NCBI GenBank assembly: GCA_036384915.1
Contig: DASVLJ010000042.1
Coordinates: 33,013-97,012, forward strand
Direction: 5' to 3'
DNA: 64,000 nucleotides
Source: Burkholderiaceae bacterium
GTDB lineage: Bacteria > Pseudomonadota > Gammaproteobacteria > Burkholderiales > Burkholderiaceae_D
In this document: positions 1 through 64,000 of the stretch, one piece after another
How the letters are laid out: the number at the start of each line of letters is the position of its first letter
How positions within the stretch are numbered: the stretch's first letter is position 1
Notes under the pieces: model-generated
Told to the model about the DNA's origin: nothing
Databases searched by the model: none
What the model saw: the letters and a program-made list of their open reading frames with translations, nothing else
Position numbers and translations under genes: made by a program

Positions 1-210
1 CTCATAGGCCGCATCGGGTGCCTGCTATCAAACCAACAATACCGAAAAAATCCCGATGACTTATTCTCCGCAAGAAGCGGAGACGCGCCTGCGCGAAGCG
101 ATACGTGGTGCGACCGACGGCTTGGTCGGCCGGTAACACTTGACCAAATTAATGATCCTGGGCGCCGTCTCGCAAGAGCACTTGCTCGTGATCGGCACGC
201 CCGACGCGCC

Positions 211-633
211 TTGGCGCTGGCGCAACGCGACACGCTCGACCCCGGCGATTCCGACGTCATGCCGCTGCTCTACCCGCAATATGTCGAGCTGCTCAAGCTT
301 TCCTTGAAGGGGGAGGAAGAGGAGAGCGTGCTGCTGGTGCGCAAACCGGCCAAGCAGAGTGAATTCCGCGTGCCGCTCGGCGCGTTCAGGGACGTTCCCC
401 TGGCGCAGGCGCACAACGGAATGCTCGCGGTCATGACGCATGACGGCTATCGCGCCCGGTGCCGCGTAGTCGATATGGCGAGCGGAGTGCTCAGGGCCGA
501 GTTGACGCTCCTTGGCACGGAACGGCCGCTGATGCACCTCTATGAGCGGCACGTGATTTTCGGCGACGCCGCAGGGCGCCTGATCGATATCGATTGTGCC
601 AGTGGCGCGGCGCAAACTTTGGTGGTCAACTGA
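211..633 (+). CDS. hypothetical protein; start uncertain (TTG at 211, ATG candidates downstream)
   Basis: Six-frame ORF with protein-like composition; the 61..744 minus-strand ORF overlapping it looks like a GC-driven antisense artefact. No family recognised. Confidence 0.35.
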   Translation: MALAQRDTLDPGDSDVMPLLYPQYVELLKLSLKGEEEESVLLVRKPAKQSEFRVPLGAFRDVPLAQAHNGMLAVMTHDGYRARCRVVDMASGVLRAELTLLGTERPLMHLYERHVIFGDAAGRLIDIDCASGAAQTLVVN

Positions 634-903
634 GGCGGCATGTCTCCGCTTGGCCGATAGTACCGGGCGCCGCCGCACGCGCGACAATAAAGTGCAAAAA
701 CATAGCGGATTTCCTAGATCAAACAACAAGAAAATAGCCGCCAATGGTTAAGGATTGTTAAATCGAATCGTAAAATCCACAAAATAGTTGCTGTAGGCCA
801 ATTCCAATGCAAGAATGAACTTATGTTGCTGTGCGGCAATTTTAACCACGCGGTCTGGCCCCAGCAAAGGAATTCTTACGAACCACTTTACTCAGAGAAT
901 GTC

Positions 904-1248
904 ATGGCCAAGCTGATTTCCCGTACTGCTCTCCTCGCTCTTCCCTGCGCTTTTGCCGCTAATGTCGCCTTCGCCGAAAGCGCCACGATCGACACCAAGT
1001 TCCCCTGCGACAAGCCGGAATACCCGCGTGCCTCGCTGGTCAACGAAGAACAAGGCACGGTCGTGCTGGCGTTGCAGATCGGTACCGACGGCAAGGTGAT
1101 GGATTCCAAGGTGGAAAAGAGCAGCGGCTACAAGAACCTCGACAAGGCCACGATGAAGCTGGCTTCGTGCAAGTTCAAGCCCATGACCAAGGATGGCAAG
1201 GCCGAAGAAGCCTGGGCCAAGTTCGAATACAGCTGGACGCTGAGCTGA
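904..1248 (+). CDS. TonB C-terminal domain-containing periplasmic protein (signal peptide plus TonB_C)
   Basis: Starts MAKLISRTALLALPCAFAANVAFA (signal peptide). EYPRASLVNEEQGTVVLALQIGTDGKV is a typical TonB C-terminal domain. Internal ATG chosen over the longer ORF. Confidence 0.6.
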   Translation: MAKLISRTALLALPCAFAANVAFAESATIDTKFPCDKPEYPRASLVNEEQGTVVLALQIGTDGKVMDSKVEKSSGYKNLDKATMKLASCKFKPMTKDGKAEEAWAKFEYSWTLS

Positions 1249-1381
1249 CTCAGTACCCACACTCCGAAGCTGCCGCGCCAGCGGCACCCTTTACGGCGCG
1301 ACCCATGCAGGCGGGCGCGCCGTCTATTTTTATACCAAGGGCGGTCATGATCGCGTCAGGCAGGTGTGCTAGGCTGACGCG

Positions 1382-2773
1382 ATGCCTTACACCCATACCC
1401 TGGGCGGTACGGTCTACCGCTTCGACAGTCTGCGCGACTTGCTGGCCAAGGCCGGCCCCGCGCGCTCGGGCGATTTTCTGGCCGGTGTGGCGGCGCGTGA
1501 CGATACCGAGCGCGTGGCGGCGCAATGCTGCCTGGCCGAGCTGCCGCTGAAACAATTCCTGCAGGAAGCGGTCATCCCCTATGAGGACGATGAAGTCACC
1601 CGGTTGATCGTCGATAGCCACGACATGCAAGCTTTTGCGCCGGTTTCGCACCTGACCGTGGGCGGCTTGCGCGAATGGTTGTTGGGCGACGCGGCCGACG
1701 AAGCCGCGCTGGCGGCGCTGGCCCCTGGCCTGACACCTGAGATGGCGGCAGCCGTATCGAAACTGATGCGCGTGCAGGACCTGGTGCTGATAACGCAAAA
1801 GATACGTGTGGTCTCGCGCTTCCGCAATACGCTGGGCTTGCGCGGCCGGCTCGCTACGCGGCTGCAGCCGAACCATCCGACCGACGACGCGGCCGGGATC
1901 GCCGCCAGCCTGCTCGACGGCTTGTGCCTCGGCAGCGGCGATGCCGTGATCGGCATCAATCCTGCGACCGACAGCGCCGCCGCCATCCGCCGGCTGCTCG
2001 ATATGCTCGACGAAGCGATACGGCGCTTCGGCATACCCACGCAGTCCTGCGTGCTGACGCACGTTACGACCACGCTCGAGCTGATGGCGCGTGGCGCGCC
2101 GGTCGACCTGGTGTTCCAGTCGATTGCCGGCACCGAGCGCGCCAACCACAGCTTCGGCATTTCGCTCGCCTTGCTCGACGAAGCGCATGCGGCGGCGCAG
2201 TCGCTCGCGCGCGGCACCGTGGGCAACAATGCGATGTACTTCGAAACCGGCCAAGGCAGCGCGCTCTCGGCCAATGCGCATCATGGCGTGGACCAGCAGA
2301 CGTGCGAAGCGCGCGCCTACGCGGTGGCACGGCGCTATCGGCCCCTGCTGGTCAATACCGTGGTCGGTTTCATCGGGCCGGAATATCTATACAACGGCAA
2401 GCAGATTGTGCGCGCGGGCCTGGAAGACCACTTTTGCGGCAAGCTGCTCGGCCTGCCCATGGGTTGCGACATCTGCTATACCAACCACGCCGAAGCCGAC
2501 CAGGACGACATGGACGTGCTGCTAACGCTGCTGGGCACGGCCGGCGTCAACTTCATCATGGGCGTACCGGGGGCGGACGACATCATGCTCAATTACCAGT
2601 CGACCTCGTTCCATGATGCGCTCTATGCGCGCCGCGCGCTGGGCTTGCGGCCGGCGCCCGAGTTCGAGGATTGGCTGTTGCGCATGGGCTTGTTCGCCGA
2701 GCGCGATGGCCGGCTGCAAATCCAGGACGCGATGCCGAACGCCATACGGCTGGCTGCGGCGCAATTGGGGTGA
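1382..2773 (+). CDS. eutB: ethanolamine ammonia-lyase large subunit
   Basis: 463 aa, full length. Sequence [24 protein letters not shown]... is recognisably EutB. Followed directly by eutC. Confidence 0.9.
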
Positions 2774-2777
2774 GGCC

Positions 2778-3554
2778 ATGAATGACGAATTGGAAGCGCA
2801 GCAAGACGGCGTACTATGGGGCAAATTGCGCGGTCTGACTGCGGCGCGTATCGGCCTGGGCCGCGCCGGCATCAGCATGCCGACCGCACCGCAGCTTGCG
2901 TTCCAGGCAGCGCATGCGCGTGCGCGCGATGCCGTGCATTTGCCGTTCGGGCGAGATGCGCTGGCAGCGGAATTACGAGAGCGTGGATGGGACAGCATCA
3001 TGCTGGCCAGCCAGGCCGAGTCGCGCGAACAATACCTGCAACGGCCGGATCTCGGGCGGCGGCTCGACGACGTCTCCGCCGCGACGTTGCGCGCGTATGA
3101 GGCCCATAAACCGGACCTTGCCATCGTCGTGGCCGATGGATTGTCGGCACTTGCGGTGCAGCGCCAAGCCTTGCCGCTGCTGACGCACTTGCTGCCCCAG
3201 GTAACGCAAGCCGGTTGGACGCTGGCGCCGATTTGCCTCTTGCAGCAAGGCCGCGTCGCGGCCGGCGATGAAATCGGCGAATTGCTCGGTGCTGGCATGC
3301 TGGCCATATTGATCGGCGAGCGCCCCGGCCTGAGCTCGCCGGACAGTCTCGGTATCTATTTCACATACGCGCCGCGCATGGGCTTGAGCGATGCCGAGCG
3401 CAATTGCATTTCCAATGTACGCGACGAGGGGCTGGATCATGCCACGGCGGCATACCGCTTGATGTACCTGATGAACGAGGCGCGCCGGCGTGGCGTATCG
3501 GGTGTGGCGCTCAAGGATGAATCGGGTGACGTCGCCCAGAAAGTCGGGCAATAG
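2778..3554 (+). CDS. eutC: ethanolamine ammonia-lyase small subunit
   Basis: ATG at 2778, 5 nt after the eutB stop. [57 protein letters not shown] is the EutC family. The longer ORF from 2613 overlaps eutB and was rejected. Confidence 0.85.
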
Positions 3555-3692
3555 CGCGATCGCGCAACCTATTGGCTCGGCATCGACTTTATCGTCTGGC
3601 CGACTTCTGCCGGGGCTGGTGGATGAAGTCGTATCCCGGAGCGACACCTGTGGCGCGCTCCAACGGTAGATTACCGGGGCGAAAAGATTTGT

Positions 3693-4220
3693 TCAACCGG
3701 CTTCCGGCGGGGGATAACGAAGTACATGAAAACCTTCCTCCTCGCCCGGTGCAGTAAAGTAGCCCGTGATATAGTCGAATTCCGCTTCGGTCATCGGTTT
3801 CGAACCCTCGGGCATCTCCCGATTTCTCTTTTGTAATTGCGTCTTGCAATGTGCGTCAGGCCTATCGACGAAATGCAAGACGTGCTCGGCTTGCGCCGCT
3901 TCGAATAGTTCACGAAACCATGCGCGTTGCCCAGGCGTATTGCCGGGAAAATCGAGGACCACGGAAATGCCCTTGCGCAGCAAATCCGTGACATGAGGCG
4001 CGACAACGGTTTTCAGGCGCGCGGCGCAACGGAAGTAATCATCAAAACTCGAGATCGAATCCAGATACAGCCGGGAGAGCCACAAGTCTTCGCAGATCAA
4101 TACGGCGCCGTGCTCGAGCGCGAGCTTCCTTGAGAGGGTGGATTTTCCCGCGGCCATCTTGCCGCACATGAGGTGCAGGGTGGCCTTGTTGCCTGATGTA
4201 TCGGGGCGGGTCATATTCAT
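3693..4220 (-). CDS. P-loop NTPase / AAA-type ATP-binding protein (predicted kinase-like)
   Basis: Walker A GKMAAGKST near the N-terminus. Start set at MNMTRPDTSGNKATLHLMCGKMAAGKST. Confidence 0.6.
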   Translation of the reverse strand: MNMTRPDTSGNKATLHLMCGKMAAGKSTLSRKLALEHGAVLICEDLWLSRLYLDSISSFDDYFRCAARLKTVVAPHVTDLLRKGISVVLDFPGNTPGQRAWFRELFEAAQAEHVLHFVDRPDAHCKTQLQKRNREMPEGSKPMTEAEFDYITGYFTAPGEEEGFHVLRYPPPEAG

Positions 4221-4688
4221 TTCTATCCTCTTTCCATTGCCAGTCAAAACCACGCAAGGCAGAAATGAAAAACCCGCCTCACGGGGCGGGTTGAATTGAC
4301 GCATGTTGCCTAGCCGTTACTCAGCCCACCATTGTTGTTCAATGATGATTGAAATTCGGACAGCGAATGTGCGCTTGAGGTTCATGACTTCAGCTTGCCT
4401 TGGCCCTCAGGAATTGTCAAGCGGCTGTGCCGACAGTTTCATGCGCGTGTCGGTGTCAGCACGTCCTTTAAAAGCACGAGTGCATTACCCACCGTCGGGC
4501 CGCTTGCATAGAAAGTCAGTTGCGGGCTGGGCGATGAAGGCAATATCGTGATGCAAGCGATCCAGCGGGCGGCTTGACCAATTACACCAACGAGTTCATC
4601 AAGGATATTGGCTTGCAAGACTCTCCACCCCGTCCTGGCCGGCTCGCTTGGGCCGGCTTTTTATTTGTGGGAGCATGAGCGATCCTGG

Positions 4689-4704
4689 CTGTATATTTAT
4701 ACAG
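4689..4704 (+). promoter_or_regulatory. LexA (SOS) box CTGTATATTTATACAG, 28 bp upstream of the VRR-NUC gene
   Basis: Perfect CTGT-N8-ACAG palindrome with an AT-rich spacer. The extended gCTGTATATTTATACAGta matches the E. coli-type LexA consensus TACTGTATATATATACAGTA. Confidence 0.6.
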
Positions 4705-4731
4705 TAAAATGACGTATCTCCTTGCTGCGCC

Positions 4732-6411
4732 ATGAACAACAACCTTGATCGCCCGTTCTACTACCTCGAGAACTTCAGTTTCGTTCTCGAGTGGGTGAGC
4801 CTGCGCTACGGCGATTTGCTCGATGCGGAAGAAGCGGCTTTCATAGCGGGGTTTGCCGCGCTGCCGGAAGCTTCTCGCGGTTTGCTGGTGCGTATGGTCA
4901 TGCGCAAGGGAGAATTGTTCCGCGCTTCGAAATTGCACTACGAGGAAATCGGCGCGATTGCACCGGCGGTGCAGCCCTTGATCGATATGGGGTGGATAGA
5001 GGCCGACCCGGAGCTGAGCTTGGAACAGCTATACGGCTTATTGACGCGCAAGGAGTTTGCCGATGCGCTAGGCCTTGGTGCCGCCAAGACGGCGCGCAAA
5101 GGCGATCTGTATGCGATGGCGGCGCAAGAGCAAAGCGCCCCGCGCAGTTTTTCGCAATGGTGTGCCGACCTGGCCGACACCGCTTATGAAATCCGCATTG
5201 GCGCCATATGCGACCGTATGCGCTTGATGTTCTTCGGTAACTTGCACCAGGATTGGTCTGAATTCATCCTGTCCGACCTTGGCGTTTACGCTTACGAAAA
5301 GATCGAATTCTCTGCCGACTCGCGCGCCTTTGCCGCACGGGCCGATATCGATTGCTATCTGCATATCGAGGCTTGCCGGGAATTGTTCCATTCCGGCTCT
5401 GAAGGCGAAGATACAGACGGCGAATTGGCCCGCCTGGAGCAGGTTGAGCACGATGTCATGGCGATTGCCGAAACCAATCCCTGGCTCGGCGAGCGCCGTG
5501 CGCGCTTGCTGTTTCAATTGGGGCAGCGGCTGGAACAACTCGAAGCGCATGAGCAGGCTTTGCGCGTCTATGAGGCAAGCGGATATTCCGGCGCCCGCCT
5601 GCGCCGCATCCGGGTGCTGGAAAAGAGCGCGCAATTTGCTGCCGCCATGAGCCTGGCGCGCGAGGCGCAAGCGGCACCCGAAAGCGCGGCGGAAACGCAA
5701 GGGCTGGAGCGCATGCTGCCGCGCCTGGCACGCAAGCTTGCCTTGCCACGCGAAACGGCCAGGCGCTTGCGCGCCGCCGATCGTATCGACCTCGTTTTGC
5801 CGGCGCCGACCGAAGACTACTACGTCGAAGAAGTCGCACGCGCACATCTCGCTGGAGCCGAACCACGGGCGCGCGTGTTCTATGTCGAGAACGCCTTGAT
5901 CAATTCGCTGTTCGGCTTGTTGTGCTGGGACGCGGTGTTCCACAACCTGCCCGGCGCCTTCTTCCACCCGTTCCAGAGCGGACCGTCCGATTTGCACAGC
6001 GCCGATTTCCGCAAGCGGCGCGCGGCGCAATTCGAGGCCTGCCTGAAGCAACTCGAAGACGGCAGCTACCGCGATGCAATCCGCGCCAATTTTCTGCGCA
6101 AGGCGGGCCTGCAGTCTCCGTTCGTGTATTGGCAGGTCCTCGACGAAGGCTTGCTCGAACTCGCCCTGGCTTGCATACCGGCGCAACATTTGGCGCGCTG
6201 GTTCGAGCGTATCCTGCAAGACATCGCCGCCAACCGCACCGGCTTTCCCGACCTGATCCAGTTCTGGCCCGAAGAGAAACGTTACCGCATGGTGGAGATC
6301 AAGGGGCCAGGCGACAGGCTGCAAGACAACCAGATCCGCCTGATCGATTTCGCGCTCTCGCACGGCATGCCCCTGGCCGTATGCCATGTGGCTTGGGAGG
6401 GCGAGGCGTGA
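4732..6411 (+). CDS. FAN1-like nuclease with C-terminal VRR-NUC domain
   Basis: 559 aa. The C-terminus VEIKGPGDRLQDNQIRLIDFALSHGMPLAVCHV is a VRR-NUC (PD-(D/E)XK) motif. The long N-terminal region and the adjacent helicase match the bacterial FAN1 architecture. Confidence 0.75.
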   Translation: MNNNLDRPFYYLENFSFVLEWVSLRYGDLLDAEEAAFIAGFAALPEASRGLLVRMVMRKGELFRASKLHYEEIGAIAPAVQPLIDMGWIEADPELSLEQLYGLLTRKEFADALGLGAAKTARKGDLYAMAAQEQSAPRSFSQWCADLADTAYEIRIGAICDRMRLMFFGNLHQDWSEFILSDLGVYAYEKIEFSADSRAFAARADIDCYLHIEACRELFHSGSEGEDTDGELARLEQVEHDVMAIAETNPWLGERRARLLFQLGQRLEQLEAHEQALRVYEASGYSGARLRRIRVLEKSAQFAAAMSLAREAQAAPESAAETQGLERMLPRLARKLALPRETARRLRAADRIDLVLPAPTEDYYVEEVARAHLAGAEPRARVFYVENALINSLFGLLCWDAVFHNLPGAFFHPFQSGPSDLHSADFRKRRAAQFEACLKQLEDGSYRDAIRANFLRKAGLQSPFVYWQVLDEGLLELALACIPAQHLARWFERILQDIAANRTGFPDLIQFWPEEKRYRMVEIKGPGDRLQDNQIRLIDFALSHGMPLAVCHVAWEGEA

Positions 6412-8648
6412 ACTACACCGTCGCCGTGCGCGCGTTGTGCGAATTTACCGCCAAGTGCGGCGACCTCGATCTGCGCTTCACACCGGCGCCGAGCGCGCAG
6501 GAAGGCATTGCCGGCCATGCGACCGTACGCGGCCGGCGCGGCGCCGGATACAAGGCGGAAGTCAGCCTTGAAGGCGAATACGGCCCTTTGCGCGTACGCG
6601 GCCGCGCCGATGGTTTCGATGCCAAGAAAAACCGGGTCGAGGAAATCAAGACCTATCGCGGCAGCCTGGAGCGCATGCCGGACAATCACCGGCAATTGCA
6701 TTGGGCGCAAGCGAAAATCTACGGCTGGCTGCTGTGCCAAAAATTGGACCTCGATGCGATCGAGGTGGCGCTGGTCTACTTCGATATCGGCGAGCAAACC
6801 GAGACGGTGCTGTGCGAGCGCCACGAAGCGGCGACACTGAGGCAATTCTTCGAGCAAAGCTGCGAACGCTTCCTGGCCTGGGCCGAGCAGGAAATGGCGC
6901 ACCGTGCGGAACTCGATACTGTATTGCGCGAACTCGGGTTTCCCTACCCGGAATTTCGCACCGGCCAGCGCGAATTGGCCGAGGCCGCATACAAGGCGGC
7001 AGCGGTAGGCTGTGCTGTGATGATGCAAGCACCCACCGGCATAGGCAAGACCGTGGGCACGCTGTTTCCCTTGCTCAAGGCGAAAGAGGCGAAGCAGCTC
7101 GACAAGATTTTTTATCTCGCGGCCAAGACTTCGGGCCGGCAACTGGCACTCGATGCGCTCGACCTGATCGCAGGCGGCAAACCGTTGCGCGTATTGGAGC
7201 TCGTGGCGCGCGACAAGGCTTGCGAACATCCGGATAAAGCTTGCCATGGCGATTCCTGTCCGCTCGCGCGCGGCTTTTACGACCGTTTGCCGGCGGCGCG
7301 CGGCGCCATGCTCCAGGAGCCACGCTTCGACAAGGCGGCGTTGCGCCGCGTCGCGCTCGAACACGAAGTGTGCCCCTACTACCTGGGCCAGGAAATGGCA
7401 CGCTGGGCCGATGTAACGGTGGGCGACTACAACTATTACTTCGACATCAGCGCCATGCTGCACGGCATGACCATGCTGCACCAGTGGCGCGTGGCCGTGC
7501 TGGTCGACGAGGCGCACAACCTGGTGGAGCGCGGACGCAAGATGTATTCCGCCGAATTGCATCAAGCTGACCTCAAGGCCTTGCGCGCCGCGGCGCCCGC
7601 CGAAGTGAAAGGTGCGCTCGACCGCGTGAACCGGCAATGGAATGCGCTGACCAAGGAGCAGGAAGCCGAATACCAGGTTTACCCGGCCATTCCAGATAAG
7701 TTTCTCGAAGCGCTGGAGCAGGCAAACGGCGCGATGGCGGATTATCTCGTAGCGCATGCCGACGGCATAAATGCCGAGCTGCAGCGCTTCTATTTCGACA
7801 TCGGCTTGTTTGTACGTCTGGCCGAAGCTTTTGGCGAGCACACTTTGTTCGATGTGGAAAAACCGAACAAGCATGACATCGTGCTCAACCTGCGCAACAT
7901 CGTGCCTGCGCCCTTCCTCAAGCCGCGTTTTGCTGCCGCGCATGCCAGCGTGCTGTTTTCCGCCACGCTTGCACCCTGGCAATTCTATGGCGACATGCTC
8001 GGCTTGCCGGAGGAGACGCCCTGGATAGACGTGGCTTCTCCGTTTCGCGCCGAGCAACTGGCGGTGTCGATAGAAAGGCGCATTTCGACACGCTGGCGCG
8101 ACCGCGATGCGTCGCTGGCGCCGATCGCCGATTTGATCGCGCGCCACTACAAGGGGGTACCGGGAAATTATCTCGCTTTCTTCAGCAGCTTCGATTACCT
8201 GCAGCGCGCGGCCGATCTGCTCGAATCCATCCATCCCGATTTGCCCATATGGCGCCAATCGCGCGATATGGATGAAGCGGCCAAGCAGGCCTTCCTCGCT
8301 CGCTTCACGTCGGGCGGGCGCGGCATCGGCTTCGCTGTCTTGGGAGGCGCTTTCGGCGAAGGCATAGATTTGCCCGGCGACCGCTTGATCGGCGCCTTCA
8401 TCGCCACGCTCGGCTTGCCGCAATTCAATGCGGTCAATGAGCAAATCAGGGAACGCATGCAAGAGATGTTCGGCGCCGGCTATGAATATGCCTACCTTTA
8501 TCCGGGCTTGCAAAAGGTGGTGCAGGCGGCCGGCCGCGTCATCCGCACCACGAGCGACCGCGGTACCGTGACCTTGATCGACGACCGCTTTGCCGCGCCG
8601 CAGGTGCGCGGGCTGTTGCCGGGTTGGTGGGACGTTGGAGTCGTCTGA
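6408..8648 (+). CDS. Cas4/RecB-like PD-(D/E)XK nuclease fused to an XPD/DinG-family (Rad3-like) Fe-S DNA helicase
   Basis: GTG start overlaps the VRR-NUC stop (GTGA, 4-nt overlap). N-terminus has GRADGFD...VEEIK (D..E.K nuclease motif). Walker A APTGIGKT and DEAH box VLVDEAHNL are present. Fe-S motif CEHPDKACHGDSC is typical of the XPD family. Confidence 0.8.
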   Translation: MNYTVAVRALCEFTAKCGDLDLRFTPAPSAQEGIAGHATVRGRRGAGYKAEVSLEGEYGPLRVRGRADGFDAKKNRVEEIKTYRGSLERMPDNHRQLHWAQAKIYGWLLCQKLDLDAIEVALVYFDIGEQTETVLCERHEAATLRQFFEQSCERFLAWAEQEMAHRAELDTVLRELGFPYPEFRTGQRELAEAAYKAAAVGCAVMMQAPTGIGKTVGTLFPLLKAKEAKQLDKIFYLAAKTSGRQLALDALDLIAGGKPLRVLELVARDKACEHPDKACHGDSCPLARGFYDRLPAARGAMLQEPRFDKAALRRVALEHEVCPYYLGQEMARWADVTVGDYNYYFDISAMLHGMTMLHQWRVAVLVDEAHNLVERGRKMYSAELHQADLKALRAAAPAEVKGALDRVNRQWNALTKEQEAEYQVYPAIPDKFLEALEQANGAMADYLVAHADGINAELQRFYFDIGLFVRLAEAFGEHTLFDVEKPNKHDIVLNLRNIVPAPFLKPRFAAAHASVLFSATLAPWQFYGDMLGLPEETPWIDVASPFRAEQLAVSIERRISTRWRDRDASLAPIADLIARHYKGVPGNYLAFFSSFDYLQRAADLLESIHPDLPIWRQSRDMDEAAKQAFLARFTSGGRGIGFAVLGGAFGEGIDLPGDRLIGAFIATLGLPQFNAVNEQIRERMQEMFGAGYEYAYLYPGLQKVVQAAGRVIRTTSDRGTVTLIDDRFAAPQVRGLLPGWWDVGVV
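8467..8630. repeat. Direct repeat copy 1 (164 bp, within the helicase 3' end), about 98% identical to 11349..11512
   Basis: Compared by eye. tgttcggcgccggctatgaata...ttgccgggttggtgg recurs 2882 bp downstream with about 3 mismatches. Confidence 0.9.
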
Positions 8649-8817
8649 CTTGGAACCGTCACTCGAAAGCAACGAAAATGCCTCGACCAAGATTTTCTGT
8701 CAGAATTGCGTCCGACCGAAGCGGCGAAGCTCTCCAAAAGTTATCGATTATTCTTGGCATTCGAGATCGAATGTGCGACTCTTAACGGAGCATGCTGCGT
8801 GTTTGTATTCGTTCAAA

Positions 8818-9228
8818 ATGGATCGTTTGACAGTCGAAAGACGAAGTTGGCTAATGGGGCGGGTTGGTTCGAAGAATACAACCCCGGAGCTTGCAGTGCG
8901 CCGGTTGGTTTTTTCGATGGGCTATCGCTATCGATTGCATGATATTCGACTTCCCGGCAAGCCGGATTTGGTTTTTTCGGGGCGACGGAAAGTCATTTTT
9001 GTCAACGGATGTTTTTGGCATGGTCATAAACGATGTCGCTATGCTCGATTACCCAAAACAAATGTGGATTTTTGGCAAGAGAAGATCGAACGCAATCGCG
9101 CAAGAGATCGAAAAAACAAAGCGCAACTGACTCGATTGGGATGGGGCGTACTTGTTGTTTGGCAGTGCGAATTGCGGAACATCGAAAAATTATCGGCAAA
9201 ATTATATGACTTCTTTGAACGAGACTAA
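8818..9228 (+). CDS. vsr: very short patch repair endonuclease
   Basis: LPGKPDLVFSGRRKVIFVNGCFWHGHKRC aligns with the E. coli Vsr core (FTHGCFWHHH). 136 aa. Overlaps the methyltransferase start by 23 nt. Confidence 0.85.
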   Translation: MDRLTVERRSWLMGRVGSKNTTPELAVRRLVFSMGYRYRLHDIRLPGKPDLVFSGRRKVIFVNGCFWHGHKRCRYARLPKTNVDFWQEKIERNRARDRKNKAQLTRLGWGVLVVWQCELRNIEKLSAKLYDFFERD

Positions 9229-10495
9229 TAAGCGTCCAATTGGGATCGATCTGTTCTCCGGGGCAGGTGGTATGTCGTTGGGGTTCGAGCAAGCTGGTTT
9301 CGATATTGCAGCCGCCGTGGAGATAGATCCCATACATTGCGCGACTCACGAGTACAACTTTCCGTATTCGAAGACCATATGTGCAAGTGTGGTGAACCTG
9401 ACCGGCGCGGAAATAAGACGTCGCGCAAATTTAAAGGACGCGGACGTCGACGTTGTATTTGGAGGGGCGCCATGCCAAGGTTTTTCCATGATAGGAAAAC
9501 GCGCGCTGGACGATCCAAGAAACCAATTGGTATTCCACTATGTTCGATTAGTGAGCGAACTTAAACCGAAATACTGCGTTTTCGAAAATGTTAAGGGCCT
9601 AACTTTGGGGCAGCATGCGGCTTTTCTTCAGGAATTGATTTCCGCGCTCGAGTCGGCTGGATATGACGTGCTTATGCCTTACCGAGTCTTGAATGCGGCG
9701 AATTTTGGGGTTCCTCAGGATCGCAAAAGACTTTTCCTGGTAGGCGCGCGCCGTGGTATGGAGTCTCCTCAATATCCCAAGGAGATCGCAGAGAGGGTTA
9801 CGGTTTGGGATGCGATTGGCGATTTGCCCGATGCAGACGAATTTGTCGAATTGAACACTGTGGACGAAGTGAGAGCTTCTTGGTTAACGCAATCCAAATA
9901 TGCGAGAAGGCTAAGGCTTCTAGATGTCGACTCGACAAATTTCGGCTATAAGCGCGACTTCGATAAAGATCTCTTATCTTCTAGCTTGCGAACCGAGCAT
10001 ACTGCTTTATCGAAAAAACGTTTCTTGGAGACAGAACACGGCAAGACGGAACCAATTAGCCGCTTCCGTAAATTGCCTCCAGATGGCCTGTGCAACACTT
10101 TGCGTGCCGGCACCGATAGTGCACGAGGTGCGTTCACCTCTCCACGCCCCATTCATCCGTTTCTTCCTCGCGTCATAACCGTGCGGGAGGCTGCGAGATT
10201 GCATTCCTATCCCGATTGGTTCAGATTTCATTCGACCAAATGGCATGGTTTCCGGCAAATCGGAAATAGCGTCCCGCCGCTTCTGGCGCGAGCAATCGCT
10301 CGCGAGATTGCTCGGGCAATGGGCATCCGACCGACTAAGCCAAAAATGCGACTGCAAACCGGGGATTCGGAACTGTTGACTTTCGATATGGGCGATGCCG
10401 CAACGTACTTCAACGTTCCTCGCAACACAATTGCCCAGCGTAGTCGAAAAAGCGACCCAAACCAACCCAACTTGTGGGAAGAAAGCTATGCCTAA
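9206..10495 (+). CDS. dcm: DNA (cytosine-5)-methyltransferase
   Basis: Motif I DLFSGAGGMSLGF, motif IV GGAPCQGFS, motif VI FENVKGL, motif X QIGNSVPP. ATG at 9206 (MTSLNETNK) chosen over the upstream ORF start. Confidence 0.9.
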   Translation: MTSLNETNKRPIGIDLFSGAGGMSLGFEQAGFDIAAAVEIDPIHCATHEYNFPYSKTICASVVNLTGAEIRRRANLKDADVDVVFGGAPCQGFSMIGKRALDDPRNQLVFHYVRLVSELKPKYCVFENVKGLTLGQHAAFLQELISALESAGYDVLMPYRVLNAANFGVPQDRKRLFLVGARRGMESPQYPKEIAERVTVWDAIGDLPDADEFVELNTVDEVRASWLTQSKYARRLRLLDVDSTNFGYKRDFDKDLLSSSLRTEHTALSKKRFLETEHGKTEPISRFRKLPPDGLCNTLRAGTDSARGAFTSPRPIHPFLPRVITVREAARLHSYPDWFRFHSTKWHGFRQIGNSVPPLLARAIAREIARAMGIRPTKPKMRLQTGDSELLTFDMGDAATYFNVPRNTIAQRSRKSDPNQPNLWEESYA

Positions 10496-11300
10496 GTCGG
10501 GGGAGAAGAAAAAACCAAACCGTTATCAAGCGATTATCGAACGGGTATTTTTGAATCGCTTCACTCCCAAGACTACGGAATTCGAATTTACCAGAGACGA
10601 ATTTGTATCGACCGCCAAGACGCTGGAGGTGGAGCTGCCGAAGAATATAGGCGATGTTATCTATTCTTTTCGCTACCGAAATGAACTTCCTGACGCAATC
10701 CGGAATACCGCAAAAAGCGGCTTCGAATGGATAATCGAGGGAGCGGGGCATGCACAATATCGCTTTCGACAAGTGAAATTCAATCGAATTCTCCCTCGGG
10801 CAGAGCTAATAACAATTAAGGTGCCAGACGCCACGCCGGAAATAATCGCGGCCTACTCGCTGAGTGACGAGCAAGCATTGCTGGCGAAGGTACGGTATTC
10901 GCGTTTGGTAGATGTCTTTCTGGGGGTAACAGCTTTTTCGTTGCAGAATCACCTGCGAACGACGGTAAAGAGTGTGGGGCAGATCGAAATAGACGAAATT
11001 TATGTCGCAATTGATCGTCATGGTCGTCAGTACGTGATTCCGGTACAGGCGAAGGGTGGCAACGACAAGCATGGTGTCGTACAGACGCAGCAAGATATTT
11101 TGTGTTGTGCCGAGAAATTTCCGAATTTGATTTGCAGAGCGGTTTCGGCGCAATTCATGAGCGCAAATAGAATTGCGATGTTCGAGCTTGCAGTTCAAAA
11201 GGATGAAGTGAAGGTGGTCGACGAAAAGCACTATCAACTTGTTGCAAGTACCGATATCACCCCGGAGGATTTATCGTTGTATTCACGGCGTAGCGATTAG
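10488..11300 (+). CDS. putative type II restriction endonuclease (family not recognised)
   Basis: Overlaps the methyltransferase stop by 8 nt (operon). Carries a PD-(D/E)XK-like IEIDEIYVAID...VQAKG signature. The position next to an m5C methyltransferase and vsr suggests the cognate REase. Confidence 0.5.
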   Translation: MPKSGEKKKPNRYQAIIERVFLNRFTPKTTEFEFTRDEFVSTAKTLEVELPKNIGDVIYSFRYRNELPDAIRNTAKSGFEWIIEGAGHAQYRFRQVKFNRILPRAELITIKVPDATPEIIAAYSLSDEQALLAKVRYSRLVDVFLGVTAFSLQNHLRTTVKSVGQIEIDEIYVAIDRHGRQYVIPVQAKGGNDKHGVVQTQQDILCCAEKFPNLICRAVSAQFMSANRIAMFELAVQKDEVKVVDEKHYQLVASTDITPEDLSLYSRRSD

Positions 11301-11348
11301 AGAGCCCCTCAAAACGCAGGCATTGGTTACAGATGCGAGGGCCTCCGG

Positions 11349-11524
11349 TGTTCGGCGCCGGCTATGAATACGCCTACCTTTATCCGGGCTTGCAAAAGGT
11401 GGTGCAGGCGGCCGGCCGCGTAATCCGCACTACGAGCGACCGCGGTACCGTGACCTTGATCGACGACCGCTTTGCCGCGCCGCAGGTGCGCGGGCTGTTG
11501 CCGGGTTGGTGGCATGTACAATAG
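11349..11524 (+). pseudogene. Duplicated 3' end remnant of the helicase gene (direct repeat copy 2; alternative ending ...PGWWHVQ*)
   Basis: Encodes FGAGYEYAYLYPGLQKVVQAAGRVIRTTSDRGTVTLIDDRFAAPQVRGLLPGWW, identical to the helicase C-terminus, but has no upstream gene body. Confidence 0.7.
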
Positions 11525-11609
11525 CGACGGCACCCGAAGCCGGGAAAACTTGCGAGAAATGCGCAGGCGCGGCTACACTTCAGGCTCGTATTTCTCTCAA
11601 ATTATCCCA

Positions 11610-11804
11610 ATGAAGAAGATATTCCATATCGCCGGCGCGCTCGGCGTGGCCTTGATCGTGCAATCGGCGCGTGCCCAATCGGTCGATAAACCCGTCTTCA
11701 AGGAGGGCGACAACTGGGAATACCAATACTTCGACACGTGGTCGAACCGCATGACATCGACCTTCTCCAAGCAAGTCATCGGGGTTTCAGGCGATTTCGG
11801 GTAG
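11610..11804 (+). pseudogene. N-terminal fragment of a gene for a secreted protein, interrupted by the IS1-family element
   Basis: MKKIFHIAGALGVALIVQSARA signal peptide. The frame terminates at a TAG inside the left IS terminal repeat. Removing 11800..15536 restores the frame into the 15536..16027 ORF (…SGDF-VRISYDLRE…). Confidence 0.8.
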
Positions 11805-11864
11805 TGTCTCAGTTTGATTTGTAACAGCGTTTTCATGCTTGAGCGGTCATGCTATCCTTGATGC

Positions 11865-12095
11865 ATGGCTACCAGACCCAAAAAGCTCGACTTGAACCAG
11901 CTCGCTAAGCGCATCGTAGATGAAGCCGCTGGCGAAGAACCTATCACACCAGCGCCACCCGAAAAAAACAAAGCCGCCCAAGAACTGGGGCGGCTAGGTG
12001 GCATCAAGGGCGGTGCGGCTCGCGCTAAGAGCCTTACACCAGAACAGCGTAGCGATATCGCCAAGAAGGCGGCAGCTAAGCGATGGGCAAAATAG
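11865..12095 (+). CDS. small basic hypothetical protein (76 aa), IS passenger
   Basis: MATRPKKLDLNQLAKRIVDEAAGEE...GRLGGIKGGAARAKSLTPEQRSDIAKKAAAKRWAK. Lys/Ala-rich, likely nucleic-acid binding. Family not identified. Confidence 0.5.
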   Translation: MATRPKKLDLNQLAKRIVDEAAGEEPITPAPPEKNKAAQELGRLGGIKGGAARAKSLTPEQRSDIAKKAAAKRWAK

Positions 12096-12125
12096 CTTCC
12101 CAAAAAGCCGCGCTCCAATTCTTAT

Positions 12126-12956
12126 CTAACTTTGCAAAGTCACCGTGATTTCGACAGCGCTATCGTCTTCGTCATACACTTGACTCACATTCATTGCAAA
12201 GGTTTGAAACCAGCGCAAGCGCTTCGTTGCAGGCCATTGCTCCCCTTGCTTGGGAATCTTCTGCAAGAGCGCTAAAAGCAGCGGATCAAGGTCTAGTCCA
12301 GTAGTACCGCCACCACCGTTTCCGCCATTTCCTCCTGTATTGCCATCGTTCGCATTCGCCTGCTTTGCCGGATCGGCATCCTTAACCAATACTGCGGGTA
12401 GAACTAGCTTATTGGGGCCTTGCTCTCGAAATCCGGTTTGTTGTGCGGAGCTTTCGAATACTTGTCGTGCACGTCCTTTCTGCTTTTCCGACACGCCGAG
12501 AGCGGCAATTTCTCGCTCTAATGCAGCGCTTGGCGGTGTGACATGACCTTTGTATTTATCATACAGCGCTCGAAACAGCGGAACACGAAGGAACGCCTCG
12601 GCCTTGGCTTGCCTAGCCTGGGATTGATCTACAACGCGTCGTCCCAAATCTGTCAAGTGGTAGCTCTCGGCGTCATTACTTTCAATCAGCCCGAACAAGC
12701 GGGCTGCCGCTAATTGAGACCTATAACTACTGCTTTTTGGGCTTTGGTCCATCCAAGCGGCAAGCTGGGAAGTAGCAGAACAATCTCCATGCCCAACATT
12801 CCCATGAATCGCCAGTGCCACAGCGACCGCAGCCTCGTAATCCGAGTAAGGGAATCCAATTGTTGAACGCTGCCGAGTCCTGACATCATCGGCAGCCCCT
12901 TCATCTTCGCCGTCAATTGCTTCGACATTTTCGCTCACGTGGATATCTCCGGTCAT
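12126..12956 (-). CDS. hypothetical protein (276 aa) with internal Gly-rich linker, IS passenger
   Basis: Long ORF in the low-GC segment. Gly-rich linker NTGGNGGNGGGGTTG separates a roughly 200-aa N-domain from a roughly 55-aa C-domain. No recognisable family. Confidence 0.55.
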   Translation of the reverse strand: MTGDIHVSENVEAIDGEDEGAADDVRTRQRSTIGFPYSDYEAAVAVALAIHGNVGHGDCSATSQLAAWMDQSPKSSSYRSQLAAARLFGLIESNDAESYHLTDLGRRVVDQSQARQAKAEAFLRVPLFRALYDKYKGHVTPPSAALEREIAALGVSEKQKGRARQVFESSAQQTGFREQGPNKLVLPAVLVKDADPAKQANANDGNTGGNGGNGGGGTTGLDLDPLLLALLQKIPKQGEQWPATKRLRWFQTFAMNVSQVYDEDDSAVEITVTLQS

Positions 12957-13289
12957 GTTAATGAACTGATGAACTGGAGTTTAATGCCGCCATTCGGTTA
13001 AGTCAATGCGAAAATTGGATAAATAACGAAATTCCTGTTTACTATCCGTTTTAGGCATTATAGAATGCACGGAACGATAGGAGAATGCCATGAGAAGATG
13101 CTGCGGCCTTAACTGAAATCGCCCGGTTAAGGCCAAAAGAAAGGCCCCAACAGCTAGAGACCTTTGGAGAGGGCAAGCAGTTGGGGCCGTGGCGATACAT
13201 TTTGCGAAGCGTTGCGGGCACCCGATTCCCCTAACAACCTAGAACACCCTGCGCCAACAGGGTGCGCTCTAGGAGAAAGGAGGTGCCAC

Positions 13290-13424
13290 ATGGATAAAAA
13301 ATCTTATCCTCCTGTGCCTGAAGGCTATGTGCTGAAGTTCGTGTCACACATTACGGTCAACGGCAAGGTTCTGTATGCGAAAGCATACGGCAAACGCGCT
13401 TGGCCGATCTTGGTTAAAACCTAA
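13290..13424 (+). CDS. small hypothetical protein (44 aa) upstream of the transposase
   Basis: Strong RBS (AGGAGG) 7 nt before ATG. MDKKSYPPVPEGYVLKFVSHITVNGKVLYAKAYGKRAWPILVKT. Could be an InsA-like small regulator; unverified. Confidence 0.35.
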   Translation: MDKKSYPPVPEGYVLKFVSHITVNGKVLYAKAYGKRAWPILVKT

Positions 13425-13532
13425 GAGTCGCCCGCACGCCTTCGCTTTTTACATTTTAAGCTAAATAAAGCCTCAAAACAACTTGCACATTCTTGCTCGC
13501 TCAAGCATAATTCATTTTAAGGAGGCAGGAAA

Positions 13533-14360
13533 ATGAATAAGCTGAGCTTACAAAAACGCACACAGATCATCGGCCTGCTGGTTGAGGGCAACTCAATGCG
13601 CGCCGCCTCCCGCCTCGCTGATTGCAGCATTAACACCGTTACCAAGCTGCTCGTAGATGTTGGCTACGCCTGCCAGTTCTACCAAGCCCAGGTCATCAAG
13701 AACGTTCAAGCCAAGCGCGTTCAATGCGACGAGATTTGGTCTTTCTGCTACTCGAAGGAAAAGAACGTCGCGCCGGAAGACAAGGGCATATTGGGCCACG
13801 GCGATGTGTACACATGGACTGCCATCGATGCTGATACAAAACTCGCCATTTCGTGGCTCGTCGGTCGCCGCGATCTTGAGTATGCTGAGGTGTTTATCGA
13901 AGACTTGGCATCGCGCCTTGCTGGCCGCATCCAGCTAACCACGGACGGCCACGGCCCGTATATTCCAGCCGTGGATAGAATCTTTGGCGGGGCAATCGAC
14001 TACGCCATGTTGGTGAAGCACTACGAAGGCCAATCCAACACGGATCAACGTCGCTACAGCCCCGCCCAATTCGTCTGCGCAGAGAAGCGCCGCATCAGCG
14101 GCCTGCCGTTTGCCAAGCATGTTTCAACTAGCTTTGTCGAACGCCAAAACTTGACCATGCGGATGGGCATGCGCCGCTTCACGCGGCTGACAAACGGCTT
14201 CAGCAAGAAGATCGAAAACCTTGAGCATGCCGTGGCGCTGCACTTCATGCATTACAACTTTTGCCGCATCCATAAGACGCTGAAGACTACGCCCGCACTC
14301 GAAGCGGGGATTGCTGACAAGCTTTGGAGCATTGAGGATATTGCGAAGCTACTAGACTGA
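13533..14360 (+). CDS. IS1-family (ISMhu11 group) single-ORF DDE transposase
   Basis: N-terminal HTH MNKLSLQKRTQIIGLLVEGNSMRAASRLADCSINTVTKLLVDVG. RVQCDEIWSFCYSKEKNV and the C-terminal ...HKTLKTTPALEAGIADKLWSIEDI are characteristic of this transposase group. Confidence 0.8.
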   Translation: MNKLSLQKRTQIIGLLVEGNSMRAASRLADCSINTVTKLLVDVGYACQFYQAQVIKNVQAKRVQCDEIWSFCYSKEKNVAPEDKGILGHGDVYTWTAIDADTKLAISWLVGRRDLEYAEVFIEDLASRLAGRIQLTTDGHGPYIPAVDRIFGGAIDYAMLVKHYEGQSNTDQRRYSPAQFVCAEKRRISGLPFAKHVSTSFVERQNLTMRMGMRRFTRLTNGFSKKIENLEHAVALHFMHYNFCRIHKTLKTTPALEAGIADKLWSIEDIAKLLD

Positions 14361-14648
14361 AATGGCAACAAATCTAATTTCTAATAGATTGATTTCGTTT
14401 TCCGTTACCGTAAACAGGAACGTAAGCGTAAACGGAAATCCATAATTTACATGCTGCGAGCTTGTCCGCAAAAGATATACTTGCGGGTCCGTTCCTGGAA
14501 TAGGCGTAGCGTCCTCTAAAGGATTCCGCGCCAACCTCCAAGACCAACCGCATTCCCACCAATCCTGAAAACGAGGATACGCTGCGGCAAGGCGATCCAA
14601 TTCTGCCGAAACACTAACTGATTCTGAAATTGTTTTGGCAAAAGTCAT
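14352..14648 (-). CDS. putative toxin (98 aa, unrecognised family) encoded immediately after the Panacea-domain antitoxin
   Basis: Its ATG directly abuts the Panacea gene stop (TAGATG), a typical TA operon arrangement. C-terminal YLLRTSSQHVNYGFPFTLTFLFTVTENEINLLEIRF has a RelE/ParE-like beta-rich flavour but was not confidently assigned. Confidence 0.5.
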   Translation of the reverse strand: MTFAKTISESVSVSAELDRLAAAYPRFQDWWECGWSWRLARNPLEDATPIPGTDPQVYLLRTSSQHVNYGFPFTLTFLFTVTENEINLLEIRFVAISV

Positions 14649-15182
14649 CTATGCCGCCAATTTTTCTTTAGCCCATGCGAAATCTGTTTCATCCACCTCT
14701 CCAACATCCGATGCAAAGACGGTGGCCAACGGGATTTCTTCTCCCATATTGGCAATTCTCCAGATTATACCGTGCGTTTCCTCGCTAACAGTTTTGGCGG
14801 TATGGTTCAGGCAAACATGCTCAAATGCAGAATCAACTAGCTTAATTTCATCTACCGAAAAAATAGATGTATCGCATTCGGCAATAGCAATATATTCGGT
14901 TTTGACGAATCCAAAATGATCCACGCGCCCGCGCGCAATCAAGCCCTCGGCAACTAATTGATCGACCGCTGACACGATATGCCTCGGCACTGGCCCATGC
15001 TGACGCTTCACATAAGATTCGCCGGTAATCGAATGCCCGGTGACCATATAGCGAATTGAATCAGAATACCAAAGTACCTTATTAAGTTTTACCGCCCCAA
15101 GAACGGAAGGGTCCGATGCCTTTTCGCAAATATAATGCACCAGCGCCTTAAATTTTTCCCAGTTCATAGTTTCCATTTTCAA
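14649..15182 (-). CDS. Panacea-domain (DUF4065, SocA-like) antitoxin
   Basis: 177 aa. KLNKVLWYSDSIRYMVTGHSITGESYVKRQHGPVP matches the Panacea domain core. AT-rich promoter region lies upstream inside the IS. Confidence 0.7.
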   Translation of the reverse strand: MKMETMNWEKFKALVHYICEKASDPSVLGAVKLNKVLWYSDSIRYMVTGHSITGESYVKRQHGPVPRHIVSAVDQLVAEGLIARGRVDHFGFVKTEYIAIAECDTSIFSVDEIKLVDSAFEHVCLNHTAKTVSEETHGIIWRIANMGEEIPLATVFASDVGEVDETDFAWAKEKLAA

Positions 15183-15535
15183 GCTCCTGTATTCAATGTG
15201 GAGCGAAATCTCAAAATTTCCAGCAATTTAAACGCCAACGCATAACTTTGCTCGCGCGGAACGCTCGCAGTCAGGGTAGCATATTTTATGCAAGTCAAGC
15301 AATTTTTACGTGCGAATGCAATAAAAGTATGTTGCGCGGAAATTTCATAAATAACAACCTGTCATTGTTGTCAGGTACTACGCAAAATTTTCGCTCGCCG
15401 TTAGGCATCATATTAGTTAAATAATTTCAAAATCATGAGTAACAATTTATGAATTTTGTTTTTGCTTTTTAACAACGCCGAAAATCAAGGAATATCAACG
15501 CCTGTTACATTTGATCTGAGACACTGCCCGATTTC

Positions 15536-16027
15536 GTGCGCATCTCCTATGATTTGCGCGAGATTTCCAAGACCGGCGATATCGGCCGGCCGCAGCAATC
15601 GGAAAGCACGGTGCGCGCGGACCTGAATGGCACCACGATGTCGGGCAGTGAAAAGTTCGACCGGCTCAACTACAAGTGGCCGCTCGAAACGGGCAAGAAG
15701 TGGACTTCCCAATTCAAGTCCGATCTGCCCCCGGCCGCTGTCAATGCCCCGTCCCAGGTCATGACGACCACGATGGATTCCGAGGTCAAGGGCTGGGAAA
15801 AGGTCAAGACGCCGGCCGGCGAATTCAATGCCCTGAAAATCGTCGTCAAGGGCAGCTGGAGCGTGAGCAATTCCGCCGCCAGCACCGGGTCGGGCACCTT
15901 CAATGCCGCGCACTGGTACAGCCCCGATGTGAAAAGCGACGTGCAATACACCTATGAAGCCTTCAGTGCCGACGGCACACCGGGGAACAAGACCAAGCAG
16001 GTGTTGAGCAGTTACAACTTCAGGTAG
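15536..16027 (+). pseudogene. C-terminal fragment of the IS-interrupted secreted-protein gene
   Basis: Starts at the G of the right target-site duplication copy. Frame continuity with 11610..11799 after precise excision of the IS plus one TSD copy. Confidence 0.8.
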
Positions 16028-16790
16028 GCCGGCGTTCGGAAGCCGGCAGCAAGACGGCCGCGGCGACCGCGGCAAGCAAGTGCTTGAGTGTGTGGCCGCT
16101 GATCACATGCAGCAGATCCTGCAGTTGGTGGTCGTACAGCTCGGCAAGCTTGGCTGCGCCATACAGGACGATGGCGGCGGCGAGCGCCAGGCGTCTGGCC
16201 CGCGGCGCGTGTGCCGTGGCTTGCCATAGCGGAATCAGCACCACAGGTAGTATCTGGAATAGCAAATACCAGCGCAAGTCGCCGACGCCGCATAGGTCGG
16301 TGATGCGCCACCAAAGGACGCCGGCGACGGCCCCGAACGCCAGCAGCAGCGTATCGCGCATCTCGGCTGCCCGGCGCGGGCGCGGATGCCACTCGGCGCG
16401 TGTCGCCGCCAGCAAGCCGGCGCAGGTCAGTGCGGTCGGCATGCGGTCCCAGACCAGCCGCGCATTGTCGGGCGCGAGGTGATAGTAGCCGGAGCCGACG
16501 GTGGTTAGCAGCAGGCCGGCCAGGAACAAGCGATAGCCGTAGCACCCCGGCTGCCATGCCTTGCCGCAAAACAGCGATCGCAATTTCCACAGTCCCCAGA
16601 AGGCGACGAGAGCGAAGCTGCCATTCGACAGCACGTCGCCGGCATGCGGTATGCCGAGAACATTGCCCTGGTCGGCAAATTGATGATAATCGGCGAATTG
16701 GGCGACCGGCCCATGTATCCACAAAACCGCAATCAATATCAGCGTCAGGGCGGCGGGAAGTTGGCGCGGCATGATATTCCTCCTTTTCAT
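16020..16790 (-). CDS. ceramidase-family integral membrane protein (alkaline ceramidase-like)
   Basis: Multi-TM protein with FADYHQFADQGNVLGIPHAGDVLSNGSF, reminiscent of bacterial ceramidase/PF05875 proteins. Start uncertain (16790 or 16772). Confidence 0.5.
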   Translation of the reverse strand: MKRRNIMPRQLPAALTLILIAVLWIHGPVAQFADYHQFADQGNVLGIPHAGDVLSNGSFALVAFWGLWKLRSLFCGKAWQPGCYGYRLFLAGLLLTTVGSGYYHLAPDNARLVWDRMPTALTCAGLLAATRAEWHPRPRRAAEMRDTLLLAFGAVAGVLWWRITDLCGVGDLRWYLLFQILPVVLIPLWQATAHAPRARRLALAAAIVLYGAAKLAELYDHQLQDLLHVISGHTLKHLLAAVAAAVLLPASERRPT

Positions 16791-16917
16791 GCCGGCAGCA
16801 TGCGCCGCAAAAGCGCCGAGGCAAATGGCCGTGCAAACGGTAGCAAAGCCTGCCGCTCCGCGTAGCAGGTGATGCTACCTTGAGTGTTAGACTGCGGGTT
16901 TACCTTCACGTCCGGCC

Positions 16918-17673
16918 ATGTCCCTGCCGCCTTTGCACAAGACCTTGGAAGAATGCGCATTTCGCGCCCTGCCCGCCCCGCGGACGCAGGTGTTTGACGG
17001 TTGGGTTGTGCGTCTGGCCGGCGGCGGGCCCAAGCGGGCCAATTCGGTCAATGTGGTCGATACCTCGACGCTGCCTTTGGCGCATAAGATCGGGCATTGC
17101 GAACAGCTGTTTTTGGAACAGGGCCTGGCGCCGACGTTTCGCCTGACCTGGCATGAGGTCGACGCCGGGCTCGATGCATTGCTTGCCGCACGCGGCTATG
17201 TGCGCCAGGATGAAAGCATCGTCATGACGCTCGCGCTTGATGCAATCGATACCACCGATATGGCGAGCGCGGCATGTACGCTGCTTGCGGCGGACGAATG
17301 GCTACAATTGCTGCCGCGCATCGATCAGGGCACGCCGGAACGCAAGCGAAAACATGTCGAGTTGTTGCGCCGACTGGATTTGCCTGCACTCTATGGCGCT
17401 GTCGAAACAAGCGGTGAATACCATGCCATGGGGCTGGTCGTGATCGACGACGATTACGCCGGGTTGTTCGATATCGCAACCTTGCCCGGATTCCGGCGCC
17501 GGGGGTACGCACGTTCGTTGACCCGTGCGTTGCTGCACGGGGCCAAGCGCCAGGGAGCGAAATCGGCTTACTTGCAAGTCGTGGCGGGGAATAGTGAGGC
17601 CGTGACGCTGTACGCCTCACTCGGTTTTGCCGATTGTTACCGCTATTGGTATCGCGTGCGTGATACCGCTTAA
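16918..17673 (+). CDS. GNAT family N-acetyltransferase
   Basis: C-terminal LPGFRRRGYARSLTRALLHGAKRQGAKSAYLQVVAGNSEAVTLYASLGF is a GNAT acetyl-CoA binding fold motif. Confidence 0.7.
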   Translation: MSLPPLHKTLEECAFRALPAPRTQVFDGWVVRLAGGGPKRANSVNVVDTSTLPLAHKIGHCEQLFLEQGLAPTFRLTWHEVDAGLDALLAARGYVRQDESIVMTLALDAIDTTDMASAACTLLAADEWLQLLPRIDQGTPERKRKHVELLRRLDLPALYGAVETSGEYHAMGLVVIDDDYAGLFDIATLPGFRRRGYARSLTRALLHGAKRQGAKSAYLQVVAGNSEAVTLYASLGFADCYRYWYRVRDTA

Positions 17674-18003
17674 CGGATACCGAACATGGGAAAAATCATG
17701 TTCCCTTGTTTCAGGCGAGTGCGCAGCCTGCGTGAAAGTCGAACAAGACTGGATGGCTCCTTGGTTTCCGCTTGGTATGTCTTCGTCCGGTACTTCGGCA
17801 CGGGTTTAAACAGCATCTCAATCATTATCATCCTCTCGTCGCCCGAGCAATTGCAGGCGCAATTCGTGTTTTGCAATGCGGCGCGCTGCGCGCCGCGGGT
17901 TATAGGCGTCGTGGCTGCCGGCCTTGCGCTGCCTGGCGGGCAGCGCGACCGGATTGCGCGGTTTGGGCGCCTTGGGTAGCGTTATCTTGATCTTCATGGT
18001 TCT

Positions 18004-19212
18004 TCATCCTTTGATGCAGACGACCTGGCGCAGCGTGTGCGCCACTTCCACCAGGTCGCTCTGGTGTTCCATCACCGTATCGATATCCTTGTAAGCCGCC
18101 GGAATTTCATCGACCACGCCGCCATCCTTGCGGCATTCGATGCCGCGCGTCTGCTCTTCGAGGTCGAAGCGATTGAAGCGGTGCTTGGCTTCGCTGCGGC
18201 TCATGCGCCGTCCGGCGCCGTGCGAGCACGAGCAAAATGAATCGGGGTTGCCCTTGCCGCGCACGATGTAGCTCTTCGCCCCCATGCTGCCGGGGATGAT
18301 GCCGAGTTCGCCCTGCCGCGCCGAAATCGCTCCCTTGCGCGTGACGTACAGCTTTTCATTGGCATGCTCTTCAATGGCCACATAGTTATGGTGGCAATTG
18401 ATCGCTTCGCCATCGAGCTTGAACGGCGGCAGTTGTTCCGCCATCGCGTCGACCACGCGGCGCATCATTTCGCGCCGGTTGATCATGGCGTAGTCTTGCG
18501 CCCAATCCACCGCTTCCACGTAGTCGTCGAACCATTGCGAACCCTCACTGAAATAAGACAAGTCGCGGTCGGGCAGGCGCACCTGGTGCCGCATCATGTC
18601 TTTCTTCGCCGCCGAGATGAAATAGCGTCCGATCACATTGCCGATGCCGCGCGAACCCGAATGCAGCATGATCCATACGCGCTGTTCTTCGTCCAGGCAG
18701 ACTTCGATGAAGTGATTGCCGCCGCCCAAGGTGCCCAGCTGGCAAATCCAGGTCTGGGCAAACTTGTGCTGCATCTTCATGATGCCCTTGTGTTTTGCCA
18801 CGATGCGGTCGAGCCGCTCGTTCAAGGGCCGGCCCACACGGGCATGGGCCGAACCGCGCACCTTGTTCCATTCGTGCTGCTCGAAGCCGACCGGCACGCG
18901 CAACTCGATGGCGCTGCGCAATTTCGCCAGACTGTCGGGCAGATCGTTGGCCGTCAGCGTGGTGCGCACGGCATTCATGCCGCAGCCGATGTCGACGCCG
19001 ACCGCGGATGGAATGATGGCGCCGCGCGTCGGAATGACGCTGCCGACCGTGGCGCCGGTGCCGTAGTGGACGTCCGGCATGGCCGCGACGTGCGGGTGGA
19101 CGATGGGCAGGCTCGATATGTTGATGAGCTGCTGTAACGCGTCGTGCGCGATATCGTCGGTGTAAATGTGCACAGGTACCAGCCCCTTGTGCAGGCTTTG
19201 TTTGATGGGCAT
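18004..19212 (-). CDS. rtcB: RNA-splicing ligase RtcB (second paralog)
   Basis: 402 aa with HPHVAAMPDVHYGTGATVGSVIPTRGAIIPSAVGVDIGCGM, the canonical RtcB metal-binding region. Full-length match to E. coli RtcB. Confidence 0.9.
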   Translation of the reverse strand: MPIKQSLHKGLVPVHIYTDDIAHDALQQLINISSLPIVHPHVAAMPDVHYGTGATVGSVIPTRGAIIPSAVGVDIGCGMNAVRTTLTANDLPDSLAKLRSAIELRVPVGFEQHEWNKVRGSAHARVGRPLNERLDRIVAKHKGIMKMQHKFAQTWICQLGTLGGGNHFIEVCLDEEQRVWIMLHSGSRGIGNVIGRYFISAAKKDMMRHQVRLPDRDLSYFSEGSQWFDDYVEAVDWAQDYAMINRREMMRRVVDAMAEQLPPFKLDGEAINCHHNYVAIEEHANEKLYVTRKGAISARQGELGIIPGSMGAKSYIVRGKGNPDSFCSCSHGAGRRMSRSEAKHRFNRFDLEEQTRGIECRKDGGVVDEIPAAYKDIDTVMEHQSDLVEVAHTLRQVVCIKG

Positions 19213-19487
19213 AACAATTCCTTTACTGCTTCGTTATGCCGGTGCGTCTTTGGAAGCGACTATGCGTCGCGCAAAAACAAAACCCCGATGAGTTTCCTCA
19301 CCGGGGTTCGTGGACGACCGGCTCGGGTCGGCTTGCGCCGTGCCCCGAGCGATGCGCGCGGGGCTAGTTGTGAATCGTGTTCTTGCTAGCCGTACGTGGC
19401 ATGGTCCGTCCTTTCGAAAATGTGGTTGGTAAAAAATTCTGAGATGCGATTCTGCTGCATATGCGGGCAGTGTGTCAATTCTCAAGT

Positions 19488-20519
19488 TCACACGCGTTGT
19501 ATTTTCACCTCGCTCATGTGGCCGTTTGCGTTACCGCGCTTCTCAAACGAAAAGCGCACGGGCAAGAATTTCTCGATCACCGCCGCATTGGTTTGTGCAT
19601 GCAATGAAATGCTTTCCGCCGTGTAGCTGCCGCCGCCGGCCAAGGCCATCGGCAGCATTACCTGATCGGCCAGGTGTTCGCCCAAGGCAGCGCCTGAGGC
19701 CAGATAGCGCTGCGCCTCGCCGATCGCCGTCTTGGCGACGGTCTCGGCCGGCACGCCTTTCTCGCCGAACGCGCAAAACATTTCACTCACGTGTTCATAC
19801 TCGAACGTCAGCAGCAAGGCATTGCCGGGGCCGTGCACGTCTTGCAGATTACGTCCCTGCAATTGGGTTTCATCCCAGCCGAAAGCGGAAGCCACTGCCT
19901 GCAACTCGCGCTTGGCGACGCTGTAAGGCACATTGGCCACCAGGCTTTCGCCATAGGCGCGCTTGCGCTCGCCGCGTTCGATCAAGTCGATGGGCTGCAA
20001 ATTGGCGCAAGGTTCGACCGTGGCCGAGATCATGCCGCCGCCCGCCGGATAGAAACCGTAGCGCAACAATTGCAGATCGACCTTGACCCCCATCTTTGCC
20101 AGGATGGGCAGGAACGCTCGCTGCAAAAACTGCACCGGCGGCGCCTTGGCATTATGCGTACCGCCGCTGACGCGCACCTGCGAAGGGGCATCGGCGAACA
20201 ATAACGCCGGCAATATCGTTTGCAGTACCAGTGTGCAGCTTCCGGCCGAGCCGATAGCGAATTCATAACGTCCGCCGCGTATCTTGCCCGGCACGAAGGC
20301 CAGCACGTTGGTACCGACTTCGGCATGGTCGAGCACCGCGCCGCATGCTTCGGCCGCCGCTTGCACGGCCACCAGGTGCTGGCGCATCAAGCCCGGCTTG
20401 GGCCGGTTGGCGCGAATGTTTTCAATGCGAAACGATTTCCCTGTGATCATCGAGAGTGCAAGCGCACTACGCAAAATCTGGCCGCCGCCTTCGCCGGTCG
20501 AGCCATCCAACACTATCAT
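19488..20519 (-). CDS. rtcA: RNA 3'-terminal phosphate cyclase
   Basis: [44 protein letters not shown] matches E. coli RtcA [27 protein letters not shown]. Start set at MIVLDG. Confidence 0.9.
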   Translation of the reverse strand: [343 protein letters not shown]

Positions 20520-20581
20520 CTTGTTTTCTTTCTTGTTCTTGTGTCCGGCAGGGCCGGCCTTTGCCGAACCCTGCCTTGCCT

Positions 20582-21817
20582 TTACCCCTTGACGCAAACC
20601 ACCTGCTTCAAGGTATGTACTACTTCAACCAAGGCTTCCTGCGCCTGCATTACGGCGTCGATATCCTTGTACGCCATCGGGATCTCGTCGATCACGTCGG
20701 CATCCTTACGGCATTCCACGCCTTCGGTCGCCTTGACCTGGTCCGCCAGCGTGTAGCGGCGCTTGGCCTCGGTACGGCTCATGGTACGGCCGGCACCGTG
20801 GCTGCAGCTATGGAAGCTATCGGGGTTGCCCTTTCCGCGCACGATGTAGCTCTTCGCTCCCATCGAACCCGGGATGATTCCCAGCTCGCCTTCCCGCGCA
20901 GACACTGCACCCTTACGCGTTACCAGCACGTTTTTCCCGAAGTGGTGTTCCTTCTGCACGTAGTTGTGGTGGCAATTCACCGCTTCCACGTGGGTTTCGA
21001 ACGGCTTCGTGATCACGGTGCGTACCGCGGAGATCAGGTTTTGCATCATCACTTCGCGGTTCATACGCGCGAATTGCTGCGCCCAGCTCACCGCTTCGAC
21101 GTAGTCGTCATAGTGTTCGGTCCCTTCGGGCAGGTAGGCCAGGTCCTGGTCGGGCAGGTTGATGAAATGCTTGCGCATATCTTCCTTCGCCACCTCGATG
21201 AAGTACGAGCCGATGGCGTTACCCACCCCGCGCGAACCCGAATGCAGCATGAACCACACCGAACCGGCTTCGTCCAGGCACACTTCAATGAAGTGGTTAC
21301 CCGTTCCCAGCGTTCCCAGGTGCTTGTAGTTGTTGGTATTCTTCAGCTTCGGCGTCTTTTGGCAGATCGCATCGAATCCATCCTTCAAGCCCATCCAGGC
21401 CGTATCGACGGCCGTTGGCGGCGCATCCCACGAACCCTTGTCGCGTCCCTTGAAGCCGCGCGTCTTGGGCGACATGCCATGCGGCACGGCCTTTTCGATC
21501 GCCGAACGCAGCGGGCCCAGGTTATCGGGCAAATCGTTCGCCGTCAGCGTGGTCTTGGCTGCCATCATTCCGCAACCGATATCGACTCCGACGGCCGCCG
21601 GAATCACAGCGCCCAAGGTCGGGATCACGCTACCAATGGTCGAACCCTTACCGAGATGCACATCCGGCATCACGGCAATATGCTTGTAGATGAAGGGCAG
21701 CTTGGCCGTGTTGGACAGCTGGCGCTTGGCGTCGGCTTCCACGGGTACTCCCTTGGTCCACATCTTTACGTGACGTCCGCCTTCGACGTCCATGACTTCG
21801 TAATCTTCAGACTTCAT
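20582..21817 (-). CDS. rtcB: RNA-splicing ligase RtcB (first paralog, adjacent to the Y-RNA array)
   Basis: 411 aa with HIAVMPDVHLGKGSTIGSVIPTLGAVIPAAVGVDIGCGM. About 55-60% identical to the second paralog by eye. Confidence 0.9.
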   Translation of the reverse strand: MKSEDYEVMDVEGGRHVKMWTKGVPVEADAKRQLSNTAKLPFIYKHIAVMPDVHLGKGSTIGSVIPTLGAVIPAAVGVDIGCGMMAAKTTLTANDLPDNLGPLRSAIEKAVPHGMSPKTRGFKGRDKGSWDAPPTAVDTAWMGLKDGFDAICQKTPKLKNTNNYKHLGTLGTGNHFIEVCLDEAGSVWFMLHSGSRGVGNAIGSYFIEVAKEDMRKHFINLPDQDLAYLPEGTEHYDDYVEAVSWAQQFARMNREVMMQNLISAVRTVITKPFETHVEAVNCHHNYVQKEHHFGKNVLVTRKGAVSAREGELGIIPGSMGAKSYIVRGKGNPDSFHSCSHGAGRTMSRTEAKRRYTLADQVKATEGVECRKDADVIDEIPMAYKDIDAVMQAQEALVEVVHTLKQVVCVKG

Positions 21818-21836
21818 GTCTATTCTCTTTTAAATT

Positions 21837-21974
21837 AATGGCGACAAGATCGATGAAATACAGGGTTTCCCCTTTTTGCTGCTCTACTCACTGAGCTACG
21901 CCAACCCCGAGGGGCCAACGACAGGATTTGCACCTGCGACAATCAAAATCGATGTAATTCCATCAGCATTCGCC
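21837..21974 (-). ncRNA. Y RNA-like module 1 (YrlA-like, with tRNA D-arm mimic)
   Basis: Lies between rsr and rtcB, as does Salmonella yrlBA. 5' GGCGAATGCTGATGGAATTACATC can pair with 3' GATCTTGTCGCCATT. Internal GGGGTTGGCGTAGCTCAGTGAGTAGAGC is a near-canonical tRNA acceptor plus D-arm. Confidence 0.45.
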
Positions 21975-22006
21975 GTAAACTTTACGACAGCACTTCTTCA
22001 AAACAA

Positions 22007-22089
22007 AATGGCGACAAGATCGGTGAAATAACCCGCTTTCGCGGAATTACCGGAGAAGGGTAGTTGATGTAATTCCACCAGCATTCGCC
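22007..22089 (-). ncRNA. Y RNA-like module 2 (YrlB-like, short)
   Basis: Same 5' (GGCGAATGCTGGTGGAATTACATC) and 3' (GATCTTGTCGCCATT) terminal sequences as module 1, enclosing a short internal hairpin. Confidence 0.4.
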
Positions 22090-22093
22090 AAAA

Positions 22094-22189
22094 CCATTCC
22101 GACAAAATCGGCAAAAGGATCACGGCCATCTCACGGCGGCCGCGTCTGGAGTCGAACCAGTTAACCAATGTACTCCTGCCAGCATTCGG
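22094..22189 (-). ncRNA. Y RNA-like module 3 (with tRNA T-arm mimic)
   Basis: 5' CCGAATGCTGGCAGGAGTACAT and 3' GATTTTGTCGGAATGG are related to the ends of modules 1 and 2. Internal CTGGTTCGACTCCAG is a T-stem-loop mimic (TTCGACT loop). Confidence 0.35.
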
Positions 22190-22193
22190 AGAA

Positions 22194-22267
22194 ACCATTG
22201 GATGCAACGCGACAAATAGTAGTGTGATCTAACATTTTCCATATGTAATCACACCCGCATTCGCGCC
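22194..22267 (-). ncRNA. Y RNA-like module 4 (degenerate)
   Basis: 5' GGCGCGAATGCGGGTGTGATTACATATGG and 3' TTTGTCGCGTTGCATCCAATGG share the GCGAATGC...TTGTCGC end motifs. Boundaries are approximate. Confidence 0.3.
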
Positions 22268-22280
22268 GCACCCAAAACCT

Positions 22281-23840
22281 TTACTGCAGCGATACCGCTT
22301 CGATCTCGCCCACCCAGTGGGCCGGAGATAACTGGCCAGCCGCGAAGGCCGCCACGATCTTGAACACGTCGTCGGAAAAACCGCCAACGTTCAAGATATC
22401 GTCGCGTTCCACCGCTTGCGTGGTGCCGTAGGGCGCGATGTCGATACAGACCATCTTTGCCTGCGGGTTGCGCCGCTTGAAAATCTCCCACTGCTGCATC
22501 GTCGCCGAAGTGCCGCGCTTGGCATCGACCCAGGATTGGTTGTCCGATACAAACACAACCAAATCGGCTTGCGCCTTTTCCTGGTTCAACTTTTCCAGGG
22601 GCGCGCTGCAGTTGGTACCGCCGCCGCCGATGGCCGCCAGCTTGGACGCATTCGTCATCACGCTGTCGCGCGGATTCAAGTCGCATTTCACGACCTTTAC
22701 TTCGAACGGCAATACGCGCGTTTCCTCATTCTTGCGCAGCAAGGCTGCAGCGACCAGGGCCGCCACATCGATACAGCGCACCGCCGTGGTGGCTGTTCCG
22801 CGCTGGCCCGTGGCAGGCGTGGACATCGAGCCCGATACGTCCGGGCACACCACCACGCGGCCTTCCAGCTGCGGCACGTTGCGTAAGGCGATTTCCAGCG
22901 CATCCTGCAAGGCGGCGCGAATCGGCGCCGGCACTCCCTCCCCGGCAGCCTTGTAAGCCGCCAGCAATTGGTAAGGAAATACCTTGGCCTTGGCAATCGC
23001 TTCGGCGTCGCGCAGCTTGCGCGCCACTTCCTCGACCATGCCGGGCAATTCGAACACACCGTGACGGGCAAAGGTGTTCAAGTTCATGCGCACCATATGC
23101 CAGCCGCCCTTCTTGGCGATTTCGGCCCAGGCCTCGCGCGGCAATTCCAATGCGGTCAGCATCTGGAACGGCACGTCGGGCACAGGCAGCGACCGGTCTT
23201 GCTTGTACGCCTCGAAAGCGCGCACGATGGGCGGCAAGGCTTCCGCCTGGTATTCCTTGCCGATCAGCCAGGCGAAGAACGCTTCGCGCCAGGCCTCCGC
23301 GGGCTTCGGGTGAACCATCTTCACCACGTCCGCCAGCGAAGGCGCGTTGCCGACCGCTGCCGACAGCAATTCCTTTTCGCTCGCCGTGTTCAGCCAAGCT
23401 TGCACCAGCTTCTTCGGCCGCGTACCGAGCGACTTGCGGCCTAACGCGCCGGAGCGGATCATTTGCACGAAGTTGCGCAACATTTTGCCGTTGTTGATCG
23501 TGCGCTTGAAGGCCGAAGCCGTTTGTGCCGCGCCTTTGGCCGCCAGGATGGCGGTCAACAGCGCAGGCATGTCCTTCATATAGCCGCGTTCGCGGCAATA
23601 CACGGCCGCTTGCCCGATGAATTGCGCATCGACATCCTGGCACAGCTCCAGCACCGTGGCCAATTGCGTCTCGGCGCCGGCGTAGTAAGTCGCGTTCAGG
23701 CACCCGGTGGCGGCATATTGTGCCAGCTTGTGCTTGGGCGCCAGCGCATAGGCCGGAGCGCCGGCGAAATTCACCGTGTTCGTTTGCGGCAGCAATTTGC
23801 CGCGCAGCGTTTGGAACAAGTTGGCGTTTGCCATTTTCAT
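22281..23840 (-). CDS. rsr: Ro60-related protein (TROVE domain plus vWA/MIDAS domain)
   Basis: 519 aa. Located upstream of Y-RNA-like repeats and rtcBA, as in the Salmonella rsr-yrlBA-rtcBA operon. C-terminal VVCPDVSGSMS is a vWA MIDAS motif. Confidence 0.85.
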   Translation of the reverse strand: MKMANANLFQTLRGKLLPQTNTVNFAGAPAYALAPKHKLAQYAATGCLNATYYAGAETQLATVLELCQDVDAQFIGQAAVYCRERGYMKDMPALLTAILAAKGAAQTASAFKRTINNGKMLRNFVQMIRSGALGRKSLGTRPKKLVQAWLNTASEKELLSAAVGNAPSLADVVKMVHPKPAEAWREAFFAWLIGKEYQAEALPPIVRAFEAYKQDRSLPVPDVPFQMLTALELPREAWAEIAKKGGWHMVRMNLNTFARHGVFELPGMVEEVARKLRDAEAIAKAKVFPYQLLAAYKAAGEGVPAPIRAALQDALEIALRNVPQLEGRVVVCPDVSGSMSTPATGQRGTATTAVRCIDVAALVAAALLRKNEETRVLPFEVKVVKCDLNPRDSVMTNASKLAAIGGGGTNCSAPLEKLNQEKAQADLVVFVSDNQSWVDAKRGTSATMQQWEIFKRRNPQAKMVCIDIAPYGTTQAVERDDILNVGGFSDDVFKIVAAFAAGQLSPAHWVGEIEAVSLQ

Positions 23841-23896
23841 TTCCTTTTCTTTCTTTACGCATCACCGAGTCGTCGGCGTTGCTTTCCCTGCCTGTA

Positions 23897-23914
23897 TTGC
23901 AAACGGTGTGCCAG
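23897..23914 (-). promoter_or_regulatory. sigma54 (-24/-12) promoter CTGGCACACCGTTTGCAA driving rsr-Y RNA-rtcB-rtcA-rtcB
   Basis: Perfect TGGCAC-N5-TTGCA on the minus strand, about 55 bp upstream of the rsr start. Divergent from the sigma54 activator gene rtcR. Confidence 0.7.
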
Positions 23915-24052
23915 TTCTGCGGCGGTACCATCGCGATGGATTCAAGTATTTGAAAATAAAAGAGAATTTTTCCGACTTCCCAAAGTGAGTGAATTTTCGA
24001 GTATGCCCAGCTTCGTGATATATTTATCTTAAAAGATAAGTAATTATCCAAA

Positions 24053-25651
24053 ATGAAGAAGAAAAAAATCGTCGTCATCGGCTTCATCGGCACCCAGCTC
24101 GATAGCGGCAAGGGCAGCGGCCGCTGGGAAAAATGGCGCCCGACCGTGGCGCTGACGCAGTATGAGGATGTGGTGATCGACCGCTTCGAACTCCTGTACA
24201 GCGGCCGTTTCGATGAATTGGTCGGACGCGTGGCGGGCGACATTGCGCAGGTCTCGCCCGAGACAGTCGTGGTGCCGCGTGCGCTGCCGATTACCGACCC
24301 TTGGGACTTCGAAGACGTTTACGGCAACCTGTTCGACTTCGCGCGCAGCTATCCCTTCGACCCGGACAAGGAAGAGTATTGGGTTCACATCACCACCGGC
24401 ACGCACGTGGTGCAAATCTGCCTGTTCCTGATGACGGAGACGCGCTATTTCCCCGGCCGCTTGTTGCAGACGTCGCCGCCGCGGCGCCAGGCGCCCGGCC
24501 AGGCGGGCAACTACGAGCTGATCGACCTCGACCTGTCCAAGTACGACCAGATCGCCCAACGCTTTTCGCGCGAACAGGAAGAGGGGGTGGCCTTGCTCAA
24601 GTCCGGCATTGCCACGCGCAATGCGCGTTTCAATGCCATGATCGACGAAATCGAACGCGTGGCGCTCAAGTCGCGTGCACCCATGCTCTTGATGGGGCCG
24701 ACCGGCGCGGGAAAATCCTTCCTTGCGCGCCGCGTGTTCGAATTGAAGAAGGCGCGGCGCCAGCTCGACGGCAAGTTCGTCGAATTGAATTGCGCCACGC
24801 TGCATGGCGACGGCGCCGCCTCCACGCTGTTCGGCCACGTCAAGGGCGCCTTCACCGGCGCGGCGGCGGACCGGCCGGGTCTGCTGCGTTCGGCTGACAA
24901 GGGCTTGCTGTTTCTCGACGAAATCGGCGAACTTGGATTGGACGAGCAAGCCATGCTGCTGAAGGCTGTGGAAGAAAAGCGCTTCCTGCCGGTCGGCAGC
25001 GACAATGAAGTGCAAAGCGATTTCCAATTGATCGCCGGCACCAACCGCGATCTCGGGCGCGAAGTGGCGGCCGGCCGCTTCCGCGAAGACTTGTATGCGC
25101 GCATCAACTTGTGGAGTTACGAGCTGCCCGGCTTGAGCGAGCGGCGCGAGGATATTGCGCCCAACCTCGACTATCTGCTGGCGCAATTCAGCGCGGAGAA
25201 TGGCCACATGGTGCGCTTCAACAAGGAGGCGCGCGCAAGTTACATGCGCTATGCCGATTCGCCCGACGCGCTATGGAGCGGCAATTTCCGCGATCTGTCG
25301 GCATCGGTGGCGCGCATGGCGACTTTGGCCGATGCGGGGCGCATCACCGATGCGGTGGTCGGCGACGAGGTGCAGCGTTTGAAGCGGCAGTGGCGCTCGC
25401 ATGCGGTTGAAGACGATGGCGTGGAGGCGGATTTGGAGCAAGTGTTGGGCGCCGAAGCGGCAGCCGGACTCGATTTGTTCGATGCCTTGCAATTGCAGGC
25501 GGTGCTCAAGGTGTGCCGGACTTCGAAGTCGCTGTCAGACGCCGGGCGCAAACTGTTCGCCGCTTCGCGTGAGCAAAAGGCCAGGGCGAATGATGCGGAC
25601 CGGCTGAAGAAGTATCTGGCGCGCTTTGGCTTAAATTGGGAAAGGCTTTAG
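24053..25651 (+). CDS. rtcR: sigma54-dependent transcriptional regulator RtcR (CARF-like N-domain plus AAA+ plus HTH)
   Basis: 532 aa. N-terminus MKKKKIVVIGFIGTQLDSGKGSGRWEKWRPTVAL is typical of the RtcR CARF domain. Walker A MGPTGAGKS. The ESELFGH-like motif appears as STLFGH (…DGAASTLFGHVKG…). Divergent from rsr. Confidence 0.9.
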   Translation: MKKKKIVVIGFIGTQLDSGKGSGRWEKWRPTVALTQYEDVVIDRFELLYSGRFDELVGRVAGDIAQVSPETVVVPRALPITDPWDFEDVYGNLFDFARSYPFDPDKEEYWVHITTGTHVVQICLFLMTETRYFPGRLLQTSPPRRQAPGQAGNYELIDLDLSKYDQIAQRFSREQEEGVALLKSGIATRNARFNAMIDEIERVALKSRAPMLLMGPTGAGKSFLARRVFELKKARRQLDGKFVELNCATLHGDGAASTLFGHVKGAFTGAAADRPGLLRSADKGLLFLDEIGELGLDEQAMLLKAVEEKRFLPVGSDNEVQSDFQLIAGTNRDLGREVAAGRFREDLYARINLWSYELPGLSERREDIAPNLDYLLAQFSAENGHMVRFNKEARASYMRYADSPDALWSGNFRDLSASVARMATLADAGRITDAVVGDEVQRLKRQWRSHAVEDDGVEADLEQVLGAEAAAGLDLFDALQLQAVLKVCRTSKSLSDAGRKLFAASREQKARANDADRLKKYLARFGLNWERL

Positions 25652-25756
25652 TAGGTTGGCGCTGAGCGTAAGCGAAGCCCAACTTGGCGCTTGAAATCGA
25701 CGCAACGTTGGCGCGATCTTCCATCGTTGGGCTTCGCTTGTGCTCAACCCAACCTA
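25650..25756. repeat. REP/MITE-like palindromic element, copy A (terminal inverted repeats GTAGGTTGG / CCAACCTAC)
   Basis: GTAGGTTGGCGCTGAGCGTAAGCGAAGCCCAAC...GTTGGGCTTCGCTTGTGCTCAACCCAACCTAC forms a long hairpin. A related copy lies at 47536..47657. Confidence 0.6.
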
Positions 25757-25761
25757 CGATC

Positions 25762-26841
25762 CTATGCCATAAACTCGCACAACAAGCGATGAAAGTGATG
25801 CACGCCGCGCTCGCGTGTCGGCGAATAGCGTCCATGACGGTAAAACCGCGAACGCACGCCGCGCTGTACGGCGCGCACGATTTCCTCGTCTTCCATCTCT
25901 ACCGTGTCAAGCCCTGACCCGGCGCCTTTGTCTAGCTTTTCCACATTCCACACGAAAGACCGGAAGCTGATGCGTGTCCGTTCGCGCGATTGCGGCTGGA
26001 TCAGGTTCAGCGACAGACCCCAGGGGTAGAAGTTGAGCATCAGGTTGGGAAACACCCACCAGTAATACGCCGCCACGCGCTTGCCATGGTCTGTTGCTCC
26101 AGCCGGAATATCGAACGCCGGCTCGCCCTCGCGCGCGATCGCCAGCTGCAGGTTGGCATAGCGCCCGATCTCGCTGGCATAGCTGCCGTATTCGACCACC
26201 GCATTCAAGCCGGCATGCACGAAGGGAATGTGGAAGCCTTCGAGATAGTTTTCCACGTAGAGTGCCCAGTGCGCGTCGAGATCGAAGTCGCGATCGCGGC
26301 CCGGATCGTGCACGAAATCCCCTATCGGCAGCCAGGACAGGCGCGTTTCGATTTCCGCCATGAAGTCGCTCAAGGCCGCTGCCGGCGCGATGGAAGCGAA
26401 GCCATGCTTGCGCCAGGTTGCGAAGGGCACGCTTGGCAAATTATCGGCCTCCGAAGGAAAGTTTTGCGCCTCGGCAAATTCCGGCATGGAAAGCATCTTG
26501 CCCGTCAGATCGAAACGCCGCGCATGGTAGCCGCAGCGGATTTGCTTCAATTGGCAGGCTTGATGGACCAGGATATTGCCGCGATGGGTGCAGACGTTGG
26601 ACAGGCAACGCAATTCGCCCTGCTCGTCGCGCGCCAGCATCAAGGGTTCGCTCAACAAGCCGGGAAGCAATTCGCGCGGCGCCACGCTGCCGGCCCGCGC
26701 CGCGTCGTCAGCCAAGCCCAGCCATTGCCACGAGCGGGCGAAGACACGTTCGCGTGCTTCCTGGAAATATTTTTCCTCTGTGTAAAAGGAAGTATCGAGC
26801 GTGGCCGCCTTGGTGATGTCGGCTTCGATGGAAAACGCCAT
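25762..26841 (-). CDS. Rieske [2Fe-2S] aromatic-ring-hydroxylating oxygenase alpha-subunit-like protein
   Basis: Rieske motif CTHRGNIL...CGYHARRF (CXH-N15-17-CXXH) followed by a catalytic domain. Start chosen at MAFSIEADITK. Confidence 0.7.
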   Translation of the reverse strand: MAFSIEADITKAATLDTSFYTEEKYFQEARERVFARSWQWLGLADDAARAGSVAPRELLPGLLSEPLMLARDEQGELRCLSNVCTHRGNILVHQACQLKQIRCGYHARRFDLTGKMLSMPEFAEAQNFPSEADNLPSVPFATWRKHGFASIAPAAALSDFMAEIETRLSWLPIGDFVHDPGRDRDFDLDAHWALYVENYLEGFHIPFVHAGLNAVVEYGSYASEIGRYANLQLAIAREGEPAFDIPAGATDHGKRVAAYYWWVFPNLMLNFYPWGLSLNLIQPQSRERTRISFRSFVWNVEKLDKGAGSGLDTVEMEDEEIVRAVQRGVRSRFYRHGRYSPTRERGVHHFHRLLCEFMA

Positions 26842-27103
26842 GCGCACTCCGTCCTTGTGGTTTCCGGAAACGATAAGCGAGGACCACGTGTACGGCAAGT
26901 CCTATTTCCCCTCATTTTTATGGCATTTGCCGTATGGCTCAATTTTCCGGCCACGCGCAAGTCGACGTCGATTGAAATGAGACCATTCGATCAGCCATGC
27001 TTTGGCGGATGGAACCGTCTGCGTTACACTCACACCTCTCGGTTTTCATTTCTCAGGATTTCCATTTCTGAGGTGACAGGTGTGACGTTTCAAGGGTAAG
27101 CGC

Positions 27104-28510
27104 ATGGTATTCAGTTCGGCCACTTTTCTGTTTTACTTTTTGCCGATCTTCCTGTCGCTCTATTATTTCCTGCCGACGAAGAATCTGGTCTTGCTGGTTG
27201 CGAGCCTGATCTTTTACGCCTGGGGCGAGCCGGCCTTCGTCCCGATCCTTGTTTTCTCGGCCCTGCTCAATTATTCCTTCGGCCGGTGGATTGCTTCTGC
27301 GAAACGCCACCGCAGGCTGCTCTTGTCGCTCGGCATTGCGTTCAATATCGGTTTGCTGGTCAAGTACAAATACGCAGCCTTTCTTGCCGAGGCTCTCAAT
27401 GAAGTCATCTTGCCATGGCATGTCAGTATTGACGTGCCGCGGATTATCCTGCCCCTCGGTATCTCGTTTTTCACCTTCCAGGGCATTTCCTATCTGATCG
27501 ACGTCTATCGCAAGGAAGTCTCGGCACAAAAAAGCTTGCTCGTCTTTGCCATGTACAAAGCCATGTTCCCGCAATTGGTCGCCGGGCCCATCGTGCGCTA
27601 CAAGCAAATCGCCGACGAGATCGAACATCGCGTGATCGGCAACGAGCGCATCGGGCAAGGCGCGAAGCAATTCGTCGCCGGCCTGGCGCAGAAGGTATTG
27701 ATTGCCAATGCAGTGGGCTATTGCGCCAACCGGATTTTTGCCATTGACGCCGCCAATCTCGATGCGCCCACATCCTGGATCGGCATCGCCTGCTACACGA
27801 TCCAGATCCTGTACGACTTTGCCGGCTACAGCAACATGGCCATCGGCATCGGACACATGATCGGCTTTACTTATCCGCCCAATTTCGAGCAACCGTATTC
27901 GTCCCTATCGCTAACGGAATTCTGGCGCCGCTGGCACATCAGTTTGTCGTCCTGGTTTCGCGATTATCTGTATATCCCGTTCGGGGGTAATCGTGTCTCG
28001 CCGCTTCGTACTTATGTCAACCTGGCATTGGTGTTTTTCCTCTGCGGGCTGTGGCATGGTGCGGCCTGGACCTTCGTCATCTGGGGATGCTGGCATGGTG
28101 CAATCCTGATCCTGGAACGCAGCGGATTCGGCAGGGTGTTGGCGAAACTGCCTGCCCCGGTCGCCCAGGCTTACACGCTCTTCGTTGTCATGCTTGGCTG
28201 GGTCTTCTTCCGGGCGCCGGACCTCCCATACGCGTTCGCTTATTTGCAGGCAATGTGCGGCCTGCATGCCGCGACACCGGCAACGTTGCCCTGGCAAATG
28301 GCGTTGAGCACCTCGGCAGCGGCCGCCCTGGCCATTGGCGCCCTGCTGGCACTGGTCCGGCAAGAGCAACTGGCTGCCTTGGGGGAATGGCTGATGCGCA
28401 AACGAATCGGCGGCCCTGTCGCGTTTGCCGCGACCATGGCCGCCTATGTGTTTTCCGTGGCCAGCCTGGCTTCGGGCACCTATAACCCCTTCATCTATTT
28501 CCGCTTTTGA
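27104..28510 (+). CDS. MBOAT family O-acyltransferase (AlgI/DltB-like)
   Basis: 468 aa multi-TM protein. N-terminus MVFSSATFLFYFLPIFLSLYYFLP and a conserved His region (LWHGAAWTFVIWGCWHG) are typical of AlgI-type MBOATs. Confidence 0.85.
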   Translation: MVFSSATFLFYFLPIFLSLYYFLPTKNLVLLVASLIFYAWGEPAFVPILVFSALLNYSFGRWIASAKRHRRLLLSLGIAFNIGLLVKYKYAAFLAEALNEVILPWHVSIDVPRIILPLGISFFTFQGISYLIDVYRKEVSAQKSLLVFAMYKAMFPQLVAGPIVRYKQIADEIEHRVIGNERIGQGAKQFVAGLAQKVLIANAVGYCANRIFAIDAANLDAPTSWIGIACYTIQILYDFAGYSNMAIGIGHMIGFTYPPNFEQPYSSLSLTEFWRRWHISLSSWFRDYLYIPFGGNRVSPLRTYVNLALVFFLCGLWHGAAWTFVIWGCWHGAILILERSGFGRVLAKLPAPVAQAYTLFVVMLGWVFFRAPDLPYAFAYLQAMCGLHAATPATLPWQMALSTSAAAALAIGALLALVRQEQLAALGEWLMRKRIGGPVAFAATMAAYVFSVASLASGTYNPFIYFRF

Positions 28511-28512
28511 TC

Positions 28513-30156
28513 ATGAAGAGCCTTGCTCAACATCTCAAGACGAATTGGCTCAAGCTTGCCGTCATCTTGTTTCTTGCGCTGCCTGCCTTCGTGGCCAGCC
28601 GCAGCGGCTCGGGAGAAAATCGCCAGCTCGCTTCCTTGCCGGATTTTCCCGCTTCATGGGCACGCGCTCTGGAAGCCCCCAGGCAACTTGACGCCTGGGT
28701 CAACGACCATTTCGGTTTTCGTTATTACCTCGTGCGCCTCGATGCCCGGGCCCGCTATGCACTATTCCGTGATTTCACTTCGAAGCAAGTCATCGAAGGC
28801 CCCAACGGGCGGGTATATGTCTCCTCGCATGACAAAAGCTTTCCTCCCTATTCCGCCATCACCAGGGTGTGTTCGTTCACCGACAATGCACCGGACCATG
28901 CGATCTACTATGTCAATCAGATGTTTATCGATTTTCAGCAAAGAGGAATGCATCCGCAACTTCTTATCGCGCCGTCTTCGCCGGTGATCGAATACCGCGA
29001 TCTGCCGCCATGGCTGCGGCAGCGCTGCGCCGGGACCGATACGCCCGTCAACCGGGTACTGCAATCGCCCAAGCTCGACGAGGAAGCGCGCAAGGCCATC
29101 TTCTACCCTCTGGCGGAAATGCGTGCCATCAATAGTCAAACGGATTTGTTCCCCAAGACCTGGTTTCACTGGTCCGGCCCCGGGTTGGCATCCATCGTCG
29201 ACTTGAGCGTGGAAAAAATCACGAAGCAGAAAGCGCCCAAGGTCAGCGCGCTGCCGACACGCGAATTCACCATGGGTTCGGACGTGCCGTCGATGCTGGC
29301 CGGTGTGCCGCTCCCTAGCGAAGTGCTGAAGCCGGACTTCGCATCGTCAGGCATTGCGGCCTGCAGCGGTCCCTCGTGCTTCCCGGAACTTGGCACCGCC
29401 GCCGCGAAAATCGCGGATCTGTCGCGCTTCGGCAATCCCAGCGCACCGATCAAGCGGCGCCTGCTGCTGCTTTCCGATTCTTTCGGCGCAGGTATTGCCG
29501 GATACTATGCGCGCGACTATGCCACCGTGGAGCATATTGCCGGGAACAACCTGACCAGGCTGGACGACGAAGAAAACCGGCGGCTGCAACAGCTGATATT
29601 TCGAGATCCGGCAACAACAGATGTGATCGTGCTATTCCACGACGGCGGTGCGATATACGATACCCTGGAGGATGATCTTGCTCGGCTGGTGGAACCCGCA
29701 TCGCAAGCCCCGGCTTTGGATGCGGCGCAATATCGCCCCCTTGCGCAAGAGATTTACCTGGCCTTGTTGGGCAGAGCTGCGGACCCGAAAGGGCTCGACA
29801 ATCTGAGCGCACTATTGGCTGTGGCGCGGGTTCCGCCCGACATGGAAGAATTTGCCGCTGCCTACGTCAAGAACCGCAAAGTCAGGCATATTGTCGACAG
29901 CTTCAGCAACAGTGCCGAAGCGCGCAGGGCAAACGTGGAAAACACAGCGGCATTCGTGTCTACGGCTTATGCAAAAATGTTCGGACGAAAGCCTGCCTTC
30001 GATGAACTCAGCCATTGGGTCAATGCCATCGACAAGGACAAACTCAATCGCGGGCAGGCGAAATTGCTGATCATGGCGCAGGCGGTTGGCAAAAAGACGG
30101 CGCAGAACGAAGCTGACGCCGATTTGGTGAGCAAGAAGATTTCAAGCAGCACCTGA
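28513..30156 (+). CDS. AlgX/AlgJ-like periplasmic O-acetylation partner with C-terminal DUF4214 domain
   Basis: ATG 3 nt after the MBOAT stop (operon). N-terminal signal/anchor. DHFGFRYY is reminiscent of the AlgJ/AlgX N-terminal motif. The C-terminal third (…EIYLALLGRAADPKGLDNLSALL…) resembles DUF4214. Confidence 0.6.
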   Translation: MKSLAQHLKTNWLKLAVILFLALPAFVASRSGSGENRQLASLPDFPASWARALEAPRQLDAWVNDHFGFRYYLVRLDARARYALFRDFTSKQVIEGPNGRVYVSSHDKSFPPYSAITRVCSFTDNAPDHAIYYVNQMFIDFQQRGMHPQLLIAPSSPVIEYRDLPPWLRQRCAGTDTPVNRVLQSPKLDEEARKAIFYPLAEMRAINSQTDLFPKTWFHWSGPGLASIVDLSVEKITKQKAPKVSALPTREFTMGSDVPSMLAGVPLPSEVLKPDFASSGIAACSGPSCFPELGTAAAKIADLSRFGNPSAPIKRRLLLLSDSFGAGIAGYYARDYATVEHIAGNNLTRLDDEENRRLQQLIFRDPATTDVIVLFHDGGAIYDTLEDDLARLVEPASQAPALDAAQYRPLAQEIYLALLGRAADPKGLDNLSALLAVARVPPDMEEFAAAYVKNRKVRHIVDSFSNSAEARRANVENTAAFVSTAYAKMFGRKPAFDELSHWVNAIDKDKLNRGQAKLLIMAQAVGKKTAQNEADADLVSKKISSST

Positions 30157-30171
30157 TGCCGGCACGGCTCG

Positions 30172-31272
30172 TCATGCCGGCATTTCCCGCACATCGAAAC
30201 CTCCGAGCGCGCCAAGGTAGTCTTCCACGCTGAGCAAGCCCATGCAAGGCATGGCGCCGTGCGGCAAGCTTTCGCCTTGCGCCAGCTTGCGCGCCAGTGC
30301 AATCGAGGCGCCGCAGGGGATGTGCGGCCCGTGATTTTGCGCCGCCACCACATGCCAGGTCAATTGCAGCGGCGCCCCGTCCTGCCCCACACCTTCAAGC
30401 TTGACGAACATGCCGCCCTTGTCGCTGATGAAGGGTTCCATCCAGCCGCTCAGACGATGCAGGGGTGGGGCCCAGCGCGCAAGGCTGGACAGCAAGCCCA
30501 GCCGCACGAGGTGTCCGCCGGCCCAGACCACGAGGTGTCCGGCAAAGCCGGCGAACCCGGCATGAAAGCTGACGGAGCGCACGCCGGCATAGCGTTGGGG
30601 GAAGAGCGTCAAGTCGGGTACGTCGCAGCTGCCGAGCCGGCGCACGCCGACCGGTGCCGGAAAACGGTAGCGTATCGAATCGAGCCAGCCATGCACGGTT
30701 TGCCATTGCCCCTGCTCCAGGCGCTGGAAGGGCTTGCCGCAATAGCCGAACACGCCGCGCATGGTGGCGAGACCGGGTGCGCGTGCCGCCGAACCTATGC
30801 CGTGTCGGATCGCATCGAGCCGTGAAAAGTGCGGCAGGTAACGGTCGACCACGGCGGAAGACAGGGCCGGCAGCGAACTTGCGCCCGAGGTGACGAGCAC
30901 ACCGGCAGCGCGCGCCGCAGCATCGAGCGATGCAATGCCGGCGACGAAATCGCGCCCATCGGCCAGATCGATATAGTTGGCGCCTGCTGCTATCGCCGCC
31001 TGTGCCACGGCATAGTCCTGCCCCTGGAACGGCCCGGCCGTGTGGATCAAGCTGTTGACACCCAGCTTGCGCAGCGTTTGCGCCAGACCGGGCGCGCGGG
31101 CATCGAGCGCCAAGCCTTGTTCCGCCGGCAGGCCGAGGCTGCGCGCTGCCTGTCGCGCCTTTTCTGCGTTGCGGCCGGCGATCAGTAACCGGATTGCCGC
31201 ATGCCCATGCAGGGCTTGGCAAATGCGTGCGCCGAAAAAGCCATAGCCGCCCAGCACCAGGACGGTATGCAT
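30172..31272 (-). CDS. saccharopine dehydrogenase-like NAD(P)-binding oxidoreductase
   Basis: N-terminal Rossmann motif VLVLGGYGFFGARI with a saccharopine-DH-like domain layout. Confidence 0.7.
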   Translation of the reverse strand: MHTVLVLGGYGFFGARICQALHGHAAIRLLIAGRNAEKARQAARSLGLPAEQGLALDARAPGLAQTLRKLGVNSLIHTAGPFQGQDYAVAQAAIAAGANYIDLADGRDFVAGIASLDAAARAAGVLVTSGASSLPALSSAVVDRYLPHFSRLDAIRHGIGSAARAPGLATMRGVFGYCGKPFQRLEQGQWQTVHGWLDSIRYRFPAPVGVRRLGSCDVPDLTLFPQRYAGVRSVSFHAGFAGFAGHLVVWAGGHLVRLGLLSSLARWAPPLHRLSGWMEPFISDKGGMFVKLEGVGQDGAPLQLTWHVVAAQNHGPHIPCGASIALARKLAQGESLPHGAMPCMGLLSVEDYLGALGGFDVREMPA

Positions 31273-31275
31273 AAT

Positions 31276-32091
31276 TCAGGCCTTGCAGCGCAAGATGGTG
31301 TCGCGCAACAAGCCGTCGAGCACGCCGAAATCCTGCCGCGCTTCCTCCGGTGCGCTATCGTGCGTCAGCCGCTCCAGATGTTCGGCGATGAAGGCGTGGA
31401 TGGCCGGTACCGGTTTACCGAGTTCGCCTTCCGCAGCGCGGCGCTTGACGGCAAGCAGTTCGGCGATGGCGGTTTTCAAGTTTTCGCCGGCCAGCGCATC
31501 GACCATATCCTGGAAGCGCATCGGCACCGGGCCGCGGCCCTGCTCTATCCAGAGGCAGGCGAACACGGGGCGCAGCACGTAGAGATATTTCTTCAGCCGC
31601 ACGGCCTCGCCTTGTAGATGTTCGCGATAATTCTTTTGCGCCATGTGCAGGTAGTGATGGAAGGCCCGCTCGGGGCGATGCACCGCCTGTGCCGCCGCGC
31701 GCACCTGTTGCAGGAACAAGGCATCGGCACGGTAGACCACGGGCGAAGACAGCCATTCGATCAGCGTCGCATTGCCGTTCCTGAGCAAGCCCAGCGCCTT
31801 GCGCAAATCCCAGCCGCCGACGTCATAGATTTCGTTGACCGGCAACTCGATCACGTCGCGCCCCGGAAACACCGTCAGATACCAATCGAGCTTGTGCACA
31901 TATAAAAAGCGTACATCATAGTCGCTGTCGGGCGAGGCAAATCCCCAGCCGCGGCTGCCCGATTCGCAGGCGAACAGGATTTGCACCTCGTGTTCCTGTT
32001 CGACGCGCGCCAGCGTTGCCTCGATCTCCCTGCGGATCGCCGGGTCGATGGGGTGTTCAGGGTCGATTTGATGAGTCATGCCAAGTATCAA
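31276..32091 (-). CDS. nucleotidyltransferase (Pol-beta superfamily) domain protein
   Basis: FACESGSRGWGFASPDSDYDVRF matches the GS-x9-13-DxD nucleotidyltransferase signature. Confidence 0.6.
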   Translation of the reverse strand: MILGMTHQIDPEHPIDPAIRREIEATLARVEQEHEVQILFACESGSRGWGFASPDSDYDVRFLYVHKLDWYLTVFPGRDVIELPVNEIYDVGGWDLRKALGLLRNGNATLIEWLSSPVVYRADALFLQQVRAAAQAVHRPERAFHHYLHMAQKNYREHLQGEAVRLKKYLYVLRPVFACLWIEQGRGPVPMRFQDMVDALAGENLKTAIAELLAVKRRAAEGELGKPVPAIHAFIAEHLERLTHDSAPEEARQDFGVLDGLLRDTILRCKA

Positions 32092-32375
32092 GGTTGAATT
32101 TTCGCAAGGAGTTTACCGTGCTGTTCGCGCCAGAAATAAATTTGGGAATTGAATGGCCAAATTGAGTCAAATGTTTCGTAGTCTCATAGTTAAGTTCAAT
32201 CGATCCGATTGTGATTTGAGCTATTGTCGAATTCAAATCAATCAATTTGAGCTATTGAGCTGGCGTAACTAGACTGTAGCTATGATGTTCATCCGGGCCT
32301 GTAAAGGGCACGGTGAATGACTGCGAACCGACATGGGTGATGGGTGCCTGGCAGGCCTTTCACTTTTTCACGTAA

Positions 32376-34580
<2,205 letters not shown>

Positions 34581-34596
34581 AAAGCCAGGGAATGGG

Positions 34597-34630
34597 CGGG
34601 CCGGCATTAGCGCCGGCCGCGCCGTTTTAC
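34597..34630. terminator. candidate bidirectional Rho-independent terminator between katG and the dGTPase-like gene
   Basis: Hairpin GGCCGGC-ATTAGC-GCCGGCC followed by GTTTTA. Confidence 0.4.
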
Positions 34631-36087
34631 AGGTCGATCGCCGCCAGGCGGCGGTAGATCGTCAACGCCGAATTGTCGGATTGGCCCGCGATGAAATCGA
34701 CCACGAGGTGGGCGCGCACGTTCCATTCCTCGAACTCGTGATCGCGCCCGCCCAGGTGGGCCACGGCCTGCGAATAGGCGAGGCGGCATTCCGACGGGAT
34801 CAGCGCCAGCAATTGCTGTTCGAGGAAAAGCGAAGGATCGTTGTTGGAAGATGCCATCGCGGCCTGGAAGCGCGGCATCGACACCCTGAGCAGTATGGCG
34901 AATTGCTGCAGCAGATCCTTGACGATATTGTAGCCGTCGAGCGCGTGGCGCTGCACCTGCTCCAGCGTACGGATGTGCGCGGCGCAAAAGTTGCGCAGCG
35001 TCTGCAGCAGCACGGCTGTGCCCGAAGTGGGCGGCAACACGCTGTCGAGTTTGCCGGCGAAGACGTCTTCCTGCAGTCCGAGGAAGCAGCGCGCGGCATA
35101 GTCGGCCATCACGCTGAACAATTCGGCGCGTACGCTGGCGAAGGCCGCAGCGCTGCCGACATCGGCCGCCTGGCCCAATAACTCCATGATTTTTTCGTCG
35201 GCATCGTCCGGGTCCATCGGGATATAGGTCGAGAGCCATTCGTCGCGCAAGGTCTTGAGGGCGGCGCCGGCATCGACCGCACCGATGGCGATGGCATCTT
35301 CCAGATCGCCGAAGCCGGCGACGATCTCGTGCGCCGCTTCGACCAGCAGCGTGAGCGGGAAACGCCGCGGTGCCCCGGCGTCAATGCCGAAGGCCGACCA
35401 GATGCCCTTGACCAGGCCGGCTTCGGTGGAAAAGAACCCGGCATGCTCACCCGCTTTGCCGGCTGCGATCGAATCGCCGCCGCACATGTCGAGATGGCGA
35501 AGGTAGGTGGCGAGGCTGGTCTTGGTCAGGTTCAAGCCGCCGGGCTCGCCATGCCAATGCCATTTGCCGAGCAGGCGCAAGCCTTGCGGCACATCATTGA
35601 ATTGATGGAAATCGGTCAGCGCATTCAACACACGCGGGTCGCGCGCTTCCAGCTCGCGCGCGCCGTAGGCCAGGCTGGCGGCGCGAATCAAACCCGGGCC
35701 TTCTTCGGCGAACCAGTTGCGTATTGCCGCTGCGCCGGCTTCGCCATAGGGCGGGCTGCCGACGTCGCGCGCCAGGCAGGCCGTTTCGACGAAGGCCGGC
35801 AACGCGGCATAGGTTTCGCCATCGGCGCGGCCTTGTGCCGCCAGGCCGGCCGCCACGCGCGCGGCGATGGTGCGTCCGACCTGCGACACCTGCAAGGCAT
35901 GGCTCAGGCGGCTGCGCACCGCCGTGCTGCTGGTCAGGGAAAACAATTGCCCCTGTTGCTGCAGGCGGCGGAAGGCGGGGGAGAACACGATGCGGCCGCG
36001 ATCGGCCTCGCCCTCGGCCGAAAGGGACGATGCGGAGCCGGTGCGCAGGCGCTCGGTCTTCAGGATGGATGCGTAGTCCGGAGTCAT
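34627..36087 (-). CDS. dGTPase-family (deoxyguanosinetriphosphate triphosphohydrolase-like) HD-domain protein
   Basis: DRGRIVFSPAFRRLQQQGQLFSL...RSRLSHALQVSQVGR parallels the dGTPase motif DRDRIIHSSAFRRL...HNRLTHSLEV. Start set at MTPDYASIL. Confidence 0.7.
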   Translation of the reverse strand: MTPDYASILKTERLRTGSASSLSAEGEADRGRIVFSPAFRRLQQQGQLFSLTSSTAVRSRLSHALQVSQVGRTIAARVAAGLAAQGRADGETYAALPAFVETACLARDVGSPPYGEAGAAAIRNWFAEEGPGLIRAASLAYGARELEARDPRVLNALTDFHQFNDVPQGLRLLGKWHWHGEPGGLNLTKTSLATYLRHLDMCGGDSIAAGKAGEHAGFFSTEAGLVKGIWSAFGIDAGAPRRFPLTLLVEAAHEIVAGFGDLEDAIAIGAVDAGAALKTLRDEWLSTYIPMDPDDADEKIMELLGQAADVGSAAAFASVRAELFSVMADYAARCFLGLQEDVFAGKLDSVLPPTSGTAVLLQTLRNFCAAHIRTLEQVQRHALDGYNIVKDLLQQFAILLRVSMPRFQAAMASSNNDPSLFLEQQLLALIPSECRLAYSQAVAHLGGRDHEFEEWNVRAHLVVDFIAGQSDNSALTIYRRLAAIDL

Positions 36088-36750
36088 TTTGTCCAAGGCT
36101 CTATCGATCTGCCCTCCGCATTCAGAGAGGGGCCGGGCGTGATGCCGCAGCACGCTCCCGGCGATTGTATGACCGTGCGCAACAATTGGCAAAGCGCCAC
36201 GGTGCTGCGGTGCACGATAGCGTGGCATTGTTGCGAAATCTCCGCATGCAATGCTGGAAAAGAGCAGGCAAACGGGTTACACTTGATTTGCTCTTTTAAC
36301 AAGTCGAATATCGGCTTAAATCGTGTAGGAAAAATCTGTCACGTCCAGATGGATTGCGCGATGAATTGCAAAAATCGGAGACAATTTCCAGACTGGTATG
36401 GTCGCAAAACTGGCGATTTGCGTGGGGAAATTGTTACATCGGCAGAATTTACCTTTCGAGTTCGCAAAAAAGTGTTAAATGGCAAATGCCGGTAATAAGG
36501 CGCTGTAAAATAGAATTGAATCAACAAGAAGCGGGATCTACAAGAAATACTGCTTCCATAAATCAAAGCGGTACGGAAGAAACGACGAAGACTTCGCGCA
36601 GGGAAAGGCAGGGTGGCGCGAGGAACTTGCTTTGTGGCGAGCCGGTCTGAAAGGCAGGTCGCCGCGGGGTCAGACCTATCGAGCCCGGTGGTCGCACTGC
36701 GATGCCGAACCATCCCTGCGGCGCATGATGTACGGGGGAATGAAGTGGAA

Positions 36751-37620
36751 ATACTCGGTGTGATCCTGGGCGTGGTGGCCGTTCTTGGGATAGGGGCGGC
36801 AATCTTCCTGCGCCAGCAATCGGCAAAAAAGAATACCTTCTCGCGCTACGAAGAAAAGCCTGTCTTGAACAAGGATGAAACCGTCCTGTTCGGGCGGTTG
36901 TGCCGTGCGTTGCCGAATTGCTACATATTCCCCAAAATGCCGGTCTCGCACCTGATCGAGCCGATGGAAGGCGACCGCAAGCGTACGCCACACCATTACG
37001 AGCGCATCGCAGACATGGCAGTCGATTTCGCCGTGTTCGATGGCGACCTTTCCCTGGTTTGCGTGATCCTGCTCGAACCGGAAGGCGTTATGGGCAACGA
37101 CCAGATGCGGCACGCCATCCTCGACCGCTGTCTGAAGAGCGCCACGGTCAAGGCCATGCGCTGGAGCACCAACAACAAGCCGTCGGTCGAGCAGATCAGC
37201 CGCTCCATTCTGCCGATGACCAACGCATCGCGCCCGACGCTGGACACCGGCAGCACGCTCAACCCTGCACCCGCGACAGCATCGAACACAGTCAGCCCGG
37301 ACACGGTGCAGCGAATCTATAAGGCCGACCCGGTGCCATCCAACATCCGCGGCCTGAGCCAGGAACAGCTCGACGCATTGACGCCGGCCAAGTATCTCGC
37401 AACCAACTACCCGCACATCTGGCAGCGCATCTGCCTGTTCGCATCCGAGCCCAAGCATTTGCAGAAATACCTGCAATCGCTCTCGATCCAGGACCGCGGC
37501 GAGAAGCGCGCCGGCTTCCCGGTCGAGGCGCTCAAGGAAATCACCGATATCCAGATAGAGAATGATCGCTTCCTGACCGGGCCGATTACCGGGTGGCAGC
37601 CGGCGTTTATCAATCGGTGA
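36751..37620 (+). CDS. DUF2726 (NERD-related) domain protein with N-terminal TM helix
   Basis: KDETVLFGRLCRALPNCYIFPKMPVSHLIE...HYERIADMAVDFAVFDGDLSLVCVILLEP matches the DUF2726 core. Start (GTG/ATG) uncertain. Confidence 0.55.
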   Translation: MLGVILGVVAVLGIGAAIFLRQQSAKKNTFSRYEEKPVLNKDETVLFGRLCRALPNCYIFPKMPVSHLIEPMEGDRKRTPHHYERIADMAVDFAVFDGDLSLVCVILLEPEGVMGNDQMRHAILDRCLKSATVKAMRWSTNNKPSVEQISRSILPMTNASRPTLDTGSTLNPAPATASNTVSPDTVQRIYKADPVPSNIRGLSQEQLDALTPAKYLATNYPHIWQRICLFASEPKHLQKYLQSLSIQDRGEKRAGFPVEALKEITDIQIENDRFLTGPITGWQPAFINR

Positions 37621-37868
37621 GTTGATTCCACCGGAAAGAAAGGCGGTTCATTGGCTTGACACCGTTCAGACAGATCACAAAAGGCCGCTGCTCAGCGGCC
37701 TTGTCGTTTCCGGTACGTTGTGCTGGTCGCCGCACGGTGAATGCAAGTGAAGTCCAATGTCGGATGGCAACGCGTGGTGTGAGCCGGCCAAGGTCGGATG
37801 CGCATGCGCACACAGGCAGCACGGTGCAGCGGCAAATGGCGCTTATCAATTTGCGGTTCATGAGTGCA

Positions 37869-40106
37869 TCAATCCGGCTGAGCCAGTGCCTGCCCGATCA
37901 ACAAACCGCGCCGCGTAATCACATCGGCATCGGCGCGCAACAAGCCGAGCCGGCGCTGCAGCAACAGCCAGCCCGACCACGCCGCCGCCGGCGTACCCAC
38001 GTCGGGCGGCGCGGCGATACCGCTTTCGGCGGGGGCCGGTGCCGGTGCGCTTGCCTGCGGCAGCATCTCGGCCAGGCGTTTTTGCAACTCCCCCAGTGAG
38101 ACCCACACGCCGGAACAGGCGTTCTGAATCTGCGCCTCGACTTGCGGCCGGGGCATGTTGAGTGCGTGGCGGCGCAGCAGGATACGCAGCGCGGCGACGT
38201 GGGCCACGATCAAGTAGTTTTGCACGGTGAAGAGGTGGATGTCTTGCACGGCGCGTTGCTTGCTGGCCGGCTCATCGAGCATGCGCACCAGGGCCGAGTT
38301 CAAGCCGGCCAGGCTGTCGAACAGGCCCTTGCGGCACAGGCGGTAAAAGAAATCGTCCTTGACCTGGCCGAGCAGCAGTTCGCAGCTGGCTTCGATGTAG
38401 CGGCGGTTGGCGCCGAGCACGTTTTGCATCAGTTGCGGCAGCGCGCGGTATTCCCAGCTTGGCAATACGAAGGCGAAGAAGGTGGCGATCGCCACGCCGA
38501 TGACGGTGTCGATCAGCCGTTCGCCGATGGCGTGGCCGGTGCCGTGGGTCAGGAGCGTGATCTGCAGCAAAATCTGCATGCTGGCGAAGATGGCGGTGTA
38601 GCGGTATTTGACGTAGACGAAGGCCGAGGTGCCGATCGTGGCGACGAACAGGAAGGCCAGCAGCGCCGCGGGCGCATGCACGTAGTGCACGATCACCGCC
38701 GTCAGCATGCAGCCCATCGTGGTGCCGATCAGGCGGTCGCCGCGCCTTTGCTTGGTCAGGCTGAAGGTCGGCTTCAGGACGATGGCGATGGTCAGGATGA
38801 TCCAGTAGCCGTGCGAGGCGTAAGGCAGGTGTTCCGCCACCAGAAGGCCGAAGGAAATCGCCATGGCGATGCGCACGGCGAAGCGGAAGGTCGGCGATTG
38901 CCAGTTGAGGTTGGCTCGCAACAGGCTGAATTCGTATTTCTGCTTGGTCAGGAACGGGGTGAAGTCTGCGTGCGACAACTGCGGCAGGGACGCCGGCGTC
39001 TGGGTGGCAGCGTGCAGCTGCACGATGGTATCGATCACGTTCACCATTTTGTTGTACGCGCTGCGCACCACGGATACCGCTTCTTCCCTGCCCGGCAGGC
39101 TTTCGAGGCGCGCAATCTCGGCTTCGATGGCGGCGCGTTCGGGGGCATAGTCCATTCCTGGTTCGGAGGGCTGGCCGCGCGTGACGGCATACGCGATGGC
39201 TTGCACGTCGAGCGCGGCCTTGTAAGCCAGCCGTTGCAGCCAGCCGAGCACGTCGGCATCGGCCAAGTGGCGCCGCAGCAGGGCATAGTCGGTATGGGTG
39301 GCGAGCACGAGTTCGTACAGGTCGAGCATGCCGAAGTGGACTTGCATCAGGATGGCATCGCGCTCGCCCGGATCGCCGCGCAGGATCAGGTCGCGCGAGA
39401 CTTGCTGCTTGTCGGCCAGCACGCCTTGCTGGCGCACCAGGGCATTGAACTGCTCGTTCAAGTCGACGCCCATGTCGTAGAACTCGGACTTGATTTCGAT
39501 ATAGCGCGCCAGTTCGAACAGGGTTTCCGCCAGTACCTGCTGCTTGACGCGCGTACGGAACAGCCAGGCTGCGGCCATGGCGTAGAGCATGTAGATCGTC
39601 GCCCCCGCGGTGAACAGCGCGCTGTGGGCCAGCGCCTGCCGCACGCTCAAGTCGTTTTCCATCGAGAGTGTCATGATGAACAGCGCCGAGAATTGCAGTG
39701 GCATGGTCTTTTTGCCGTAGATCAGCATCATGCTGGCGAGGAAGCTGACCAGCACCACCATGATGCCGAGAAGCCAGTGCACCGGCGCGGCCAGCGTGAT
39801 GACCAGCGCCACGATGGAGCACAGGATGACGGACGCCAGCATTTCATGGAATTTGTGGCGTAGCGGGCTGATCAAATCCATGAAGCTGGTGCACAGCGCG
39901 CCGATGCAGACTGTCATGGCGGAAGACAGGTCGCTGTACCACATCACCAGGCTGGTCAATCCGATGATGCCGATCGCCGTGCGCAGGCCGGTGTAAAAAT
40001 AATGGCTGAACAAAAAGGTGCGCGGATCGAGCGCATAGTGCATGAACGGCGATCCGGCGGGCGGGGAGCCCGGTGAGGATGGCCCGGACTGCGGCGGTGG
40101 CTGCAT
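37869..40106 (-). CDS. FUSC-family (YccS/YhfK-like, fusaric acid resistance) inner membrane protein
   Basis: 745 aa with two multi-TM blocks and FUSC architecture (…AMAISFGLLVAEHLPYASHGYWIILT…). Confidence 0.8.
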   Translation of the reverse strand: MQPPPQSGPSSPGSPPAGSPFMHYALDPRTFLFSHYFYTGLRTAIGIIGLTSLVMWYSDLSSAMTVCIGALCTSFMDLISPLRHKFHEMLASVILCSIVALVITLAAPVHWLLGIMVVLVSFLASMMLIYGKKTMPLQFSALFIMTLSMENDLSVRQALAHSALFTAGATIYMLYAMAAAWLFRTRVKQQVLAETLFELARYIEIKSEFYDMGVDLNEQFNALVRQQGVLADKQQVSRDLILRGDPGERDAILMQVHFGMLDLYELVLATHTDYALLRRHLADADVLGWLQRLAYKAALDVQAIAYAVTRGQPSEPGMDYAPERAAIEAEIARLESLPGREEAVSVVRSAYNKMVNVIDTIVQLHAATQTPASLPQLSHADFTPFLTKQKYEFSLLRANLNWQSPTFRFAVRIAMAISFGLLVAEHLPYASHGYWIILTIAIVLKPTFSLTKQRRGDRLIGTTMGCMLTAVIVHYVHAPAALLAFLFVATIGTSAFVYVKYRYTAIFASMQILLQITLLTHGTGHAIGERLIDTVIGVAIATFFAFVLPSWEYRALPQLMQNVLGANRRYIEASCELLLGQVKDDFFYRLCRKGLFDSLAGLNSALVRMLDEPASKQRAVQDIHLFTVQNYLIVAHVAALRILLRRHALNMPRPQVEAQIQNACSGVWVSLGELQKRLAEMLPQASAPAPAPAESGIAAPPDVGTPAAAWSGWLLLQRRLGLLRADADVITRRGLLIGQALAQPD

Positions 40107-40208
40107 ACGTGCGGGAATTGGCGAAAGGGGAATAAGCTAAAGCTTAGCCGATTTCCCCGCCCTGGTCATTGCAAAACATACGGGGCATGGTTATCGCCTT
40201 CAATGCGG

Positions 40209-40703
40209 TCAATCGCGTGCGGCGTAGGCGGCATCGAGCTCCTGTCTGGCTTGCGCAACGTCGGCTTCAAGCTGCGCCACGCGGTCGAAATAACTGCCGC
40301 GCAGGCGCGTATAGCCGTTGACGTTGCCCACTCGGTCGCCGCCGCGCACCTGGGAGCCTTGCGCCAGGCGCTGTTCGGCTTGCTGCAAATGCCTCAGCGC
40401 CGTGTCGATACGGGAATCGGCGGCTTGCTGTTTTTGCCGGCGCGCCCGGTAATCGGCATCTTGGTGCCTTTCCATTTCCAGCAAGGCCCGTTTGGCCGCA
40501 TGCTGCTGCTCCGGCGACAAGGTGGGGACCGAGATGGTCGAGACGGTCTGCCCTGCGGTTTCAGGCGGCTTTTCCTGGGAATACGTGACGGCGCCGTTCT
40601 TGTCTACCGACTTGTAGATCACGGTGCTTTGCGCACAGGCGCTGCCCGACGCCAGCGCGGCACAGGCCAGGGTGGTGAAGAGGGATACTCGCGAGATGCC
40701 CAT
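40209..40703 (-). CDS. DUF4124 domain periplasmic protein
   Basis: Signal peptide then VIYKSVDKNGAVTYSQEKP (DUF4124 motif) and a coiled-coil C-terminus. Confidence 0.6.
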   Translation of the reverse strand: MGISRVSLFTTLACAALASGSACAQSTVIYKSVDKNGAVTYSQEKPPETAGQTVSTISVPTLSPEQQHAAKRALLEMERHQDADYRARRQKQQAADSRIDTALRHLQQAEQRLAQGSQVRGGDRVGNVNGYTRLRGSYFDRVAQLEADVAQARQELDAAYAARD

Positions 40704-40806
40704 GATTGCCTCGTTTGAACAAAGCTATGCAAGCATCTTACTGTAGATCGGCTGGTTTGCGTTCCAGCGGCGGACAATGTTACCCGCCGTTACAAAGCCA
40801 GCCGCT

Positions 40807-42234
40807 TCAGTTGGCGGCCACCTTGTCCGATTCCAGGCCCTGCCAGCCGCCGCCCAGGGCCTTGACCAGGTAAACCGATGTCAGCATTTGCTGGCCGTGG
40901 ATCTGGGTCGCCTGGCGCTGGTTGGTCAGCAGCGTCTGCTGCGCCGTGATCACGTCCAGATAGGTGTCGAGTCCGCCGGTGTAGCGGTCGTTGGCCAGAT
41001 CGAAGGCTTTTTGCGAACTGCGCACGGCGGCTTCGGACTGGTTCGAGGCGCGCTGCAGCAGCGTTGCGCCGGTGATGCCGTCCTCCACCTCCTGCATCGC
41101 GACCAGCACGCTCTGGCGGTAGGCCGCCACTGCGCCTTGATACGATTGCTCGGCAATCCTCACGTTGGCGGTCGTCTTGCCGGCATCGAAGAGTGTTTGC
41201 GTCAGCGAAGCGCCGAGCGACCAGATCAGGTTCGGTGCGCTGATCAAGCTATGGAATTGGTTGCTGCTCCAGCCGACGCTGGGGTCCTGCGGCAACGGCT
41301 GGATCGTCAGGCTGGGGAAGTACGCAGCCTTGGCCACGCCGATATTGGCATTGGCTTGGGCCATGGCACGTTCGGCGGCGGCCACGTCGGGACGGCGCTG
41401 CAGCACGTCGGACGGCACACCGACGGGCAGGGCCGGCGGGGCGAGACTGGCTTGCGCCGCCTCGATGTGGAACAGCGGCGCCGGCGTGCCCGTCATCACG
41501 GCCAGGGCGTGCTCGTTTTGTGCGCGCTGGTTTTGCAGCAGCTCCAGCTGGGTCTTGGTCGAATCGAGCAGGGCTTGCTGCTGCGCCAGGTCCAGGCCCG
41601 ATGCCAGTCCGAGATCGTGGCGCGAGCTGACGAATTGCAGCGCCTTTTCCTCCAGGGCGATTCCCTGGCGTACCACGTCGATTTCGGCATCGAGTTCGCG
41701 GAGGTTGAAGTAGTCGGCCGCCAGCTGCGTCGTCAGCAAAAGGCGGGTATTTTCGAAATCGGCGCCGGCTTGCTGGTCGCCGGCGCGTGCCGCTTCCACG
41801 CCGCGCCTTATGCTGCCGAACAGGTCGGCCTCATAGCTCACTTCAAAACCGAGCCCGTAGCCGGTTTTAGCCTGCAAGGGGCGGGGCGGGACTTCCGCGC
41901 GCGATGCGCCGGCCGATGCGCCGGCCTGCGGGAACAGCGGGGACGAGGCGACCGTCACGATCTGGTGCGCCTGCTCCAGGCGCGAGGCGGCTTGCTTCAA
42001 ACTTTGGTTTTGCGCGATGGCTTGCTGTTCCAGTTCGTTTAACTTGGCGTCCTGGTACAGCTCCCACCAATTGCCTTTCAGGGCGTCATCGTTGGGTTGG
42101 GCCGCCTTGAAGGGGATGTCGCCCTGCCAGGCGGCCGGCATGGCGACATCGGGCTTCTTGTAGTCGGGGCCGACGGCGCAGCCTGCCAGCAGGGCTGCCA
42201 TGCCGGCCCATATGGTGCGGCGGGCCGGTTTCAT
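40807..42234 (-). CDS. RND efflux outer membrane factor lipoprotein (NodT family)
   Basis: Lipobox LLAGCAVGPDYKKPDVAMPAAW; typical OprM/NodT N-terminus. Confidence 0.85.
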   Translation of the reverse strand: MKPARRTIWAGMAALLAGCAVGPDYKKPDVAMPAAWQGDIPFKAAQPNDDALKGNWWELYQDAKLNELEQQAIAQNQSLKQAASRLEQAHQIVTVASSPLFPQAGASAGASRAEVPPRPLQAKTGYGLGFEVSYEADLFGSIRRGVEAARAGDQQAGADFENTRLLLTTQLAADYFNLRELDAEIDVVRQGIALEEKALQFVSSRHDLGLASGLDLAQQQALLDSTKTQLELLQNQRAQNEHALAVMTGTPAPLFHIEAAQASLAPPALPVGVPSDVLQRRPDVAAAERAMAQANANIGVAKAAYFPSLTIQPLPQDPSVGWSSNQFHSLISAPNLIWSLGASLTQTLFDAGKTTANVRIAEQSYQGAVAAYRQSVLVAMQEVEDGITGATLLQRASNQSEAAVRSSQKAFDLANDRYTGGLDTYLDVITAQQTLLTNQRQATQIHGQQMLTSVYLVKALGGGWQGLESDKVAAN

Positions 42235-43520
42235 GGTGTGCCCTTCCTCGGAGCGTCCGCCGCCTTCGGCTGGGTTGCGCCGGCTGCCGGCGGTTGCATC
42301 ACGTAGACCGTGTCATTGTCGGCCAGCGAATCGGGCGGGTTCAGCACGATAGTGTCGCTCGTTTGCACTCCGCTCAGAATTTCGAGCTTCTCGCCAAGGT
42401 CGTGGCCGATGGAGACGCGTTGCAGCTTGACGCGGCCCTCGCCGTCGAGCGTGGCGACTTTGGTGCCGTCGGGGCGATACAGGATCACGTTGGAGGGCAC
42501 GATCAGCGCGGAGGACGCACCGCTGACCGGCAATGCCACCTGGACATAGGAACCGGCCAGCAGCTTGCCGTCCTTGTTCGGCAAGTCGACTTCCATCTGC
42601 AGGGTGCGCGTGGCGGCATCGATCGCTCCGGCGGTACGCACCACGGTGCCCTCGAATGTCTGGCCGGCCAGTTCGGTTTGCGTGACCTTGACCTTGTCGC
42701 CGACCTTGATGCGCTGCGAGTACGATTGCGGCACGTAGACATAGACGCGCAAGGGATCGGTCTGCGACATGGTGAATAAAGCCCGGCCCGAGGTGGCGCC
42801 GTTGGCCGCATCGACCAGGTCGCCGACTTCGACATTGCGGTGCGTGACCACGCCGTCGAACGGCGCCGTCACATTCTTGAATTGCTCGAGCTCGGACAGG
42901 CGCTTGACGTTCGCCTCGGCTGCAGCCAGGCTGGCCTGGGCTTGCGTGTAAGCGCTGGTGCGCTCGTTCAATTCCTGTTGCGTTACGGCGTCTTTCTTGC
43001 GCAAGGCTTCCCAGCGTTCCGCCGAGGTCTTGGCCAAATCGAGGCTCGAGACGGCCTGATCGCGCGCCGCTTTGGCTTGCGCCAGTTGCTGATCGACTTC
43101 GGGCGTGTCGATCACGGCCAGCACCTGGCCCTTCTTGACCCTGGCGCCGATATCGGTGTTCCAGCGCAATACGTAACCGGTGGCGCGCGCATAGATCGGC
43201 GACTCGATCATGCCCTGCAAGGTGCCGGGCAAGGTCAGGGCCGTGCCGCTGCCGTTCCCGTTTTCGGGCACGGGTTGCGTGGTCAGCACATAGACCTTGC
43301 CTTCTTCGGCATTCGATTTCTCCAGCGCACGGGCATGAGCGATGCGCAGGCCGATTTCGACGGCGGCGCCAGCAAGGAGCAGTACGATCACGGTGGCGCC
43401 GACGATGCGCGCACGTTTCAGGATGGGGCCGCGATGCGGATGATGGACCACGTGGGCCTCATCGGCGTGCCTGCCCATGGAGGAATGGCGTTGCTCGGTC
43501 ATGTCAATTGCTCCCTTCAA
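42231..43520 (-). CDS. RND efflux periplasmic adaptor (membrane fusion protein)
   Basis: Single TM then biotinyl/lipoyl-like and beta-barrel regions. Overlaps the OMF start by 4 nt. Confidence 0.85.
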   Translation of the reverse strand: MKGAIDMTEQRHSSMGRHADEAHVVHHPHRGPILKRARIVGATVIVLLLAGAAVEIGLRIAHARALEKSNAEEGKVYVLTTQPVPENGNGSGTALTLPGTLQGMIESPIYARATGYVLRWNTDIGARVKKGQVLAVIDTPEVDQQLAQAKAARDQAVSSLDLAKTSAERWEALRKKDAVTQQELNERTSAYTQAQASLAAAEANVKRLSELEQFKNVTAPFDGVVTHRNVEVGDLVDAANGATSGRALFTMSQTDPLRVYVYVPQSYSQRIKVGDKVKVTQTELAGQTFEGTVVRTAGAIDAATRTLQMEVDLPNKDGKLLAGSYVQVALPVSGASSALIVPSNVILYRPDGTKVATLDGEGRVKLQRVSIGHDLGEKLEILSGVQTSDTIVLNPPDSLADNDTVYVMQPPAAGATQPKAADAPRKGTP

Positions 43521-46500
43521 TGGCGGGCGACGAGGGTGGATGTCCGTGCTTGCGCGCCTTGCGGTGCTCGAGGTAGCGGTGCACGGTGGCGAACACGATG
43601 GGCACGAAGAACAGGGTGGATACGGTGGCGAACAGCAGGCCGCCGATCACGGCGCGGCCCAGCGGCGCATTTTGCTCGGCGCCTTCGCCGAGACCCAAGG
43701 CCATGGGGATCATGCCGATGATCATGGCCAGCGCCGTCATCAGCACCGGGCGGATGCGCGTGGCGCCGGCTTCCAATGCGGCGGACAGGGGCGGCAAGCC
43801 ATCATGCAGGCGTTGCCGCGCGAACGAGACCATCAAAATACTGTTGGCCGTGGCCACCCCCATGGTCATGATGGCGCCGGTCAATGCCGGCACCGAAAGC
43901 GTGGTGCCGGTCAGGAACAGCATCCAGGCGATGCCGGCCAGCGCGGCGGGCAGCGCGGTGATGATGATGAAGGGGTCGACCCAGGACTGGAAGTTCACCA
44001 CGATCAAGAGATAGACCAGCACGATCGCGCCGGCCAGGCCGATGCCCAGTCCGACGAAGGACGACTTCATGGTCTCGACCTGGCCACGCACTTCGAGGCG
44101 CGAGCCTTTCGGCAAGCCGCCGCGCTCGTCGTCGACGATGTTGCGGATCTGCTGGGCCACGCTGCCCAGGTCGCGTCCTTCCACGCTGACGTAGAGGTCG
44201 ATCACGGGCTGGATGTTGTAGTGCGTTACCAGTGCCTGCGTTTGCGCCGGTTTGACGCGGACCAGATTGGACAATACCTGGCTCGAAGGCACGGTGCCGG
44301 CGGCAGTCGCCGCCGCCAGCGAGCCCGGCGGATTGACCGGCGTGCGCAGCAGGGCGTCAAGATCGTCCACCTTGTATTGCGGCGTCTGCACGGCGATGTT
44401 GTAGACGATGCCGTTGTTCGGATTGAGCCAGAAAGCCGGCGCGGTCTGGAAGCTGCCGGAGAGCGATACCAGCACGTCTTGCGCGACGTCGACCGGGTTC
44501 AGGCCGAGCTGTTTCATCTGCGTGCGGTCCATGTCGAGCGCGATGGTCGGTTCGTCGATGCGCTGGTGGATGTGCACGTCGACCGCGCCGGGCACCTGCT
44601 TGATCTTCTTCATCAGCTTGGCCGCGACGTCGTAGTTGGCCGTGAAGTTGTTGCCCACGACCTGGATGTCGAGCGCCGCCGGCATGCCGAAGTTCAGGAT
44701 CTGCGTCACGATGTCGGCCGGCTGAAAAAAGAATTCCACACCGGGGAAGCGCTTGGGCAATTCGGCGCGCAGCTTCTTGACGTATTCGGCGGTGGGCCTA
44801 TGCTCGGACTTGAGCGAAATCAGCACTTCGCCGTCCATGGTACCGATGGTGCCGGCATTGGAGTAGGACAGGTTGATGCCGGAGTAAGGCAGGCCGAGGT
44901 TGTCGAGAATGGTGCCGAGTTCTTCCTTCGGAATGACTTCGCGCACCACTTTATCCACCTCGTCGGCTACGCGCGCGGTTTCCTCGATGCGCGTTGCCGT
45001 CGGCGTGCGCATGTGCAGGCGGATCTGGCCGGCATCGACCGAGGGAAAGAAGTCGCGGCCGAGGAACGGCACCAGGCCCAGCGAGGCCAGGCAGAGGGCG
45101 AGGAAGGCTGTGCCGAACAGCTTGCGGTGGGTCAGGAGCGTGGAGAGGATCAGGATGTAGCCGCCGCGGAATTCCTCGAAGGCCGCGTCGAAGCGTTTGT
45201 AGACGCGCGCAAGCAGGCTGGGTTTGGCATTTGGGTCGATATGGGACTTGTCCATCATCAGCATCACCATGGTCGGCACCAGGGTGCGCGAGAGCACGTA
45301 GGACGCCAGCATGGCGAATACGACCGACTCGGCCAGCGGGACGAACAGGAAGCGCGCCACGCCGGTGAGGAAGAACATGGGCACGAATACGATACAGATG
45401 CAAAGCGTGGACACCAGGGCCGGCACGGCGATCTCGCCGGCGCCGTCCAGGATGGCCTTGTGCAGGTCGGAGCCTTCCTGGTGCAGATGGCGTTCGATGT
45501 TTTCGATCGTCACTGTCGCATCGTCGACCAGGATGCCGACCGCCAGCGCCAGGCCGCCCAGGGTCATGATGTTGATCGTCTCGCCGAGCATGTAGAGCAC
45601 GATGACGGAAGTCAGGATCGACAGCGGGATCGAGACCGCGATGATGCAGGTGGAACGCCAGTTGCCGAGAAACACCAGGATCATGGCGGCGGTCAGGCAG
45701 GCCGCGATCAAGGCTTCGCGCACCACGCCGGATATGGCTGCCTTGACGAACACCGATTGGTCGAACAGGGGTTCGACCTGCAAATCCTTGGCGTAGGGCG
45801 GCAGGCTGGACATGGCTTGCGGCAGAAGCGCGCGCAGGTTTTGGACGATGTCGAGCGTGGAAGAGCCTCCGTTTTTCAGCACCGAGATCAGCGAGCCGCG
45901 CCGGCCGTCCTTGCGCACGATATTGGTTTGCGGCGAGAAGCCGTCGCGTACGCGCGCCACTTCCGAGAGGTAAGTCGTGGCGCCGTTCTTCGATAGTACC
46001 GGCAAGTCGTTCAAGCCGGCGATGGTGTCGGGCGAACCGTTCATCGAGATGTTGTATTCGGTGTCGCCGAACTTGGCCGTGCCCGAAGGCAGCGCCAGGT
46101 TTTGCACATTGACTGCGGCGACCACGTCGGCCGGCGTCAAGCCTTTGGCCAGCATGGCCTGGTTGTCGAGGTCGACCGAGACCAGGCGCGACTTGCCGCC
46201 GTAAGGATAGGGAATGGCGGCGCCGGGTACGGTGATCAATTGCGGACGCAGGAAGTTCAGGGCCGTGTCGGACAGCGCCTGCTCGGTCATGGTCGGGCTC
46301 GACAGGCCGAGCTGGATCACCGGGATCGACGAAGCCGAATATTTGATGATCAAGGGCGGCGTGCTGCCTGGGGGCAGCCCGCGCAAGATCGTTTGCCCGA
46401 TCGCCACGGTTTGCGCGATCGCGGTTTGGATGTTGGCGTCAGGCTGGAAGTAAACCTTGATCACCGAAATGCCGGCAAGCGATTGCGACTCGATGTGCTC

Positions 46501-46734
46501 GATGTCGTTGACGGTGGTCGTCAATACGCGCTCGGTCGGGGCGGTGATGCGTTGGCCCATTTCCTGAGCCGAGAAGCCGTTGTAGTTCCAGATGATGCTG
46601 ATGACCGGGATATTGATGTCGGGGAAGATGTCGGTCGCCATCTTGGACAGCACCAGCGGGGTCGACAGGAGAATCAACAGCGCCATCACGATGAAGGTGT
46701 ATGGTCGCTTCAGGGCTATTTCTACAATCCACAT
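43504..46734 (-). CDS. RND efflux permease (AcrB/CzcA superfamily), 1076 aa
   Basis: MWIVEIALKRPYTFIVMALLILL..., 12-TM architecture with large periplasmic loops. Overlaps the adaptor start. Confidence 0.9.
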   Translation of the reverse strand: MWIVEIALKRPYTFIVMALLILLSTPLVLSKMATDIFPDINIPVISIIWNYNGFSAQEMGQRITAPTERVLTTTVNDIEHIESQSLAGISVIKVYFQPDANIQTAIAQTVAIGQTILRGLPPGSTPPLIIKYSASSIPVIQLGLSSPTMTEQALSDTALNFLRPQLITVPGAAIPYPYGGKSRLVSVDLDNQAMLAKGLTPADVVAAVNVQNLALPSGTAKFGDTEYNISMNGSPDTIAGLNDLPVLSKNGATTYLSEVARVRDGFSPQTNIVRKDGRRGSLISVLKNGGSSTLDIVQNLRALLPQAMSSLPPYAKDLQVEPLFDQSVFVKAAISGVVREALIAACLTAAMILVFLGNWRSTCIIAVSIPLSILTSVIVLYMLGETINIMTLGGLALAVGILVDDATVTIENIERHLHQEGSDLHKAILDGAGEIAVPALVSTLCICIVFVPMFFLTGVARFLFVPLAESVVFAMLASYVLSRTLVPTMVMLMMDKSHIDPNAKPSLLARVYKRFDAAFEEFRGGYILILSTLLTHRKLFGTAFLALCLASLGLVPFLGRDFFPSVDAGQIRLHMRTPTATRIEETARVADEVDKVVREVIPKEELGTILDNLGLPYSGINLSYSNAGTIGTMDGEVLISLKSEHRPTAEYVKKLRAELPKRFPGVEFFFQPADIVTQILNFGMPAALDIQVVGNNFTANYDVAAKLMKKIKQVPGAVDVHIHQRIDEPTIALDMDRTQMKQLGLNPVDVAQDVLVSLSGSFQTAPAFWLNPNNGIVYNIAVQTPQYKVDDLDALLRTPVNPPGSLAAATAAGTVPSSQVLSNLVRVKPAQTQALVTHYNIQPVIDLYVSVEGRDLGSVAQQIRNIVDDERGGLPKGSRLEVRGQVETMKSSFVGLGIGLAGAIVLVYLLIVVNFQSWVDPFIIITALPAALAGIAWMLFLTGTTLSVPALTGAIMTMGVATANSILMVSFARQRLHDGLPPLSAALEAGATRIRPVLMTALAMIIGMIPMALGLGEGAEQNAPLGRAVIGGLLFATVSTLFFVPIVFATVHRYLEHRKARKHGHPPSSPAIEGSN

Positions 46735-47010
46735 GTTTGTTTGTTCTTCCGCGCTGAGCTTAGGCGTCTCAAGGGTTTGCCGCGCCGTGTTGATCCGGCT
46801 TGCCGAACTTTTACAACTCTAATTACATGAGCAAATTCAAACGAGCGGAAATGGTATCCGAATTTCCGCAAACGGGTATTGCCTCCACGCGCTGCGATTT
46901 ACACGGCATTTACATGGAGGGATATTGCATGCCGATAGTGCAAATTCACCAATGCAAGAACCGGCCCTATCGCGGCCGATACACCTCGCTGAGCCGGAAC
47001 GGCCGGCTCG

Positions 47011-47442
47011 TCAGGAGGATTCGGTCACGCGCTGCAGATGCTCAAGCAGCTCGGTCGCAACGAGCAGCTTCTCCGCGTCGATGTCGGCCAGCAGTTCGGT
47101 GCGGAAAATATCGGCCTCGTGCTTGACCTTGGCAAACAGGTTCCTGCCTTCCTCGGTCAGGACGATCAGCTTGACGCGCCGGTCGACCGGCGAAGCCTCA
47201 CGCAGGATCAATCCCGCTTTCGACAGGCGGTCTATCATCGTGACCATGGTGGCGGCCTCGATGCCGAGCTTGTTGGCCAACTCGATCTGAGACATCGGCG
47301 CATCGGACTTGGCGATGGTGGCGATCGTGGTCCAGCTCGCCTGGCTCATGCCGAGATACTTCAAGCGACGGTCGATGGCGGCCTTCCACGCGCGCGCAGT
47401 ATTGTGCAACGCACCGGAAAAGCGTTCTTCCAGGGTAGTCAA
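47011..47442 (-). CDS. MarR-family transcriptional regulator (EmrR/MprA-like)
   Basis: 143 aa with winged HTH MSQIELANKLGIEAATMVTMIDRLSKAGLILREASPVDRR. Divergent from the MFS efflux operon. Confidence 0.85.
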   Translation of the reverse strand: MTTLEERFSGALHNTARAWKAAIDRRLKYLGMSQASWTTIATIAKSDAPMSQIELANKLGIEAATMVTMIDRLSKAGLILREASPVDRRVKLIVLTEEGRNLFAKVKHEADIFRTELLADIDAEKLLVATELLEHLQRVTESS

Positions 47443-47458
47443 AACCGAAGCCCTCAGA

Positions 47459-47476
47459 TAATTAGTACGCTAATTA
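47459..47476. promoter_or_regulatory. inverted repeat TAATTAG-N4-CTAATTA immediately upstream of the marR-family gene (candidate operator)
   Basis: 7-bp perfect arms 17 bp upstream of the MarR start codon, in the divergent emrR/emrB promoter region. Confidence 0.3.
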
Positions 47477-47535
47477 CTCATTCAGTGTAGCAGAAACGGA
47501 AATTCCGCTCCGGGCGCGAAAAATCGCGAGGCTTA

Positions 47536-47657
47536 GTAGGTTGTACCGGGCCGCGCAGGCTGAGCGAAGCGATGCCCAACGTTTCTACCTTTCCGCCATC
47601 GAATGTATTCGCGCGACGCGCCGATGTTGGGCTTCGCTTCGCTCGGCACCAACCTAC
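47536..47657. repeat. REP/MITE-like palindromic element, copy B
   Basis: GTAGGTTG...GCTGAGCGAAGCGATGCCCAAC...GTTGGGCTTCGCTTCGCTC...CAACCTAC. Shares termini and an internal palindrome with 25650..25756. Confidence 0.6.
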
Positions 47658-47780
47658 ACCCCCAACACTGCTTGTATTACGGAACAAATCATAATACAAT
47701 TTTCGTTAGATGTCTAATAATATGAATGCTTATATTATGCTTGCAAGCCTTAAAAAAGGCTGGCTGGCGCACCAAATCCG

Positions 47781-49331
47781 ATGAGCACCAGCACCTCCCC
47801 AGCCCGCGTCCAGCATCGCGGCATGATCACGATTTCGATCATGCTGGCAACCATCATGCAGGCGCTTGACGGCACAATCGCCAACGTGGCTTTGCCGCAC
47901 ATGCAGGGCAGCCTGTCGGCTTCGCAAGACCAGATCACTTGGGTGCTGACTTCCTTCATCGTGGCCGCCGCCATTGCCACGCCATTGACCGGCTGGCTGT
48001 GCGACCGCTTCGGCCAAAAGAACGTGTTCCTTGCTTCGGTGCTCGGCTTCACCGTCGCCTCTGTCTTGTGCGGCGTCGCCGGTTCGCTGGCGCAGATCGT
48101 GATTGCCCGCCTGCTGCAAGGCGTGTTCGGCGCGGCGCTCGTGCCGCTGTCGCAAGCTGTGCTGCTCGACATCAACCCGCGCGAAAAGCATGGTTCGGCC
48201 ATGGCTGTTTGGGGCATGGGCGTGATGGTCGGGCCCATCCTCGGACCGACCCTGGGCGGCTGGCTGACCGACAGCTACAACTGGCGCTGGGTGTTCTTCA
48301 TCAACGTGCCGGTCGGCGCGATGGCGTTCTATGGCATCTGGAAGTTCATCAAACCGGAGCCGGCCGCGCGCCGCATGGATTTCGATATGTTCGGCTTCGC
48401 CACGCTCTCGCTGGCTATCGGCGCGCTGCAGATGCTCCTCGACCGCGGCGAACAGAATGACTGGTTCACGTCGCTCGAAACCTGGATCGAATTGATCGTG
48501 CTGGTGGTCAGCCTTGCCTATTTCGTGGCGCATACCATGTACACGCCAGCCCACAAGTCCTTTGTCGATTATCACTTGCTGAAGAATTCGAACTACGTCA
48601 CGGGCCTGCTGTTCATCTTCATCGTCGGCCTGGTGCTGTTCGCCACGCGCGCGCTCATGCCGACCATGCTGCAAAACCTGATGGGCTATTCGGCCAAGGA
48701 TACCGGCTTCGTCACGGCGCCTTCGGGCCTCGGCACCATGGTCGCGATGATGATAGTCGGGCGGCTGGTGGGCAAGGTCGATTTCCGCCTGCTGCTCGCA
48801 GTAGGTTTTGCCATCACGGCCTATTCCTTGTGGCAGATGGCCGGCTATGCGCTGGTGCTGCAGAAATCCAACATCGTCTGGCCCGGCGTGATCCAAGGCC
48901 TGGGCCTCGGCTTGGTGTTCGTGCCGCTTTCGGCCGCCACCTTCGCCACGCTGTCGCCCGAGATGCGTGCGCAGGGCACGGCCATATACAGCCTGATCCG
49001 CAACATCGGCAGCAGTATCGGCATCTCGCTGGTGCAGACGCTGCTGGTGCGCAACAGCGCCACCGCGCATGCTTCGCTGACCGAAAAGATCAATATCGCC
49101 AACCAAGGCTTGCTCGATCCTGCAATTTCCGCGGCGTATGGCCTGGGCAGCAATGTCGGCGCCGCCAGCCTGAATGGCGAAATCACGCGCCAGGCCACAA
49201 TGATCGGCTACCTCGACGACTTTCGCCTGATGCTTTTGCTGACCCTGGCCGTGATCCCGCTTCTGCTCGTGATCCGTCCGGCCAAGGCAACCAATGCCGC
49301 GCCGGCGGTCGATCATGCGGCCATGGAATAG
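47781..49331 (+). CDS. MFS DHA2-family drug efflux transporter (EmrB-like, 14 TM)
   Basis: GMITISIMLATIMQALDGTIANVALPHMQGSL is the EmrB/DHA2 N-terminal signature. Confidence 0.85.
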   Translation: MSTSTSPARVQHRGMITISIMLATIMQALDGTIANVALPHMQGSLSASQDQITWVLTSFIVAAAIATPLTGWLCDRFGQKNVFLASVLGFTVASVLCGVAGSLAQIVIARLLQGVFGAALVPLSQAVLLDINPREKHGSAMAVWGMGVMVGPILGPTLGGWLTDSYNWRWVFFINVPVGAMAFYGIWKFIKPEPAARRMDFDMFGFATLSLAIGALQMLLDRGEQNDWFTSLETWIELIVLVVSLAYFVAHTMYTPAHKSFVDYHLLKNSNYVTGLLFIFIVGLVLFATRALMPTMLQNLMGYSAKDTGFVTAPSGLGTMVAMMIVGRLVGKVDFRLLLAVGFAITAYSLWQMAGYALVLQKSNIVWPGVIQGLGLGLVFVPLSAATFATLSPEMRAQGTAIYSLIRNIGSSIGISLVQTLLVRNSATAHASLTEKINIANQGLLDPAISAAYGLGSNVGAASLNGEITRQATMIGYLDDFRLMLLLTLAVIPLLLVIRPAKATNAAPAVDHAAME

Positions 49332-49343
49332 AAAGCCCCTGTT

Positions 49344-50789
49344 ATGAAAAACACCCTCGCTCCCAAGATTCTGTCCTGCGCCCTGCTGCTCGCGCTCGGT
49401 GCATGCGCCAGCATGTCCGGCGCCGACAATGCATTGCCGCAACGCGATCTCGCCAGCGCGCAACTGGCGCAGAGTATCAAGCTGGCGCATGAAGGCTGGC
49501 CGCCAGCCCTATGGTGGACCCAATACGGCGATGCGCAATTGAATGCCTTGATCGCGCAAGCCTTGAAGGACAGCCCGAGCATGCAGGCGGCCGACGCGCG
49601 TTTCGCCACGGCGCGCGCTACGCTGCAATTAAACGCGGCCGACCAGGGCGCCAGGCTCGACGCCGATGCCGCCATCAATCGCCAACGCTATTCGGGCAAC
49701 GGTTTCTTCCCGCCGCCGATCGGCGGCGCCTGGTACACCGAGACCACGCCGCAACTGGTCGCGACCTACAGCGTCGATTGGTGGGGCAAGCACAAGGCCG
49801 CCATCGGTGCCGCGGTCGGAGAGGTCAACGCGCGGCTGGCGGAAAACGCCGCAGCGGAAGAAAACCTCGCGTCCGCCGTGGCGCAGACTTATTACACTAT
49901 CCAGGCCGATTGGGCGCGGCTGGACAACTTGAAACAGATGCAGGATTGGCAGCAGCAACTCGTGGCCGACAAGGCCAGGCGCGTCGCGCATGGCGTAGCC
50001 GCCTCCTCCGCCGAGCGCCAGGCCGAGATCGAGCTGGGTGCGACGAACCAGCAGGTGACGCGCCTGGAAACCGGGATTGCGCATGAACGCGAAGCCTTGC
50101 GCGCCTTGATCGGCGGCGATGCGCAGGCGCTGGGCGACCTGACGCCGCATGCCTTGCCGCAACCCGAACCGGCCCTGCCGGCGCAGTTGGGCGGCGACCT
50201 GCTCTCGCGCCGGCCCGATCTGCAGGCTGCGCGTTGGCGCGTCGAAGCCTCGCTTGACCGCATCGAGTCGGCCAAGGCTGCGTTCTACCCCGATATCGAC
50301 CTGACCGGCTTCGTCGGCAACGACGTGATCGCCTTCGAAGACTTGCTCAAGGCGCCGAGCCGCACCTTCTTCGTCGGCGCCACCTTCGAGCTGCCCTTGT
50401 TCGACAACGGCCGCTTGAATGCGAAGCTGGCCGGTGCGCGCAGCAAGCGCAACGAGGCGATTGCCGACTACAACGAAGCCGTGCTCGATGCCGTGCGCGA
50501 AGTGGCGCAGAGCGGCGTGGCGATCCAGGGTACGCAAAAGCTGATCGAAGAACAGAATGCCACGAGTGCGGCTACCAGGGCTCTGCTCAAGGGCGCGCAA
50601 TCGCGCTATCGGCAGGGCTTGGCCGACCAGGCCGCGCTGCTGTCGGCGCAACTCGGTGTGGCGCGGTCGCGCGATGCGGAGCTGCAGCTGCAGGGCCAGC
50701 AAATCCAAAACGACATCGCCCTGGTGAGAGCCCTGGGCGGCGGCTACCTGGTGCCGTGGACCGATGCCGCCGCACTATCGACACAATAA
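49344..50789 (+). CDS. efflux outer membrane factor lipoprotein (NodT family)
   Basis: Lipobox LLALGACASM; OprM-like coiled-coil repeats. Confidence 0.85.
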   Translation: MKNTLAPKILSCALLLALGACASMSGADNALPQRDLASAQLAQSIKLAHEGWPPALWWTQYGDAQLNALIAQALKDSPSMQAADARFATARATLQLNAADQGARLDADAAINRQRYSGNGFFPPPIGGAWYTETTPQLVATYSVDWWGKHKAAIGAAVGEVNARLAENAAAEENLASAVAQTYYTIQADWARLDNLKQMQDWQQQLVADKARRVAHGVAASSAERQAEIELGATNQQVTRLETGIAHEREALRALIGGDAQALGDLTPHALPQPEPALPAQLGGDLLSRRPDLQAARWRVEASLDRIESAKAAFYPDIDLTGFVGNDVIAFEDLLKAPSRTFFVGATFELPLFDNGRLNAKLAGARSKRNEAIADYNEAVLDAVREVAQSGVAIQGTQKLIEEQNATSAATRALLKGAQSRYRQGLADQAALLSAQLGVARSRDAELQLQGQQIQNDIALVRALGGGYLVPWTDAAALSTQ

Positions 50790-50800
50790 AGAGAAACGCC

Positions 50801-51958
50801 ATGACCACCGAGAACCAAACCTACACCGACGGCAAAAAGCGACGCCATGTGCTGTTGGGCATGACTGCGCTGTTCGTCATCGCCGGCATTGCCTATGGCA
50901 TGTATTACGAAACCGTACTGACCCAGCGCGAGACCACCGACAATGCCTACGTCGGCGGCAACCTCATTACGCTGACTTCGCAAGTCTCGGGCAATGTGCA
51001 GGAAATCCGTGCCGACGAGACGCAGATGGTCAAGGCCGGCACCGAAGTGATCAAGCTCGATCCGCTCGATGCCGACTTGAGCCTGCGCCAGGCTGAATCC
51101 AAACTGGGCGCCACGGTGCGCCAGTTGCGCCAGCGTTACGCCGACGTGGCGCAATATGAAGCCGCAATTGCGCAGCGCAAGCTGGTGCTGCAGCAAGCCG
51201 AAGATGATCTGGCGCGTCGCGCGCCCTTGGCTGCCGACCATACGCTCTCGGCGGAAGAAGTGACGCATGCGCGCCAGGCCGTGGCCGAAGCCAAGGCCGC
51301 CCTGGCCGTCGCGCAATCGCAATGGGAGGCGGCGCGTTCGAGCATTTCCGGCGTCGATATCGTCAACCATCCGAGCGTGCAGGCGGCCAAGGCCGATTTC
51401 CTCGCCGCCTGGGTCGCGGCGCGCCGCAATGCCATCCTGGCGCCGGCATCGGGCTACGTGGCCAAGCGCAGCGTGCAGGTTGGCGCCCACATCGTGCCGG
51501 GCACGGCGCTGCTGTCCATCGTGCCGCTCGACCAATTGTGGATCGATGCCAATTTCAAGGAATCGGAATTGCAGAATCTGCGCATCGGCCAGCCGGTGAA
51601 GATCCAGGCTGACATCTATGGCGGCAAGGTCGAATACCACGGCAAGCTTGTTGGCCTCGCGGCCGGCACCGGCAGCGCGTTCTCGCTCCTGCCGGCGCAG
51701 AATGCCACGGGCAACTGGATCAAGATCGTGCAGCGCGTACCGGTGCGTATTGCGCTCGATCCCAAGGAATTGGTGGATCACCCGCTGCGCATCGGCTTGT
51801 CCACCGAAGTGACGGTCGATACCCACAACCGCGATGGCGCGGTGCTCGGGGCGCCGGCTTCGGCTGCGCCGGTTTATTCGACTGAGGCCTTGGGGCAGCC
51901 GGTGGCGGAGGCCGAAGCGATGGCGAAGAATATCATCGCCAAGAACCTGACGAAATGA
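50801..51958 (+). CDS. HlyD/EmrA-family periplasmic adaptor
   Basis: Single TM, long coiled coil, beta-barrel. Start set at MTTENQTY; the longer ORF would overlap the OMF. Confidence 0.8.
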   Translation: MTTENQTYTDGKKRRHVLLGMTALFVIAGIAYGMYYETVLTQRETTDNAYVGGNLITLTSQVSGNVQEIRADETQMVKAGTEVIKLDPLDADLSLRQAESKLGATVRQLRQRYADVAQYEAAIAQRKLVLQQAEDDLARRAPLAADHTLSAEEVTHARQAVAEAKAALAVAQSQWEAARSSISGVDIVNHPSVQAAKADFLAAWVAARRNAILAPASGYVAKRSVQVGAHIVPGTALLSIVPLDQLWIDANFKESELQNLRIGQPVKIQADIYGGKVEYHGKLVGLAAGTGSAFSLLPAQNATGNWIKIVQRVPVRIALDPKELVDHPLRIGLSTEVTVDTHNRDGAVLGAPASAAPVYSTEALGQPVAEAEAMAKNIIAKNLTK

Positions 51959-52025
51959 GTCAAGGATTCGTGGAAGGGTGGGTGAGCGTAGCGCTACGCT
52001 CGGGCGTAGCTATTGAGGCTTTTCA

Positions 52026-53441
52026 TCACCGTAAGCTGAGCGTCCCTTTTTTCCACTGCGGGTCTTGCCACTTGTAGAACACGCTTAAGGAACGCGGATC
52101 GGCGGCACGCTTCTCGGTTTCCATGCCTGCCAGATCGACCAGTTCGAAGCTGCGCTTGAAATGGCCTTCGCTGCGCACTTCACGCGCGGCCAGCATCTTG
52201 TTCGTGCCCGGCACCCAGCCGGCGAATTCGAGATAACCCAGGTCGGGGTTGTCGCCGGGCGGCAGGATGTCTATGGCCCAGCCTTGTCCGGTTTGGTGGA
52301 ACACCCAGAGTTCGCGCCAGGTATCGAGCGGCTGCACGGCCAGCGTGGCGGCGCTTTGTTGCGCATTGACGGTAAGCGACGCGGGCCAGACCAGGCCATA
52401 GGTGCAGCGTTTGGCCAGCGGGTTCTTCGCGTCATGCTTGGCGTCGGTCAGGCTGACGCAGGTTTGGCCGGTCTCGCCGGGGGCTGTCGTGACGGCCAAG
52501 CCCGCGCGCTGCACCGGTTGCGGTTCCATGGCCCAGCGCGAGGCGGCGGCGCGCACGGCGGCTTCGGTGTATTCATTATTGTCGGCTTCGGCCAACTCTT
52601 CCTTGTTGACCGCGGCCAGCTCAGCGATGGCACGGTTGGCTGCATCGGCGGCCGGCTGGTGCGCACGCGCCTTCTCAAACGCGATGCTGGACCAGACCGC
52701 GGCGCGGCGGATATGCAGGCGGTTCTTTTCATACTCGGGCAGGTCGGCCAGCTTGACGCGGTCCAGCGTCTCGGCGCGCCATTGATCAAGATTGTTGCGG
52801 TCGAGCGGGATCAGGTTCGGATCGACGCATTCGGCGCGCGTCAGGGCCAGCGCGGCGCGGACGCGTCGCTCCTCGTCCCCCGCTTCTTTTCCGGACATGG
52901 CCAGCACGCGGCGGAAGGCTTCCCCGTCGTAGCACAGTTGCATGCGGCCTTCGTGCTCGTAGCTTTGTATGCTCACGCCATAGCTCGCCACTACTTCGAG
53001 GTGGGCCGCGACAATGGCGTCGTCGCTCTTGGACAGCTTGCCCGAGGCGCGCCTGGCCAGCCGGTCGGCCATGGTGCCGAGCGCATCGAAGGTTTCGGGA
53101 CCGATGGCTTCGGCCGGCGCGGCCTTGAGATAGGCGGCGGTATAGGCGATGCCGAGCGATTCCGCGCCTGGCGTATCGCGCAGGAAGCGTACTACGGACA
53201 TCAGGCCCGGCGCGTCTTTGGCGTCGAGCGACTGTTCGCGCACTTGGCTGGCCAGGATATAGCCGGCGCGCTCGCGCCTGTGGTCATAGACCTGCAGGTA
53301 ACCCATGCGTTCGCCGCGCACTTCCAGCGTATCGCCCTGCCAGAGCACGGCTTGTTGTTGCGCGGAATCGCGCGGGGCGGCACGCAGGGCCGCGCTGTCT
53401 TGCGTGACAATGGCCACCATGGCGAGGGCGATCAGGCTCAT
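52026..53441 (-). CDS. hypothetical periplasmic protein (signal peptide), co-operonic with the SPFH protein
   Basis: 471 aa with N-terminal signal-like segment. Upstream SPFH gene stop overlaps by 4 nt. No family recognised. Confidence 0.5.
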   Translation of the reverse strand: MSLIALAMVAIVTQDSAALRAAPRDSAQQQAVLWQGDTLEVRGERMGYLQVYDHRRERAGYILASQVREQSLDAKDAPGLMSVVRFLRDTPGAESLGIAYTAAYLKAAPAEAIGPETFDALGTMADRLARRASGKLSKSDDAIVAAHLEVVASYGVSIQSYEHEGRMQLCYDGEAFRRVLAMSGKEAGDEERRVRAALALTRAECVDPNLIPLDRNNLDQWRAETLDRVKLADLPEYEKNRLHIRRAAVWSSIAFEKARAHQPAADAANRAIAELAAVNKEELAEADNNEYTEAAVRAAASRWAMEPQPVQRAGLAVTTAPGETGQTCVSLTDAKHDAKNPLAKRCTYGLVWPASLTVNAQQSAATLAVQPLDTWRELWVFHQTGQGWAIDILPPGDNPDLGYLEFAGWVPGTNKMLAAREVRSEGHFKRSFELVDLAGMETEKRAADPRSLSVFYKWQDPQWKKGTLSLR

Positions 53442-54706
53442 TGCTGTGCCTCCGGTGCGGCGTCCTGTTCATTGCTGCCGGCCGGCTTGGTGTTGCTCGC
53501 CTGCGCCGCGCCCAGCAGGGCGTTGCCGATGAAGCCGCCTGAAGTCGAGGGCGGCGCGATGATGACGGAAATCTTGTCCGACAACTTGTCGGCCATGGTC
53601 TTCTGGATCAGCAAGGGGTTCTTCGAGATCAAGGCGCCGTCGCGTTCGAGTTGGGCGCTGGCGATCTTGCCGACCGATTCCAGGCGATAGGCTTCGGCAT
53701 CGGCCAGCTTGCGGCGCGAATCGGCTTCGCCGGCCGCTTCGATACGGCGCGCTTCGGCATTGCCTTCAGCCGATTTCACGCGCGCCACCTTTTCGGCCTC
53801 GGCTTCGAACTGGCGCTGTTCGATCTGCTTTTGCTTGAACGGAAGCACGTGCTTCATCGCCTCTTCCTGCGCCTTGGCGGCAATGATCTGCTCGTTGCCG
53901 GCGGCTTCGGCGGCCTTCTCGCGCTTGACCTTGTCGGCTTCGGCTTCGAGCTCGGTTTCCTTGACTTGCTTGTCCTTGAGTTCGAGCGTGTATTTCATCT
54001 TTTCGGTTTGCAGTTCTTCGGTCAGCAGGTTTTCCATGCCGCGGCGGTATTCGGGCGGCAAATCGACCTGCCCCATGGTCACGCTTTTCAAGACTACGCC
54101 GTCGGCCGCGAGCTTGGGCTTCAGGTTGTCTTCGATTTCCTTCTGGATTTCGTTGCGCTTGGCCGAATAGATATCGCGTACCGAATAATGCGTGAAAGCC
54201 TGGTAGATGACGCCCTGCACTTCGGGCTCGATGATTTCACTGTCCAGATGTTCTGGCAGCTTCCTGGCAATCGTGCTTACTTTGGCCGGGTCGAGCGCAT
54301 AGCGCACGGTGACGTCGACGCCGAGCGACAAGCCTTCGACCGACTGGAACGGCGCCGGCCCGTCGGCCTTGACGTTTTGCACTGGGTGATAGACCTGGTC
54401 CAGCAGCGAATAGCGGCGTAGTTCGTGCAGGCCCGGCACCACCAAGGCCATGCCTTCGCGCAATTCGGTGATGTCGCCGGTGAGGCGGTTGGTGCGCACG
54501 CCGACTTCGGAGGGGGCCAGCGTCTGGAACGGCGGATGGGTATAAAGTTCATAGCCGCCGGCCACCACCACGCCGGCGCCGCTTAAGGGCAGCCAGAAGC
54601 GACGTACGAATTGGATGAGGGTACGGCTCAGGGCGGCCAGGACTTCGAAGAGCCTTTCGAACAGGCCGATCAAGCCGTGGAACAGGGAATCGATGAAGTC
54701 CGACAT
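53438..54706 (-). CDS. SPFH/band-7 domain protein (YqiK/flotillin-like) with coiled-coil C-terminus
   Basis: N-terminal TM, then SPFH core (VRTNRLTGDITELREGMALVVPG...) and an EA-rich coiled coil. Confidence 0.7.
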   Translation of the reverse strand: MSDFIDSLFHGLIGLFERLFEVLAALSRTLIQFVRRFWLPLSGAGVVVAGGYELYTHPPFQTLAPSEVGVRTNRLTGDITELREGMALVVPGLHELRRYSLLDQVYHPVQNVKADGPAPFQSVEGLSLGVDVTVRYALDPAKVSTIARKLPEHLDSEIIEPEVQGVIYQAFTHYSVRDIYSAKRNEIQKEIEDNLKPKLAADGVVLKSVTMGQVDLPPEYRRGMENLLTEELQTEKMKYTLELKDKQVKETELEAEADKVKREKAAEAAGNEQIIAAKAQEEAMKHVLPFKQKQIEQRQFEAEAEKVARVKSAEGNAEARRIEAAGEADSRRKLADAEAYRLESVGKIASAQLERDGALISKNPLLIQKTMADKLSDKISVIIAPPSTSGGFIGNALLGAAQASNTKPAGSNEQDAAPEAQQ

Positions 54707-54921
54707 AGTGTTTCCTCCTTATTGAAACGGGTTGTTGATTGGCGATGGAGGCATCTTGCGCCGCATGCGGGAGAAGCAACAATGCCGCGCCAGCCCGGCT
54801 TGCTTCATGGGGCGGGGGCATCCGGTTAGCCGTGTGAAGAAATCTTCACAGGCGGGTACGGACTTTTCGGAGACATTTCCGGTGAAAACGGTAATACTGT
54901 CGAAAAATCCCGGAGAGCACC

Positions 54922-55632
54922 ATGAGCAGCATGGCAAAGTCAGCAGGCAAAGTCGCCGTCATCGAAGACGACGTCCCCACCAGCAACCAGTTGCGCGGCT
55001 GGATCGAGTCGGCCAAGCCCGGCATCCAGGTCGACCAATGGCATACGCGCGACGATGCCGAGGCGGCCCTGGCGCGCGAGGACTACGATCTTGTCGTGCT
55101 CGATATCGAACTCGGGCGCGAGCGCCACGCGGGCGTTGCTATCATCAATGCCATCAACAAGAGCCGGCCCACGCCGGTGCTGGTGGTTTCGGCCATGCCG
55201 GCCACGATCTACCGCAGCATCATGAAGGCGCTCGATGCCTGGGATTACCTGCAAAAGGCCACCTTCGAGGAAAACGACTTCATCGATACCTTTCTCGAAA
55301 TCCTGCGCGCGGCCAAGGACAAGGGCAATGGCAAGGAAGCGGCCGCCAACGGCAACGACCTCTCGATCGACCCGCTGCGGCAAAAGACGCCGATGTGGCG
55401 CAACCAGCGCATCAACCTTCCGCTGACCGCGCAGCGCATCCTGATGGCGCTTTACGAACACAAGGGACAGGTCGTGACTTACGAACAGCTGTTCCAGGTG
55501 GTCAAGAGCGGACGCAACCGCGACAATATCCGCAAGCACGTTTCGACCATACGCGACGCCTTCCGCGAAGTCGATGCCGATTTCTCCTGCATCGAAAACA
55601 TACCGATGCGCGGCTTCCGCTGGACCGAATAA
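54922..55632 (+). CDS. two-component response regulator (receiver plus winged-helix DNA-binding)
   Basis: Receiver motifs VAVIEDD, LVVLDIELG (phospho-Asp), and a C-terminal OmpR-like domain (RNQRINLPLTAQRILMALYEHKGQVVTYEQL). Confidence 0.8.
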   Translation: MSSMAKSAGKVAVIEDDVPTSNQLRGWIESAKPGIQVDQWHTRDDAEAALAREDYDLVVLDIELGRERHAGVAIINAINKSRPTPVLVVSAMPATIYRSIMKALDAWDYLQKATFEENDFIDTFLEILRAAKDKGNGKEAAANGNDLSIDPLRQKTPMWRNQRINLPLTAQRILMALYEHKGQVVTYEQLFQVVKSGRNRDNIRKHVSTIRDAFREVDADFSCIENIPMRGFRWTE

Positions 55633-55635
55633 GGC

Positions 55636-57696
55636 GTGCGGTCCGTGGGTCTGCCCAATCTCAAGCAATTCCGCCTGCGCATCCTGTTCCGTGGCGCCTT
55701 CCTGCTGCTGGCGACGGCCACGGTCGGCCTTGCGCTCTACGTGCTGCAGCAGGAAAAGCAGCTCTCCTACAACAACTACCGCTACGGCTTGAAAAAGACC
55801 GGCGAGCAGATCGCCGCCACGCTGCGCCACCCCACGGGCCAGCTCGCCTTGCTCAATTTGAAGAACGAGAGCGAGGACGGGGCGCCTCTGCATCCTGTGC
55901 TGCTGCCCTATCCTTCGCTCGATTTCGACGACCAGAGCAAGGTGCAGCAAGCCATCACTATGTCGGGCTGCCTGGCGCAGTACGGCGATGCGGGCAGCCT
56001 GTGCGTGGCCATAGGCAACAGTCCCTGGGCCGGAGGCTTTATCTACGCCGCCGGCAATTTCTACAGCGGCGAACTGGTGCCGCATGCGCATGGCGAACAT
56101 GGCTTGAACCAGGCGCACCGCGTGCGTGTGACGGTAGCCATGCGCGGCGAAACCTATCGCTGGATTGCACCGTTCGAGCAGATCGGTGATGCGGCACACC
56201 AGGGGCGCGGCATGCATGGCCGCCTGACCGGCTTCGATCTCGACAGCGACGGCGACTTCGATCCGCGTCCGAACAAGGAATTCCGCGGCTGGGTCTGGCA
56301 AAACCCGCATTGCTTCAAGTCCGACCTCGATAATACCGATTGCGTGCGCAGCGCCTTCTTTTCGATGCGCCTGCCGATCCCGGCCTTCCAAAAGGAATTA
56401 ATGCAGATGCGCCGCCCGGTCTGGCCGCCGGCCGATCTGGACAGGATACGCGTGCACATCGAAGTGCTGCCGCCCGGTGAAGGAGGGGCTTTGTTCGACA
56501 GCGAAAGCGGCTCCGCCTCCCGGCCGTTTGCAATACACGACCTGGCCGCGCAATTGCTGCCCGGCGAAACGCTGCGCATCCGCAAGCCCAGCGAAGCCAG
56601 GGATTTGATCCGCCTCTCCGGCGCCGACAGCTCGCCCGATACCAGCTCGCGCATCCTGGCGCGCCTGATCCAGAAGCTGCCGCTGGACCACGATGGCGGC
56701 TTGAACGAAAGCACGCAAACCATTACCACCTCGTCGGGCGTGTATGAGTTGAAGCTTGCGGGCGACGTGCGCGGGGTCGACCGCGCCTTGGGCGTGGTGG
56801 CGGCGCGCGTGTCGTGGTTCGTCGGCGCCATGCTGCTGGCCTTGTTCGTGGCCTGGCTCATCATCGAGATCGGCATCATCCGCCGCATCGCGATCCTGAC
56901 CAAGCGCGCCTCCAACCTGTCGCAAGTGGTCAAAGGCTCGGGCGGACTGGAGCGTTTCGAATTGTCCGACCTGCGCGGCGGAGACGAACTCGGCATCCTG
57001 GCATCCTGCCTGCACGATTTGCTGCGCCGCGTGAAGGAGGACGTGGAGCGCGAAGAGATACGCGCCGAGCAGGAAAAGGAAATGTGGCATGCTGTCGGCC
57101 ATGAGATCATGTCGCCGCTGCAATCGCTGATGGCCTTGCACGCCGAAGGGCCGAGCAGCCGCTACATCAACCGCATGCAGCAGGCCATACGCGTGCTGTA
57201 CGGCAGCGCCTCGCCGTCGGAGGCGTTCCAGTCGACGGTACTGCAGGTGACCTCGGTCGAGCTCGATGCCTTCCTCAAGAACGTGGCCGACAACGCCCCT
57301 CTGGTCGGTATCGCCGACGTGCGTTTCACCAACGAGAGCGGGCAGGTGACGGTGCGCGCCGACGACTATTCGCTGGAAGACGTGGTGACCCATGTGCTGC
57401 GCAACGCCGAGCGCTTCCGCGTGGAAGGCACGGCCATCGAGATTGTGCTGCGCGCCAGCGAAACCGGCGCCGCCATCACGATTGCCAACCGCGGACCGAA
57501 TATTCCGGAAGACATGCTGGACAAGATCTTCGAATACGGCGTATCGGATCAGCACGACTCGGCCGCCGAGGGCAATCGCGGCCAGGGGCTGTTCGTGGCC
57601 AAGACCTATATGGCCAAGATGGGCGGCACGATCATCGCGCAAAACTTGCCCGACGGTGTGATGTTTACGCTGAGCTTGCAGCGCATGGTAGTTTGA
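55636..57696 (+). CDS. sensor histidine kinase (large periplasmic sensor, HisKA, HATPase_c)
   Basis: H-box HAVGHEIMSPLQSL. C-terminal N/G boxes (ITIANRGPNIPEDMLDKIFEYG; GQGLFVAKTYMAKMGG). Two TM segments. Confidence 0.8.
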   Translation: MRSVGLPNLKQFRLRILFRGAFLLLATATVGLALYVLQQEKQLSYNNYRYGLKKTGEQIAATLRHPTGQLALLNLKNESEDGAPLHPVLLPYPSLDFDDQSKVQQAITMSGCLAQYGDAGSLCVAIGNSPWAGGFIYAAGNFYSGELVPHAHGEHGLNQAHRVRVTVAMRGETYRWIAPFEQIGDAAHQGRGMHGRLTGFDLDSDGDFDPRPNKEFRGWVWQNPHCFKSDLDNTDCVRSAFFSMRLPIPAFQKELMQMRRPVWPPADLDRIRVHIEVLPPGEGGALFDSESGSASRPFAIHDLAAQLLPGETLRIRKPSEARDLIRLSGADSSPDTSSRILARLIQKLPLDHDGGLNESTQTITTSSGVYELKLAGDVRGVDRALGVVAARVSWFVGAMLLALFVAWLIIEIGIIRRIAILTKRASNLSQVVKGSGGLERFELSDLRGGDELGILASCLHDLLRRVKEDVEREEIRAEQEKEMWHAVGHEIMSPLQSLMALHAEGPSSRYINRMQQAIRVLYGSASPSEAFQSTVLQVTSVELDAFLKNVADNAPLVGIADVRFTNESGQVTVRADDYSLEDVVTHVLRNAERFRVEGTAIEIVLRASETGAAITIANRGPNIPEDMLDKIFEYGVSDQHDSAAEGNRGQGLFVAKTYMAKMGGTIIAQNLPDGVMFTLSLQRMVV

Positions 57697-57802
57697 CCCT
57701 TAATTTACCGTACGTTTGGAATGTTGCTTATCGGTATAATCAAAAGCAACGGCTCCATAGAAATGCGTTCAATGGGAGGGCCGGCACTACCAGAAAGATA
57801 AT

Positions 57803-60121
57803 ATGCCAATCAAACAGGGGCAATCTGCAGCTGTTGCAGTCGCTACACTCGTCACGTTCATCGCATGCGGTCTTGCCGGCTGCGGCGCCGGTTCTCCTTC
57901 CGATAGTCACCCGTCTTCAAGCCAGGCCCGGCAATTGACGCGTTCGGTCAAGCAGGCGGCGTCGGACTACCAAAACGTCACGCAGGCCCTGTATGTGGCC
58001 TATTTCGGGCGCCCTGCGGACCCTCATGGCTTGGCGAATTTCGAAACCGCCTTGATGAATGCCGGTGCGCCTGCCGATGTTGCCGGGCTCAGCAAGGCGT
58101 ATGCCGCCAATCCGGCCGTCAAATCGCTGATCGACAGCTTCGGCACCAGCCAGGAATCGGCCAAGCTGTATGGCAGCGGCAATTCCACCGCCTTCGTGAC
58201 GGCGATCTTCCAGAACGTGCTGGGACGCACACCGGCGGCGGACGGCTTGAGCTTCTGGAGCAATGCGATCGATGCTGGCACATTGAGCCAGGGCGACGTG
58301 GCGCTTGCGATCATGGCGGGCGCCTTGTCCAACCAGAGTACGCAGGGTTTGCTCGACGCGCAATTGATCAATAACCGCCTGACTGTCGCCGCCAATTTCA
58401 CGGCGGCGCTTTCGCGCCAGGACGTGCCCGACGCCTATAGCGGCGCTGTCGCAGCCCAGAGCGCCCGCACCATGCTTGCCGCGGTGACGGCGGGCACCGA
58501 TGCCGTCGCCTATCAGGCCACCGTGCAATCCACGATATCGAGCTTGATGGCCAGCGCCGGCATCAGTGCCGATCCGGTCGCCAGCTTGGCCCAGCAATGT
58601 GCCGCACCGCGCCCCGCCGGCACGATCGATCCCGAATCGAAGCTGCCTTATGGCGATACCCAGGGTAGCCTGGGCACGGAAATGTCCTGGATCGCCGCTT
58701 ACGTCAATGCTACCTATTTGTGGTACGCCGACGTGCCGGCGATGAGTTCGGCGTCCTACGCCATCGGCAATACTGTGAGCTACGTCAATCCATATGACGA
58801 CAGAAGCAGCACCAGGACGCTCCATACCAATTACGACGTGGTCGACGCCTATTTCAACACCCAGCGCACGCCTCTGTTTACCGCAACGGGCAAGCCCAAG
58901 GACCAGTTCCACTTCACTTACGTGACGAGCGACTGGGACAGCCTTTCGCGGTCAGGCGGCACGTCAGGCTTCGGGTTCGAGGTGGCCTTGCTTGCCGCCT
59001 ATCCGCCGCGTTCGGCCGTGCTTTCGCTGACGTATCCGGGAACGGCCGCCGCGCAAAACAACCTGCAGCGCGGCGCCAGGATACTGACGGTGAACGGCGT
59101 CGACCTCGCTTACGGCAACGATGTCGACACCTTGAATGAGGGTTTGTTCCGACCGGTCGTGGGCAAGACCTACACCTTCACCGTGCAGGATGAAGGCAGC
59201 AGCACGCCGCGTACGGTCAGCATGGCCGCCGCCAATATCACCCTGGTGCCGGTGCAGAATGCCGGCACGCTCCCTGCCCCATACCAGGACGTGGGCTACA
59301 TTTCGTTCACCGACCATATCGCGCCGGCGGAGAGCGAACTGATCGCGGCGGTCAACCAGCTCAAGGCGGCCAACGGCGGCGCCGGCATCAAGGACCTGGT
59401 GCTGGACTTGCGCTACAACGGCGGCGGCTACCTCGATATCGCCAGTGAACTCGACTACATGATCGCCGGTGCGGCGGCGACGCATGGCAAGGTTTTCGAG
59501 ACCGACCACTATAACGACAAGAACCCGTTCGGTTTCACGACGGCGCAAGAGACCGTGCCTTTCCATGACCTGACGCTGGGATTCTCGACAAGCTCGGGCC
59601 AGCCACTGCCCCAGCTGAACCTGTCCACGGTCTACGTGCTTACCGGCAGCAACACTTGTTCCGCCAGCGAAGCGATCATGAACGGCTTGCTCGGCATAGG
59701 CGTGCGCGTGGTGCAGATCGGCGCCACCACGTGCGGCAAGCCCTATGGCTTTTTCCCTCAGGACAATTGCGGCACCACCTACTTTGCGATCCAGTTCCAG
59801 GGCGAGAACAACCAGGGCTTCGGCAGTTACGCCGACGGCTTCATTCCCGGTGGCAGCGGCAGCGCGGCGAACAACCTGCCCGGCTGCACGGCGTCGGACG
59901 ACTTCTCGCACCAGTTGGGTGACCCGGGCGAAACCATGCTGGCCACCGCCTTGCAATACCGGGCTACAGGAAGCTGCCCGGCGGCCAGCTTGAAACGGGA
60001 GCAGCGTGAAGCCAAACCCGTCCTGGTGCGCTCGCCGGCACGCGAGAACAGGATATTACGCCGTCTGTCCGGCGGCGCGAAGAGCGGGCAGGCTTACCGC
60101 CAACAAGCGCCGGATGCATGA
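57803..60121 (+). CDS. lipoprotein with N-terminal DUF4214 repeats fused to an S41-family (C-terminal processing / tail-specific) peptidase domain
   Basis: Lipobox FIACGLAGC. DUF4214-like segments (ALYVAYFGRPADPHGLANF; IFQNVLGRTPAADGLSFW). S41 motif LVLDLRYNGGGYLDIASEL. Confidence 0.65.
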   Translation: MPIKQGQSAAVAVATLVTFIACGLAGCGAGSPSDSHPSSSQARQLTRSVKQAASDYQNVTQALYVAYFGRPADPHGLANFETALMNAGAPADVAGLSKAYAANPAVKSLIDSFGTSQESAKLYGSGNSTAFVTAIFQNVLGRTPAADGLSFWSNAIDAGTLSQGDVALAIMAGALSNQSTQGLLDAQLINNRLTVAANFTAALSRQDVPDAYSGAVAAQSARTMLAAVTAGTDAVAYQATVQSTISSLMASAGISADPVASLAQQCAAPRPAGTIDPESKLPYGDTQGSLGTEMSWIAAYVNATYLWYADVPAMSSASYAIGNTVSYVNPYDDRSSTRTLHTNYDVVDAYFNTQRTPLFTATGKPKDQFHFTYVTSDWDSLSRSGGTSGFGFEVALLAAYPPRSAVLSLTYPGTAAAQNNLQRGARILTVNGVDLAYGNDVDTLNEGLFRPVVGKTYTFTVQDEGSSTPRTVSMAAANITLVPVQNAGTLPAPYQDVGYISFTDHIAPAESELIAAVNQLKAANGGAGIKDLVLDLRYNGGGYLDIASELDYMIAGAAATHGKVFETDHYNDKNPFGFTTAQETVPFHDLTLGFSTSSGQPLPQLNLSTVYVLTGSNTCSASEAIMNGLLGIGVRVVQIGATTCGKPYGFFPQDNCGTTYFAIQFQGENNQGFGSYADGFIPGGSGSAANNLPGCTASDDFSHQLGDPGETMLATALQYRATGSCPAASLKREQREAKPVLVRSPARENRILRRLSGGAKSGQAYRQQAPDA

Positions 60122-60171
60122 GCAGCGCCCGCCGTCCGGCAAGGATGGCCGGCGTCGTCGTGAAGAGGGGA

Positions 60172-61089
60172 TCAGTAGATTTCCGGCACGATCATTTCAT
60201 CCGGTACCGGATGGCGCACGTAGTCTTCGTGGCGCTCGCGGTCGGGCAATTCGATGGCCGGGTGCTCGATCTCGGAGTAAGGCATCTGTTGCAACAAGTG
60301 GTTGATGCAATTCAGGCGCGCCTTCTTCTTGTCCACCGCCTGTACCACCCATCAGGGCGCTTCCTCGATATGGGTGCGGTCGAGCATGATTTCCTTGGCC
60401 TTGGTGTACTCTTCCCAGCGCCGGCGCGATTCGAGATCCATGGGTGAAAGCTTCCACTGCTTCAGCGGATCGTGGATGCGGCCGAGGAAGCGCAAGTGCT
60501 GCTCTTCGTCGGAAATCGAGAACCAGTATTTAATCAGCTGGATGCCGGAACGCACCAGCATGCGCTCGAATTCGGGCACGTCGCGGAAGAATTGCTCGTA
60601 TTGCTCCTCGGTGCAGAAATGCATCACACGCTCGACGCCGGCGCGGTTATACCAGCTGCGGTCGAACAGCACGATTTCGCCGGCGGCCGGGAGGTGCGAG
60701 ACGTAGCGCTGGAAATACCATTGCGTGCGTTCGCGGTCGTTCGGCGCCGGCAACGCTGCCACGCGGCAGACGCGCGGATTCAGGCGTTGCGTGATGCGCT
60801 TGATCACGCCGCCCTTGCCTGCCGCATCGCGGCCTTCGAACAGGATCACCACCTTGTGGCCGGTGTGCACCACCCAATCCTGCAGCTTGACCAGTTCCGC
60901 CTGCAGGCGGAACAGTTCGCGGAAATAAAGCCGGCGGGCATTCTTCTCCTCTTCGCTGCTATCGGCGGGCAGCTCGCCCGACAGCGCGTCGAGCGGGCGG
61001 TCTTCGAATTCGAGCTCGAGTTCTTCGTCATAGCTGTCGGCCAGATCGCGGTGGATGCGCGCGATCAATTCGCGGTCTTTGAGGTTCAT
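60172..61089 (-). pseudogene. polyphosphate kinase 2 (PPK2) family gene with an in-frame TGA at a conserved Trp codon
   Basis: Walker A FEGRDAAGKGG and PPK2 motifs. The ORF stops at TGA (60352..60354) within ...IEEAP*WVVQAVDKKKARLNCINHL..., where PPK2s normally have APWW/APWY. The same frame continues 60 codons to a TGA at 60172. Confidence 0.7.
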
Positions 61090-61098
61090 GCCGGATCC

Positions 61099-61383
61099 TT
61101 AAAACAAATGCGGGAACAGCAGCGAATAGCCGACCTTGGCCGCTTGCACCCAATCCACGCCGCTGATTCCGTCGCGGCCGTGCATCAAGGCATTGGCCAC
61201 GCTCACGCCGAGCAGGACATAGGGCCGCCAGGAAGTCGAAAGCGAGCTGGCACTGTCGACGTCGGTGGCCAGGCTCAAGCCAGTGAAGGCGACGCCAGCC
61301 ACGCGCCGCAAGAGGAAGACGATGGTCGCCACCGGATTCGGCTTGGCATCGATACGCGGTCGCGAGGCGGCGGTGGAATTCAT
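61099..61383 (-). CDS. small hypothetical membrane protein (94 aa)
   Basis: MNSTAASRPRIDAKPNPVATIVFLLRRVAGVAFTGLSLATDVD... has two predicted TM helices. Upstream of PPK2. Weak support. Confidence 0.35.
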   Translation of the reverse strand: MNSTAASRPRIDAKPNPVATIVFLLRRVAGVAFTGLSLATDVDSASSLSTSWRPYVLLGVSVANALMHGRDGISGVDWVQAAKVGYSLLFPHLF

Positions 61384-61788
61384 GGGCGACAGGCTCCGAT
61401 GGCGATGAATGGACCAAGAGGGAAATTGCCAAATGTACCCGTCAAATATGACAGTCATGTGACCCTTGGTTGCCGCATTGAAAAATGCTTTGAGGCAACA
61501 TAAACAACCCGTAAACATTGAAGGGGAAGCCGTAAACATTGCCTGGCGATGCCGGTATGGGGCTTGCATCCGGTCAAGACTGCGCCTAATCTGTCAGCAA
61601 CAAAACAAACGCCGCATCGCGTATGCGGCAATTACGTGAGTTCGCAACTCCAGTCGTTTTACCCGTCCGCAAATCGTCCCCCGCTGAAATCCCGTTGCGC
61701 CGCAATTCGGCGCGCCGGTCCCGTTCGTCTTGCGGGAATGAGGCGCGGACCAGGCACAAACCGCAAATAAGAAGGGAAGGTAATCATC

Positions 61789-63759
61789 ATGTTGAGCGAA
61801 GCATTCAGTCTGGTCTGGGTTCCCTATGTCCTGGACACTATCGTCGTCGTGCTGGTGCTGGCGATCATCGCCAAGATCACCGGCATGGTGCGCTATATTC
61901 CGAACGACCGCGTCGGCGTGGTCGAAAAACTCTGGAGCACCGGGGGCTCGGTCAAGAGCGGCTTGCTGGCCTTGCACGGCGAAGCCGGTTTCCAGCCCGA
62001 ACTGCGGCGCGGCGGCTTCCATTTCTTCCCGCCGCTTCAATACCGTGTGCACATCCGTGAAATGATCTCGGTCACGCAGGGCAAGATCGGCTACGTGTTC
62101 GCCCGTGACGGCGTCGACCTGCCCGTGGGCCAGACCCTGGCCGACAATGCCAAGGTGTCCGACTTCCTCGACGTGCGCGCCTTCCTCGAAGGCGGCGGAC
62201 AAAAGGGGCCTCAGCGCAAAATTCTGCGCGAAGGCACGCACGTGATCAACCCGGCCATGTTCGTCGTCATGACCGAGGAAGCCACCTATTCGCTTTCCCT
62301 CAATGCCAAGGAGGTCGAGTATTACGAACAGATGCGCGGCGTGCTGGTGGAACGCCTGGCTTTCCGCCCGGTGGTGATCAAGGAAGCCGACGGCGCGCAC
62401 GACTCGGACCAATTGGCCATCGTCACCGTGCAGGACGGCCCGGGCTTGCCCAAGGACGAGCTGCTGGCGCCGGACGTGGGCGACGCGCACAATTCCTACC
62501 AGGAACCGGAAAAATTCCTGGCTGCCGGCGGCAAGCGCGGGCGCCAGGAGCGGGTGCTGGTCGAAGGCACCTACTACATCAACCGCCTGTTCGCCACAGT
62601 CGAATTCATTCGCAAGACCATCATCCCGGTCGGCTACGTCGGCGTGGTGGTGTCCTACACCGGGCGCAAGGGCGACGACCTCTCGGGCAAGGAGTACAGC
62701 CATGGCGAGCTGGTCGAAGCCGGCTGCCGCGGCGTCTGGCGCGACCCGCTGATGCCGGGCAAGTATGCCTTCAATACCTATGCCGGCAAGATCGAGCTGG
62801 TGCCGACGACCAACTTCGTGCTGATGTGGAAGTCGGGCGAAAGCGGTTCGAACTTCGACTCGAATCTGCGCGAAATCACCTTGATCACCAAGGATGCGTT
62901 CGAACCGCAACTGCCGCTTTCGGTAGTGGTGCACATCGACTATCGCAAGGCGCCGATGGTGGTGCAGCGTTTCGGCAACGTGAAGCAACTGGTGGAACAG
63001 ACGCTCGACCCGATGGTCTCGTCCTATTTCAAGAACGTGTCGCAGACCAAGACCTTCATCGAGCTGATCCAGTCGCGTAGCGAATTGCAGGAAAACGCCT
63101 CGGAAGACATGAAGGCGCGCTTCCAGATGTATTCGCTGGAATTCCAGGAAGTCTTGATCGGCACACCGAAGCCGCAGCAAGGCGATACCAAGATCGACAA
63201 CATCATGGCCCAGCTGCGCGACCGCCAGATCGCGCGCGAGCAGGTCGAGACCTTCGCGCAAAAGCAGATCGCGGCCGACAAGGAACGCGAGTTGAACGAA
63301 GCCGAGCAGCGCGCCGCCAAGCAAAAGGAATTGACCGGTTCGCTGGTCGATATCTCGATCAAGGAAAACATGGGCGCCGCCAGTGTCAAAGCCGCTGAGA
63401 AGAAACGCCAGGAAATCGAGGCGCTGGCCCAAGCCGAAAAGTTCCGCCAGGAAGTCGAAGGTGCGGGCCGCGCCTCGGCGATCCGCTCGGTCGGCGAGGC
63501 GGAAGCCGCCGCGATCAAGGCCAAATCCGAAGCGCTCGAAGGCGAAGGTGCCGACAAGCAATTGATGCAAACCGTGATGCTGCGCCTGGCCGAAGCCTTT
63601 GAAGCGGCCCGCGTGCCGCTCGTGCCGCAGATCCAGCTGGGCGGCGGCAGTGAAGGCAATGCCTTCTCGACGCTGATATCGCTGATGAGTTCCTTGAAAG
63701 CCGAAGAATTGGCAAACAGCCTGGCCAACCCGGCCAAGCGCGCGAATCAAGAGGCTTGA
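61789..63759 (+). CDS. flotillin-family protein (SPFH domain plus long coiled-coil / EA repeats)
   Basis: 656 aa. N-terminal TM VLDTIVVVLVLAIIAKI, SPFH core, and a C-terminal Ala/Glu-rich coiled coil (AEQRAAKQKEL...AEKKRQEIEALAQAEKFRQEVEGAG). The 718-aa minus-strand ORF opposite is antisense artefact. Confidence 0.8.
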   Translation: MLSEAFSLVWVPYVLDTIVVVLVLAIIAKITGMVRYIPNDRVGVVEKLWSTGGSVKSGLLALHGEAGFQPELRRGGFHFFPPLQYRVHIREMISVTQGKIGYVFARDGVDLPVGQTLADNAKVSDFLDVRAFLEGGGQKGPQRKILREGTHVINPAMFVVMTEEATYSLSLNAKEVEYYEQMRGVLVERLAFRPVVIKEADGAHDSDQLAIVTVQDGPGLPKDELLAPDVGDAHNSYQEPEKFLAAGGKRGRQERVLVEGTYYINRLFATVEFIRKTIIPVGYVGVVVSYTGRKGDDLSGKEYSHGELVEAGCRGVWRDPLMPGKYAFNTYAGKIELVPTTNFVLMWKSGESGSNFDSNLREITLITKDAFEPQLPLSVVVHIDYRKAPMVVQRFGNVKQLVEQTLDPMVSSYFKNVSQTKTFIELIQSRSELQENASEDMKARFQMYSLEFQEVLIGTPKPQQGDTKIDNIMAQLRDRQIAREQVETFAQKQIAADKERELNEAEQRAAKQKELTGSLVDISIKENMGAASVKAAEKKRQEIEALAQAEKFRQEVEGAGRASAIRSVGEAEAAAIKAKSEALEGEGADKQLMQTVMLRLAEAFEAARVPLVPQIQLGGGSEGNAFSTLISLMSSLKAEELANSLANPAKRANQEA

Positions 63760-63780
63760 ACGGCGGCGAAACGTGGAGGT

Positions 63781-63805
63781 GCCGGAGCATGCTCCGGCGC
63801 TTTCT
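63781..63805 (+). terminator. candidate Rho-independent terminator after the flotillin gene
   Basis: GCCGGAGC-AT-GCTCCGGC hairpin followed by GCTTTCT. Confidence 0.4.
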
Positions 63806-64000
63806 CATGAATAAGCGGATGAGTCCGGGTTACCGGGAGGTATGGCGCAGCCGCTTGCGCTAGGGAAACGCTGATTTATTCACCGGCCCCTCGATTGGGC
63901 GCAGCATAGCTGGCACAATAGCACGTCCCCTTTGCCGATACCGATAAAAATGAAGCAATCGAGTTTTTCCGCAGCAGAGTTCGCAGGCAAGAAGAAGCAG

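Follow-up and report, generated by a model that had tools for sequence, protein, structure and literature searches.

The 64-kb stretch of DNA analysed here (the window) carries a 746-aa Rad3/XPD/DinG-family helicase gene (6408..8648, forward strand, like all repeat, insert and tail features below), which is the second and last gene of a two-gene operon whose partner encodes a FAN1-like VRR-NUC nuclease (4732-6411). The helicase matches Pfam DEAD_2 and Helicase_C_2 as well as TIGR00604 (rad3), and is exactly the protein HEX7643108.1, 'ATP-dependent DNA helicase [Burkholderiaceae bacterium]'. The 3' end of its coding sequence, short of the final codons, is present twice in direct orientation, as copy A (8467..8630) and as a displaced fragment, copy B (11349..11512), each 164 bp long and the two identical at 161 of 164 positions. 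An extension of the repeat to 169 nt by the repeat tool adds no more than three chance matches over five positions. No other long, near-identical repeat occurs in the window; the initial annotation had rightly seen the near-exact recurrence, and the larger duplicated block that it raised as a competing origin of the repeat was not found in the 64 kb. The three mismatches (8489/11371, 8540/11422 and 8549/11431) all fall at third codon positions and are synonymous. Such a pattern is mildly unexpected under neutral drift of copy B (~1/27 for three random sites, a figure that weakens if one of the changes is placed in copy A, which is under selection) and would fit copies drawn from two functional alleles.

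The segment between the copies (8631..11348; 2,718 bp) is compositionally foreign, with a G+C content of 0.49 against 0.62 for the helicase gene and ~0.60 for the window. It opens with a 187-bp non-coding leader (8631..8817), for which homologues were found at none of 160 related loci; a doubtful TTG-started extension of the gene that follows, used by some gene callers, begins within this leader at 8650. That gene, vsr (8818..9228, 136 aa), matches Pfam PF03852 (Vsr; 4e-27, 94 bits against a cutoff of 27), TIGR00632 (3.6e-42, 143 bits against a cutoff of 97.85) and PADLOC Vsr (3.7e-30), and with curated thresholds exceeded its product is assigned to the Vsr family of very-short-patch T:G mismatch endonucleases. 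It overlaps by 23 bp the gene for a C5-cytosine DNA methyltransferase (9206..10495, 429 aa; PF00145, 1.2e-69; TIGR00675, 1e-59; PADLOC MTase_II, 5.4e-173; PDB 3g7u, 6.9e-79), whose target-recognition region found its sole match in 3g7u, itself without known specificity, and matched neither HaeIII nor HhaI. An overlap of 8 bp leads into the gene for a predicted type II restriction endonuclease (10488..11300, 270 aa) of the PADLOC REase_II family PDLC03404 (5.6e-124). Its product is predicted to combine an N-terminal helical/winged-helix part with a PD-(D/E)XK core, and the alpha-beta-beta-beta-alpha-beta arrangement and the acidic and lysine catalytic residues of such a core are present in the predicted fold; a PDB sequence search found no match for the enzyme. 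A 48-bp tail (11301..11348), for which no homologues were found elsewhere, completes the segment. With separate, linked and co-inherited M and R genes, vsr-M-R is a putative type II restriction-modification (R-M) operon, and the low-GC 2.7-kb segment, the overlapping vsr and methyltransferase genes and the PD-(D/E)XK endonuclease candidate of the initial annotation are all borne out.

Domain searches found no integrase or transposase domain within the insert, and no inverted, terminal-repeat or conserved ends were found on it; the window holds no tRNA, and a simple scan of 8300-11900 found no promoter-like or terminator-like site. The earlier statement that integrase, transposase and IS ends are lacking holds inside the unit and fails nearby, where an IS1-family element starts 288 bp downstream of copy B.

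Cassettes of this kind recur elsewhere. Of 80 homologous metagenome loci, 78 have the methyltransferase gene next to the restriction enzyme gene, and the (vsr-)M-R order with overlapping genes is equally recurrent (78/80). DNA homology to these other cassettes runs from the vsr ATG (8815-8818) to within the restriction enzyme gene (~11270) and no farther, which indicates a unit without conserved ends. Cassettes with the same restriction enzyme family are carried by the Paracoccus plasmid p12374 (as vsr-M-R), by 4-6-kb ColE1-type plasmids of Klebsiella, Salmonella and E. coli, and by a tRNA-att island (L142). Judged by this spread over many chromosomal contexts, a tRNA-att island and small mobilizable plasmids, the cassette family is mobile. 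A clean long target duplication was found at none of the 43 other related cassettes with adequate flanks, so this mode of insertion is rare for the family.

The arrangement before the insertion can be read from relatives that lack the unit. In L001, a Burkholderiaceae MAG (DASVYZ010000129) with ~90% nucleotide identity to the window, positions 4660-8718 correspond to 4570-8630 of the window and positions 8555-9005 to 11349-11799 (93.8%). The single repeat copy of L001 (8555-8718) joins on its left the flank of copy A, with collinearity up to exactly 8630, and on its right the flank of copy B, and this comparison places the insertion joints at 8630/8631 and 11348/11349. In the window, copy A has the ancestral flank on its left side and copy B on its right. 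Copies A and B have five states in common that differ from L001, and each is identical to the L001 copy at 157 of 164 positions, which makes them sister sequences produced within the window's lineage. The R-M unit is likewise missing from L195 and L196 (86% amino-acid identity), in which the helicase gene leads directly into the downstream genes, with conserved synteny of helicase, DUF3108-like gene, acetyltransferase and RtcB. An island-bearing relative with one repeat copy, which the initial annotation had considered as contrary evidence, was not found among the relatives examined; the single-copy empty site that it had proposed to look for is present in L001 with both flanks collinear, and the empty sites in the three relatives support its reading of an insertion with long target duplication.

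The two ends of the helicase gene complete this picture. The helicase frame runs intact through copy A, as had been noted, and ends ...WWDVGVV* at 8648, whereas the frame through copy B ends ...WWHVQ* at 11524. The H-V-Q-stop (11513..11524), now detached, stands at the same place as S-V-Q-stop in L001, and other orthologues have xVQ-type ends; by this comparison HVQ is the ancestral tail, and not the alternative one for which it had been taken. By reading frame and by alignment with L001, D-V-G-V-V-stop is a new tail, which the insert supplies from its opening 18 nt (8631..8648). The tail after WW varies in both length and sequence among ~95 orthologues. A predicted 63-aa ORF (11333..11524), which joins an ATG in the insert tail to copy B, matches Pfam Helicase_C_2 over residues 10-61 and appears among the called genes of nine contigs; the likeliest reading is that of a gene remnant.

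We therefore favour, with a probability of about 0.8, the insertion of a foreign 2.7-kb type II R-M operon at the helicase 3' end, with duplication of a 164-bp target and without a recombinase. The specific one-step joining mechanism outlined next is held more tentatively, at slightly less than even odds. In an uncultured Burkholderiaceae lineage, the operon would have entered the 3' end of the Rad3/XPD-like helicase gene through two illegitimate joints lying 164 bp apart on the target, made either from breaks on two sister chromosomes or by template switching during replication, first onto the incoming DNA and then back; a staggered transposase cut would be unnecessary for the 164-bp duplication. 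The insertion would have survived because the duplication keeps the helicase ORF intact and alters only HVQ to DVGVV, in a naturally variable tail. Lying in the same orientation as the nuclease-helicase operon, the R-M operon probably receives at least partial read-through transcription. The position of the methyltransferase gene ahead of the restriction enzyme gene, with their 8-bp overlap, may afford host protection during establishment, while Vsr would repair T:G mismatches arising from deaminated 5-methylcytosines made by the methyltransferase. The unit would then have been kept between its repeats until these diverged by 1.8%, a long residence for a unit whose flanking repeats should lead to its deletion; this would fit post-segregational killing of deletants and is relevant to the proposal that R-M units secure their own maintenance by killing cells that lose them.

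The most serious competing account disputes the joining mechanism alone and leaves the insertion of the unit unquestioned. In a Campbell-type integration, a circularised fragment from a sibling strain, carrying the operon beside a helicase 3' end, would enter by one RecA-dependent crossover in the 164-bp homology and leave the same repeat-insert-repeat outcome. The exclusively synonymous A/B differences would suit an origin from two functional alleles, and DVGVV is like the natural tails WWDVQ..., WWHVGVD... and WWQLGVA and could be the gene end of the donor. The same-family cassette in L095, with a xenologous 89-bp gene-end fragment adjoining its restriction enzyme gene, is also in keeping with such a donor. 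Moreover, two contigs from two different samples (L168 and L169) hold the head-to-tail junction expected of a circular form, in the order restriction enzyme gene 3' end, repeat with B-type SNPs, A-type right flank and vsr; each has one private SNP, and the normal junction was not seen in either sample. This junction falls in a stretch of 81 nt over which the repeat copies are identical and assemblers can also mis-join, and it could represent the expected form of a circle or tandem copy or, equally, mis-joins of the assembler. Against a Campbell-type origin stand the extra events that it demands (the donor must already have acquired the insertion, and circularisation must have made its joint precisely at 8467/11348 before the crossover), the five derived states shared by A and B relative to L001, which would make the donor almost the same strain, the fact that the presumed precursor arrangement was found in no genome searched, and the possibility that the L168 and L169 junctions are artefacts. 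We consider it unlikely, and retain recombinase-free insertion by illegitimate joints as the preferred reading.

The same two contigs raise the possibility that the unit still moves, with recombination between the repeats releasing a circle or building tandem vsr-M-R copies in the natural population. We regard this as distinctly doubtful; if true, such ongoing movement would represent the stage termed 'amplify and release' in the 'virus-like life cycle' that has been proposed for R-M units, whose release step has, to our knowledge, never been observed.

The alternative that the repeat-flanked unit is ancestral, and was lost scar-free from L001, L195 and L196 by repeat recombination, has in its favour that recombination between the 164-bp direct repeats restores exactly the single-copy arrangement of L001. 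The present distribution among genomes speaks against it, however: the unit is absent from three relatives at two phylogenetic depths and from 80 helicase loci farther removed, which have tails of the xVQ or another native type. The insert has a foreign G+C, its nearest cassette relatives reside in unrelated genomes and on plasmids, and a repeat-flanked unit would still have had to originate through insertion. This history is very improbable.

Just as improbable is a role for the neighbouring IS1-family element, either with the R-M unit as passenger of its transposase or with the whole low-G+C tract 8631-15528 as one island. Low G+C does run on to ~15.5 kb, and domain matches place an IS1-family transposase gene at 13533-14360, but the sequence between the two low-G+C blocks (11349-11799) is ancestral and collinear with L001 at the identity given above. 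Inverted ends at 11800 and 15528 and an 8-bp target duplication (CGATTTCG) belong to the element itself, and copies of those ends were not found near 8631 or 11348. IS1-type transposition generates target duplications of 8-9 bp, far from the 164 bp seen here. On the evidence of its ends and its duplication, the element (11800-15528) is independent of the R-M insertion. Least probable of all is an assembly artefact, with the helicase 3' end falsely duplicated or an R-M contig mis-threaded into the chromosome: the hybrid repeat in Logan contig L178 does show that assemblers mix copies, and L168 and L169 take an alternative path through the repeat, but at least nine independent metagenome sample assemblies hold the same structure at 99.94-100% identity, all following one path and showing the same three SNPs that mark A and B as two distinct sequences, and with unique flanks tied to each copy on both sides, so that the window is not misassembled.

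How recombinase-free R-M operons enter chromosomes is still unsolved, and the class to which this insertion belongs is known solely through genome comparisons. The present case is unusually clean, with base-exact joints, empty sites at two phylogenetic depths and a visible frame rescue, and the presence of the population in many public read sets makes the locus usable as a test case for circular and tandem forms. It shares recombinase-free integration of foreign DNA by illegitimate joints with homology-facilitated illegitimate recombination, a process reportedly described in transformable bacteria by de Vries and Wackernagel in 2002. The window insertion differs in giving a target duplication. 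Homology-facilitated illegitimate recombination usually deletes or replaces recipient DNA as the foreign DNA is inserted, and needs a homologous donor anchor.

Compared with the vsr-m5C type II operons of plasmids and islands, the window operon has the same (vsr-)M-R order and gene overlap but sits naked in the chromosome, unlike the plasmid copies and the tRNA-att copy of L142; the related plasmid and island restriction enzymes have 54-77% amino-acid identity to the window enzyme, so that their specificity need not match. With BamHI in Bacillus, for which tandem R-M amplification between long direct repeats is cited (Sadykov et al. 2003, ref. 84 in PMC2853133), it shares a unit lying between long direct repeats and, in L168 and L169, the junction predicted for a tandem copy or circle, although for the window unit amplification or excision is no more than a candidate reading of these two contigs.

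Judged from its sequence, the event itself is an 'insertion with long target duplication' of an R-M unit (Nobusato et al. 2000, Gene 259:99; Furuta, Abe & Kobayashi 2010, NAR 38:2428, PMC2853133), the latter study setting out the class together with its criteria and noting that the repeats tend to span stop codons. All five criteria of Furuta et al. 2010 apply: the insert lies below the 20 kb limit and contains both R and M genes, the flanking repeat exceeds 30 bp and is helicase coding sequence and not of tRNA/att type, both repeat copies align to the one copy in L001 with homology on either side, and no mobile element accounts for the insertion. The initial annotation had considered this mode rarely annotated, but it has already been listed for dozens of R-M systems, with long target duplications of 46 to ~420 bp and betaproteobacterial cases in Burkholderia, Acidovorax and Neisseria (PMC2853133). 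Our locus shares with them an R+M insert of less than 20 kb, the absence of mobility genes, a repeat within the published range and at the stop-codon end of a gene, a single copy at the empty site and an intact host gene. It differs in that its repeat ends 9 nt before the stop codon, so that the insert provides a new five-residue C-terminus, and in being known from metagenome assemblies in place of finished genomes. New, too, are the host, an uncultured soil/rhizosphere Burkholderiaceae MAG, and the vsr-M-R cassette with its uncharacterised restriction enzyme family. The locus adds a clean case to a known mode of R-M movement and is no new kind of element.

The vsr, C5-cytosine methyltransferase and endonuclease unit at the 3′ end of the helicase gene is flanked by a single long direct repeat, which a repeat search over 6000-14000 places at 8467-8635 versus 11349-11517 and which pairwise and three-way alignments delimit to 164 bp at 8467-8630 (copy A) and 11349-11512 (copy B), only three of the five extra positions being matched. 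The copies differ at 8489/11371 (T/C), 8540/11422 (C/A) and 8549/11431 (C/T), all of them silent changes at the third codon position when read in the helicase frame (TAT/TAC, GTC/GTA and ACC/ACT). The repeat-flanked restriction-modification (R-M) unit described by the initial annotation is confirmed. No other near-identical long repeat occurs in the whole window, the other long repeat families being two RtcB RNA-ligase paralogues (~72% nucleotide identity) that flank an RNA 3′-phosphate cyclase (RtcA-like) gene at 18000-21300. The insert between the copies (8631-11348; 2,718 bp) has a G+C content of 0.49, compared with 0.62 for the helicase gene and 0.60 for the window.

A relative with an empty site supports insertion with long target duplication, the reading proposed at the outset. 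Scanning the helicase protein against one genome per species recovered a sole close relative, the Burkholderiaceae MAG DASVYZ010000129 (L001; 94% amino-acid and ~90% nucleotide identity), all other matches being at most 68% identical. By BLAST, L001 4660-8718 corresponds to window 4570-8630, 8555-9005 to 11349-11799, and 8998-12818 to 15529-19302; L001 thus holds one copy of the 164 bp, with the flank of copy A on its left and that of copy B on its right, as the initial annotation had predicted for a relative without the unit. The protein database supplied two further relatives, L195 and L196 (86% amino-acid identity), that likewise have no R-M unit at this locus, where the helicase gene is followed by the DUF3108-like gene or the next gene, an acetyltransferase gene and RtcB; a search for closer empty or filled relatives found no helicase of 94-100% identity beyond the sampled population itself. 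Copies A and B are each identical to L001 at 157 of 164 positions, and because five states common to both differ from L001, the alignment identifies them as sister sequences that arose within the lineage of the window.

The insertion exchanged the end of the helicase. Its gene forms an operon (4732-8648) with that of a FAN1-like nuclease (559 aa; FAN1_HTH, SAP and VRR-NUC), the two genes overlapping by 4 bp, and this nuclease–Rad3/XPD-like helicase pairing is kept in L195 and L196. The L001 helicase terminates in ...WWSVQ*, other orthologues close with WWEVQA, WWHVQL..., WWQVQ and similar, and the reading frame of copy B ends WWHVQ*. Since orthologues carry xVQ-like ends as copy B does, the ancestral end is the one now detached at 11513-11524, whereas the insert supplies the present DVGVV* tail through its first 18 nt. 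Both tails had been recognized from the start, but their polarity turns out to be the reverse of that first assigned. Residues after the conserved WW differ in sequence and length among ~95 orthologues, which suggests that the exchange of HVQ for DVGVV was probably harmless.

Three overlapping genes lie in the insert, which starts with a 187-bp leader (8631-8817) and closes with a 48-bp tail (11301-11348). The first (8818-9228) encodes a 136-aa Vsr (Pfam Vsr, 4e-27; TIGR00632, 143 bits, above cutoff; PADLOC Vsr), overlaps by 23 bp the gene of a 429-aa C5-cytosine methyltransferase (9206-10495; PF00145, 1.2e-69; PADLOC MTase_II, 5.4e-173; best solved relative 3g7u), and this in turn overlaps by 8 bp a gene for a 270-aa protein (10488-11300). 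The latter has no match in Pfam, NCBIfam or PDB sequence searches but matches the PADLOC REase_II model PDLC03404 end to end (5.6e-124), and in 78 of 80 metagenome loci encoding a relative of it an orthologous methyltransferase gene lies directly upstream on the same strand, preceded by vsr in about half of these loci. The model match and the methyltransferase linkage together support the PD-(D/E)XK endonuclease candidate of the initial annotation, and on this homology the three genes are best read as a type II R-M operon with Vsr. Clustering at 50% leaves 1,165 representatives of the large family to which the 270-aa protein belongs, and some members (P0132, P0133, P0139, P0174 and P0212) make up the C-terminal domain of longer proteins, 610-735 aa in length, presumably methyltransferase–restriction enzyme fusions, given that the N-terminal part is methyltransferase-sized. 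Plasmid-borne relatives are annotated only as "endonuclease" or "hypothetical", with no recognition specificity, and a literature look-up for plasmid pB1019 found none.

We find neither an integrase nor a transposase domain in the insert, no terminal inverted repeats at it and no tRNA gene in the window. Alignment with 80 other cassettes shows DNA homology from the vsr start codon (8815-8818) onwards, declining within the restriction enzyme gene at ~11270, and leader and tail match nothing in those 80 cassette loci, in 80 helicase loci or elsewhere in the window, which leads us to reject the idea that the unit has conserved ends. Several routes of mobility are evident for the cassette family: it occupies many unrelated chromosomal contexts, lies in a tRNA-att island (L142), and is carried by a MOBV plasmid of Paracoccus (as vsr, methyltransferase and restriction enzyme genes) and by ColE1-type plasmids of 4-6 kb in Klebsiella, Salmonella and E. 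coli. A search for other cassettes flanked by long duplications covered 43 loci with flanks, among them the tRNA-att island L142, one locus with multi-copy repeats (L116) and one with a 56-bp flanking repeat of 86% identity (L149), and yielded no further clean case. In the Oryzomonas-like metagenome contig Ga0207854_1000010 (L095), an SDR gene is followed by a vsr–methyltransferase–restriction enzyme cassette of this family, accompanied by a PIN/DUF6364 toxin-antitoxin pair, and the last 89 bp of the SDR gene (4850-4938) recur at 8821-8909, directly after the restriction enzyme gene; the copies are 85% identical, 10 of their 13 differences are synonymous, and a stop codon closes each of them. 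The site is occupied by different genes in Oryzomonas sagensis and O. rubra. Comparison with the Oryzomonas genomes L185 and L186 reveals a substitution in which homology extends 52 bp beyond the first copy, so that L095 is rejected as a clean second example; its second copy is apparently part of an orthologue from another species that arrived with the island.

We favour a single event for the insertion in the window, in which two illegitimate joints, separated by 164 bp of target sequence, would have enclosed the incoming DNA, either captured between breaks in sister chromosomes or copied by a template switch into and out of foreign DNA, because this takes the fewest steps and fits the sister relationship of copies A and B. 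Its chief rival is that a circular fragment integrated via one homologous crossover within the 164 bp. Copy B should be free of selection, and the exclusively synonymous differences between the copies may reflect chance, an origin from two alleles, or selection on the 63-aa open reading frame at 11333-11524; they lend the crossover weak support, although three sites carry no statistical significance. The likeness of the DVGVV tail to natural helicase tails points weakly the same way, as does L095, where a host gene end recurs beside the restriction enzyme gene in a diverged form shaped by selection, although that locus is a substitution and not a clean duplication.

The protein cluster of the 63-aa remnant frame also holds a 65-aa variant (MRGPPV...WWDVGVV), encoded on two short metagenome contigs, L168 (1,505 bp) and L169 (953 bp), from samples SAMN13481414 and SAMN13481422. 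Both run from the 3′ end of the restriction enzyme gene through a repeat carrying all three B-type bases into the A-type right flank with its DVGVV tail, vsr and the methyltransferase gene, corresponding to window 10917-11512 joined to 8631-9551, and each has one private SNP (9100 G>A and 11139 G>A). Such a head-to-tail junction is what an excised circle or a tandem duplication would show after recombining within the final 81 bases of the repeat, where the copies are identical. We nevertheless consider a true circular or tandemly duplicated form improbable: an assembler taking the wrong exit from the repeat within this 81-nt identical stretch can produce the same junction, neither sample yields a normal-junction contig as well, and the hybrid repeat of Logan contig L178 indicates that assemblers do hybridize the two copies.

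Low G+C content extends beyond copy B because of a second, 3.7-kb insertion of the IS1 family (11800-15528), with imperfect inverted ends (left GGTAGTGTCTCAGTT...; right, reverse complement, GGCAGTGTCTCAGAT...) and an 8-bp target duplication (CGATTTCG at 11792-11799 and 15529-15536). Besides its transposase gene (13533-14360) it carries as passengers a SocA/Panacea-domain protein gene (14649-15182) with a small upstream partner (14352-14648), a 276-aa open reading frame on the minus strand (12126-12956) and a 76-aa one, and it interrupts a DUF3108-like secreted-protein gene (11610-11799 and 15529-16027) that is intact in L195. The absence of transposase and IS ends first noted thus holds inside the R-M insert and at its borders, but not for this neighbourhood. 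The 451 bp that separate these insertions (11349-11799) are collinear with L001 at 93.8%, and the insertions are therefore independent events; mobilization of the R-M unit by IS1 is rejected on this ancestral spacer, on the element's own ends and duplication, and on the absence of IS1-type ends from the R-M borders. An assembly artefact is ruled out, the complete arrangement recurring with 99.94-100% identity and all three differences between the copies preserved in the ENA assemblies of nine samples from one project (contigs named BAND20-1, SAMN134814xx), and the exact restriction enzyme protein on 13 contigs.

Divergence of 1.8% between the repeats amounts to ~40% of the segment's 4.3% divergence from L001, and diversity inside the sampled population is at most 0.06%, from which we infer that the insertion is not recent. 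The unit has persisted despite repeats that should permit RecA-dependent deletion. By analogy with established R-M operons, it would be transcribed by read-through, with methyltransferase-before-restriction-enzyme coupling and Vsr repairing deaminated 5-methylcytosine, and would be stabilized by post-segregational killing; a simple scan of 8300-11900 detected no promoter or terminator sites and gives no independent evidence on transcription. Furuta, Abe and Kobayashi define insertion with long target duplication by restriction and modification genes within an insert shorter than 20 kb, repeats longer than 30 bp that both align to an empty site, and the lack of mobility genes, and they point out that start or stop codons frequently fall within such repeats, which preserves the target gene (PMC2853133). 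The unit described here shares every one of these defining features, and is a new, well-documented case of this known class rather than a new kind of element.

What the first reader, a model, noticed from the sequence alone, without database searches (positions are those of the whole stretch)
11792..15536. 3.7-kb IS1-family transporter IS with clear TIRs and 8-bp TSD splitting a secreted-protein gene
Roughly 30-bp imperfect terminal inverted repeats (GGTAGTGTCTCAG…TGTAACAG, 13/13 matches at the tips apart from one T/C) bound 11800..15528 and are flanked by the direct repeat CGATTTCG. Deleting the element plus one TSD copy fuses ORF 11610..11799 in frame to 15537..16027 (…VSGDF|VRISYDL…). That reconstructs a 226-aa signal-peptide protein, so the insertion is real and its target fully reconstructable. 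The element carries an ISMhu11-type single-ORF IS1 transposase plus five passenger ORFs, making it a cargo-bearing IS rather than a minimal one.
Basis: seen in the sequence. Interest (0 to 1): 0.75.

Follow-up and report, generated by a model that had tools for sequence, protein, structure and literature searches.

The report
Cargo-carrying IS1-like insertion sequence splitting a gene
A 3.7-kb jumping gene of the IS1 family has landed in a secreted-protein gene, bringing a toxin-antitoxin pair and an unknown DNA-binding protein; over 100 bounded relatives share its two-gene backbone, nearly all with different cargo.

Summary
Element 11800-15528 (3729 bp, GC 0.49 against 0.60 for the window) has about 27-nt imperfect terminal inverted repeats with tips matching 12/13. 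It is flanked by an exact 8-bp duplication, CGATTTCG. Removing it rebuilds a 226-aa signal-peptide protein. A syntenic relative (L180) has the gene uninterrupted, and full-length homologues align without gaps across the junction.

The transposase is a distant single-ORF IS1-family enzyme. I could not check the ISMhu11 label.

"Five passenger ORFs" needs correcting. The 76-aa ORF next to the left end is a conserved backbone gene, found in 91 of 104 bounded relatives. The true cargo sits in two slots:
- Left slot (12096-13481): a 276-aa tandem winged-helix protein of unknown function, plus a doubtful 44-aa ORF.
- Right slot (14363-15501): a Panacea-domain antitoxin translationally coupled to a 98-aa RelE/ParE-fold toxin.

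The 104 relatives, from many phyla and from viral contigs, share the tips GGTAGTG..TCAGTTTGAA and all but one have 8-bp duplications. They are 1.3-4.4 kb long. Their cargo is hypervariable and includes defence-type genes such as BstA, RosmerTA-like antitoxins and P63C proteins.

Verdict: a real, well-bounded transporter IS and a new member of a known kind. The lineage-level architecture is the more interesting part.

The parts
11610..11799 (+). 5' part of the disrupted target gene (63 codons plus 1 nt; signal peptide MKKIFHIAGALGVALIVQSARA|QS)
   Evidence: Full-length homologues P0001 (226 aa, 68% identity) and P0003 (222 aa) align without gaps across the junction.
11792..11799 (.). Left copy of the 8-bp target-site duplication CGATTTCG
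11800..11827 (+). Left terminal inverted repeat (IRL), GGTAGTGTCTCAGTTTGATTTGTAACAG
   Evidence: The tip GGTAGTG(T/G)(C/G)TCAGTTTGAA is conserved in the 104 bounded relatives.
11865..12095 (+). Conserved 76-aa Lys/Ala-rich backbone protein with the motif ..LNQLAKxIVDxATGE..GRLGGxKGGxARAxxLTxEQRxxIAKKAAxxRW. It has no Shine-Dalgarno sequence and may be translated from a leaderless mRNA.
   Evidence: 93% identical in L009. A profile match was found in 91 of 104 bounded elements; in most it starts about 65 nt from the left end. The DNA block 11800-12095 is conserved with relatives and ends exactly at this ORF's stop codon. No Pfam, NCBIfam or PDB match.
12096..13481 (.). Left cargo slot (1386 bp), unrelated in sequence to the sister elements compared
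   Evidence: blastn against L009, L010, L011, L012, L013 and L029 shows no homology here. The slot holds P63C, BstA or an RmrA-like gene in sister elements.
12126..12956 (-). 276-aa passenger protein: tandem winged-helix core, disordered Gly-rich linker, small helical C-terminal domain; function unknown
13085..13295 (+). Strongly structured non-coding stretch (three hairpins) ahead of the 44-aa ORF
   Evidence: RNA fold -88.5 kcal/mol, z = -4.4. No Rfam match.
13290..13424 (+). 44-aa ORF with a strong Shine-Dalgarno sequence; coding status uncertain
   Evidence: called by gene finders. Only weak hits elsewhere. Not found beside homologues of the 276-aa gene.
13484..13511 (+). Predicted transposase promoter (TGCACA-16-CATAAT), inside the conserved DNA block that starts at 13482
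   Evidence: The same TTGCA(T/C)..TCAAG(C/T)ATAAT layout is seen in L009, L010 and L012; L122 shows only the TCAAGTATAAT part.
13533..14360 (+). Single-ORF DDE transposase, 275 aa, a distant IS1-family member
   Evidence: NF033558 E 1.2e-12 (48 bits, cut-off 100). PF13610 28.5 bits; PF03400 19 bits. BLASTP against IS1A InsB gives E 1e-4 over the ERxNL...FSK region. More than 8000 homologues, some named IS1 family transposase.
14363..15501 (.). Right cargo slot, unique to this element
   Evidence: A right slot longer than 300 bp occurs in 62 of 104 relatives.
14352..14648 (-). 98-aa RelE/ParE-fold protein, the putative toxin. Its ATG directly follows the antitoxin's TAG stop.
   Evidence: 55 representative clusters of homologues. 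2 of 47 members give a faint ParE_toxin hit. AF2 pLDDT 95.6. The top 8 Foldseek PDB hits are Cami1, HigB2, ParE2 and YoeB, with TM-score (query-normalised) 0.50-0.64. The TAGATG junction is visible.
14649..15182 (-). Panacea (SocA-like) domain protein, 175-177 aa, the putative antitoxin
   Evidence: PF13274 41.5 bits (cut-off 25.7). phrog_1281. Plasmid homologues are annotated as DUF4065, Panacea or SocA antitoxin.
15502..15528 (-). Right terminal inverted repeat (IRR); reverse complement GGCAGTGTCTCAGATCAAATGTAACAG. It departs from the lineage consensus at position 3 and positions 14-17.
15529..15536 (.). Right copy of the 8-bp target-site duplication CGATTTCG
15537..16027 (+). 3' part of the disrupted target gene (163 codons; faint DUF3108-like match)

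Best explanation
This is one copy of a cargo-carrying insertion sequence (a transporter IS) of a distant, single-ORF branch of the IS1 family.

Mechanism, inferred from what is established for IS1 and other DDE transposases: the 275-aa transposase binds the two GG(T/C)AGTGTCTCAG ends, frees their 3'-OH groups, and joins them to target phosphates staggered by 8 bp. Repair of that stagger produced the CGATTTCG duplication. Everything between the ends travels with the element.

The element has a fixed backbone in two blocks:
- the left end plus a 76-aa basic protein;
- the transposase promoter and gene, plus the right end.

Two cargo slots lie beside the transposase block. In this copy the left slot holds a 276-aa tandem winged-helix protein of unknown function. 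The right slot holds a two-gene operon: a Panacea-domain antitoxin followed by a RelE/ParE-fold toxin. That operon most likely works as an addiction or phage-defence module that stabilises the element.

The insertion split, and so inactivated, a 226-aa secreted protein of a Burkholderiaceae bacterium.

Shown here: boundaries, duplication, the empty site in a relative, IS1-type homology, backbone conservation, cargo variability, and the folds of the two right-slot proteins. Inferred: the chemistry of transposition, the role of the 76-aa protein (probably a DNA-binding accessory or regulator), toxicity and neutralisation, and whether this copy is still mobile.
For: - Boundaries, duplication and in-frame reconstruction.
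- Foreign composition: GC 0.49 against 0.60.
- Uninterrupted homologues and a syntenic empty site: P0001 and P0003; L180 has the same three-gene order and is colinear with window 11349-11785, then with 15529-17660.
- IS1 affinity.
- Same tips and 8-bp duplications in bounded relatives from genomes, plasmids and viral contigs. Lengths run from 1323 to 4362 bp, median 3115.
- Backbone versus slots: DNA homology to sister elements covers only 11800-12095 and 13482-14362. The small ORF is present in 91 of 104 elements, and the minimal element L122 (1365 bp) holds only the small ORF and the transposase.
- Cargo turnover: pairs with 85-92% identical transposase blocks share nothing in the slots. 183 ORF clusters were found among 58 elements.
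- Cargo content in relatives: BstA at E 7.7e-117, RmrA in 8 elements, P63C in 9, and others.
- Toxin-antitoxin pair.
Against: - The transposase scores below the curated IS1 thresholds: 48 bits against 100 for NCBIfam, and 19 against 24.1 for Pfam. A Pfam IS6-type DDE model just passes its own cut-off.
- Only one insertion site was found for this exact element. All 15 contigs carrying the identical transposase show the same locus, so there is no direct evidence of recent mobility.
- The right end differs from the lineage consensus at about five positions.
- No intact allele closer than 68% protein identity was found.
- The functions of the 76-aa and 276-aa proteins are unknown.
- The toxin assignment rests on a predicted fold with modest Foldseek E-values (about 0.03).
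Confidence: 0.9

Rival explanations
1. The element belongs to the IS6 (IS26-like) family rather than IS1. That would imply cointegrate-only transposition.
For: Pfam DDE_Tnp_IS240 scores 28.5 bits, above its cut-off of 27. NCBIfam IS6 gives E 1.5e-6. The duplication is 8 bp. The right-end tip GGCAGTG resembles, from memory, IS26's GGCACTG.
Against: NCBIfam IS1 scores higher (48 against 28 bits) and covers the HTH through to the second Asp. The C-terminal ERxNLxxR...FSK motif aligns with IS1A InsB. NCBI and JGI name close homologues IS1 family. The IS6 score is far below that family's cut-off of 125.
Confidence: 0.07
2. The copy is an immobile fossil. It inserted once, became fixed in the population, and can no longer transpose.
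For: All 15 contigs with the identical transposase carry the same insertion. There is no second copy in the window. The right end departs from the GGTAGTGTCTCAGTTTGAA consensus at position 3 and positions 14-17.
Against: The transposase ORF is full length and keeps every column that is invariant across 25 homologues. The duplication is still perfect. The backbone promoter is conserved. The toxin-antitoxin ORFs are intact.
Confidence: 0.3
3. The genes in the left slot (here the 276-aa winged-helix protein; elsewhere HTH-M78 peptidase fusions, Cro-like, Bro-N and P63C proteins) are regulators of the element itself. They would act like ImmR/ImmA-type stress switches controlling transposition, rather than as cargo that benefits the host or provides defence.
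For: Many left-slot proteins are DNA-binding: HTH_3 in 11, Peptidase_M78 in 9, Cro-like in 2, Bro-N in 1. The 276-aa protein is a tandem winged helix. The slot lies between the two backbone promoters.
Against: Left-slot genes are unrelated to one another (183 clusters). The 276-aa family also occurs with no IS1-like element nearby. One left-slot gene is a near-full-length BstA, a known abortive-infection protein. The minimal element L122 has no such gene.
Confidence: 0.15

Closest known systems
Classical IS1 (IS1A and relatives of Enterobacteria)
   Same: DDE transposase with the IS1-type catalytic-region motif. Ends of the form GGnnnTG: IS1A has GGTGATG, this element GGTAGTG. The 8-9-bp target duplication of IS1 is from established knowledge. 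A small basic ORF sits next to the left end.
   Different: IS1 is 768 bp. It makes its transposase by a -1 frameshift between insA and insB, and carries no cargo. Here the transposase is one 275-aa ORF with its own N-terminal HTH. The upstream 76-aa ORF shows no similarity to InsA in any search, and no zinc-finger or HTH motif was seen in it. The element is 3729 bp with four extra ORFs.
Transporter IS (tIS) as defined by ISfinder, for example ISDsp3 of the IS6 family
   Same: An IS bounded by its own inverted repeats that carries passenger genes unrelated to transposition. The concept is stated in PMC7986276 and PMC9330008.
   Different: In most families tIS are sporadic: a single member in IS6, according to PMC7986276. 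In this lineage nearly every bounded member carries cargo, in two fixed slots.
ISMhu11 subgroup of the IS1 family (ISfinder)
   Same: From memory only: an IS1 subgroup listed with lengths up to about 4.6 kb, which implies passenger genes.
   Different: I could not compare. ISfinder was not available, and no held paper mentions ISMhu11.
Tn3-family transposons with toxin-antitoxin passengers, and Tn7-like transposons with defence cargo
   Same: Transposons that carry toxin-antitoxin or anti-phage genes as cargo (PMC9330008; PMC8649781, listed).
   Different: Those are much larger elements with multi-gene transposition modules (resolvase, TnsABCD). Here the vehicle is a 1.3-kb two-gene IS backbone.
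PanAT toxin-antitoxin systems (Panacea-domain antitoxins)
   Same: A Panacea/SocA domain protein encoded in an operon with a small toxin-fold protein.
   Different: Toxicity and neutralisation are untested. The 98-aa partner matches no curated toxin family above threshold.

Membership tests
IS1 family | Transposase is homologous to IS1 InsB, and IS1 is the best-matching IS family | tested here: met
   NF033558 E 1.2e-12, the top IS model. BLASTP against IS1A InsB gives E 1e-4 over ERxNL..FSK. Homologues are named IS1 family by NCBI and JGI.
IS1 family | Transposase reaches the curated family score thresholds | tested here: not met
   NF033558 48.2 bits against a cut-off of 100. PF03400 19 bits against 24.1. 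So this is a distant member at best.
IS1 family | Terminal inverted repeats beginning GGnnnTG | tested here: met
   GGTAGTG and GGCAGTG; IS1A has GGTGATG. The consensus form is recalled from ISfinder.
IS1 family | Target-site duplication of 8-9 bp | tested here: met
   8 bp here and in 103 of the 104 bounded relatives.
IS1 family (classical type) | insA and insB ORFs fused by a programmed -1 frameshift | tested here: not met
   A single uninterrupted 275-aa ORF with an N-terminal HTH. The upstream 76-aa ORF is separated from it by a 1.4-kb slot.
ISMhu11 subgroup | Clusters with ISMhu11 in ISfinder | not testable with these tools
   No ISfinder access. No paper in the library mentions ISMhu11.
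Transporter IS (tIS) | Passenger genes unrelated to transposition lie inside the element's own inverted repeats | tested here: met
   The 276-aa gene also occurs outside any such IS. The Panacea/RelE-fold pair lies inside the ends.
IS6 family | Transposase reaches the IS6 family model threshold | tested here: not met
   NF033587 28.1 bits against a cut-off of 125. Only the generic Pfam DDE_Tnp_IS240 domain just passes.
PanAT type II toxin-antitoxin | Antitoxin with a Panacea (PF13274) domain | tested here: met
   41.5 bits against a cut-off of 25.7.
PanAT type II toxin-antitoxin | Adjacent co-transcribed toxin gene | tested here: inconclusive
   TAG/ATG coupling. The predicted RelE/ParE fold is the best PDB match, TM-score 0.50-0.64, probability at least 0.97, but E about 0.03. 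Only 2 of 47 homologues touch Pfam ParE_toxin.
PanAT type II toxin-antitoxin | Toxin arrests growth and the antitoxin neutralises it | not testable with these tools
   Needs expression experiments.

The most novel reading that the evidence does not exclude
This element may represent a previously undescribed sub-family of IS1-like 'cargo shuttle' transposons.

- The backbone is 1.3 kb with two genes: a conserved 76-100-aa basic accessory protein unrelated to InsA, plus a single-ORF transposase.
- There are two precise cargo slots.
- The sub-family is spread over many bacterial phyla and viral contigs.
- The slots turn over faster than the backbone. They are loaded with toxin-antitoxin and anti-phage genes, including BstA, RosmerTA-like antitoxins and P63C, ClpP/SDH-protease, NYN, Fic, RelA_SpoT and dCTP-deaminase domains.

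On this reading the unknown 276-aa tandem winged-helix (BrxA-like fold) protein, which occupies the slot that holds BstA or RmrA in sister elements, would be a candidate new defence or sensor gene. The lineage would also be a natural series for studying how insertion sequences acquire passengers.
Probability: 0.35. Interest if true: 0.7.

Novelty: new member of a known kind. Interest (0 to 1): 0.45.

Why it matters
For this genome it is a clean, fully reconstructable gene-inactivation event. It sits next to a second foreign insertion, a restriction-modification island.

More broadly, the element points to a very widespread IS1-like lineage:
- at least 595 genome-contig matches (one genome per species) and 178 viral-contig matches;
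- more than 8000 protein homologues;
- cargo-free members are the exception.

A tiny two-gene backbone ferries an ever-changing set of toxin-antitoxin and defence-type genes at two fixed positions. If ISfinder has not already described this, it is a compact and experimentally tractable model for two questions: how insertion sequences capture passengers, and how small defence genes spread.

Cultured carriers exist: Afipia sp. Root123D2, Glycocaulis albus, Acidiphilium multivorum JZ-6 and Mesorhizobium loti 582.

The lineage also nominates uncharacterised slot genes, such as the 276-aa protein here, as candidates for functional screens.

Tried and rejected
- **Other copies of the exact element.** A look-up of the identical transposase returned 15 contigs, all with the same insertion site. 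This gave no independent copy.
- **A near-identical intact allele of the target gene.** The protein search gave 68% identity at best. The metagenome scan found only 25-28% relatives. P0001's DNA was not retrievable.
- **Literature.** 'ISMhu11' gave no hit. The FEMS review PMC7190074 is not held. Searches on IS1, cargo and defence found no description of this lineage.
- **Function of the small ORF and the 276-aa protein.** Pfam, NCBIfam and PADLOC gave no hits for either. PHROGs gave only a short motif match for the small ORF (phrog_2384) and nothing for the 276-aa protein. PDB profile searches were empty. tblastn of the small ORF against plasmids and phages found only the same kind of element. 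tblastn of the 276-aa and 98-aa proteins against plasmids found nothing.
- **Rfam on the element.** No match.
- **Scripts that failed.** A fuzzy-regex end search timed out. A first end pattern that required the sub-terminal TGTAAC motif was too narrow. It was replaced by a search combining duplication and inverted repeat.
- **InsAB' fusion.** My attempt to build it from an E. coli IS1A copy failed because that copy is frameshifted. I used the InsB frame only.
- **RES/Xre pair next to the A. multivorum element.** I first took it for cargo. It lies outside the element's right end.
- **An operator-like 11-nt inverted repeat linking the two backbone blocks.** It is present in the window and L009, but there is no family-wide excess of inverted over direct matches, so it remains unexplained.

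Full report
**Observation.**
Reading 11500-16200 shows the left end GGTAGTGTCTCAGTTTGATTTGTAACAG starting at 11800. The right end finishes at 15528, and its reverse complement reads GGCAGTGTCTCAGATCAAATGTAACAG. The tips match 12/13. The arms match over about 27 nt with one indel. The 13-nt tip occurs exactly only at these two places in the window. CGATTTCG directly flanks both ends, at 11792-11799 and 15529-15536. The element is 3729 bp with GC 0.49, against 0.60 for the window. Removing it together with one repeat copy joins 11610-11799 to 15537-16027. The result is a 226-codon frame with a typical Sec signal peptide.

**Is the target real?**
A protein search with the rebuilt sequence found full-length homologues of the same size: P0001 (226 aa, 68% identity), P0003 (222 aa, 60%), P0005 and P0006. 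It also found the 163-aa fragment itself, from a Burkholderiaceae MAG. The full-length homologues align without gaps across the junction: ISGDFIRVSYD in P0001 against VSGDF|VRISYD here.

P0003's contig (L180) has the same gene order: the gene, an overlapping antisense membrane-type ORF, then a GNAT acetyltransferase. At DNA level L180 is colinear with window 7995-8640, then 11349-11785, then directly 15529-17660. It is therefore an empty-site relative. No closer intact allele was found. All 15 contigs that encode the identical transposase carry the same insertion.

**Family of the transposase.**
The 275-aa ORF 13533-14360 gives these scores:
- NCBIfam IS1: E 1.2e-12, 48 bits, below the cut-off of 100.
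- NCBIfam IS6: E 1.5e-6.
- Pfam DDE_Tnp_IS240: 28.5 bits, cut-off 27.
- Pfam DDE_Tnp_IS1: 19 bits, cut-off 24.1.

Against the InsB frame of an E. coli IS1A copy, BLASTP aligns the catalytic Glu region: ERQNLTMRMGMRRFTRLTNGFSK with [23 protein letters not shown], at E 1e-4. IS1A's end GGTGATG and this element's GGTAGTG both fit the GGnnnTG form. There are more than 8000 homologues. Those that carry names are called IS1 family transposase by NCBI and JGI. I conclude it is a distant, single-ORF IS1-family transposase. The ISMhu11 label could not be tested.

**Other copies of the kind.**
I fetched loci for the closest homologues, 80 genome loci (at least 595 matches across many phyla), 80 viral contigs (178 matches) and two plasmids. 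A script required an exact 8-bp direct repeat, at least 12-13 of 16 matching inverted-repeat positions, and a GG start. It delimited 104 elements.

The tips are GGTAGTG(T/G)(C/G)TCAGTTTGAA. The duplication is 8 bp in all but one (L011), at many different sites (101 unique sites were scored). Lengths run from 1323 to 4362 bp, with a median of 3115.

**Architecture.**
Clustering the ORFs of 58 elements gave only two conserved genes: the transposase, and a 75-100-aa Lys/Ala-rich protein. A profile of the small protein finds it on the transposase strand in 91 of 104 elements. In most it starts about 65 nt from the left end. The window's 76-aa ORF (11865-12095) is 93% identical to that of L009.

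blastn of the window element against six sister elements shows homology only over two blocks. The first is 11800-12095, ending at the small ORF's stop codon. The second is 13482-14362, running from the transposase promoter to its stop codon. This defines a left slot (12096-13481) and a right slot (14363-15501).

Further points:
- The minimal element L122 (1365 bp) holds only the two backbone genes.
- Pairs whose transposase blocks are 85-92% identical share nothing in the slots. These include two copies in one Terriglobia MAG.
- The small protein has no Pfam, NCBIfam, PADLOC or PDB match. Its C-terminal motif recurs at the N-terminus of P63C proteins.
- Its role as a DNA-binding accessory or regulator is inference only.

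**Cargo of this copy, left slot.**
The 276-aa ORF (12126-12956, minus strand) belongs to a family of more than 485 proteins. All are annotated hypothetical and none has a Pfam domain. Members also occur with no IS1-like ends nearby. Examples are Paracidovorax avenae Acav_1639, a copy beside an IS1595-type transposase, and a copy beside ParE/PaaA2. It is therefore a true passenger.

The rest of the slot holds a highly structured stretch (z = -4.4) with no Rfam match. It also holds a 44-aa ORF with a strong ribosome-binding site but no support as a gene.

**Cargo of this copy, right slot.**
ORF 14649-15182 (minus strand) has a Panacea/SocA antitoxin domain, scoring 41.5 bits. Its TAG stop is immediately followed by the ATG of the 98-aa ORF 14352-14648.

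The 98-aa protein has 55 representative homologue clusters. Two of 47 members give a faint ParE_toxin signal. Its model is confident (pLDDT 95.6, beta-alpha-alpha-beta topology). Its eight best PDB matches are all RelE/ParE-superfamily toxins or domains: Cami1, HigB2, ParE2 and YoeB, with TM-score 0.50-0.64. This is most simply a Panacea-type toxin-antitoxin pair. Toxicity is untested.

**Cargo across the lineage.**
Of 120 slot ORFs of at least 100 aa, Pfam finds:
- HTH_3 in 11;
- P63C in 9;
- Peptidase_M78 in 9;
- SDH/ClpP proteases in 6 and 3;
- NYN in 2;
- Panacea in 2;
- single AbiEii-type AAA, Fic, RelA_SpoT and dCTP-deaminase domains.

PADLOC finds RmrA in 8, RmrT in 3, PD-Lambda-2_B in 4, and one each of BstA (E 7.7e-117) and PDC-S33. 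In the nearest relatives the left slot holds P63C (L009, L010), BstA (L011) or an RmrA-like HTH-M78 fusion (L029). I did not test enrichment against a background.

**Comparison and novelty.**
Transporter IS are a recognised category (PMC7986276, PMC9330008). From memory, ISfinder lists IS1-family members of up to about 4.6 kb. The element is therefore a new member of a known kind.

I could not find three lineage-level features described in the held literature:
- a second backbone gene unrelated to InsA;
- two fixed slots;
- near-universal, fast-turning cargo rich in toxin-antitoxin and defence-type genes.

ISfinder itself could not be consulted, so I give the 'undescribed sub-family' reading a probability of 0.35.

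**Caveats.**
- There is no evidence that this copy is still mobile. Only a single site was found, and the right end is divergent.
- Family thresholds are not reached.
- The cargo functions are predictions.

Noticed in passing
window 8467-8635 and 11349-11517 (cassette 8650-11300): A 169-nt direct repeat (97% identical), corresponding to the last ~55 codons of a DinG/XPD-like helicase gene, brackets a low-GC 2.7-kb cassette. The cassette encodes Vsr, a Dcm-type C5 methylase and a 270-301-aa ORF that may be a restriction enzyme. This is a restriction-modification island integrated at the helicase 3' end, leaving the helicase ORF intact. It ends about 280 bp before the IS. Relative L180 lacks it.
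   Followed up: partly
window 13085-13295: Three strong hairpins in the left cargo slot (RNA fold z = -4.4, no shuffle folds as well). They lie just upstream of a 44-aa ORF with a strong Shine-Dalgarno sequence. There is no Rfam match, and the stretch is absent beside homologues of the 276-aa gene elsewhere.
   Followed up: partly
window 11835-11845 and 13498-13508: A perfect 11-nt inverted repeat, ATGCTTGAGCG / CGCTCAAGCAT. One copy lies 35 nt inside the left end; the other lies inside the predicted transposase promoter. The same pair occurs in L009, and a related AATGCTTGAGGGG sits before the transposase ATG in L011 and L012. It may be an operator, but there is no family-wide excess.
   Followed up: partly
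window 11851-11867: The conserved 76-aa ORF has no ribosome-binding site. A -10-like hexamer (TATCCT here, TATGCT in L009, TATACT in L010) ends 6-8 nt before the ATG. This suggests a leaderless mRNA transcribed from a promoter beside the left end.
   Followed up: no
101 unique insertion sites of related elements (loci L009-L177): A weak palindromic target preference: C-A-A at -10 to -8, C/G at duplication position 1, G/C at position 8, and T-T-G at +8 to +10. For example, C is 0.46 at -10 and G is 0.50 at +10.
   Followed up: partly
L072 5668-8788 and L074 6542-10063 (same Terriglobia MAG, SMAG_U15150): Two sister elements in one genome share only the left end, the transposase block and the right end, at 87-88% nucleotide identity. 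Their slots are unrelated at nucleotide level, so the backbone is shared while the cargo differs within one genome.
   Followed up: partly
L095 5001-7171: A homologue of the 276-aa cargo gene lies next to an IS1595-family transposase (Zn_ribbon_IS1595 plus DDE_Tnp_IS1595). The same passenger may therefore ride a second IS family. The boundaries were not examined.
   Followed up: no
L092 2267-4900 (Acidiphilium multivorum plasmid NZ_CP041717): An isolate copy of the lineage (2634 bp, duplication AAGCCGAG). Its right end overlaps the last 18 nt of an annotated RES-toxin gene belonging to a RES/Xre pair that lies outside the element.
   Followed up: partly
L011 3798-7901: The BstA-carrying sister element has clear inverted repeats but no target duplication. 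It sits among primase, helicase and many small ORFs, so the region looks phage-like. This could reflect rearrangement or recombination between two copies.
   Followed up: no

Follow-up and report, generated by a model that had tools for sequence, protein, structure and literature searches.

Are the two abutting minus-strand ORFs that fill positions 14352-15182 of the window (the whole stretch of 64,000 nucleotides of Burkholderiaceae DNA that was analysed) a toxin–antitoxin pair of the PanA/PanT kind, and does an insertion sequence carry them? An earlier note had proposed both, describing a 177-aa protein with a Panacea core and an unclassified 98-aa partner as a novel pair travelling as IS cargo. 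The features of the locus are collected in Table 1.

Table 1. Features of the gene pair, the surrounding element and the interrupted host gene, in window coordinates
Feature	Position	Strand	Basis or remark
Host gene 5′ fragment, signal peptide and DUF3108-like domain	11472..11799	+	3′ fragment at 15537-16027
Target-site duplication, left copy, CGATTTCG	11792..11799	.	Identical to 15529-15536, abuts repeats
Left terminal inverted repeat, GGTAGTGTCTCAGTTTGATTTGTAACAG	11800..11827	+	Pairs with right repeat
Lys/Ala-rich small protein, 76 aa	11865..12095	+	Homologues at same position in L001, L005, L014
Orphan passenger gene, 276 aa	12126..12956	-	Occupies P63C-domain gene position of related elements
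ORF upstream of transposase, 44 aa	13290..13424	+	Called as gene in metagenome annotations; no family match
IS1-like DDE transposase, 275 aa, single ORF	13533..14360	+	NCBIfam transpos_IS1 (below cutoff), relatives
Putative toxin PanT, 98 aa, predicted RelE/ParE fold	14352..14648	-	Predicted fold, conserved homologues
Putative antitoxin PanA, Panacea-domain protein, 175 aa	14649..15176 (TTG alternative start 15182)	-	Pfam PF13274, AGGAG
AT-rich non-coding leader, presumed promoter/operator	15177..15501	-	About 37-39% GC; right repeat to Panacea gene
Right terminal inverted repeat, reverse complement GGCAGTGTCTCAGATCAAATGTAACAG	15502..15528	-	Resembles left repeat
Target-site duplication, right copy, CGATTTCG	15529..15536	.	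Identical to 11792..11799

The Panacea core of the upstream gene (PanA) was recovered with the Pfam model SocA_Panacea (PF13274, Panacea/DUF4065; E 2.9e-10), which scored 41.5 bits over residues 33-138 against a gathering threshold of 25.7 bits, and an identical protein is named 'Panacea domain-containing protein' in NCBI. Outside this core, no further domain is recognised in PanA, which has a short acidic stretch at its C-terminus (residues about 140-175). The ORF counts 177 aa from the TTG at 15182; its product is more likely to be of 175 aa (15176..14649), because the ATG at 15176 has an AGGAG motif 7 nt to its 5′ side and the same length was assigned by independent metagenome gene calls. 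The stop codon TAG (14649-14651) runs straight into the start codon ATG of the 98-aa ORF (TAGATG), as had been described, and the peptide sequence then given for this ORF is correct. A scan of the leader with the sigma-70 consensus found no promoter-like site on the minus strand, so that a promoter placed there is only presumed.

The earlier note had taken a missing association with Panacea genes as a reason to abandon the pairing. A Panacea gene adjoins a gene of the 98-aa family in 15 of 16 assessable lineages, and this co-occurrence extends down to relatives with 24-37% identity to the 98-aa protein of the window. The Panacea gene is on the same strand and directly upstream in 14 lineages; in L015 the pair is convergently oriented and therefore cannot form one operon, and in L008 the partner stands without an adjacent Panacea gene, so that this solo copy, if it is a potent toxin, would need another antidote. 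PanA is 63-77% identical to the Panacea partners of L001, L005, L007 and L018. Between the window and L014 the identity is 39% for PanA, 31% for the partner and 63% for the transposase.

Closer homologues of the 98-aa protein are 97-102 aa long and share 52-65% identity with it, with 35 invariant positions; an exhaustive search collected 77 clusters (E≤1e-3; about 77 at 50% identity), almost all of them from metagenomes. Pattern scans for relatives found 5 loci in metagenomes, and none was confirmed in GTDB species genomes or IMG/VR. At the sequence level the description of the partner as unclassified stands, as it has no match in Pfam, NCBIfam or PADLOC, no model of RelE, ParE, HigB or YoeB was reached at E≤0.1, and PDB sequence searches with 7-sequence and 76-sequence profiles returned only chance matches (galectin and beta-lactamase). 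Three of 76 relatives weakly touched the Pfam model ParE_toxin (best E 0.0057), and hhalign of the family scored E. coli RelE at E 0.019 and found no match to RK2 ParE. At the level of structure the description does not hold: the fold check that had been suggested confidently predicted a RelE/ParE toxin fold, with an N-terminal strand, a two-helix hairpin and an antiparallel sheet, plus a short additional helix between strands (residues 64-69). The protein therefore belongs, by this prediction, to a RelE/ParE-fold family without a sequence model, and could equal one of the 88 published PanT clusters.

E. coli RelE relies on a catalytic set made of K52, K54, R61, R81 and Y87, and mRNases of the RelE type are basic. 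Toxins of the ParE type inhibit DNA gyrase, and their C-terminal region is needed for this. In the in-register hhalign alignment, the 98-aa family has a conserved equivalent for K54 only (K/R61, 91%), and equivalents of R61, R81 and Y87 are absent from the 98-aa protein; for R81 and Y87 this is because the chain ends 5 residues past the last strand, the C-terminal helix or tail being absent. The 98-aa protein has a pI of 4.75; among 76 family members, 67% fall below pI 7. The idea that the IS insertion had truncated the ORF was rejected because homologues keep the 98-aa C-terminus whatever the orientation of the transposase gene.

The proposal that the pair is IS cargo was borne out. The two genes lie inside a precisely bounded 3.7-kb IS1-family transposon (3,729 bp, 11800-15528), bounded by inverted repeats of the IS1 type and flanked by a target duplication of 8 bp. 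The ends of IS1-family elements read GGnnnTG and are flanked by target duplications of 8-9 bp (ISfinder). Inverted repeats directly flanking the transposase gene gave no convincing candidate; the ends were located through L014, whose insertion splits a phage integrase gene. The first 18 nt of the left repeat are identical to the L014 repeat (18/18; chance expectation 0.02 matches), and the right repeat agrees with the left one at 12 of the first 13 nt, TGTAACAG being common to both with a 1-nt offset. When the element was excised in silico, joining the sequence up to 11799 to that from 15537, one continuous ORF was restored (MKKIFHIAG...SSYNFR), the 3′ part of which matches DUF3108_like. Among the passengers, the 76-aa protein is a common one, found in 84 of 240 repeat-bearing loci among the matches listed, and its L005 homologue is named 'histone H1' in NCBI. 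The 276-aa gene had no significant match in Pfam, NCBIfam or PADLOC, and tblastn on 258 loci found no homologue outside its own population; that it might be a diverged P63C gene was ruled out, BLASTP detecting no similarity.

The transposase gene converges on the 98-aa ORF, the 3′ ends overlapping by 9 bp. Its product falls below the cutoffs of the IS1 models of both NCBIfam (transpos_IS1, E 1.2e-12, 48 bits against a cutoff of 100) and Pfam (DDE_Tnp_IS1, E 0.0018), and has a weak IS240 match. With the transposases of related elements it shares 54-69% identity, and the L005 homologue, like close homologues in NCBI and JGI, is named 'IS1 family transposase'. Classical IS1 expresses insA and insB joined by a programmed -1 frameshift, and single-ORF subgroups that carry passengers also exist. 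The window element shares with the family the GGnnnTG ends and the 8-bp duplications, its DDE transposase has the IS1-like signature 'ERxNLxxR...FSK', and it differs from classical IS1 in that one uninterrupted ORF (275-294 aa in all elements) replaces the insA/insB frameshift layout, which fits the single-ORF subgroups, and in that passengers are routine (the Lys/Ala-rich small protein and a P63C protein, with the PanA-toxin pair in the sub-lineage of the window). The window copy may no longer move, since its transposase has no equivalent of the basic tail, about 15 aa long, at the C-terminus of its relatives and the right repeat has diverged. No second transposase copy occurs within the window, and identical transposases lie at the same insertion site in 15 of 15 contigs of one population, so that there is no sign of recent movement.

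Six further bounded elements (L001, L005, L007, L014, L016 and L261) carry homologous pairs between repeats of the same type. All seven start with GGTAGTG or GGCAGTG, and each has its own perfect 8-bp duplication. The pair-carrying elements measure 1.2-3.7 kb, and the position and orientation of the pair vary, four gene arrangements being found with one transposon family. L261 (1,223 bp) and L007 (1,856 bp) keep the pair and have no working transposase. Targeting of the 3′ end of the partner gene by the IS was ruled out, because the repeats enclose the pair and the sequence of the target duplication varies among the seven elements. The wider family comprises at least 51 duplication-verified elements, counts of elements with the GGTAGTGNNTCAGTTTGA repeat being lower bounds, and the pair was present in 2 of 240 loci bearing the family repeats, among the matches listed: the transposon family is widespread and the pair is a rare cargo in it. 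Other cargo includes HigB-like and ImmA/IrrE-like genes and a second Panacea pair, all defence-like or toxin-antitoxin-like. The repeat pattern has more than 120 matches in IMG/VR, and phage or prophage contigs are among the carriers (L001, L007, L015). About 500 bp separate the window copy from a Vsr-Dcm-endonuclease cluster, and vsr and dcm flank the pair of L158.

Panacea antitoxins acting alone neutralise their toxin directly (PMC10440598), the known PanT domains include ParE, and transposases often adjoin PanATs (PMC8832971). The window pair resembles these type II PanA/PanT systems (Kurata et al., 2022, PMC8832971; Ernits et al., 2023, PMC10440598) in having a Panacea protein of about 175 aa directly upstream of a small, tightly coupled partner, and in its occurrence on phages and mobile elements; partners of the ParE type and transposase neighbours have already been reported there. 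It differs from them in that the partner is acidic and belongs to a sequence family for which Pfam, NCBIfam and PADLOC hold no model. What is novel about the pair is thus the sequence family of the partner, within a superfamily already known, and not a toxin type, because ParE is already listed among Panacea partners. Compared with RelBE, ParDE, YefM-YoeB and HigBA, the putative antitoxin is a Panacea protein instead of RelB, ParD, YefM or HigA, and the 98-aa protein escapes the sequence models, lacks R61, R81 and Y87 of RelE and the C-terminal helix or tail, has the extra helix at 64-69, and is far more acidic than RelE and RK2 ParE (about pI 9-10). Tn3-family transposons carry toxin-antitoxin pairs as integral cargo (PMC7157771, Lima-Mendez et al., 2020), and there too a type II pair, often with a ParE-type toxin, lies inside the transposon and is swapped among related elements. 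The resemblance is an analogy only: Tn3-family elements have a Tn3-type TnpA, 38-bp repeats and a resolution module; the window element is of the IS1 family, its repeats measure about 27 bp and its duplications 8 bp, its DDE transposase is encoded by one ORF, and no Tn3-type TnpA or resolvase is encoded within 11800-15528.

Taken together, the pair is probably a type II toxin–antitoxin operon of the PanA/PanT kind, carried as a passenger by an IS1 transposon that was inserted in a chromosomal DUF3108-like gene of a member of the Burkholderiaceae. Transcription would start in the AT-rich leader beside the right repeat, and translation of the two genes may be coupled through TAGATG. PanA would bind the 98-aa protein directly and keep it inactive; once PanA is depleted, by loss of the element or of a carrier phage, prophage or replicon, or by stress or phage, the freed toxin would arrest growth, and loss of the transposon would in this way be penalised. 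As to the toxin itself, a ParE-like action on a protein target (e.g., gyrase) or another activity different from that of RelE seems tentatively likelier than ribosome-dependent mRNA cleavage, given the acidity of the protein, its end just 5 residues beyond the last strand and the absence of equivalents of RelE R61, R81 and Y87. A RelE/ParE-fold protein that is acidic and without known catalytic residues could also be inactive.

The same two proteins might have been selected because they defend against phages or exclude superinfection, through abortive infection, with Panacea as a sensor, the partner released on infection and the transposon merely spreading a defence gene. Ernits et al. (PMC10440598) prefer to see Panacea as a sensor and connect toxin-antitoxin with defence systems, and the many carriers on phage or prophage contigs, the IMG/VR matches of the repeat, the vicinity of vsr and dcm genes in the window and in L158 and the defence-like or toxin-antitoxin-like character of other cargo point the same way. 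PADLOC returned no match, however, and the pair-only bounded elements L261 and L007 are explained no less well by selfish retention, so that we regard defence as the principal selected function as possible but unlikely; defence and stabilisation of the transposon are not mutually exclusive.

A non-toxic alternative, in which the 98-aa protein is a degenerate RelE/ParE fold and joins Panacea in a complex with a regulatory or accessory role for the transposon (acting, e.g., on transposase expression or target choice), appears improbable. The acidity of the protein, the loss of the RelE catalytic residues and of the C-terminal segment and its failure in all toxin sequence models would suit such a role, as would the tight tie to one transposon family in four gene arrangements and the solo copy without Panacea. 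Yet the scarcity of the pair among the repeat-bearing loci, 2 of the 240 in the matches listed, means that it is dispensable for transposition; its divergence between the window and L014, far greater than that of the transposase, points to exchangeable cargo rather than a core component; and the validated non-Panacea partners in PMC8832971 and PMC10440598 are all toxic. That the 98-aa ORF is no gene but a chance frame in the Panacea-transposase spacer might be argued from the overlap with the transposase gene, from many metagenome gene calls that skip it and from its absence from the NCBI record, where the transposase and the Panacea protein have consecutive accessions; this idea is refuted by the length-conserved homologues with their invariant residues, the 77 clusters and the confidently predicted fold, and we give it practically no credence.

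The toxin-antitoxin operon reading, favoured above, brings to the Panacea partners a RelE/ParE-fold sequence family of about 77 clusters that existing models do not cover, the gene of which is missed in the window by the NCBI annotation of the source genome and elsewhere by several metagenome gene callers. It also supplies precise cases of toxin-antitoxin cargo in small IS1-family transposons, such cargo having been documented so far mainly in Tn3-family elements, with seven independent bounded insertions, two of them without a transposase. A wider scenario, rather unlikely at present, is that a widespread IS1-type lineage has repeatedly captured and exchanged Panacea pairs and spawned pair-only, non-autonomous elements, the partner, an acidic RelE/ParE fold without any known catalytic residue, acting neither by RelE-like mRNA cleavage nor by classical ParE gyrase poisoning; if so, the pair-only elements could presumably be mobilised in trans, making the pair itself a transposable cassette for addiction or defence. 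For two questions the elements offer a tractable system: does carrying a toxin-antitoxin pair favour the persistence of a minimal transposon in phages and chromosomes, and how do Panacea pairs switch genomic context?

The two open reading frames abut on the minus strand at 14352-15182. The upstream one, PanA, the putative antitoxin, would be 177 aa long if counted from the TTG at 15182; since AGGAG lies 7 nt ahead of the ATG at 15176 and independently made gene calls have it at 175 aa, this ATG is the likely start. Against a Pfam threshold of 25.7 bits, PanA scored 41.5 bits for SocA_Panacea (E 2.9e-10), and an identical protein from a Burkholderiaceae MAG is named 'Panacea domain-containing protein' at NCBI. 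PanA has no further recognised domain; what the alignment shows besides is a stretch at the C-terminus that is acidic and conserved. The ATG of the 98-aa partner comes right after the PanA stop codon TAG, so that the abutting frames, the Panacea core and the stop-start junction described in the earlier note were borne out by the sequence and by Pfam. A promoter-like site was looked for in the leader of the pair and none was found on the correct strand. NCBI gives consecutive accessions to the transposase and Panacea protein of this MAG (HEX7643115.1 and HEX7643116.1), so the 98-aa gene appears to be unannotated in that record; it is also missing from several metagenome gene calls, and gene callers probably skip it because of its 9-bp overlap with the 3′ end of the transposase gene.

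The possibility that the 98-aa ORF is a chance reading frame was refuted by its homologues of similar length. A word-indexed search returned five non-identical proteins (97-102 aa, 52-65% identity, 35 invariant positions) and, when 1.84 billion cluster representatives were searched exhaustively with a profile, 77 clusters came up at E≤1e-3, nearly all of 83-133 aa; by its conservation, this is a real gene. In the 76-sequence alignment W37, R41, P43 and P72 are nearly invariant and make up a 'WRLARxP' motif, located where helix 2 ends; K/R5, R26, D/E29, K/R61 and Y79 are also well conserved.

No Pfam, NCBIfam or PADLOC model and no PDB sequence matched the partner, in keeping with the earlier note, which had recognised no toxin family in it; the AlphaFold check proposed there, however, gave a RelE/ParE-type topology (strand, helix, helix, antiparallel sheet, plus a short additional helix spanning residues 64-69; AlphaFold2, 7-sequence alignment, pLDDT 88.6, pTM 0.77). 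Sequence-level support for this assignment is marginal: Pfam ParE_toxin was touched by 3/76 relatives (best E 0.0057), and hhalign of the family profile gave nothing with RK2 ParE and E 0.019 with E. coli RelE, with the P-x-x-G, Y-x-I-K and L-x-Y motifs in register. The numbering of the RelE sequence used reproduces the known K52, K54, R61, R81 and Y87. The partner thus represents a new sequence family in a toxin superfamily that is already known. Among the RelE residues, K54 alone has a conserved counterpart (K/R61), whereas the position aligned with R61 is non-basic and R81 and Y87 have no equivalent, because the partner ends five residues past its last strand. With pI 4.75 and a net charge of about -4 the partner is acidic, and pI is below 7 in 67% of the family. 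Such properties speak against a classical ribosome-dependent mRNase; the options would then be a ParE-like action on a protein target, some other activity or lost toxicity.

Gene neighbourhoods were compared in 17 lineages, namely the window and the related loci L001, L005, L007, L008, L013-L016, L018, L158, L249 and L259-L263. The earlier note had proposed co-occurrence with Panacea genes as a check, and an adjacent one was present in 15 of them: immediately upstream on the same strand in 14, separated by 0-12 nt or slightly overlapping, and convergent in L015. In L008 the partner stands solo, and the L262 neighbourhood ends at a contig edge. The L015 contig is phage-like, and convergent genes, here with a 4-bp 3′ overlap, are an unusual arrangement for a toxin-antitoxin pair. 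The association persists down to 24-37% identity with the window partner, the behaviour expected of a cognate pair. An IS1-like transposase gene adjoins the pair in several lineages, in four different arrangements; transposases are frequent PanAT neighbours, and Panacea-partnered toxin domains already include ParE (PMC8832971).

In L014 a phage integrase gene is split by a block (small gene, P63C, transposase, PanA, partner), at whose ends lie 23-nt inverted repeats (GGTAGTGTCTCAGTTTGAAATTC) and a duplicated target. An 18-mer of this repeat occurs once in the window (0.02 chance matches expected), its inverted partner ends at 15528, an 8-bp duplication lies on both flanks, and, once 11800-15536 is removed in silico, the flanks read as a single uninterrupted ORF that encodes a signal peptide and a DUF3108-like domain. 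The window element therefore measures 3,729 bp, and the IS1-family carriage claimed in the earlier note stands. It comprises, in order, the left repeat, a 76-aa small protein, a 276-aa orphan (minus), a 44-aa ORF, the transposase, the partner (minus), PanA (minus), an AT-rich leader and the right repeat. The Gly/Asn-rich linker-containing orphan, which sits in the P63C slot of related elements, had no family match and, besides same-population contigs, no homologue in 258 loci. GGnnnTG ends, 8-bp duplications and transposase similarity together fit the single-ORF type of the IS1 family, for which ISfinder gives the defining end type and duplication length. Because the window transposase is without the basic C-terminal tail found in its relatives and the right repeat has diverged, this copy may no longer be mobile; the identical transposase occurs at the same insertion site on 15/15 contigs.

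Coordinates of the features in the window and in related loci
Feature	Location	Strand	Size or sequence
FAN1-like nuclease (FAN1_HTH + SAP + VRR-NUC)	4732-6411		559 aa
DinG/XPD-type helicase (DEAD_2 + Helicase_C_2)	5922-8648		908 aa
Low-GC cluster (about 47-52%)	8590-11300
Vsr mismatch endonuclease	8590-9228
Dcm-type C5 cytosine methylase	9152-10495
Target duplication, left and right	11792-11799, 15529-15536		CGATTTCG
Window element	11800-15528		3,729 bp
18-mer of L014 repeat	11800-11817
Orphan	12126-12956	minus	276 aa
Partner	14648..14352	minus	98 aa
PanA (likely gene)	15176..14649	minus	175 aa
L001 element			2,316 bp, CGCGCCCA
L005 element			3,475 bp, CCTTTTTG
L007 element			1,856 bp, CGAAAATC
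L014 element			3,122 bp, AACAAGAA
L016 element			3,173 bp, AATCTGCA
L261 element			1,223 bp, GAACTTTC
Third repeat-like sequence and divergent Panacea gene	L001:10440-11366
Duplicated left repeat	L005:3534-3576
Convergent partner/Panacea genes	L015:3208-4028
Alternative cargo	L059:1508-1846, L236:3321-4484, L094:1701-3065, L045:1246-2247

Homologous pairs also occur in six further elements, each of which has ends like those of the window element and a perfect 8-bp duplication of its own. The transposase is reduced to a remnant in L261 and absent from L007, and both are non-autonomous elements with the pair as main content; L158, L249 and L259 have a single repeat beside the pair, in truncated or degraded contexts. 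Transposases of the pair-carrying elements are 54-69% identical among themselves. Between the window and L014, PanA (39%) and partner (31%) have diverged far beyond the transposase (63%), and the pair has therefore been captured or exchanged more than once, or evolves much faster. In L005 the left repeat is tandemly duplicated (two copies 25 bp apart), and the L001 phage contig may hold another related element, as suggested by a third repeat-like sequence that precedes a second, divergent Panacea gene by about 330 bp.

For the end pattern GGTAGTGNNTCAGTTTGA, the exact matches listed exceed 120 in each of two collections, GTDB species genomes and IMG/VR, and span many phyla; the IS1-type family with these ends is very widespread. 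Among these matches, 240 loci were scored for cargo: the transposase was present in 71/240, a small Lys/Ala-rich protein in 84/240, and a P63C match in 64/240, a count inflated by a motif common to the small protein and the P63C N-terminus. These two proteins, the former called 'histone H1' at NCBI, are the usual passengers. Perfect 8-bp duplications bound 51 elements among the matches listed, up to 4.8 kb, including MITE-like (miniature, non-coding) derivatives of 154-600 bp (L019-L258). Only 2/240 loci carry the PanA-partner pair, and cargo differs elsewhere in the family, so the pair is optional cargo. Alternative cargo, resembling genes of toxin-antitoxin or defence systems, includes a HigB-like toxin, HTH_3 + Peptidase_M78 (ImmA/IrrE-like) proteins and another Panacea protein, distinct from PanA, with an unclassified 147-aa partner behind it.

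The low-GC cluster with vsr and Dcm-type genes lies immediately 5′ of the interrupted DUF3108-like gene; a 301-aa ORF beside them had no family match and may be a restriction enzyme. In the unrelated locus L158 the pair and a solo IS repeat lie between vsr and dcm genes. As listed, the nuclease and helicase ORFs share about 490 nt, which makes it probable that the helicase really starts downstream of 5922.

Considering the lineage-wide association, the predicted fold and the transposon context, we lean towards a transposon-borne toxin-antitoxin operon of the PanA/PanT type, in which PanA would restrain the partner and loss of the element would be penalised. PanA would keep the RelE/ParE-fold partner inactive, its depletion would release the putative toxin, and the freed toxin would impose a cost on losing the element, or the replicon or prophage hosting it. 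Standalone Panacea antitoxins act directly on toxins to neutralise them (PMC10440598), and the suggested retention role parallels the one put forward for toxin-antitoxin pairs of the Tn3 transposon family (PMC7157771). Weak points of the toxin-antitoxin reading are the missing correct-strand promoter-like site, the convergent and solo arrangements and, further, an acidic putative toxin without known catalytic residues. A mainly anti-phage or superinfection-exclusion role is compatible with toxin-antitoxin cargo, and defence-like genes occur as alternative cargo of the family; as the principal function we regard it as doubtful. That the pair is a non-toxic regulatory unit appears quite improbable to us.

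The candidate toxin-antitoxin pair and its carriage as IS cargo hold as the earlier note had them, but the novelty is modest: the fold, the antitoxin domain and the transposon family are all known, and the partner sequence family is new. What is most useful beyond the earlier note is to know exactly where the element begins and ends, that seven insertions with defined boundaries arose independently, and that pair-only derivatives exist.

Follow-up and report, generated by a model that had tools for sequence, protein, structure and literature searches.

A tandem array of four probable Y RNAs between rsr and rtcB in an RNA-repair operon of a Burkholderiaceae bacterium

The 64-kb window, by which we mean the whole 64,000-nucleotide stretch of DNA analysed, contains a gene cluster for RNA repair in which the gene for a Ro60 orthologue (rsr) is followed on the same strand by those for the RNA ligase RtcB and the RNA 3'-phosphate cyclase RtcA, and is divergent from the regulator gene rtcR. 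The order is rtcR, then in the opposite direction a sigma-54 promoter site, rsr, four non-coding modules that we call Y1, Y2, Y3 and Y4, rtcB and rtcA; everything from rsr through rtcA lies on the minus strand. The genes and signals are:

24053–25651, plus strand: rtcR, sigma-54 enhancer-binding activator (Pfam RtcR, 2.1e-82; Sigma54_activat, 9.5e-49)
23898–23913, minus strand: match to the sigma-54 (-24/-12) promoter consensus, TGGCACACCGTTTGCA, 58 nt upstream of the rsr ATG
22281–23840, minus strand: rsr, Ro60 orthologue, 519 aa (Pfam vWA_Ro60, 4.1e-19; TROVE, 1.7e-6)
20582–21817, minus strand: rtcB, RNA ligase, the first gene 3' of the Y array (Pfam RtcB, 4e-134)
19488–20597, minus strand: rtcA, RNA 3'-phosphate cyclase (Pfam RTC, 1.2e-81, and RTC_insert)
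19272–19306, minus strand: terminator-like hairpin and U-run, CCCCGGUGAGGAAACUCAUCGGGGUUUUGUUUUUG, 3' of rtcA, read off the sequence

The Pfam domains agree with a preliminary description of this DNA, which had named rsr/Ro60 and rtcB as the flanking genes. Homologues of Rsr with 70–94% identity were found in Oxalobacteraceae and other Burkholderiales, under the source names Ro ribonucleoprotein or TROVE. The promoter site reads TGGCAC-N5-TTGCA, is the sole zero-mismatch match to TGGCAC-N5-TTGCW in the window, and faces away from rtcR. By comparison with the Salmonella rsr promoter, we infer that this predicted site would drive rsr. No sigma-70-like promoter was predicted across 21500–24300, and the operon probably ends at the predicted terminator-like hairpin after rtcA.

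The spacer between rsr and rtcB is 463 nt long. The array within it spans 21839–22275, so that the preliminary description placed it correctly at 21837–22267 but drew it slightly too narrow at the rsr end. Counted from the rsr stop codon, the modules occupy nucleotides 6–442 on the same strand, within the ~4 kb same-strand criterion of the YrlA family. A repeat finder detected a 32-nt family in four copies (21952–21983, 22067–22098, 22168–22199 and 22243–22274), 63–100% identical to the reference copy and corresponding to the reverse complement of ...GCGAATGCTGxTGGAATTACAT, and a second family covering the 3' CTTGTCGCCAT / CUUGUCGCC motif. We number the modules in the predicted order of transcription; module 1 of the preliminary description is thus Y4, and its module 3 is Y2:

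22198–22275, minus strand: Y1, YrlB-like long hairpin Y RNA without tRNA elements
22097–22193, minus strand: Y2, T-arm-only class of Y RNA
22007–22092, minus strand: Y3, Y RNA with intact Rsr-type stems and without a tRNA-like core
21839–21975, minus strand: Y4, full YrlA-type Y RNA

When folded, every module pairs its ends into a stem (stem 1), followed by an asymmetric internal loop (AUGC / AUCUUG), a second stem (stem 2) and a variable interior, as expected from the earlier proposal that the 5' and 3' termini form a Ro-binding-type stem. A GAAUGC...UUGUC core and the same two closing helices are common to Y1–Y4. Folding z-scores were -5.6 for Y1 (minimum free energy -31.4 kcal/mol), -2.9 for Y3 and -2.7 for Y4; the fold of Y2 was no better than those of its shuffles (z -1.1). 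The strict GNCGAAN0-1G stem motif, the presumed Rsr site, fits exactly in Y3 and Y4, both of which read GGCGAAUG. Y1 (CGCGAAUG) and Y2 (UCCGAAUG) match the CGAAUG core only and depart from the strict motif, at whose first position they covary within stem 1.

The interiors set the modules apart. Y1 has a terminal stem of up to 15 bp and the core motif CGCGAAUGC...UUUGUCGCG. Y2 carries, within the Y stems, a T-arm mimic (CUGGUUCGACUCCAG, 22160–22146) with a canonical T-loop, UUCGACU, and a hairpin at 22144–22121, and is without a D-arm. The interior of Y3 contains a hairpin with a C/U-rich loop and, at 22044–22033, a hairpin capped by GAAA. Y4 is the only one of the four with a tRNA-like order of domains, namely T stem-loop, closed acceptor-like stem, UA linker and D stem-loop. 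Read 5' to 3' inside its Y stems, it contains a small V-like hairpin (21953–21942), a T-arm (GCAGGUGCAAAUCCUGU, 21937–21921), the closed acceptor-like stem of 7–10 bp (21920–21899), UA and the D-arm (21898–21881), and a GAAA-type hairpin (21873–21862); the V-like and GAAA-type hairpins also occur in several relatives.

The two tRNA-like strings singled out in the preliminary description are present on the minus strand, the acceptor plus D-arm string GGGGTTGGCGTAGCTCAGTGAGTAGAGC at 21908–21881 and the T-arm string CTGGTTCGACTCCAG at 22160–22146. Its view that tRNA-like elements are distributed across different modules does not hold: Y4 has its own T-arm, acceptor-like hairpin and D-arm, and Y2 is by its predicted structure a member of a separate conserved class with a T-arm, one hairpin and no D-arm. 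Nor is the "almost canonical" acceptor and D-arm a tRNA gene, because ARAGORN found no tRNA in the 64-kb window. It found no tmRNA there either, and the Rfam tRNA model stayed below its gathering score. We rejected a tRNA gene reading of this part of Y4, whose acceptor-like stem is a closed hairpin.

At gathering thresholds, Rfam gave no matches in the whole window (the gathering scores are 69 bits for YrlA, RF02553, and 97 bits for YrlB, RF02565). In a permissive scan of 21700–22400, the top matches for Y1–Y4 were YrlA three times and YrlB once. The Rfam/Infernal check suggested in the preliminary description therefore returned full-length model alignments, but with sub-threshold scores. We also built three covariance models solely from the modules of relatives, leaving out the sequence of the window: R1 from short hairpin modules, R2 from full tRNA-like modules and R3 from T-arm-plus-hairpin modules. 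For comparison we used 80 genome-derived rsr loci, together with three closer relatives of metagenomic origin. The best model for each module, and its permissive Rfam match, were:

Y1: R1, 58.0 bits, E 1.4e-13; Rfam YrlB, 27.2 bits, E 3.3e-3
Y2: R3, 58.1 bits, E 8.6e-14, full length including the T-arm; Rfam YrlA, 30.1 bits, E 1.9e-4
Y3: R2, 46.8 bits, E 7.8e-12, through the stems only; Rfam YrlA, 30.3 bits, E 1.6e-4
Y4: R2, 88.1 bits, E 2.7e-24, full length, with T-arm, acceptor-like stem and D-arm aligned; Rfam YrlA, 28.2 bits, E 7e-4

In searches of the 64-kb window, Y1–Y4 were the top four hits of R2 and R3, and likewise of R1 except for Y4, on which R1 gave just a spurious 46-nt partial match (E 0.3, fifth rank) because the insert of Y4 is too long for it; R2 spans this module. 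Y3, which scores through its stems, reached 39.9 bits with R1 and 39.4 bits with R3. Outside the spacer, nothing in the window scored below E 0.015 with R1–R3. We took weak hits at 7206–7271, 8679–8768 and 62835–62919 (E 0.015–0.1) as chance; the GAAUGC core was absent from the two of these alignments that were inspected. The minimum free energy fold of Y4 gives the same arms as its alignment to R2.

Modules of the R2 family in relatives reach 70–80 bits with Rfam YrlA, above the gathering score, and pass it repeatedly within single spacers (three times in locus L062, twice each in L013 and L058). The sub-threshold scores in the window thus reflect divergence from the Rfam model, and since the R2 family is continuous from modules that pass down to Y4, homology with YrlA is secure. 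Y4 has the lowest R2 score of its class. At position 2 of its T-loop, UGCAAAU, which is the pseudouridine-55 position, a G replaces the U found in 73 of 77 relatives, and the GG of its D-loop (AGUGAGUA) is interrupted; the elbow consensus on which the L-shape depends is UUCRANY in the T-loop and GG in the D-loop. These two changes recur as a pair at an unrelated locus (L024:5669–5797).

Covariation backs the helices. In 150 R1 modules, 89.6% of the cells in the two Y stems were paired, compared with 66.2% in shuffles, and pairing was 23–57% when the register was slid by 1–3 columns; double changes occurred at 16 of 17 pairs. For the five-helix YrlA structure in 77 R2 modules, 97.1% of cells were paired (76.9% in shuffles), with double changes at 23 of 30 pairs, including all 7 of the acceptor stem. 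The alignments were fitted to the models and are somewhat biased toward the structures, but the slid-register control and the pair-type counts remain far outside the controls despite this bias. Taken over up to 150 modules and ~80 rsr loci, this sequence covariation strongly supports the predicted helices. Repeats, folds, models and covariation thus agree with the central claim of the preliminary description, that the rsr-rtcB spacer holds four modules resembling Y RNAs, with mimics of tRNA arms.

Comparison with two relatives whose Rsr is 94% (L082) and 90% (L081) identical shows how the array has changed. A spacer alignment gave one-to-one orthologues of Y1, Y2 and Y4 in both; Y1 also has an orthologue in L001, and the orthologues of Y2 show compensatory changes in the hairpin. 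The orthologue of Y3 in both is a full YrlA. Relative to it, ~70–95 nt are gone from Y3, comprising the T-arm, acceptor stem and D-arm; Y3 still has the terminal GAAA hairpin and the two Y stems. From this alignment, Y3 is best described as orthologous to a full YrlA, having itself lost the tRNA-like core.

The length of the rsr-rtcB spacer varies between 125 and 1627 nt among relatives. A simple motif-plus-pairing detector counted no module in 1 locus, one in 18, two in 19, three in 20, four in 5, five in 8, six in 3, seven in 4 and eight in 2. Counts with the covariance models agree, giving about 8–9 modules in two Undibacterium loci (L009 and L015) and seven in Massilia aquatica (L032). Four modules are therefore unremarkable, as relatives have from 1 to about 8–9. 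Chen et al reported 355 putative YrlAs, from 254 bacteria as well as 22 phages, and noted that every hit at most 4 kb from rsr was listed; at least two Y RNAs are present in each of the three species studied (Chen et al, 2014; PMC4201824); multi-copy loci are thus not new in principle. Our literature search, whose scope left aside the supplementary tables of Chen et al, 2014, returned only the known Wolin-lab papers and reviews, and in these no account of such large arrays, of their class structure or of a D-loop-permuted class of Y RNA.

The imperfect, short, hairpin-forming and intergenic character of the repeats could also suggest dispersed REP-like elements that happen to sit in this spacer. 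Such elements should occur elsewhere, as the preliminary description had recognised in proposing genome-wide occurrence as a test, but the 22-nt 5' motif is found in this spacer alone within the 64 kb, and none of the three covariance models has another match in the window below E 0.015. Across related loci, 239 R1 hits in 81 sources all lie on the rsr strand, and 218 of 218 aligned R1 and R2 hits (80 genome-scan loci with 3-kb flanks) are bounded by the rsr stop and the rtcB start. Because the aligned hits are confined to the spacer and to the rsr strand, the repeats are not REP elements, and for the 64-kb window and about 80 related loci we regard that hypothesis, to which we give next to no credence, as effectively refuted. 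An equally negligible probability attaches to a small protein gene. A 69-aa open reading frame does exist at 21998–22207 on the minus strand, overlapping Y2 and Y3, but it starts with TTG and covers parts of two covarying RNA modules; we saw no conserved homologous peptide, and since the orthologous region of the closest relatives has large indels, it is not credibly coding. We accordingly take the spacer to be non-coding, as first described. It is also very unlikely that the spacer works chiefly in cis, setting the ratio of rsr to rtcBA expression as an attenuator or processing platform, and does not supply RNAs acting in trans. Two hairpins (22144–22121 and 22045–22032), each followed by a U-rich tract, were flagged as terminator-like, and the array sits between genes predicted to be co-transcribed. 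The U-tracts are weak, however, and both hairpins belong integrally to Y modules, within which they covary, so we judged them to be module parts and not attenuators. In other bacteria, the modules lie elsewhere relative to rsr and are stable, Rsr-bound RNAs (PMC4201824), and a cis role would leave the conserved tRNA mimicry unexplained.

More weight, though still little, goes to the possibility that the array is in part a graveyard, in which just one or two of the modules, Y1 and Y4 for instance, still work as Y RNAs and Y3, perhaps with the tRNA-like domain of Y4, is a decaying duplicate no longer bound or used. Given the elbow changes in Y4 and the loss of the core of Y3, individual modules could be decaying: the orthologues of Y3 in the 94%- and 90%-identical relatives keep a T-arm, acceptor stem and D-arm that Y3 itself lacks, the substitutions in Y4 are rare ones at conserved T-loop and D-loop positions in the lowest-scoring member of its class, and module number is highly labile among relatives. 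Yet the stems and GGCGAAUG motif of Y3 are fully intact and near-identical to those of Y4, and in the species that have been studied, Y RNAs made of a hairpin only (YrlB and Yrn2) are true ligands of Rsr (PMC4201824). The joint recurrence of the Y4 substitutions in the unrelated L024 hints at compensation, not decay. We consider a partial graveyard unlikely, and favour an array of four Y RNAs.

The closest known counterpart of this array is the published rsr-yrlBA-rtcBA operon of Salmonella; published bacterial Y RNAs are bound by Rsr and encoded within 4 kb on the same strand (PMC4201824; PMC7790460; bioRxiv 10.1101/312249). Salmonella RtcR is activated by tRNA fragments with 2',3'-cyclic phosphate ends, and Rsr binds YrlA and YrlB (PMC7790460; PMC4201824). 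In Salmonella Typhimurium, rsr-yrlB-yrlA-rtcB-rtcA (RF02553 and RF02565) has the same gene order and strand, a divergent rtcR and a sigma-54 promoter; the Y RNAs likewise lie between rsr and rtcB, with the hairpin type first and the tRNA-like YrlA last. Both also have the stem/loop core cgaAUGC...UuGucG, and in both the T-arm is followed by the closed acceptor stem and then by the D-arm. The preliminary description's comparison to yrlB-yrlA with more copies is apt, with the same operon order and four modules in place of two. Unlike in Salmonella, the modules score 27–30 bits, under the Rfam gathering scores, and the window adds a T-arm-only class (Y2), a tRNA-less derivative (Y3), and in Y4 two further hairpins, one following the D-arm and a V-like one ahead of the T-arm.

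Other systems resemble the array in part. Mycobacterium smegmatis processes two or more Y RNAs from one precursor beside rsr; its YrlA has a 7-bp acceptor-like stem, as does the R2 consensus for Y4, and its second RNA, YrlB, has a T-arm only, like Y2 (PMC4201824). Deinococcus radiodurans Yrn1 and Yrn2 are likewise co-transcribed Y RNAs beside rsr, each combining an effector module with a stem that binds Rsr; Yrn1 includes a loop resembling a T-arm, and in the functional model the RNA is a tether for PNPase and a gate (the tether was shown in Deinococcus). The D. radiodurans RNAs differ in belonging to a more metazoan-like sequence lineage and in lying upstream of rsr with a tRNA gene, and a full YrlA tRNA-like domain is not reported there. 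The vertebrate Y1, Y3, Y4 and Y5 RNAs are also 2–4 paralogues with a common Ro60-binding terminal helix and variable distal loops; they differ in having Pol III genes, a GGUCCGA helix with a bulged C, and no tRNA-like domain.

Together, these data indicate that the spacer very probably encodes four tandem non-coding Y RNAs of the YrlA/YrlB kind, within an RNA-repair operon controlled by RtcR and sigma-54. This identification is based on membership of a sequence and structure family, covariation, operon context and orthology. It is a divergent addition to a known kind of Y RNA, and the arrangement itself is not new. Judged by its sequence, Y4 agrees with YrlA in position, stem motif and domain order, and departs from it in the Rfam score and at two elbow positions that scarcely vary among relatives. 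Y1 fits the YrlB type, as a long hairpin with a CGAAUGC...UUGUCG core and no tRNA-like domain that lies between rsr and a yrlA-type module. We call it YrlB-like in architecture and not a member of RF02565, because it scores 27.2 bits and YrlB homologues are confined to S. enterica, the only species in which sequence homologues of YrlB were found (Chen et al, 2014; PMC4201824). Y2 and Y3 would be Y RNAs by stem, motif, position and orthology, and not tRNA-like YrlAs in the strict sense.

Given the architecture of the Salmonella operon, the best explanation is that the modules are carried on a transcript shared with rsr and rtcBA, from which they are excised to become bound to Rsr. In such a model, activation of RtcR would yield a single transcript from the sigma-54 promoter upstream of rsr, running through the array into rtcBA, from which the four modules would be cut and then stabilised by Rsr binding. 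Rsr would bind through the conserved terminal helix and internal loop (the CGAAUGC / UUGUCG core and the GNCGAAN0-1G region), and the distal part of each RNA would be a variable effector or gating module. The displayed domain would be tRNA-shaped in Y4, a T-arm and hairpin in Y2, and simple hairpins in Y1 and Y3. By analogy, these modules may gate the Rsr cavity, link Rsr to partner proteins (PNPase or tRNA-binding proteins, for example), or both. Transcription, processing, Rsr binding and effector tethering of Y1–Y4 are in this way extrapolated from Salmonella, M. smegmatis and D. radiodurans.

All four modules lie far below the gathering thresholds, and standard Rfam-based pipelines would for this reason miss four RNA genes. 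For the window, the gain is mainly one of annotation, with these genes now confidently assigned to the known Rsr/Y RNA/RtcB repair system. The current picture of Y RNA function is unchanged by these findings. Turnover of modules in this clade is rapid: even close relatives differ greatly in the number of their Y RNAs and in the classes represented. Y3, which has shed its tRNA-like domain and kept its Rsr-type stems, offers a natural experiment on the parts that a Y RNA requires. The models R1–R3 and their loci form a clade-specific resource for asking what effector modules bind. As a tentative proposal, the Y RNAs of the rsr-rtcB spacer may form a rapidly evolving array of cassettes in Oxalobacteraceae, neighbouring Burkholderiales and some Gammaproteobacteria. 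It would hold modules of four or more structural classes (hairpins, T-arm-only forms, full tRNA-like forms, and forms whose tRNA body is permuted at the D-loop), and over short evolutionary times these would be duplicated, exchanged and trimmed of domains, as in Y3 compared with the relative whose Rsr is 94% identical. If so, these bacteria would have a repertoire of Rsr adaptors or decoys in place of the "YrlB + YrlA" pair described so far.

The content of the Y RNA array varies even among very close relatives. At L081, an rsr locus whose Rsr is 90% identical to that of the window, an insertion of ~100 nt separates Y1 and Y2 (in the region L081:4140-4322) and an additional short hairpin module lies 3' of the last YrlA (L081:4668-4727). 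A 60-aa gene without Pfam matches is called on the opposite strand at the insertion. In Undibacterium loci, the rsr-rtcB spacer reaches 1.4-1.6 kb (L009:4635-6139 and L015:4661-6178, among others) and holds ~8-9 Y modules, ordered as five or six short hairpins, one module with only a T-arm, and two or three long modules. We also detected a 127-aa ORF inside one such array (L015:5261-5644) that matches Pfam zf_Tbcl (probable treble-clef zinc finger; 3.1e-11).

Downstream of rtcA, the window encodes a second full-length rtcB paralogue of 402 aa (18004-19212, minus strand; Pfam RtcB, 5e-132). Because a 275-nt spacer with a terminator-like hairpin (19272-19306) separates it from rtcA, this gene probably forms its own transcription unit. 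On the other side, a Rieske ring-hydroxylating oxygenase alpha-subunit gene adjoins rtcR in both the window (25762-26898, minus strand) and L081 (1-597), so synteny reaches past the operon. A feature with no connection to the Y RNA finding is a tandem glycine riboswitch upstream of the rtcR region in Massilia aquatica (L032:871-1085, minus strand), which scores 68 and 39.5 bits in Rfam.

We compared the elbow positions of Y4, the full YrlA-type module of the window, with those of 77 related modules. The Y4 T-loop (within 21921-21937) reads UGCAAAU, placing G at the position of tRNA pseudouridine 55, which is U in 73 of the 77, and the D-loop (within 21881-21898; AGUGAGUA) carries A at the expected G18. 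Both changes occur together in a module from an unrelated locus, L024:5669-5797 (UGCAAUU and AGCAGAUA). Judged from these sequences, the two modules may record tertiary covariation at the tRNA-like elbow, from G18:U55 to A18:G55. Two other G55 modules fall outside this pattern, one retaining the D-loop GG and one having no D-arm.

Relatives also carry a further module class, not present in the window, that differs from the Rfam YrlA consensus:

L029:4942-5059, putative permuted-class module
L002:5487-5606, putative permuted-class module
L005:4972-5090, putative permuted-class module
L028:5061-5175, putative permuted-class module
L074:4641-4766, putative permuted-class module

These modules start with GAUGAAUGC...ACAUGG-UAGAGC, followed in order by an anticodon-like arm, AGGUC, the T-arm, the closed acceptor stem and UAGCUCAG. 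The minimum free energy fold of the L029 module is a four-way junction with the D-stem as its closing helix and the Y stem projecting from the D-loop; on this predicted fold, the class looks like an entire tRNA body permuted at the D-loop. Folding the L002 copy alone did not yield the L029-type structure.

Likeness to tRNA extends to the hairpin 5' of the T-arm (the V arm). In our module alignment (A3), this hairpin in relatives often has a 7-nt loop, CU-NNN-A(A/C), resembling a tRNA anticodon loop, and is followed by AGGUC, resembling the variable loop. This part of two YrlA modules (L005:4828-4887 and L013:4053-4112) exceeds the Rfam tRNA gathering score, and Y4 has a degenerate form of both elements (AUCGAUUUUGAU and UUGUC). 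A published model derives YrlA from a dimeric tRNA transcript, and the tRNA-like V arm fits this proposed origin.
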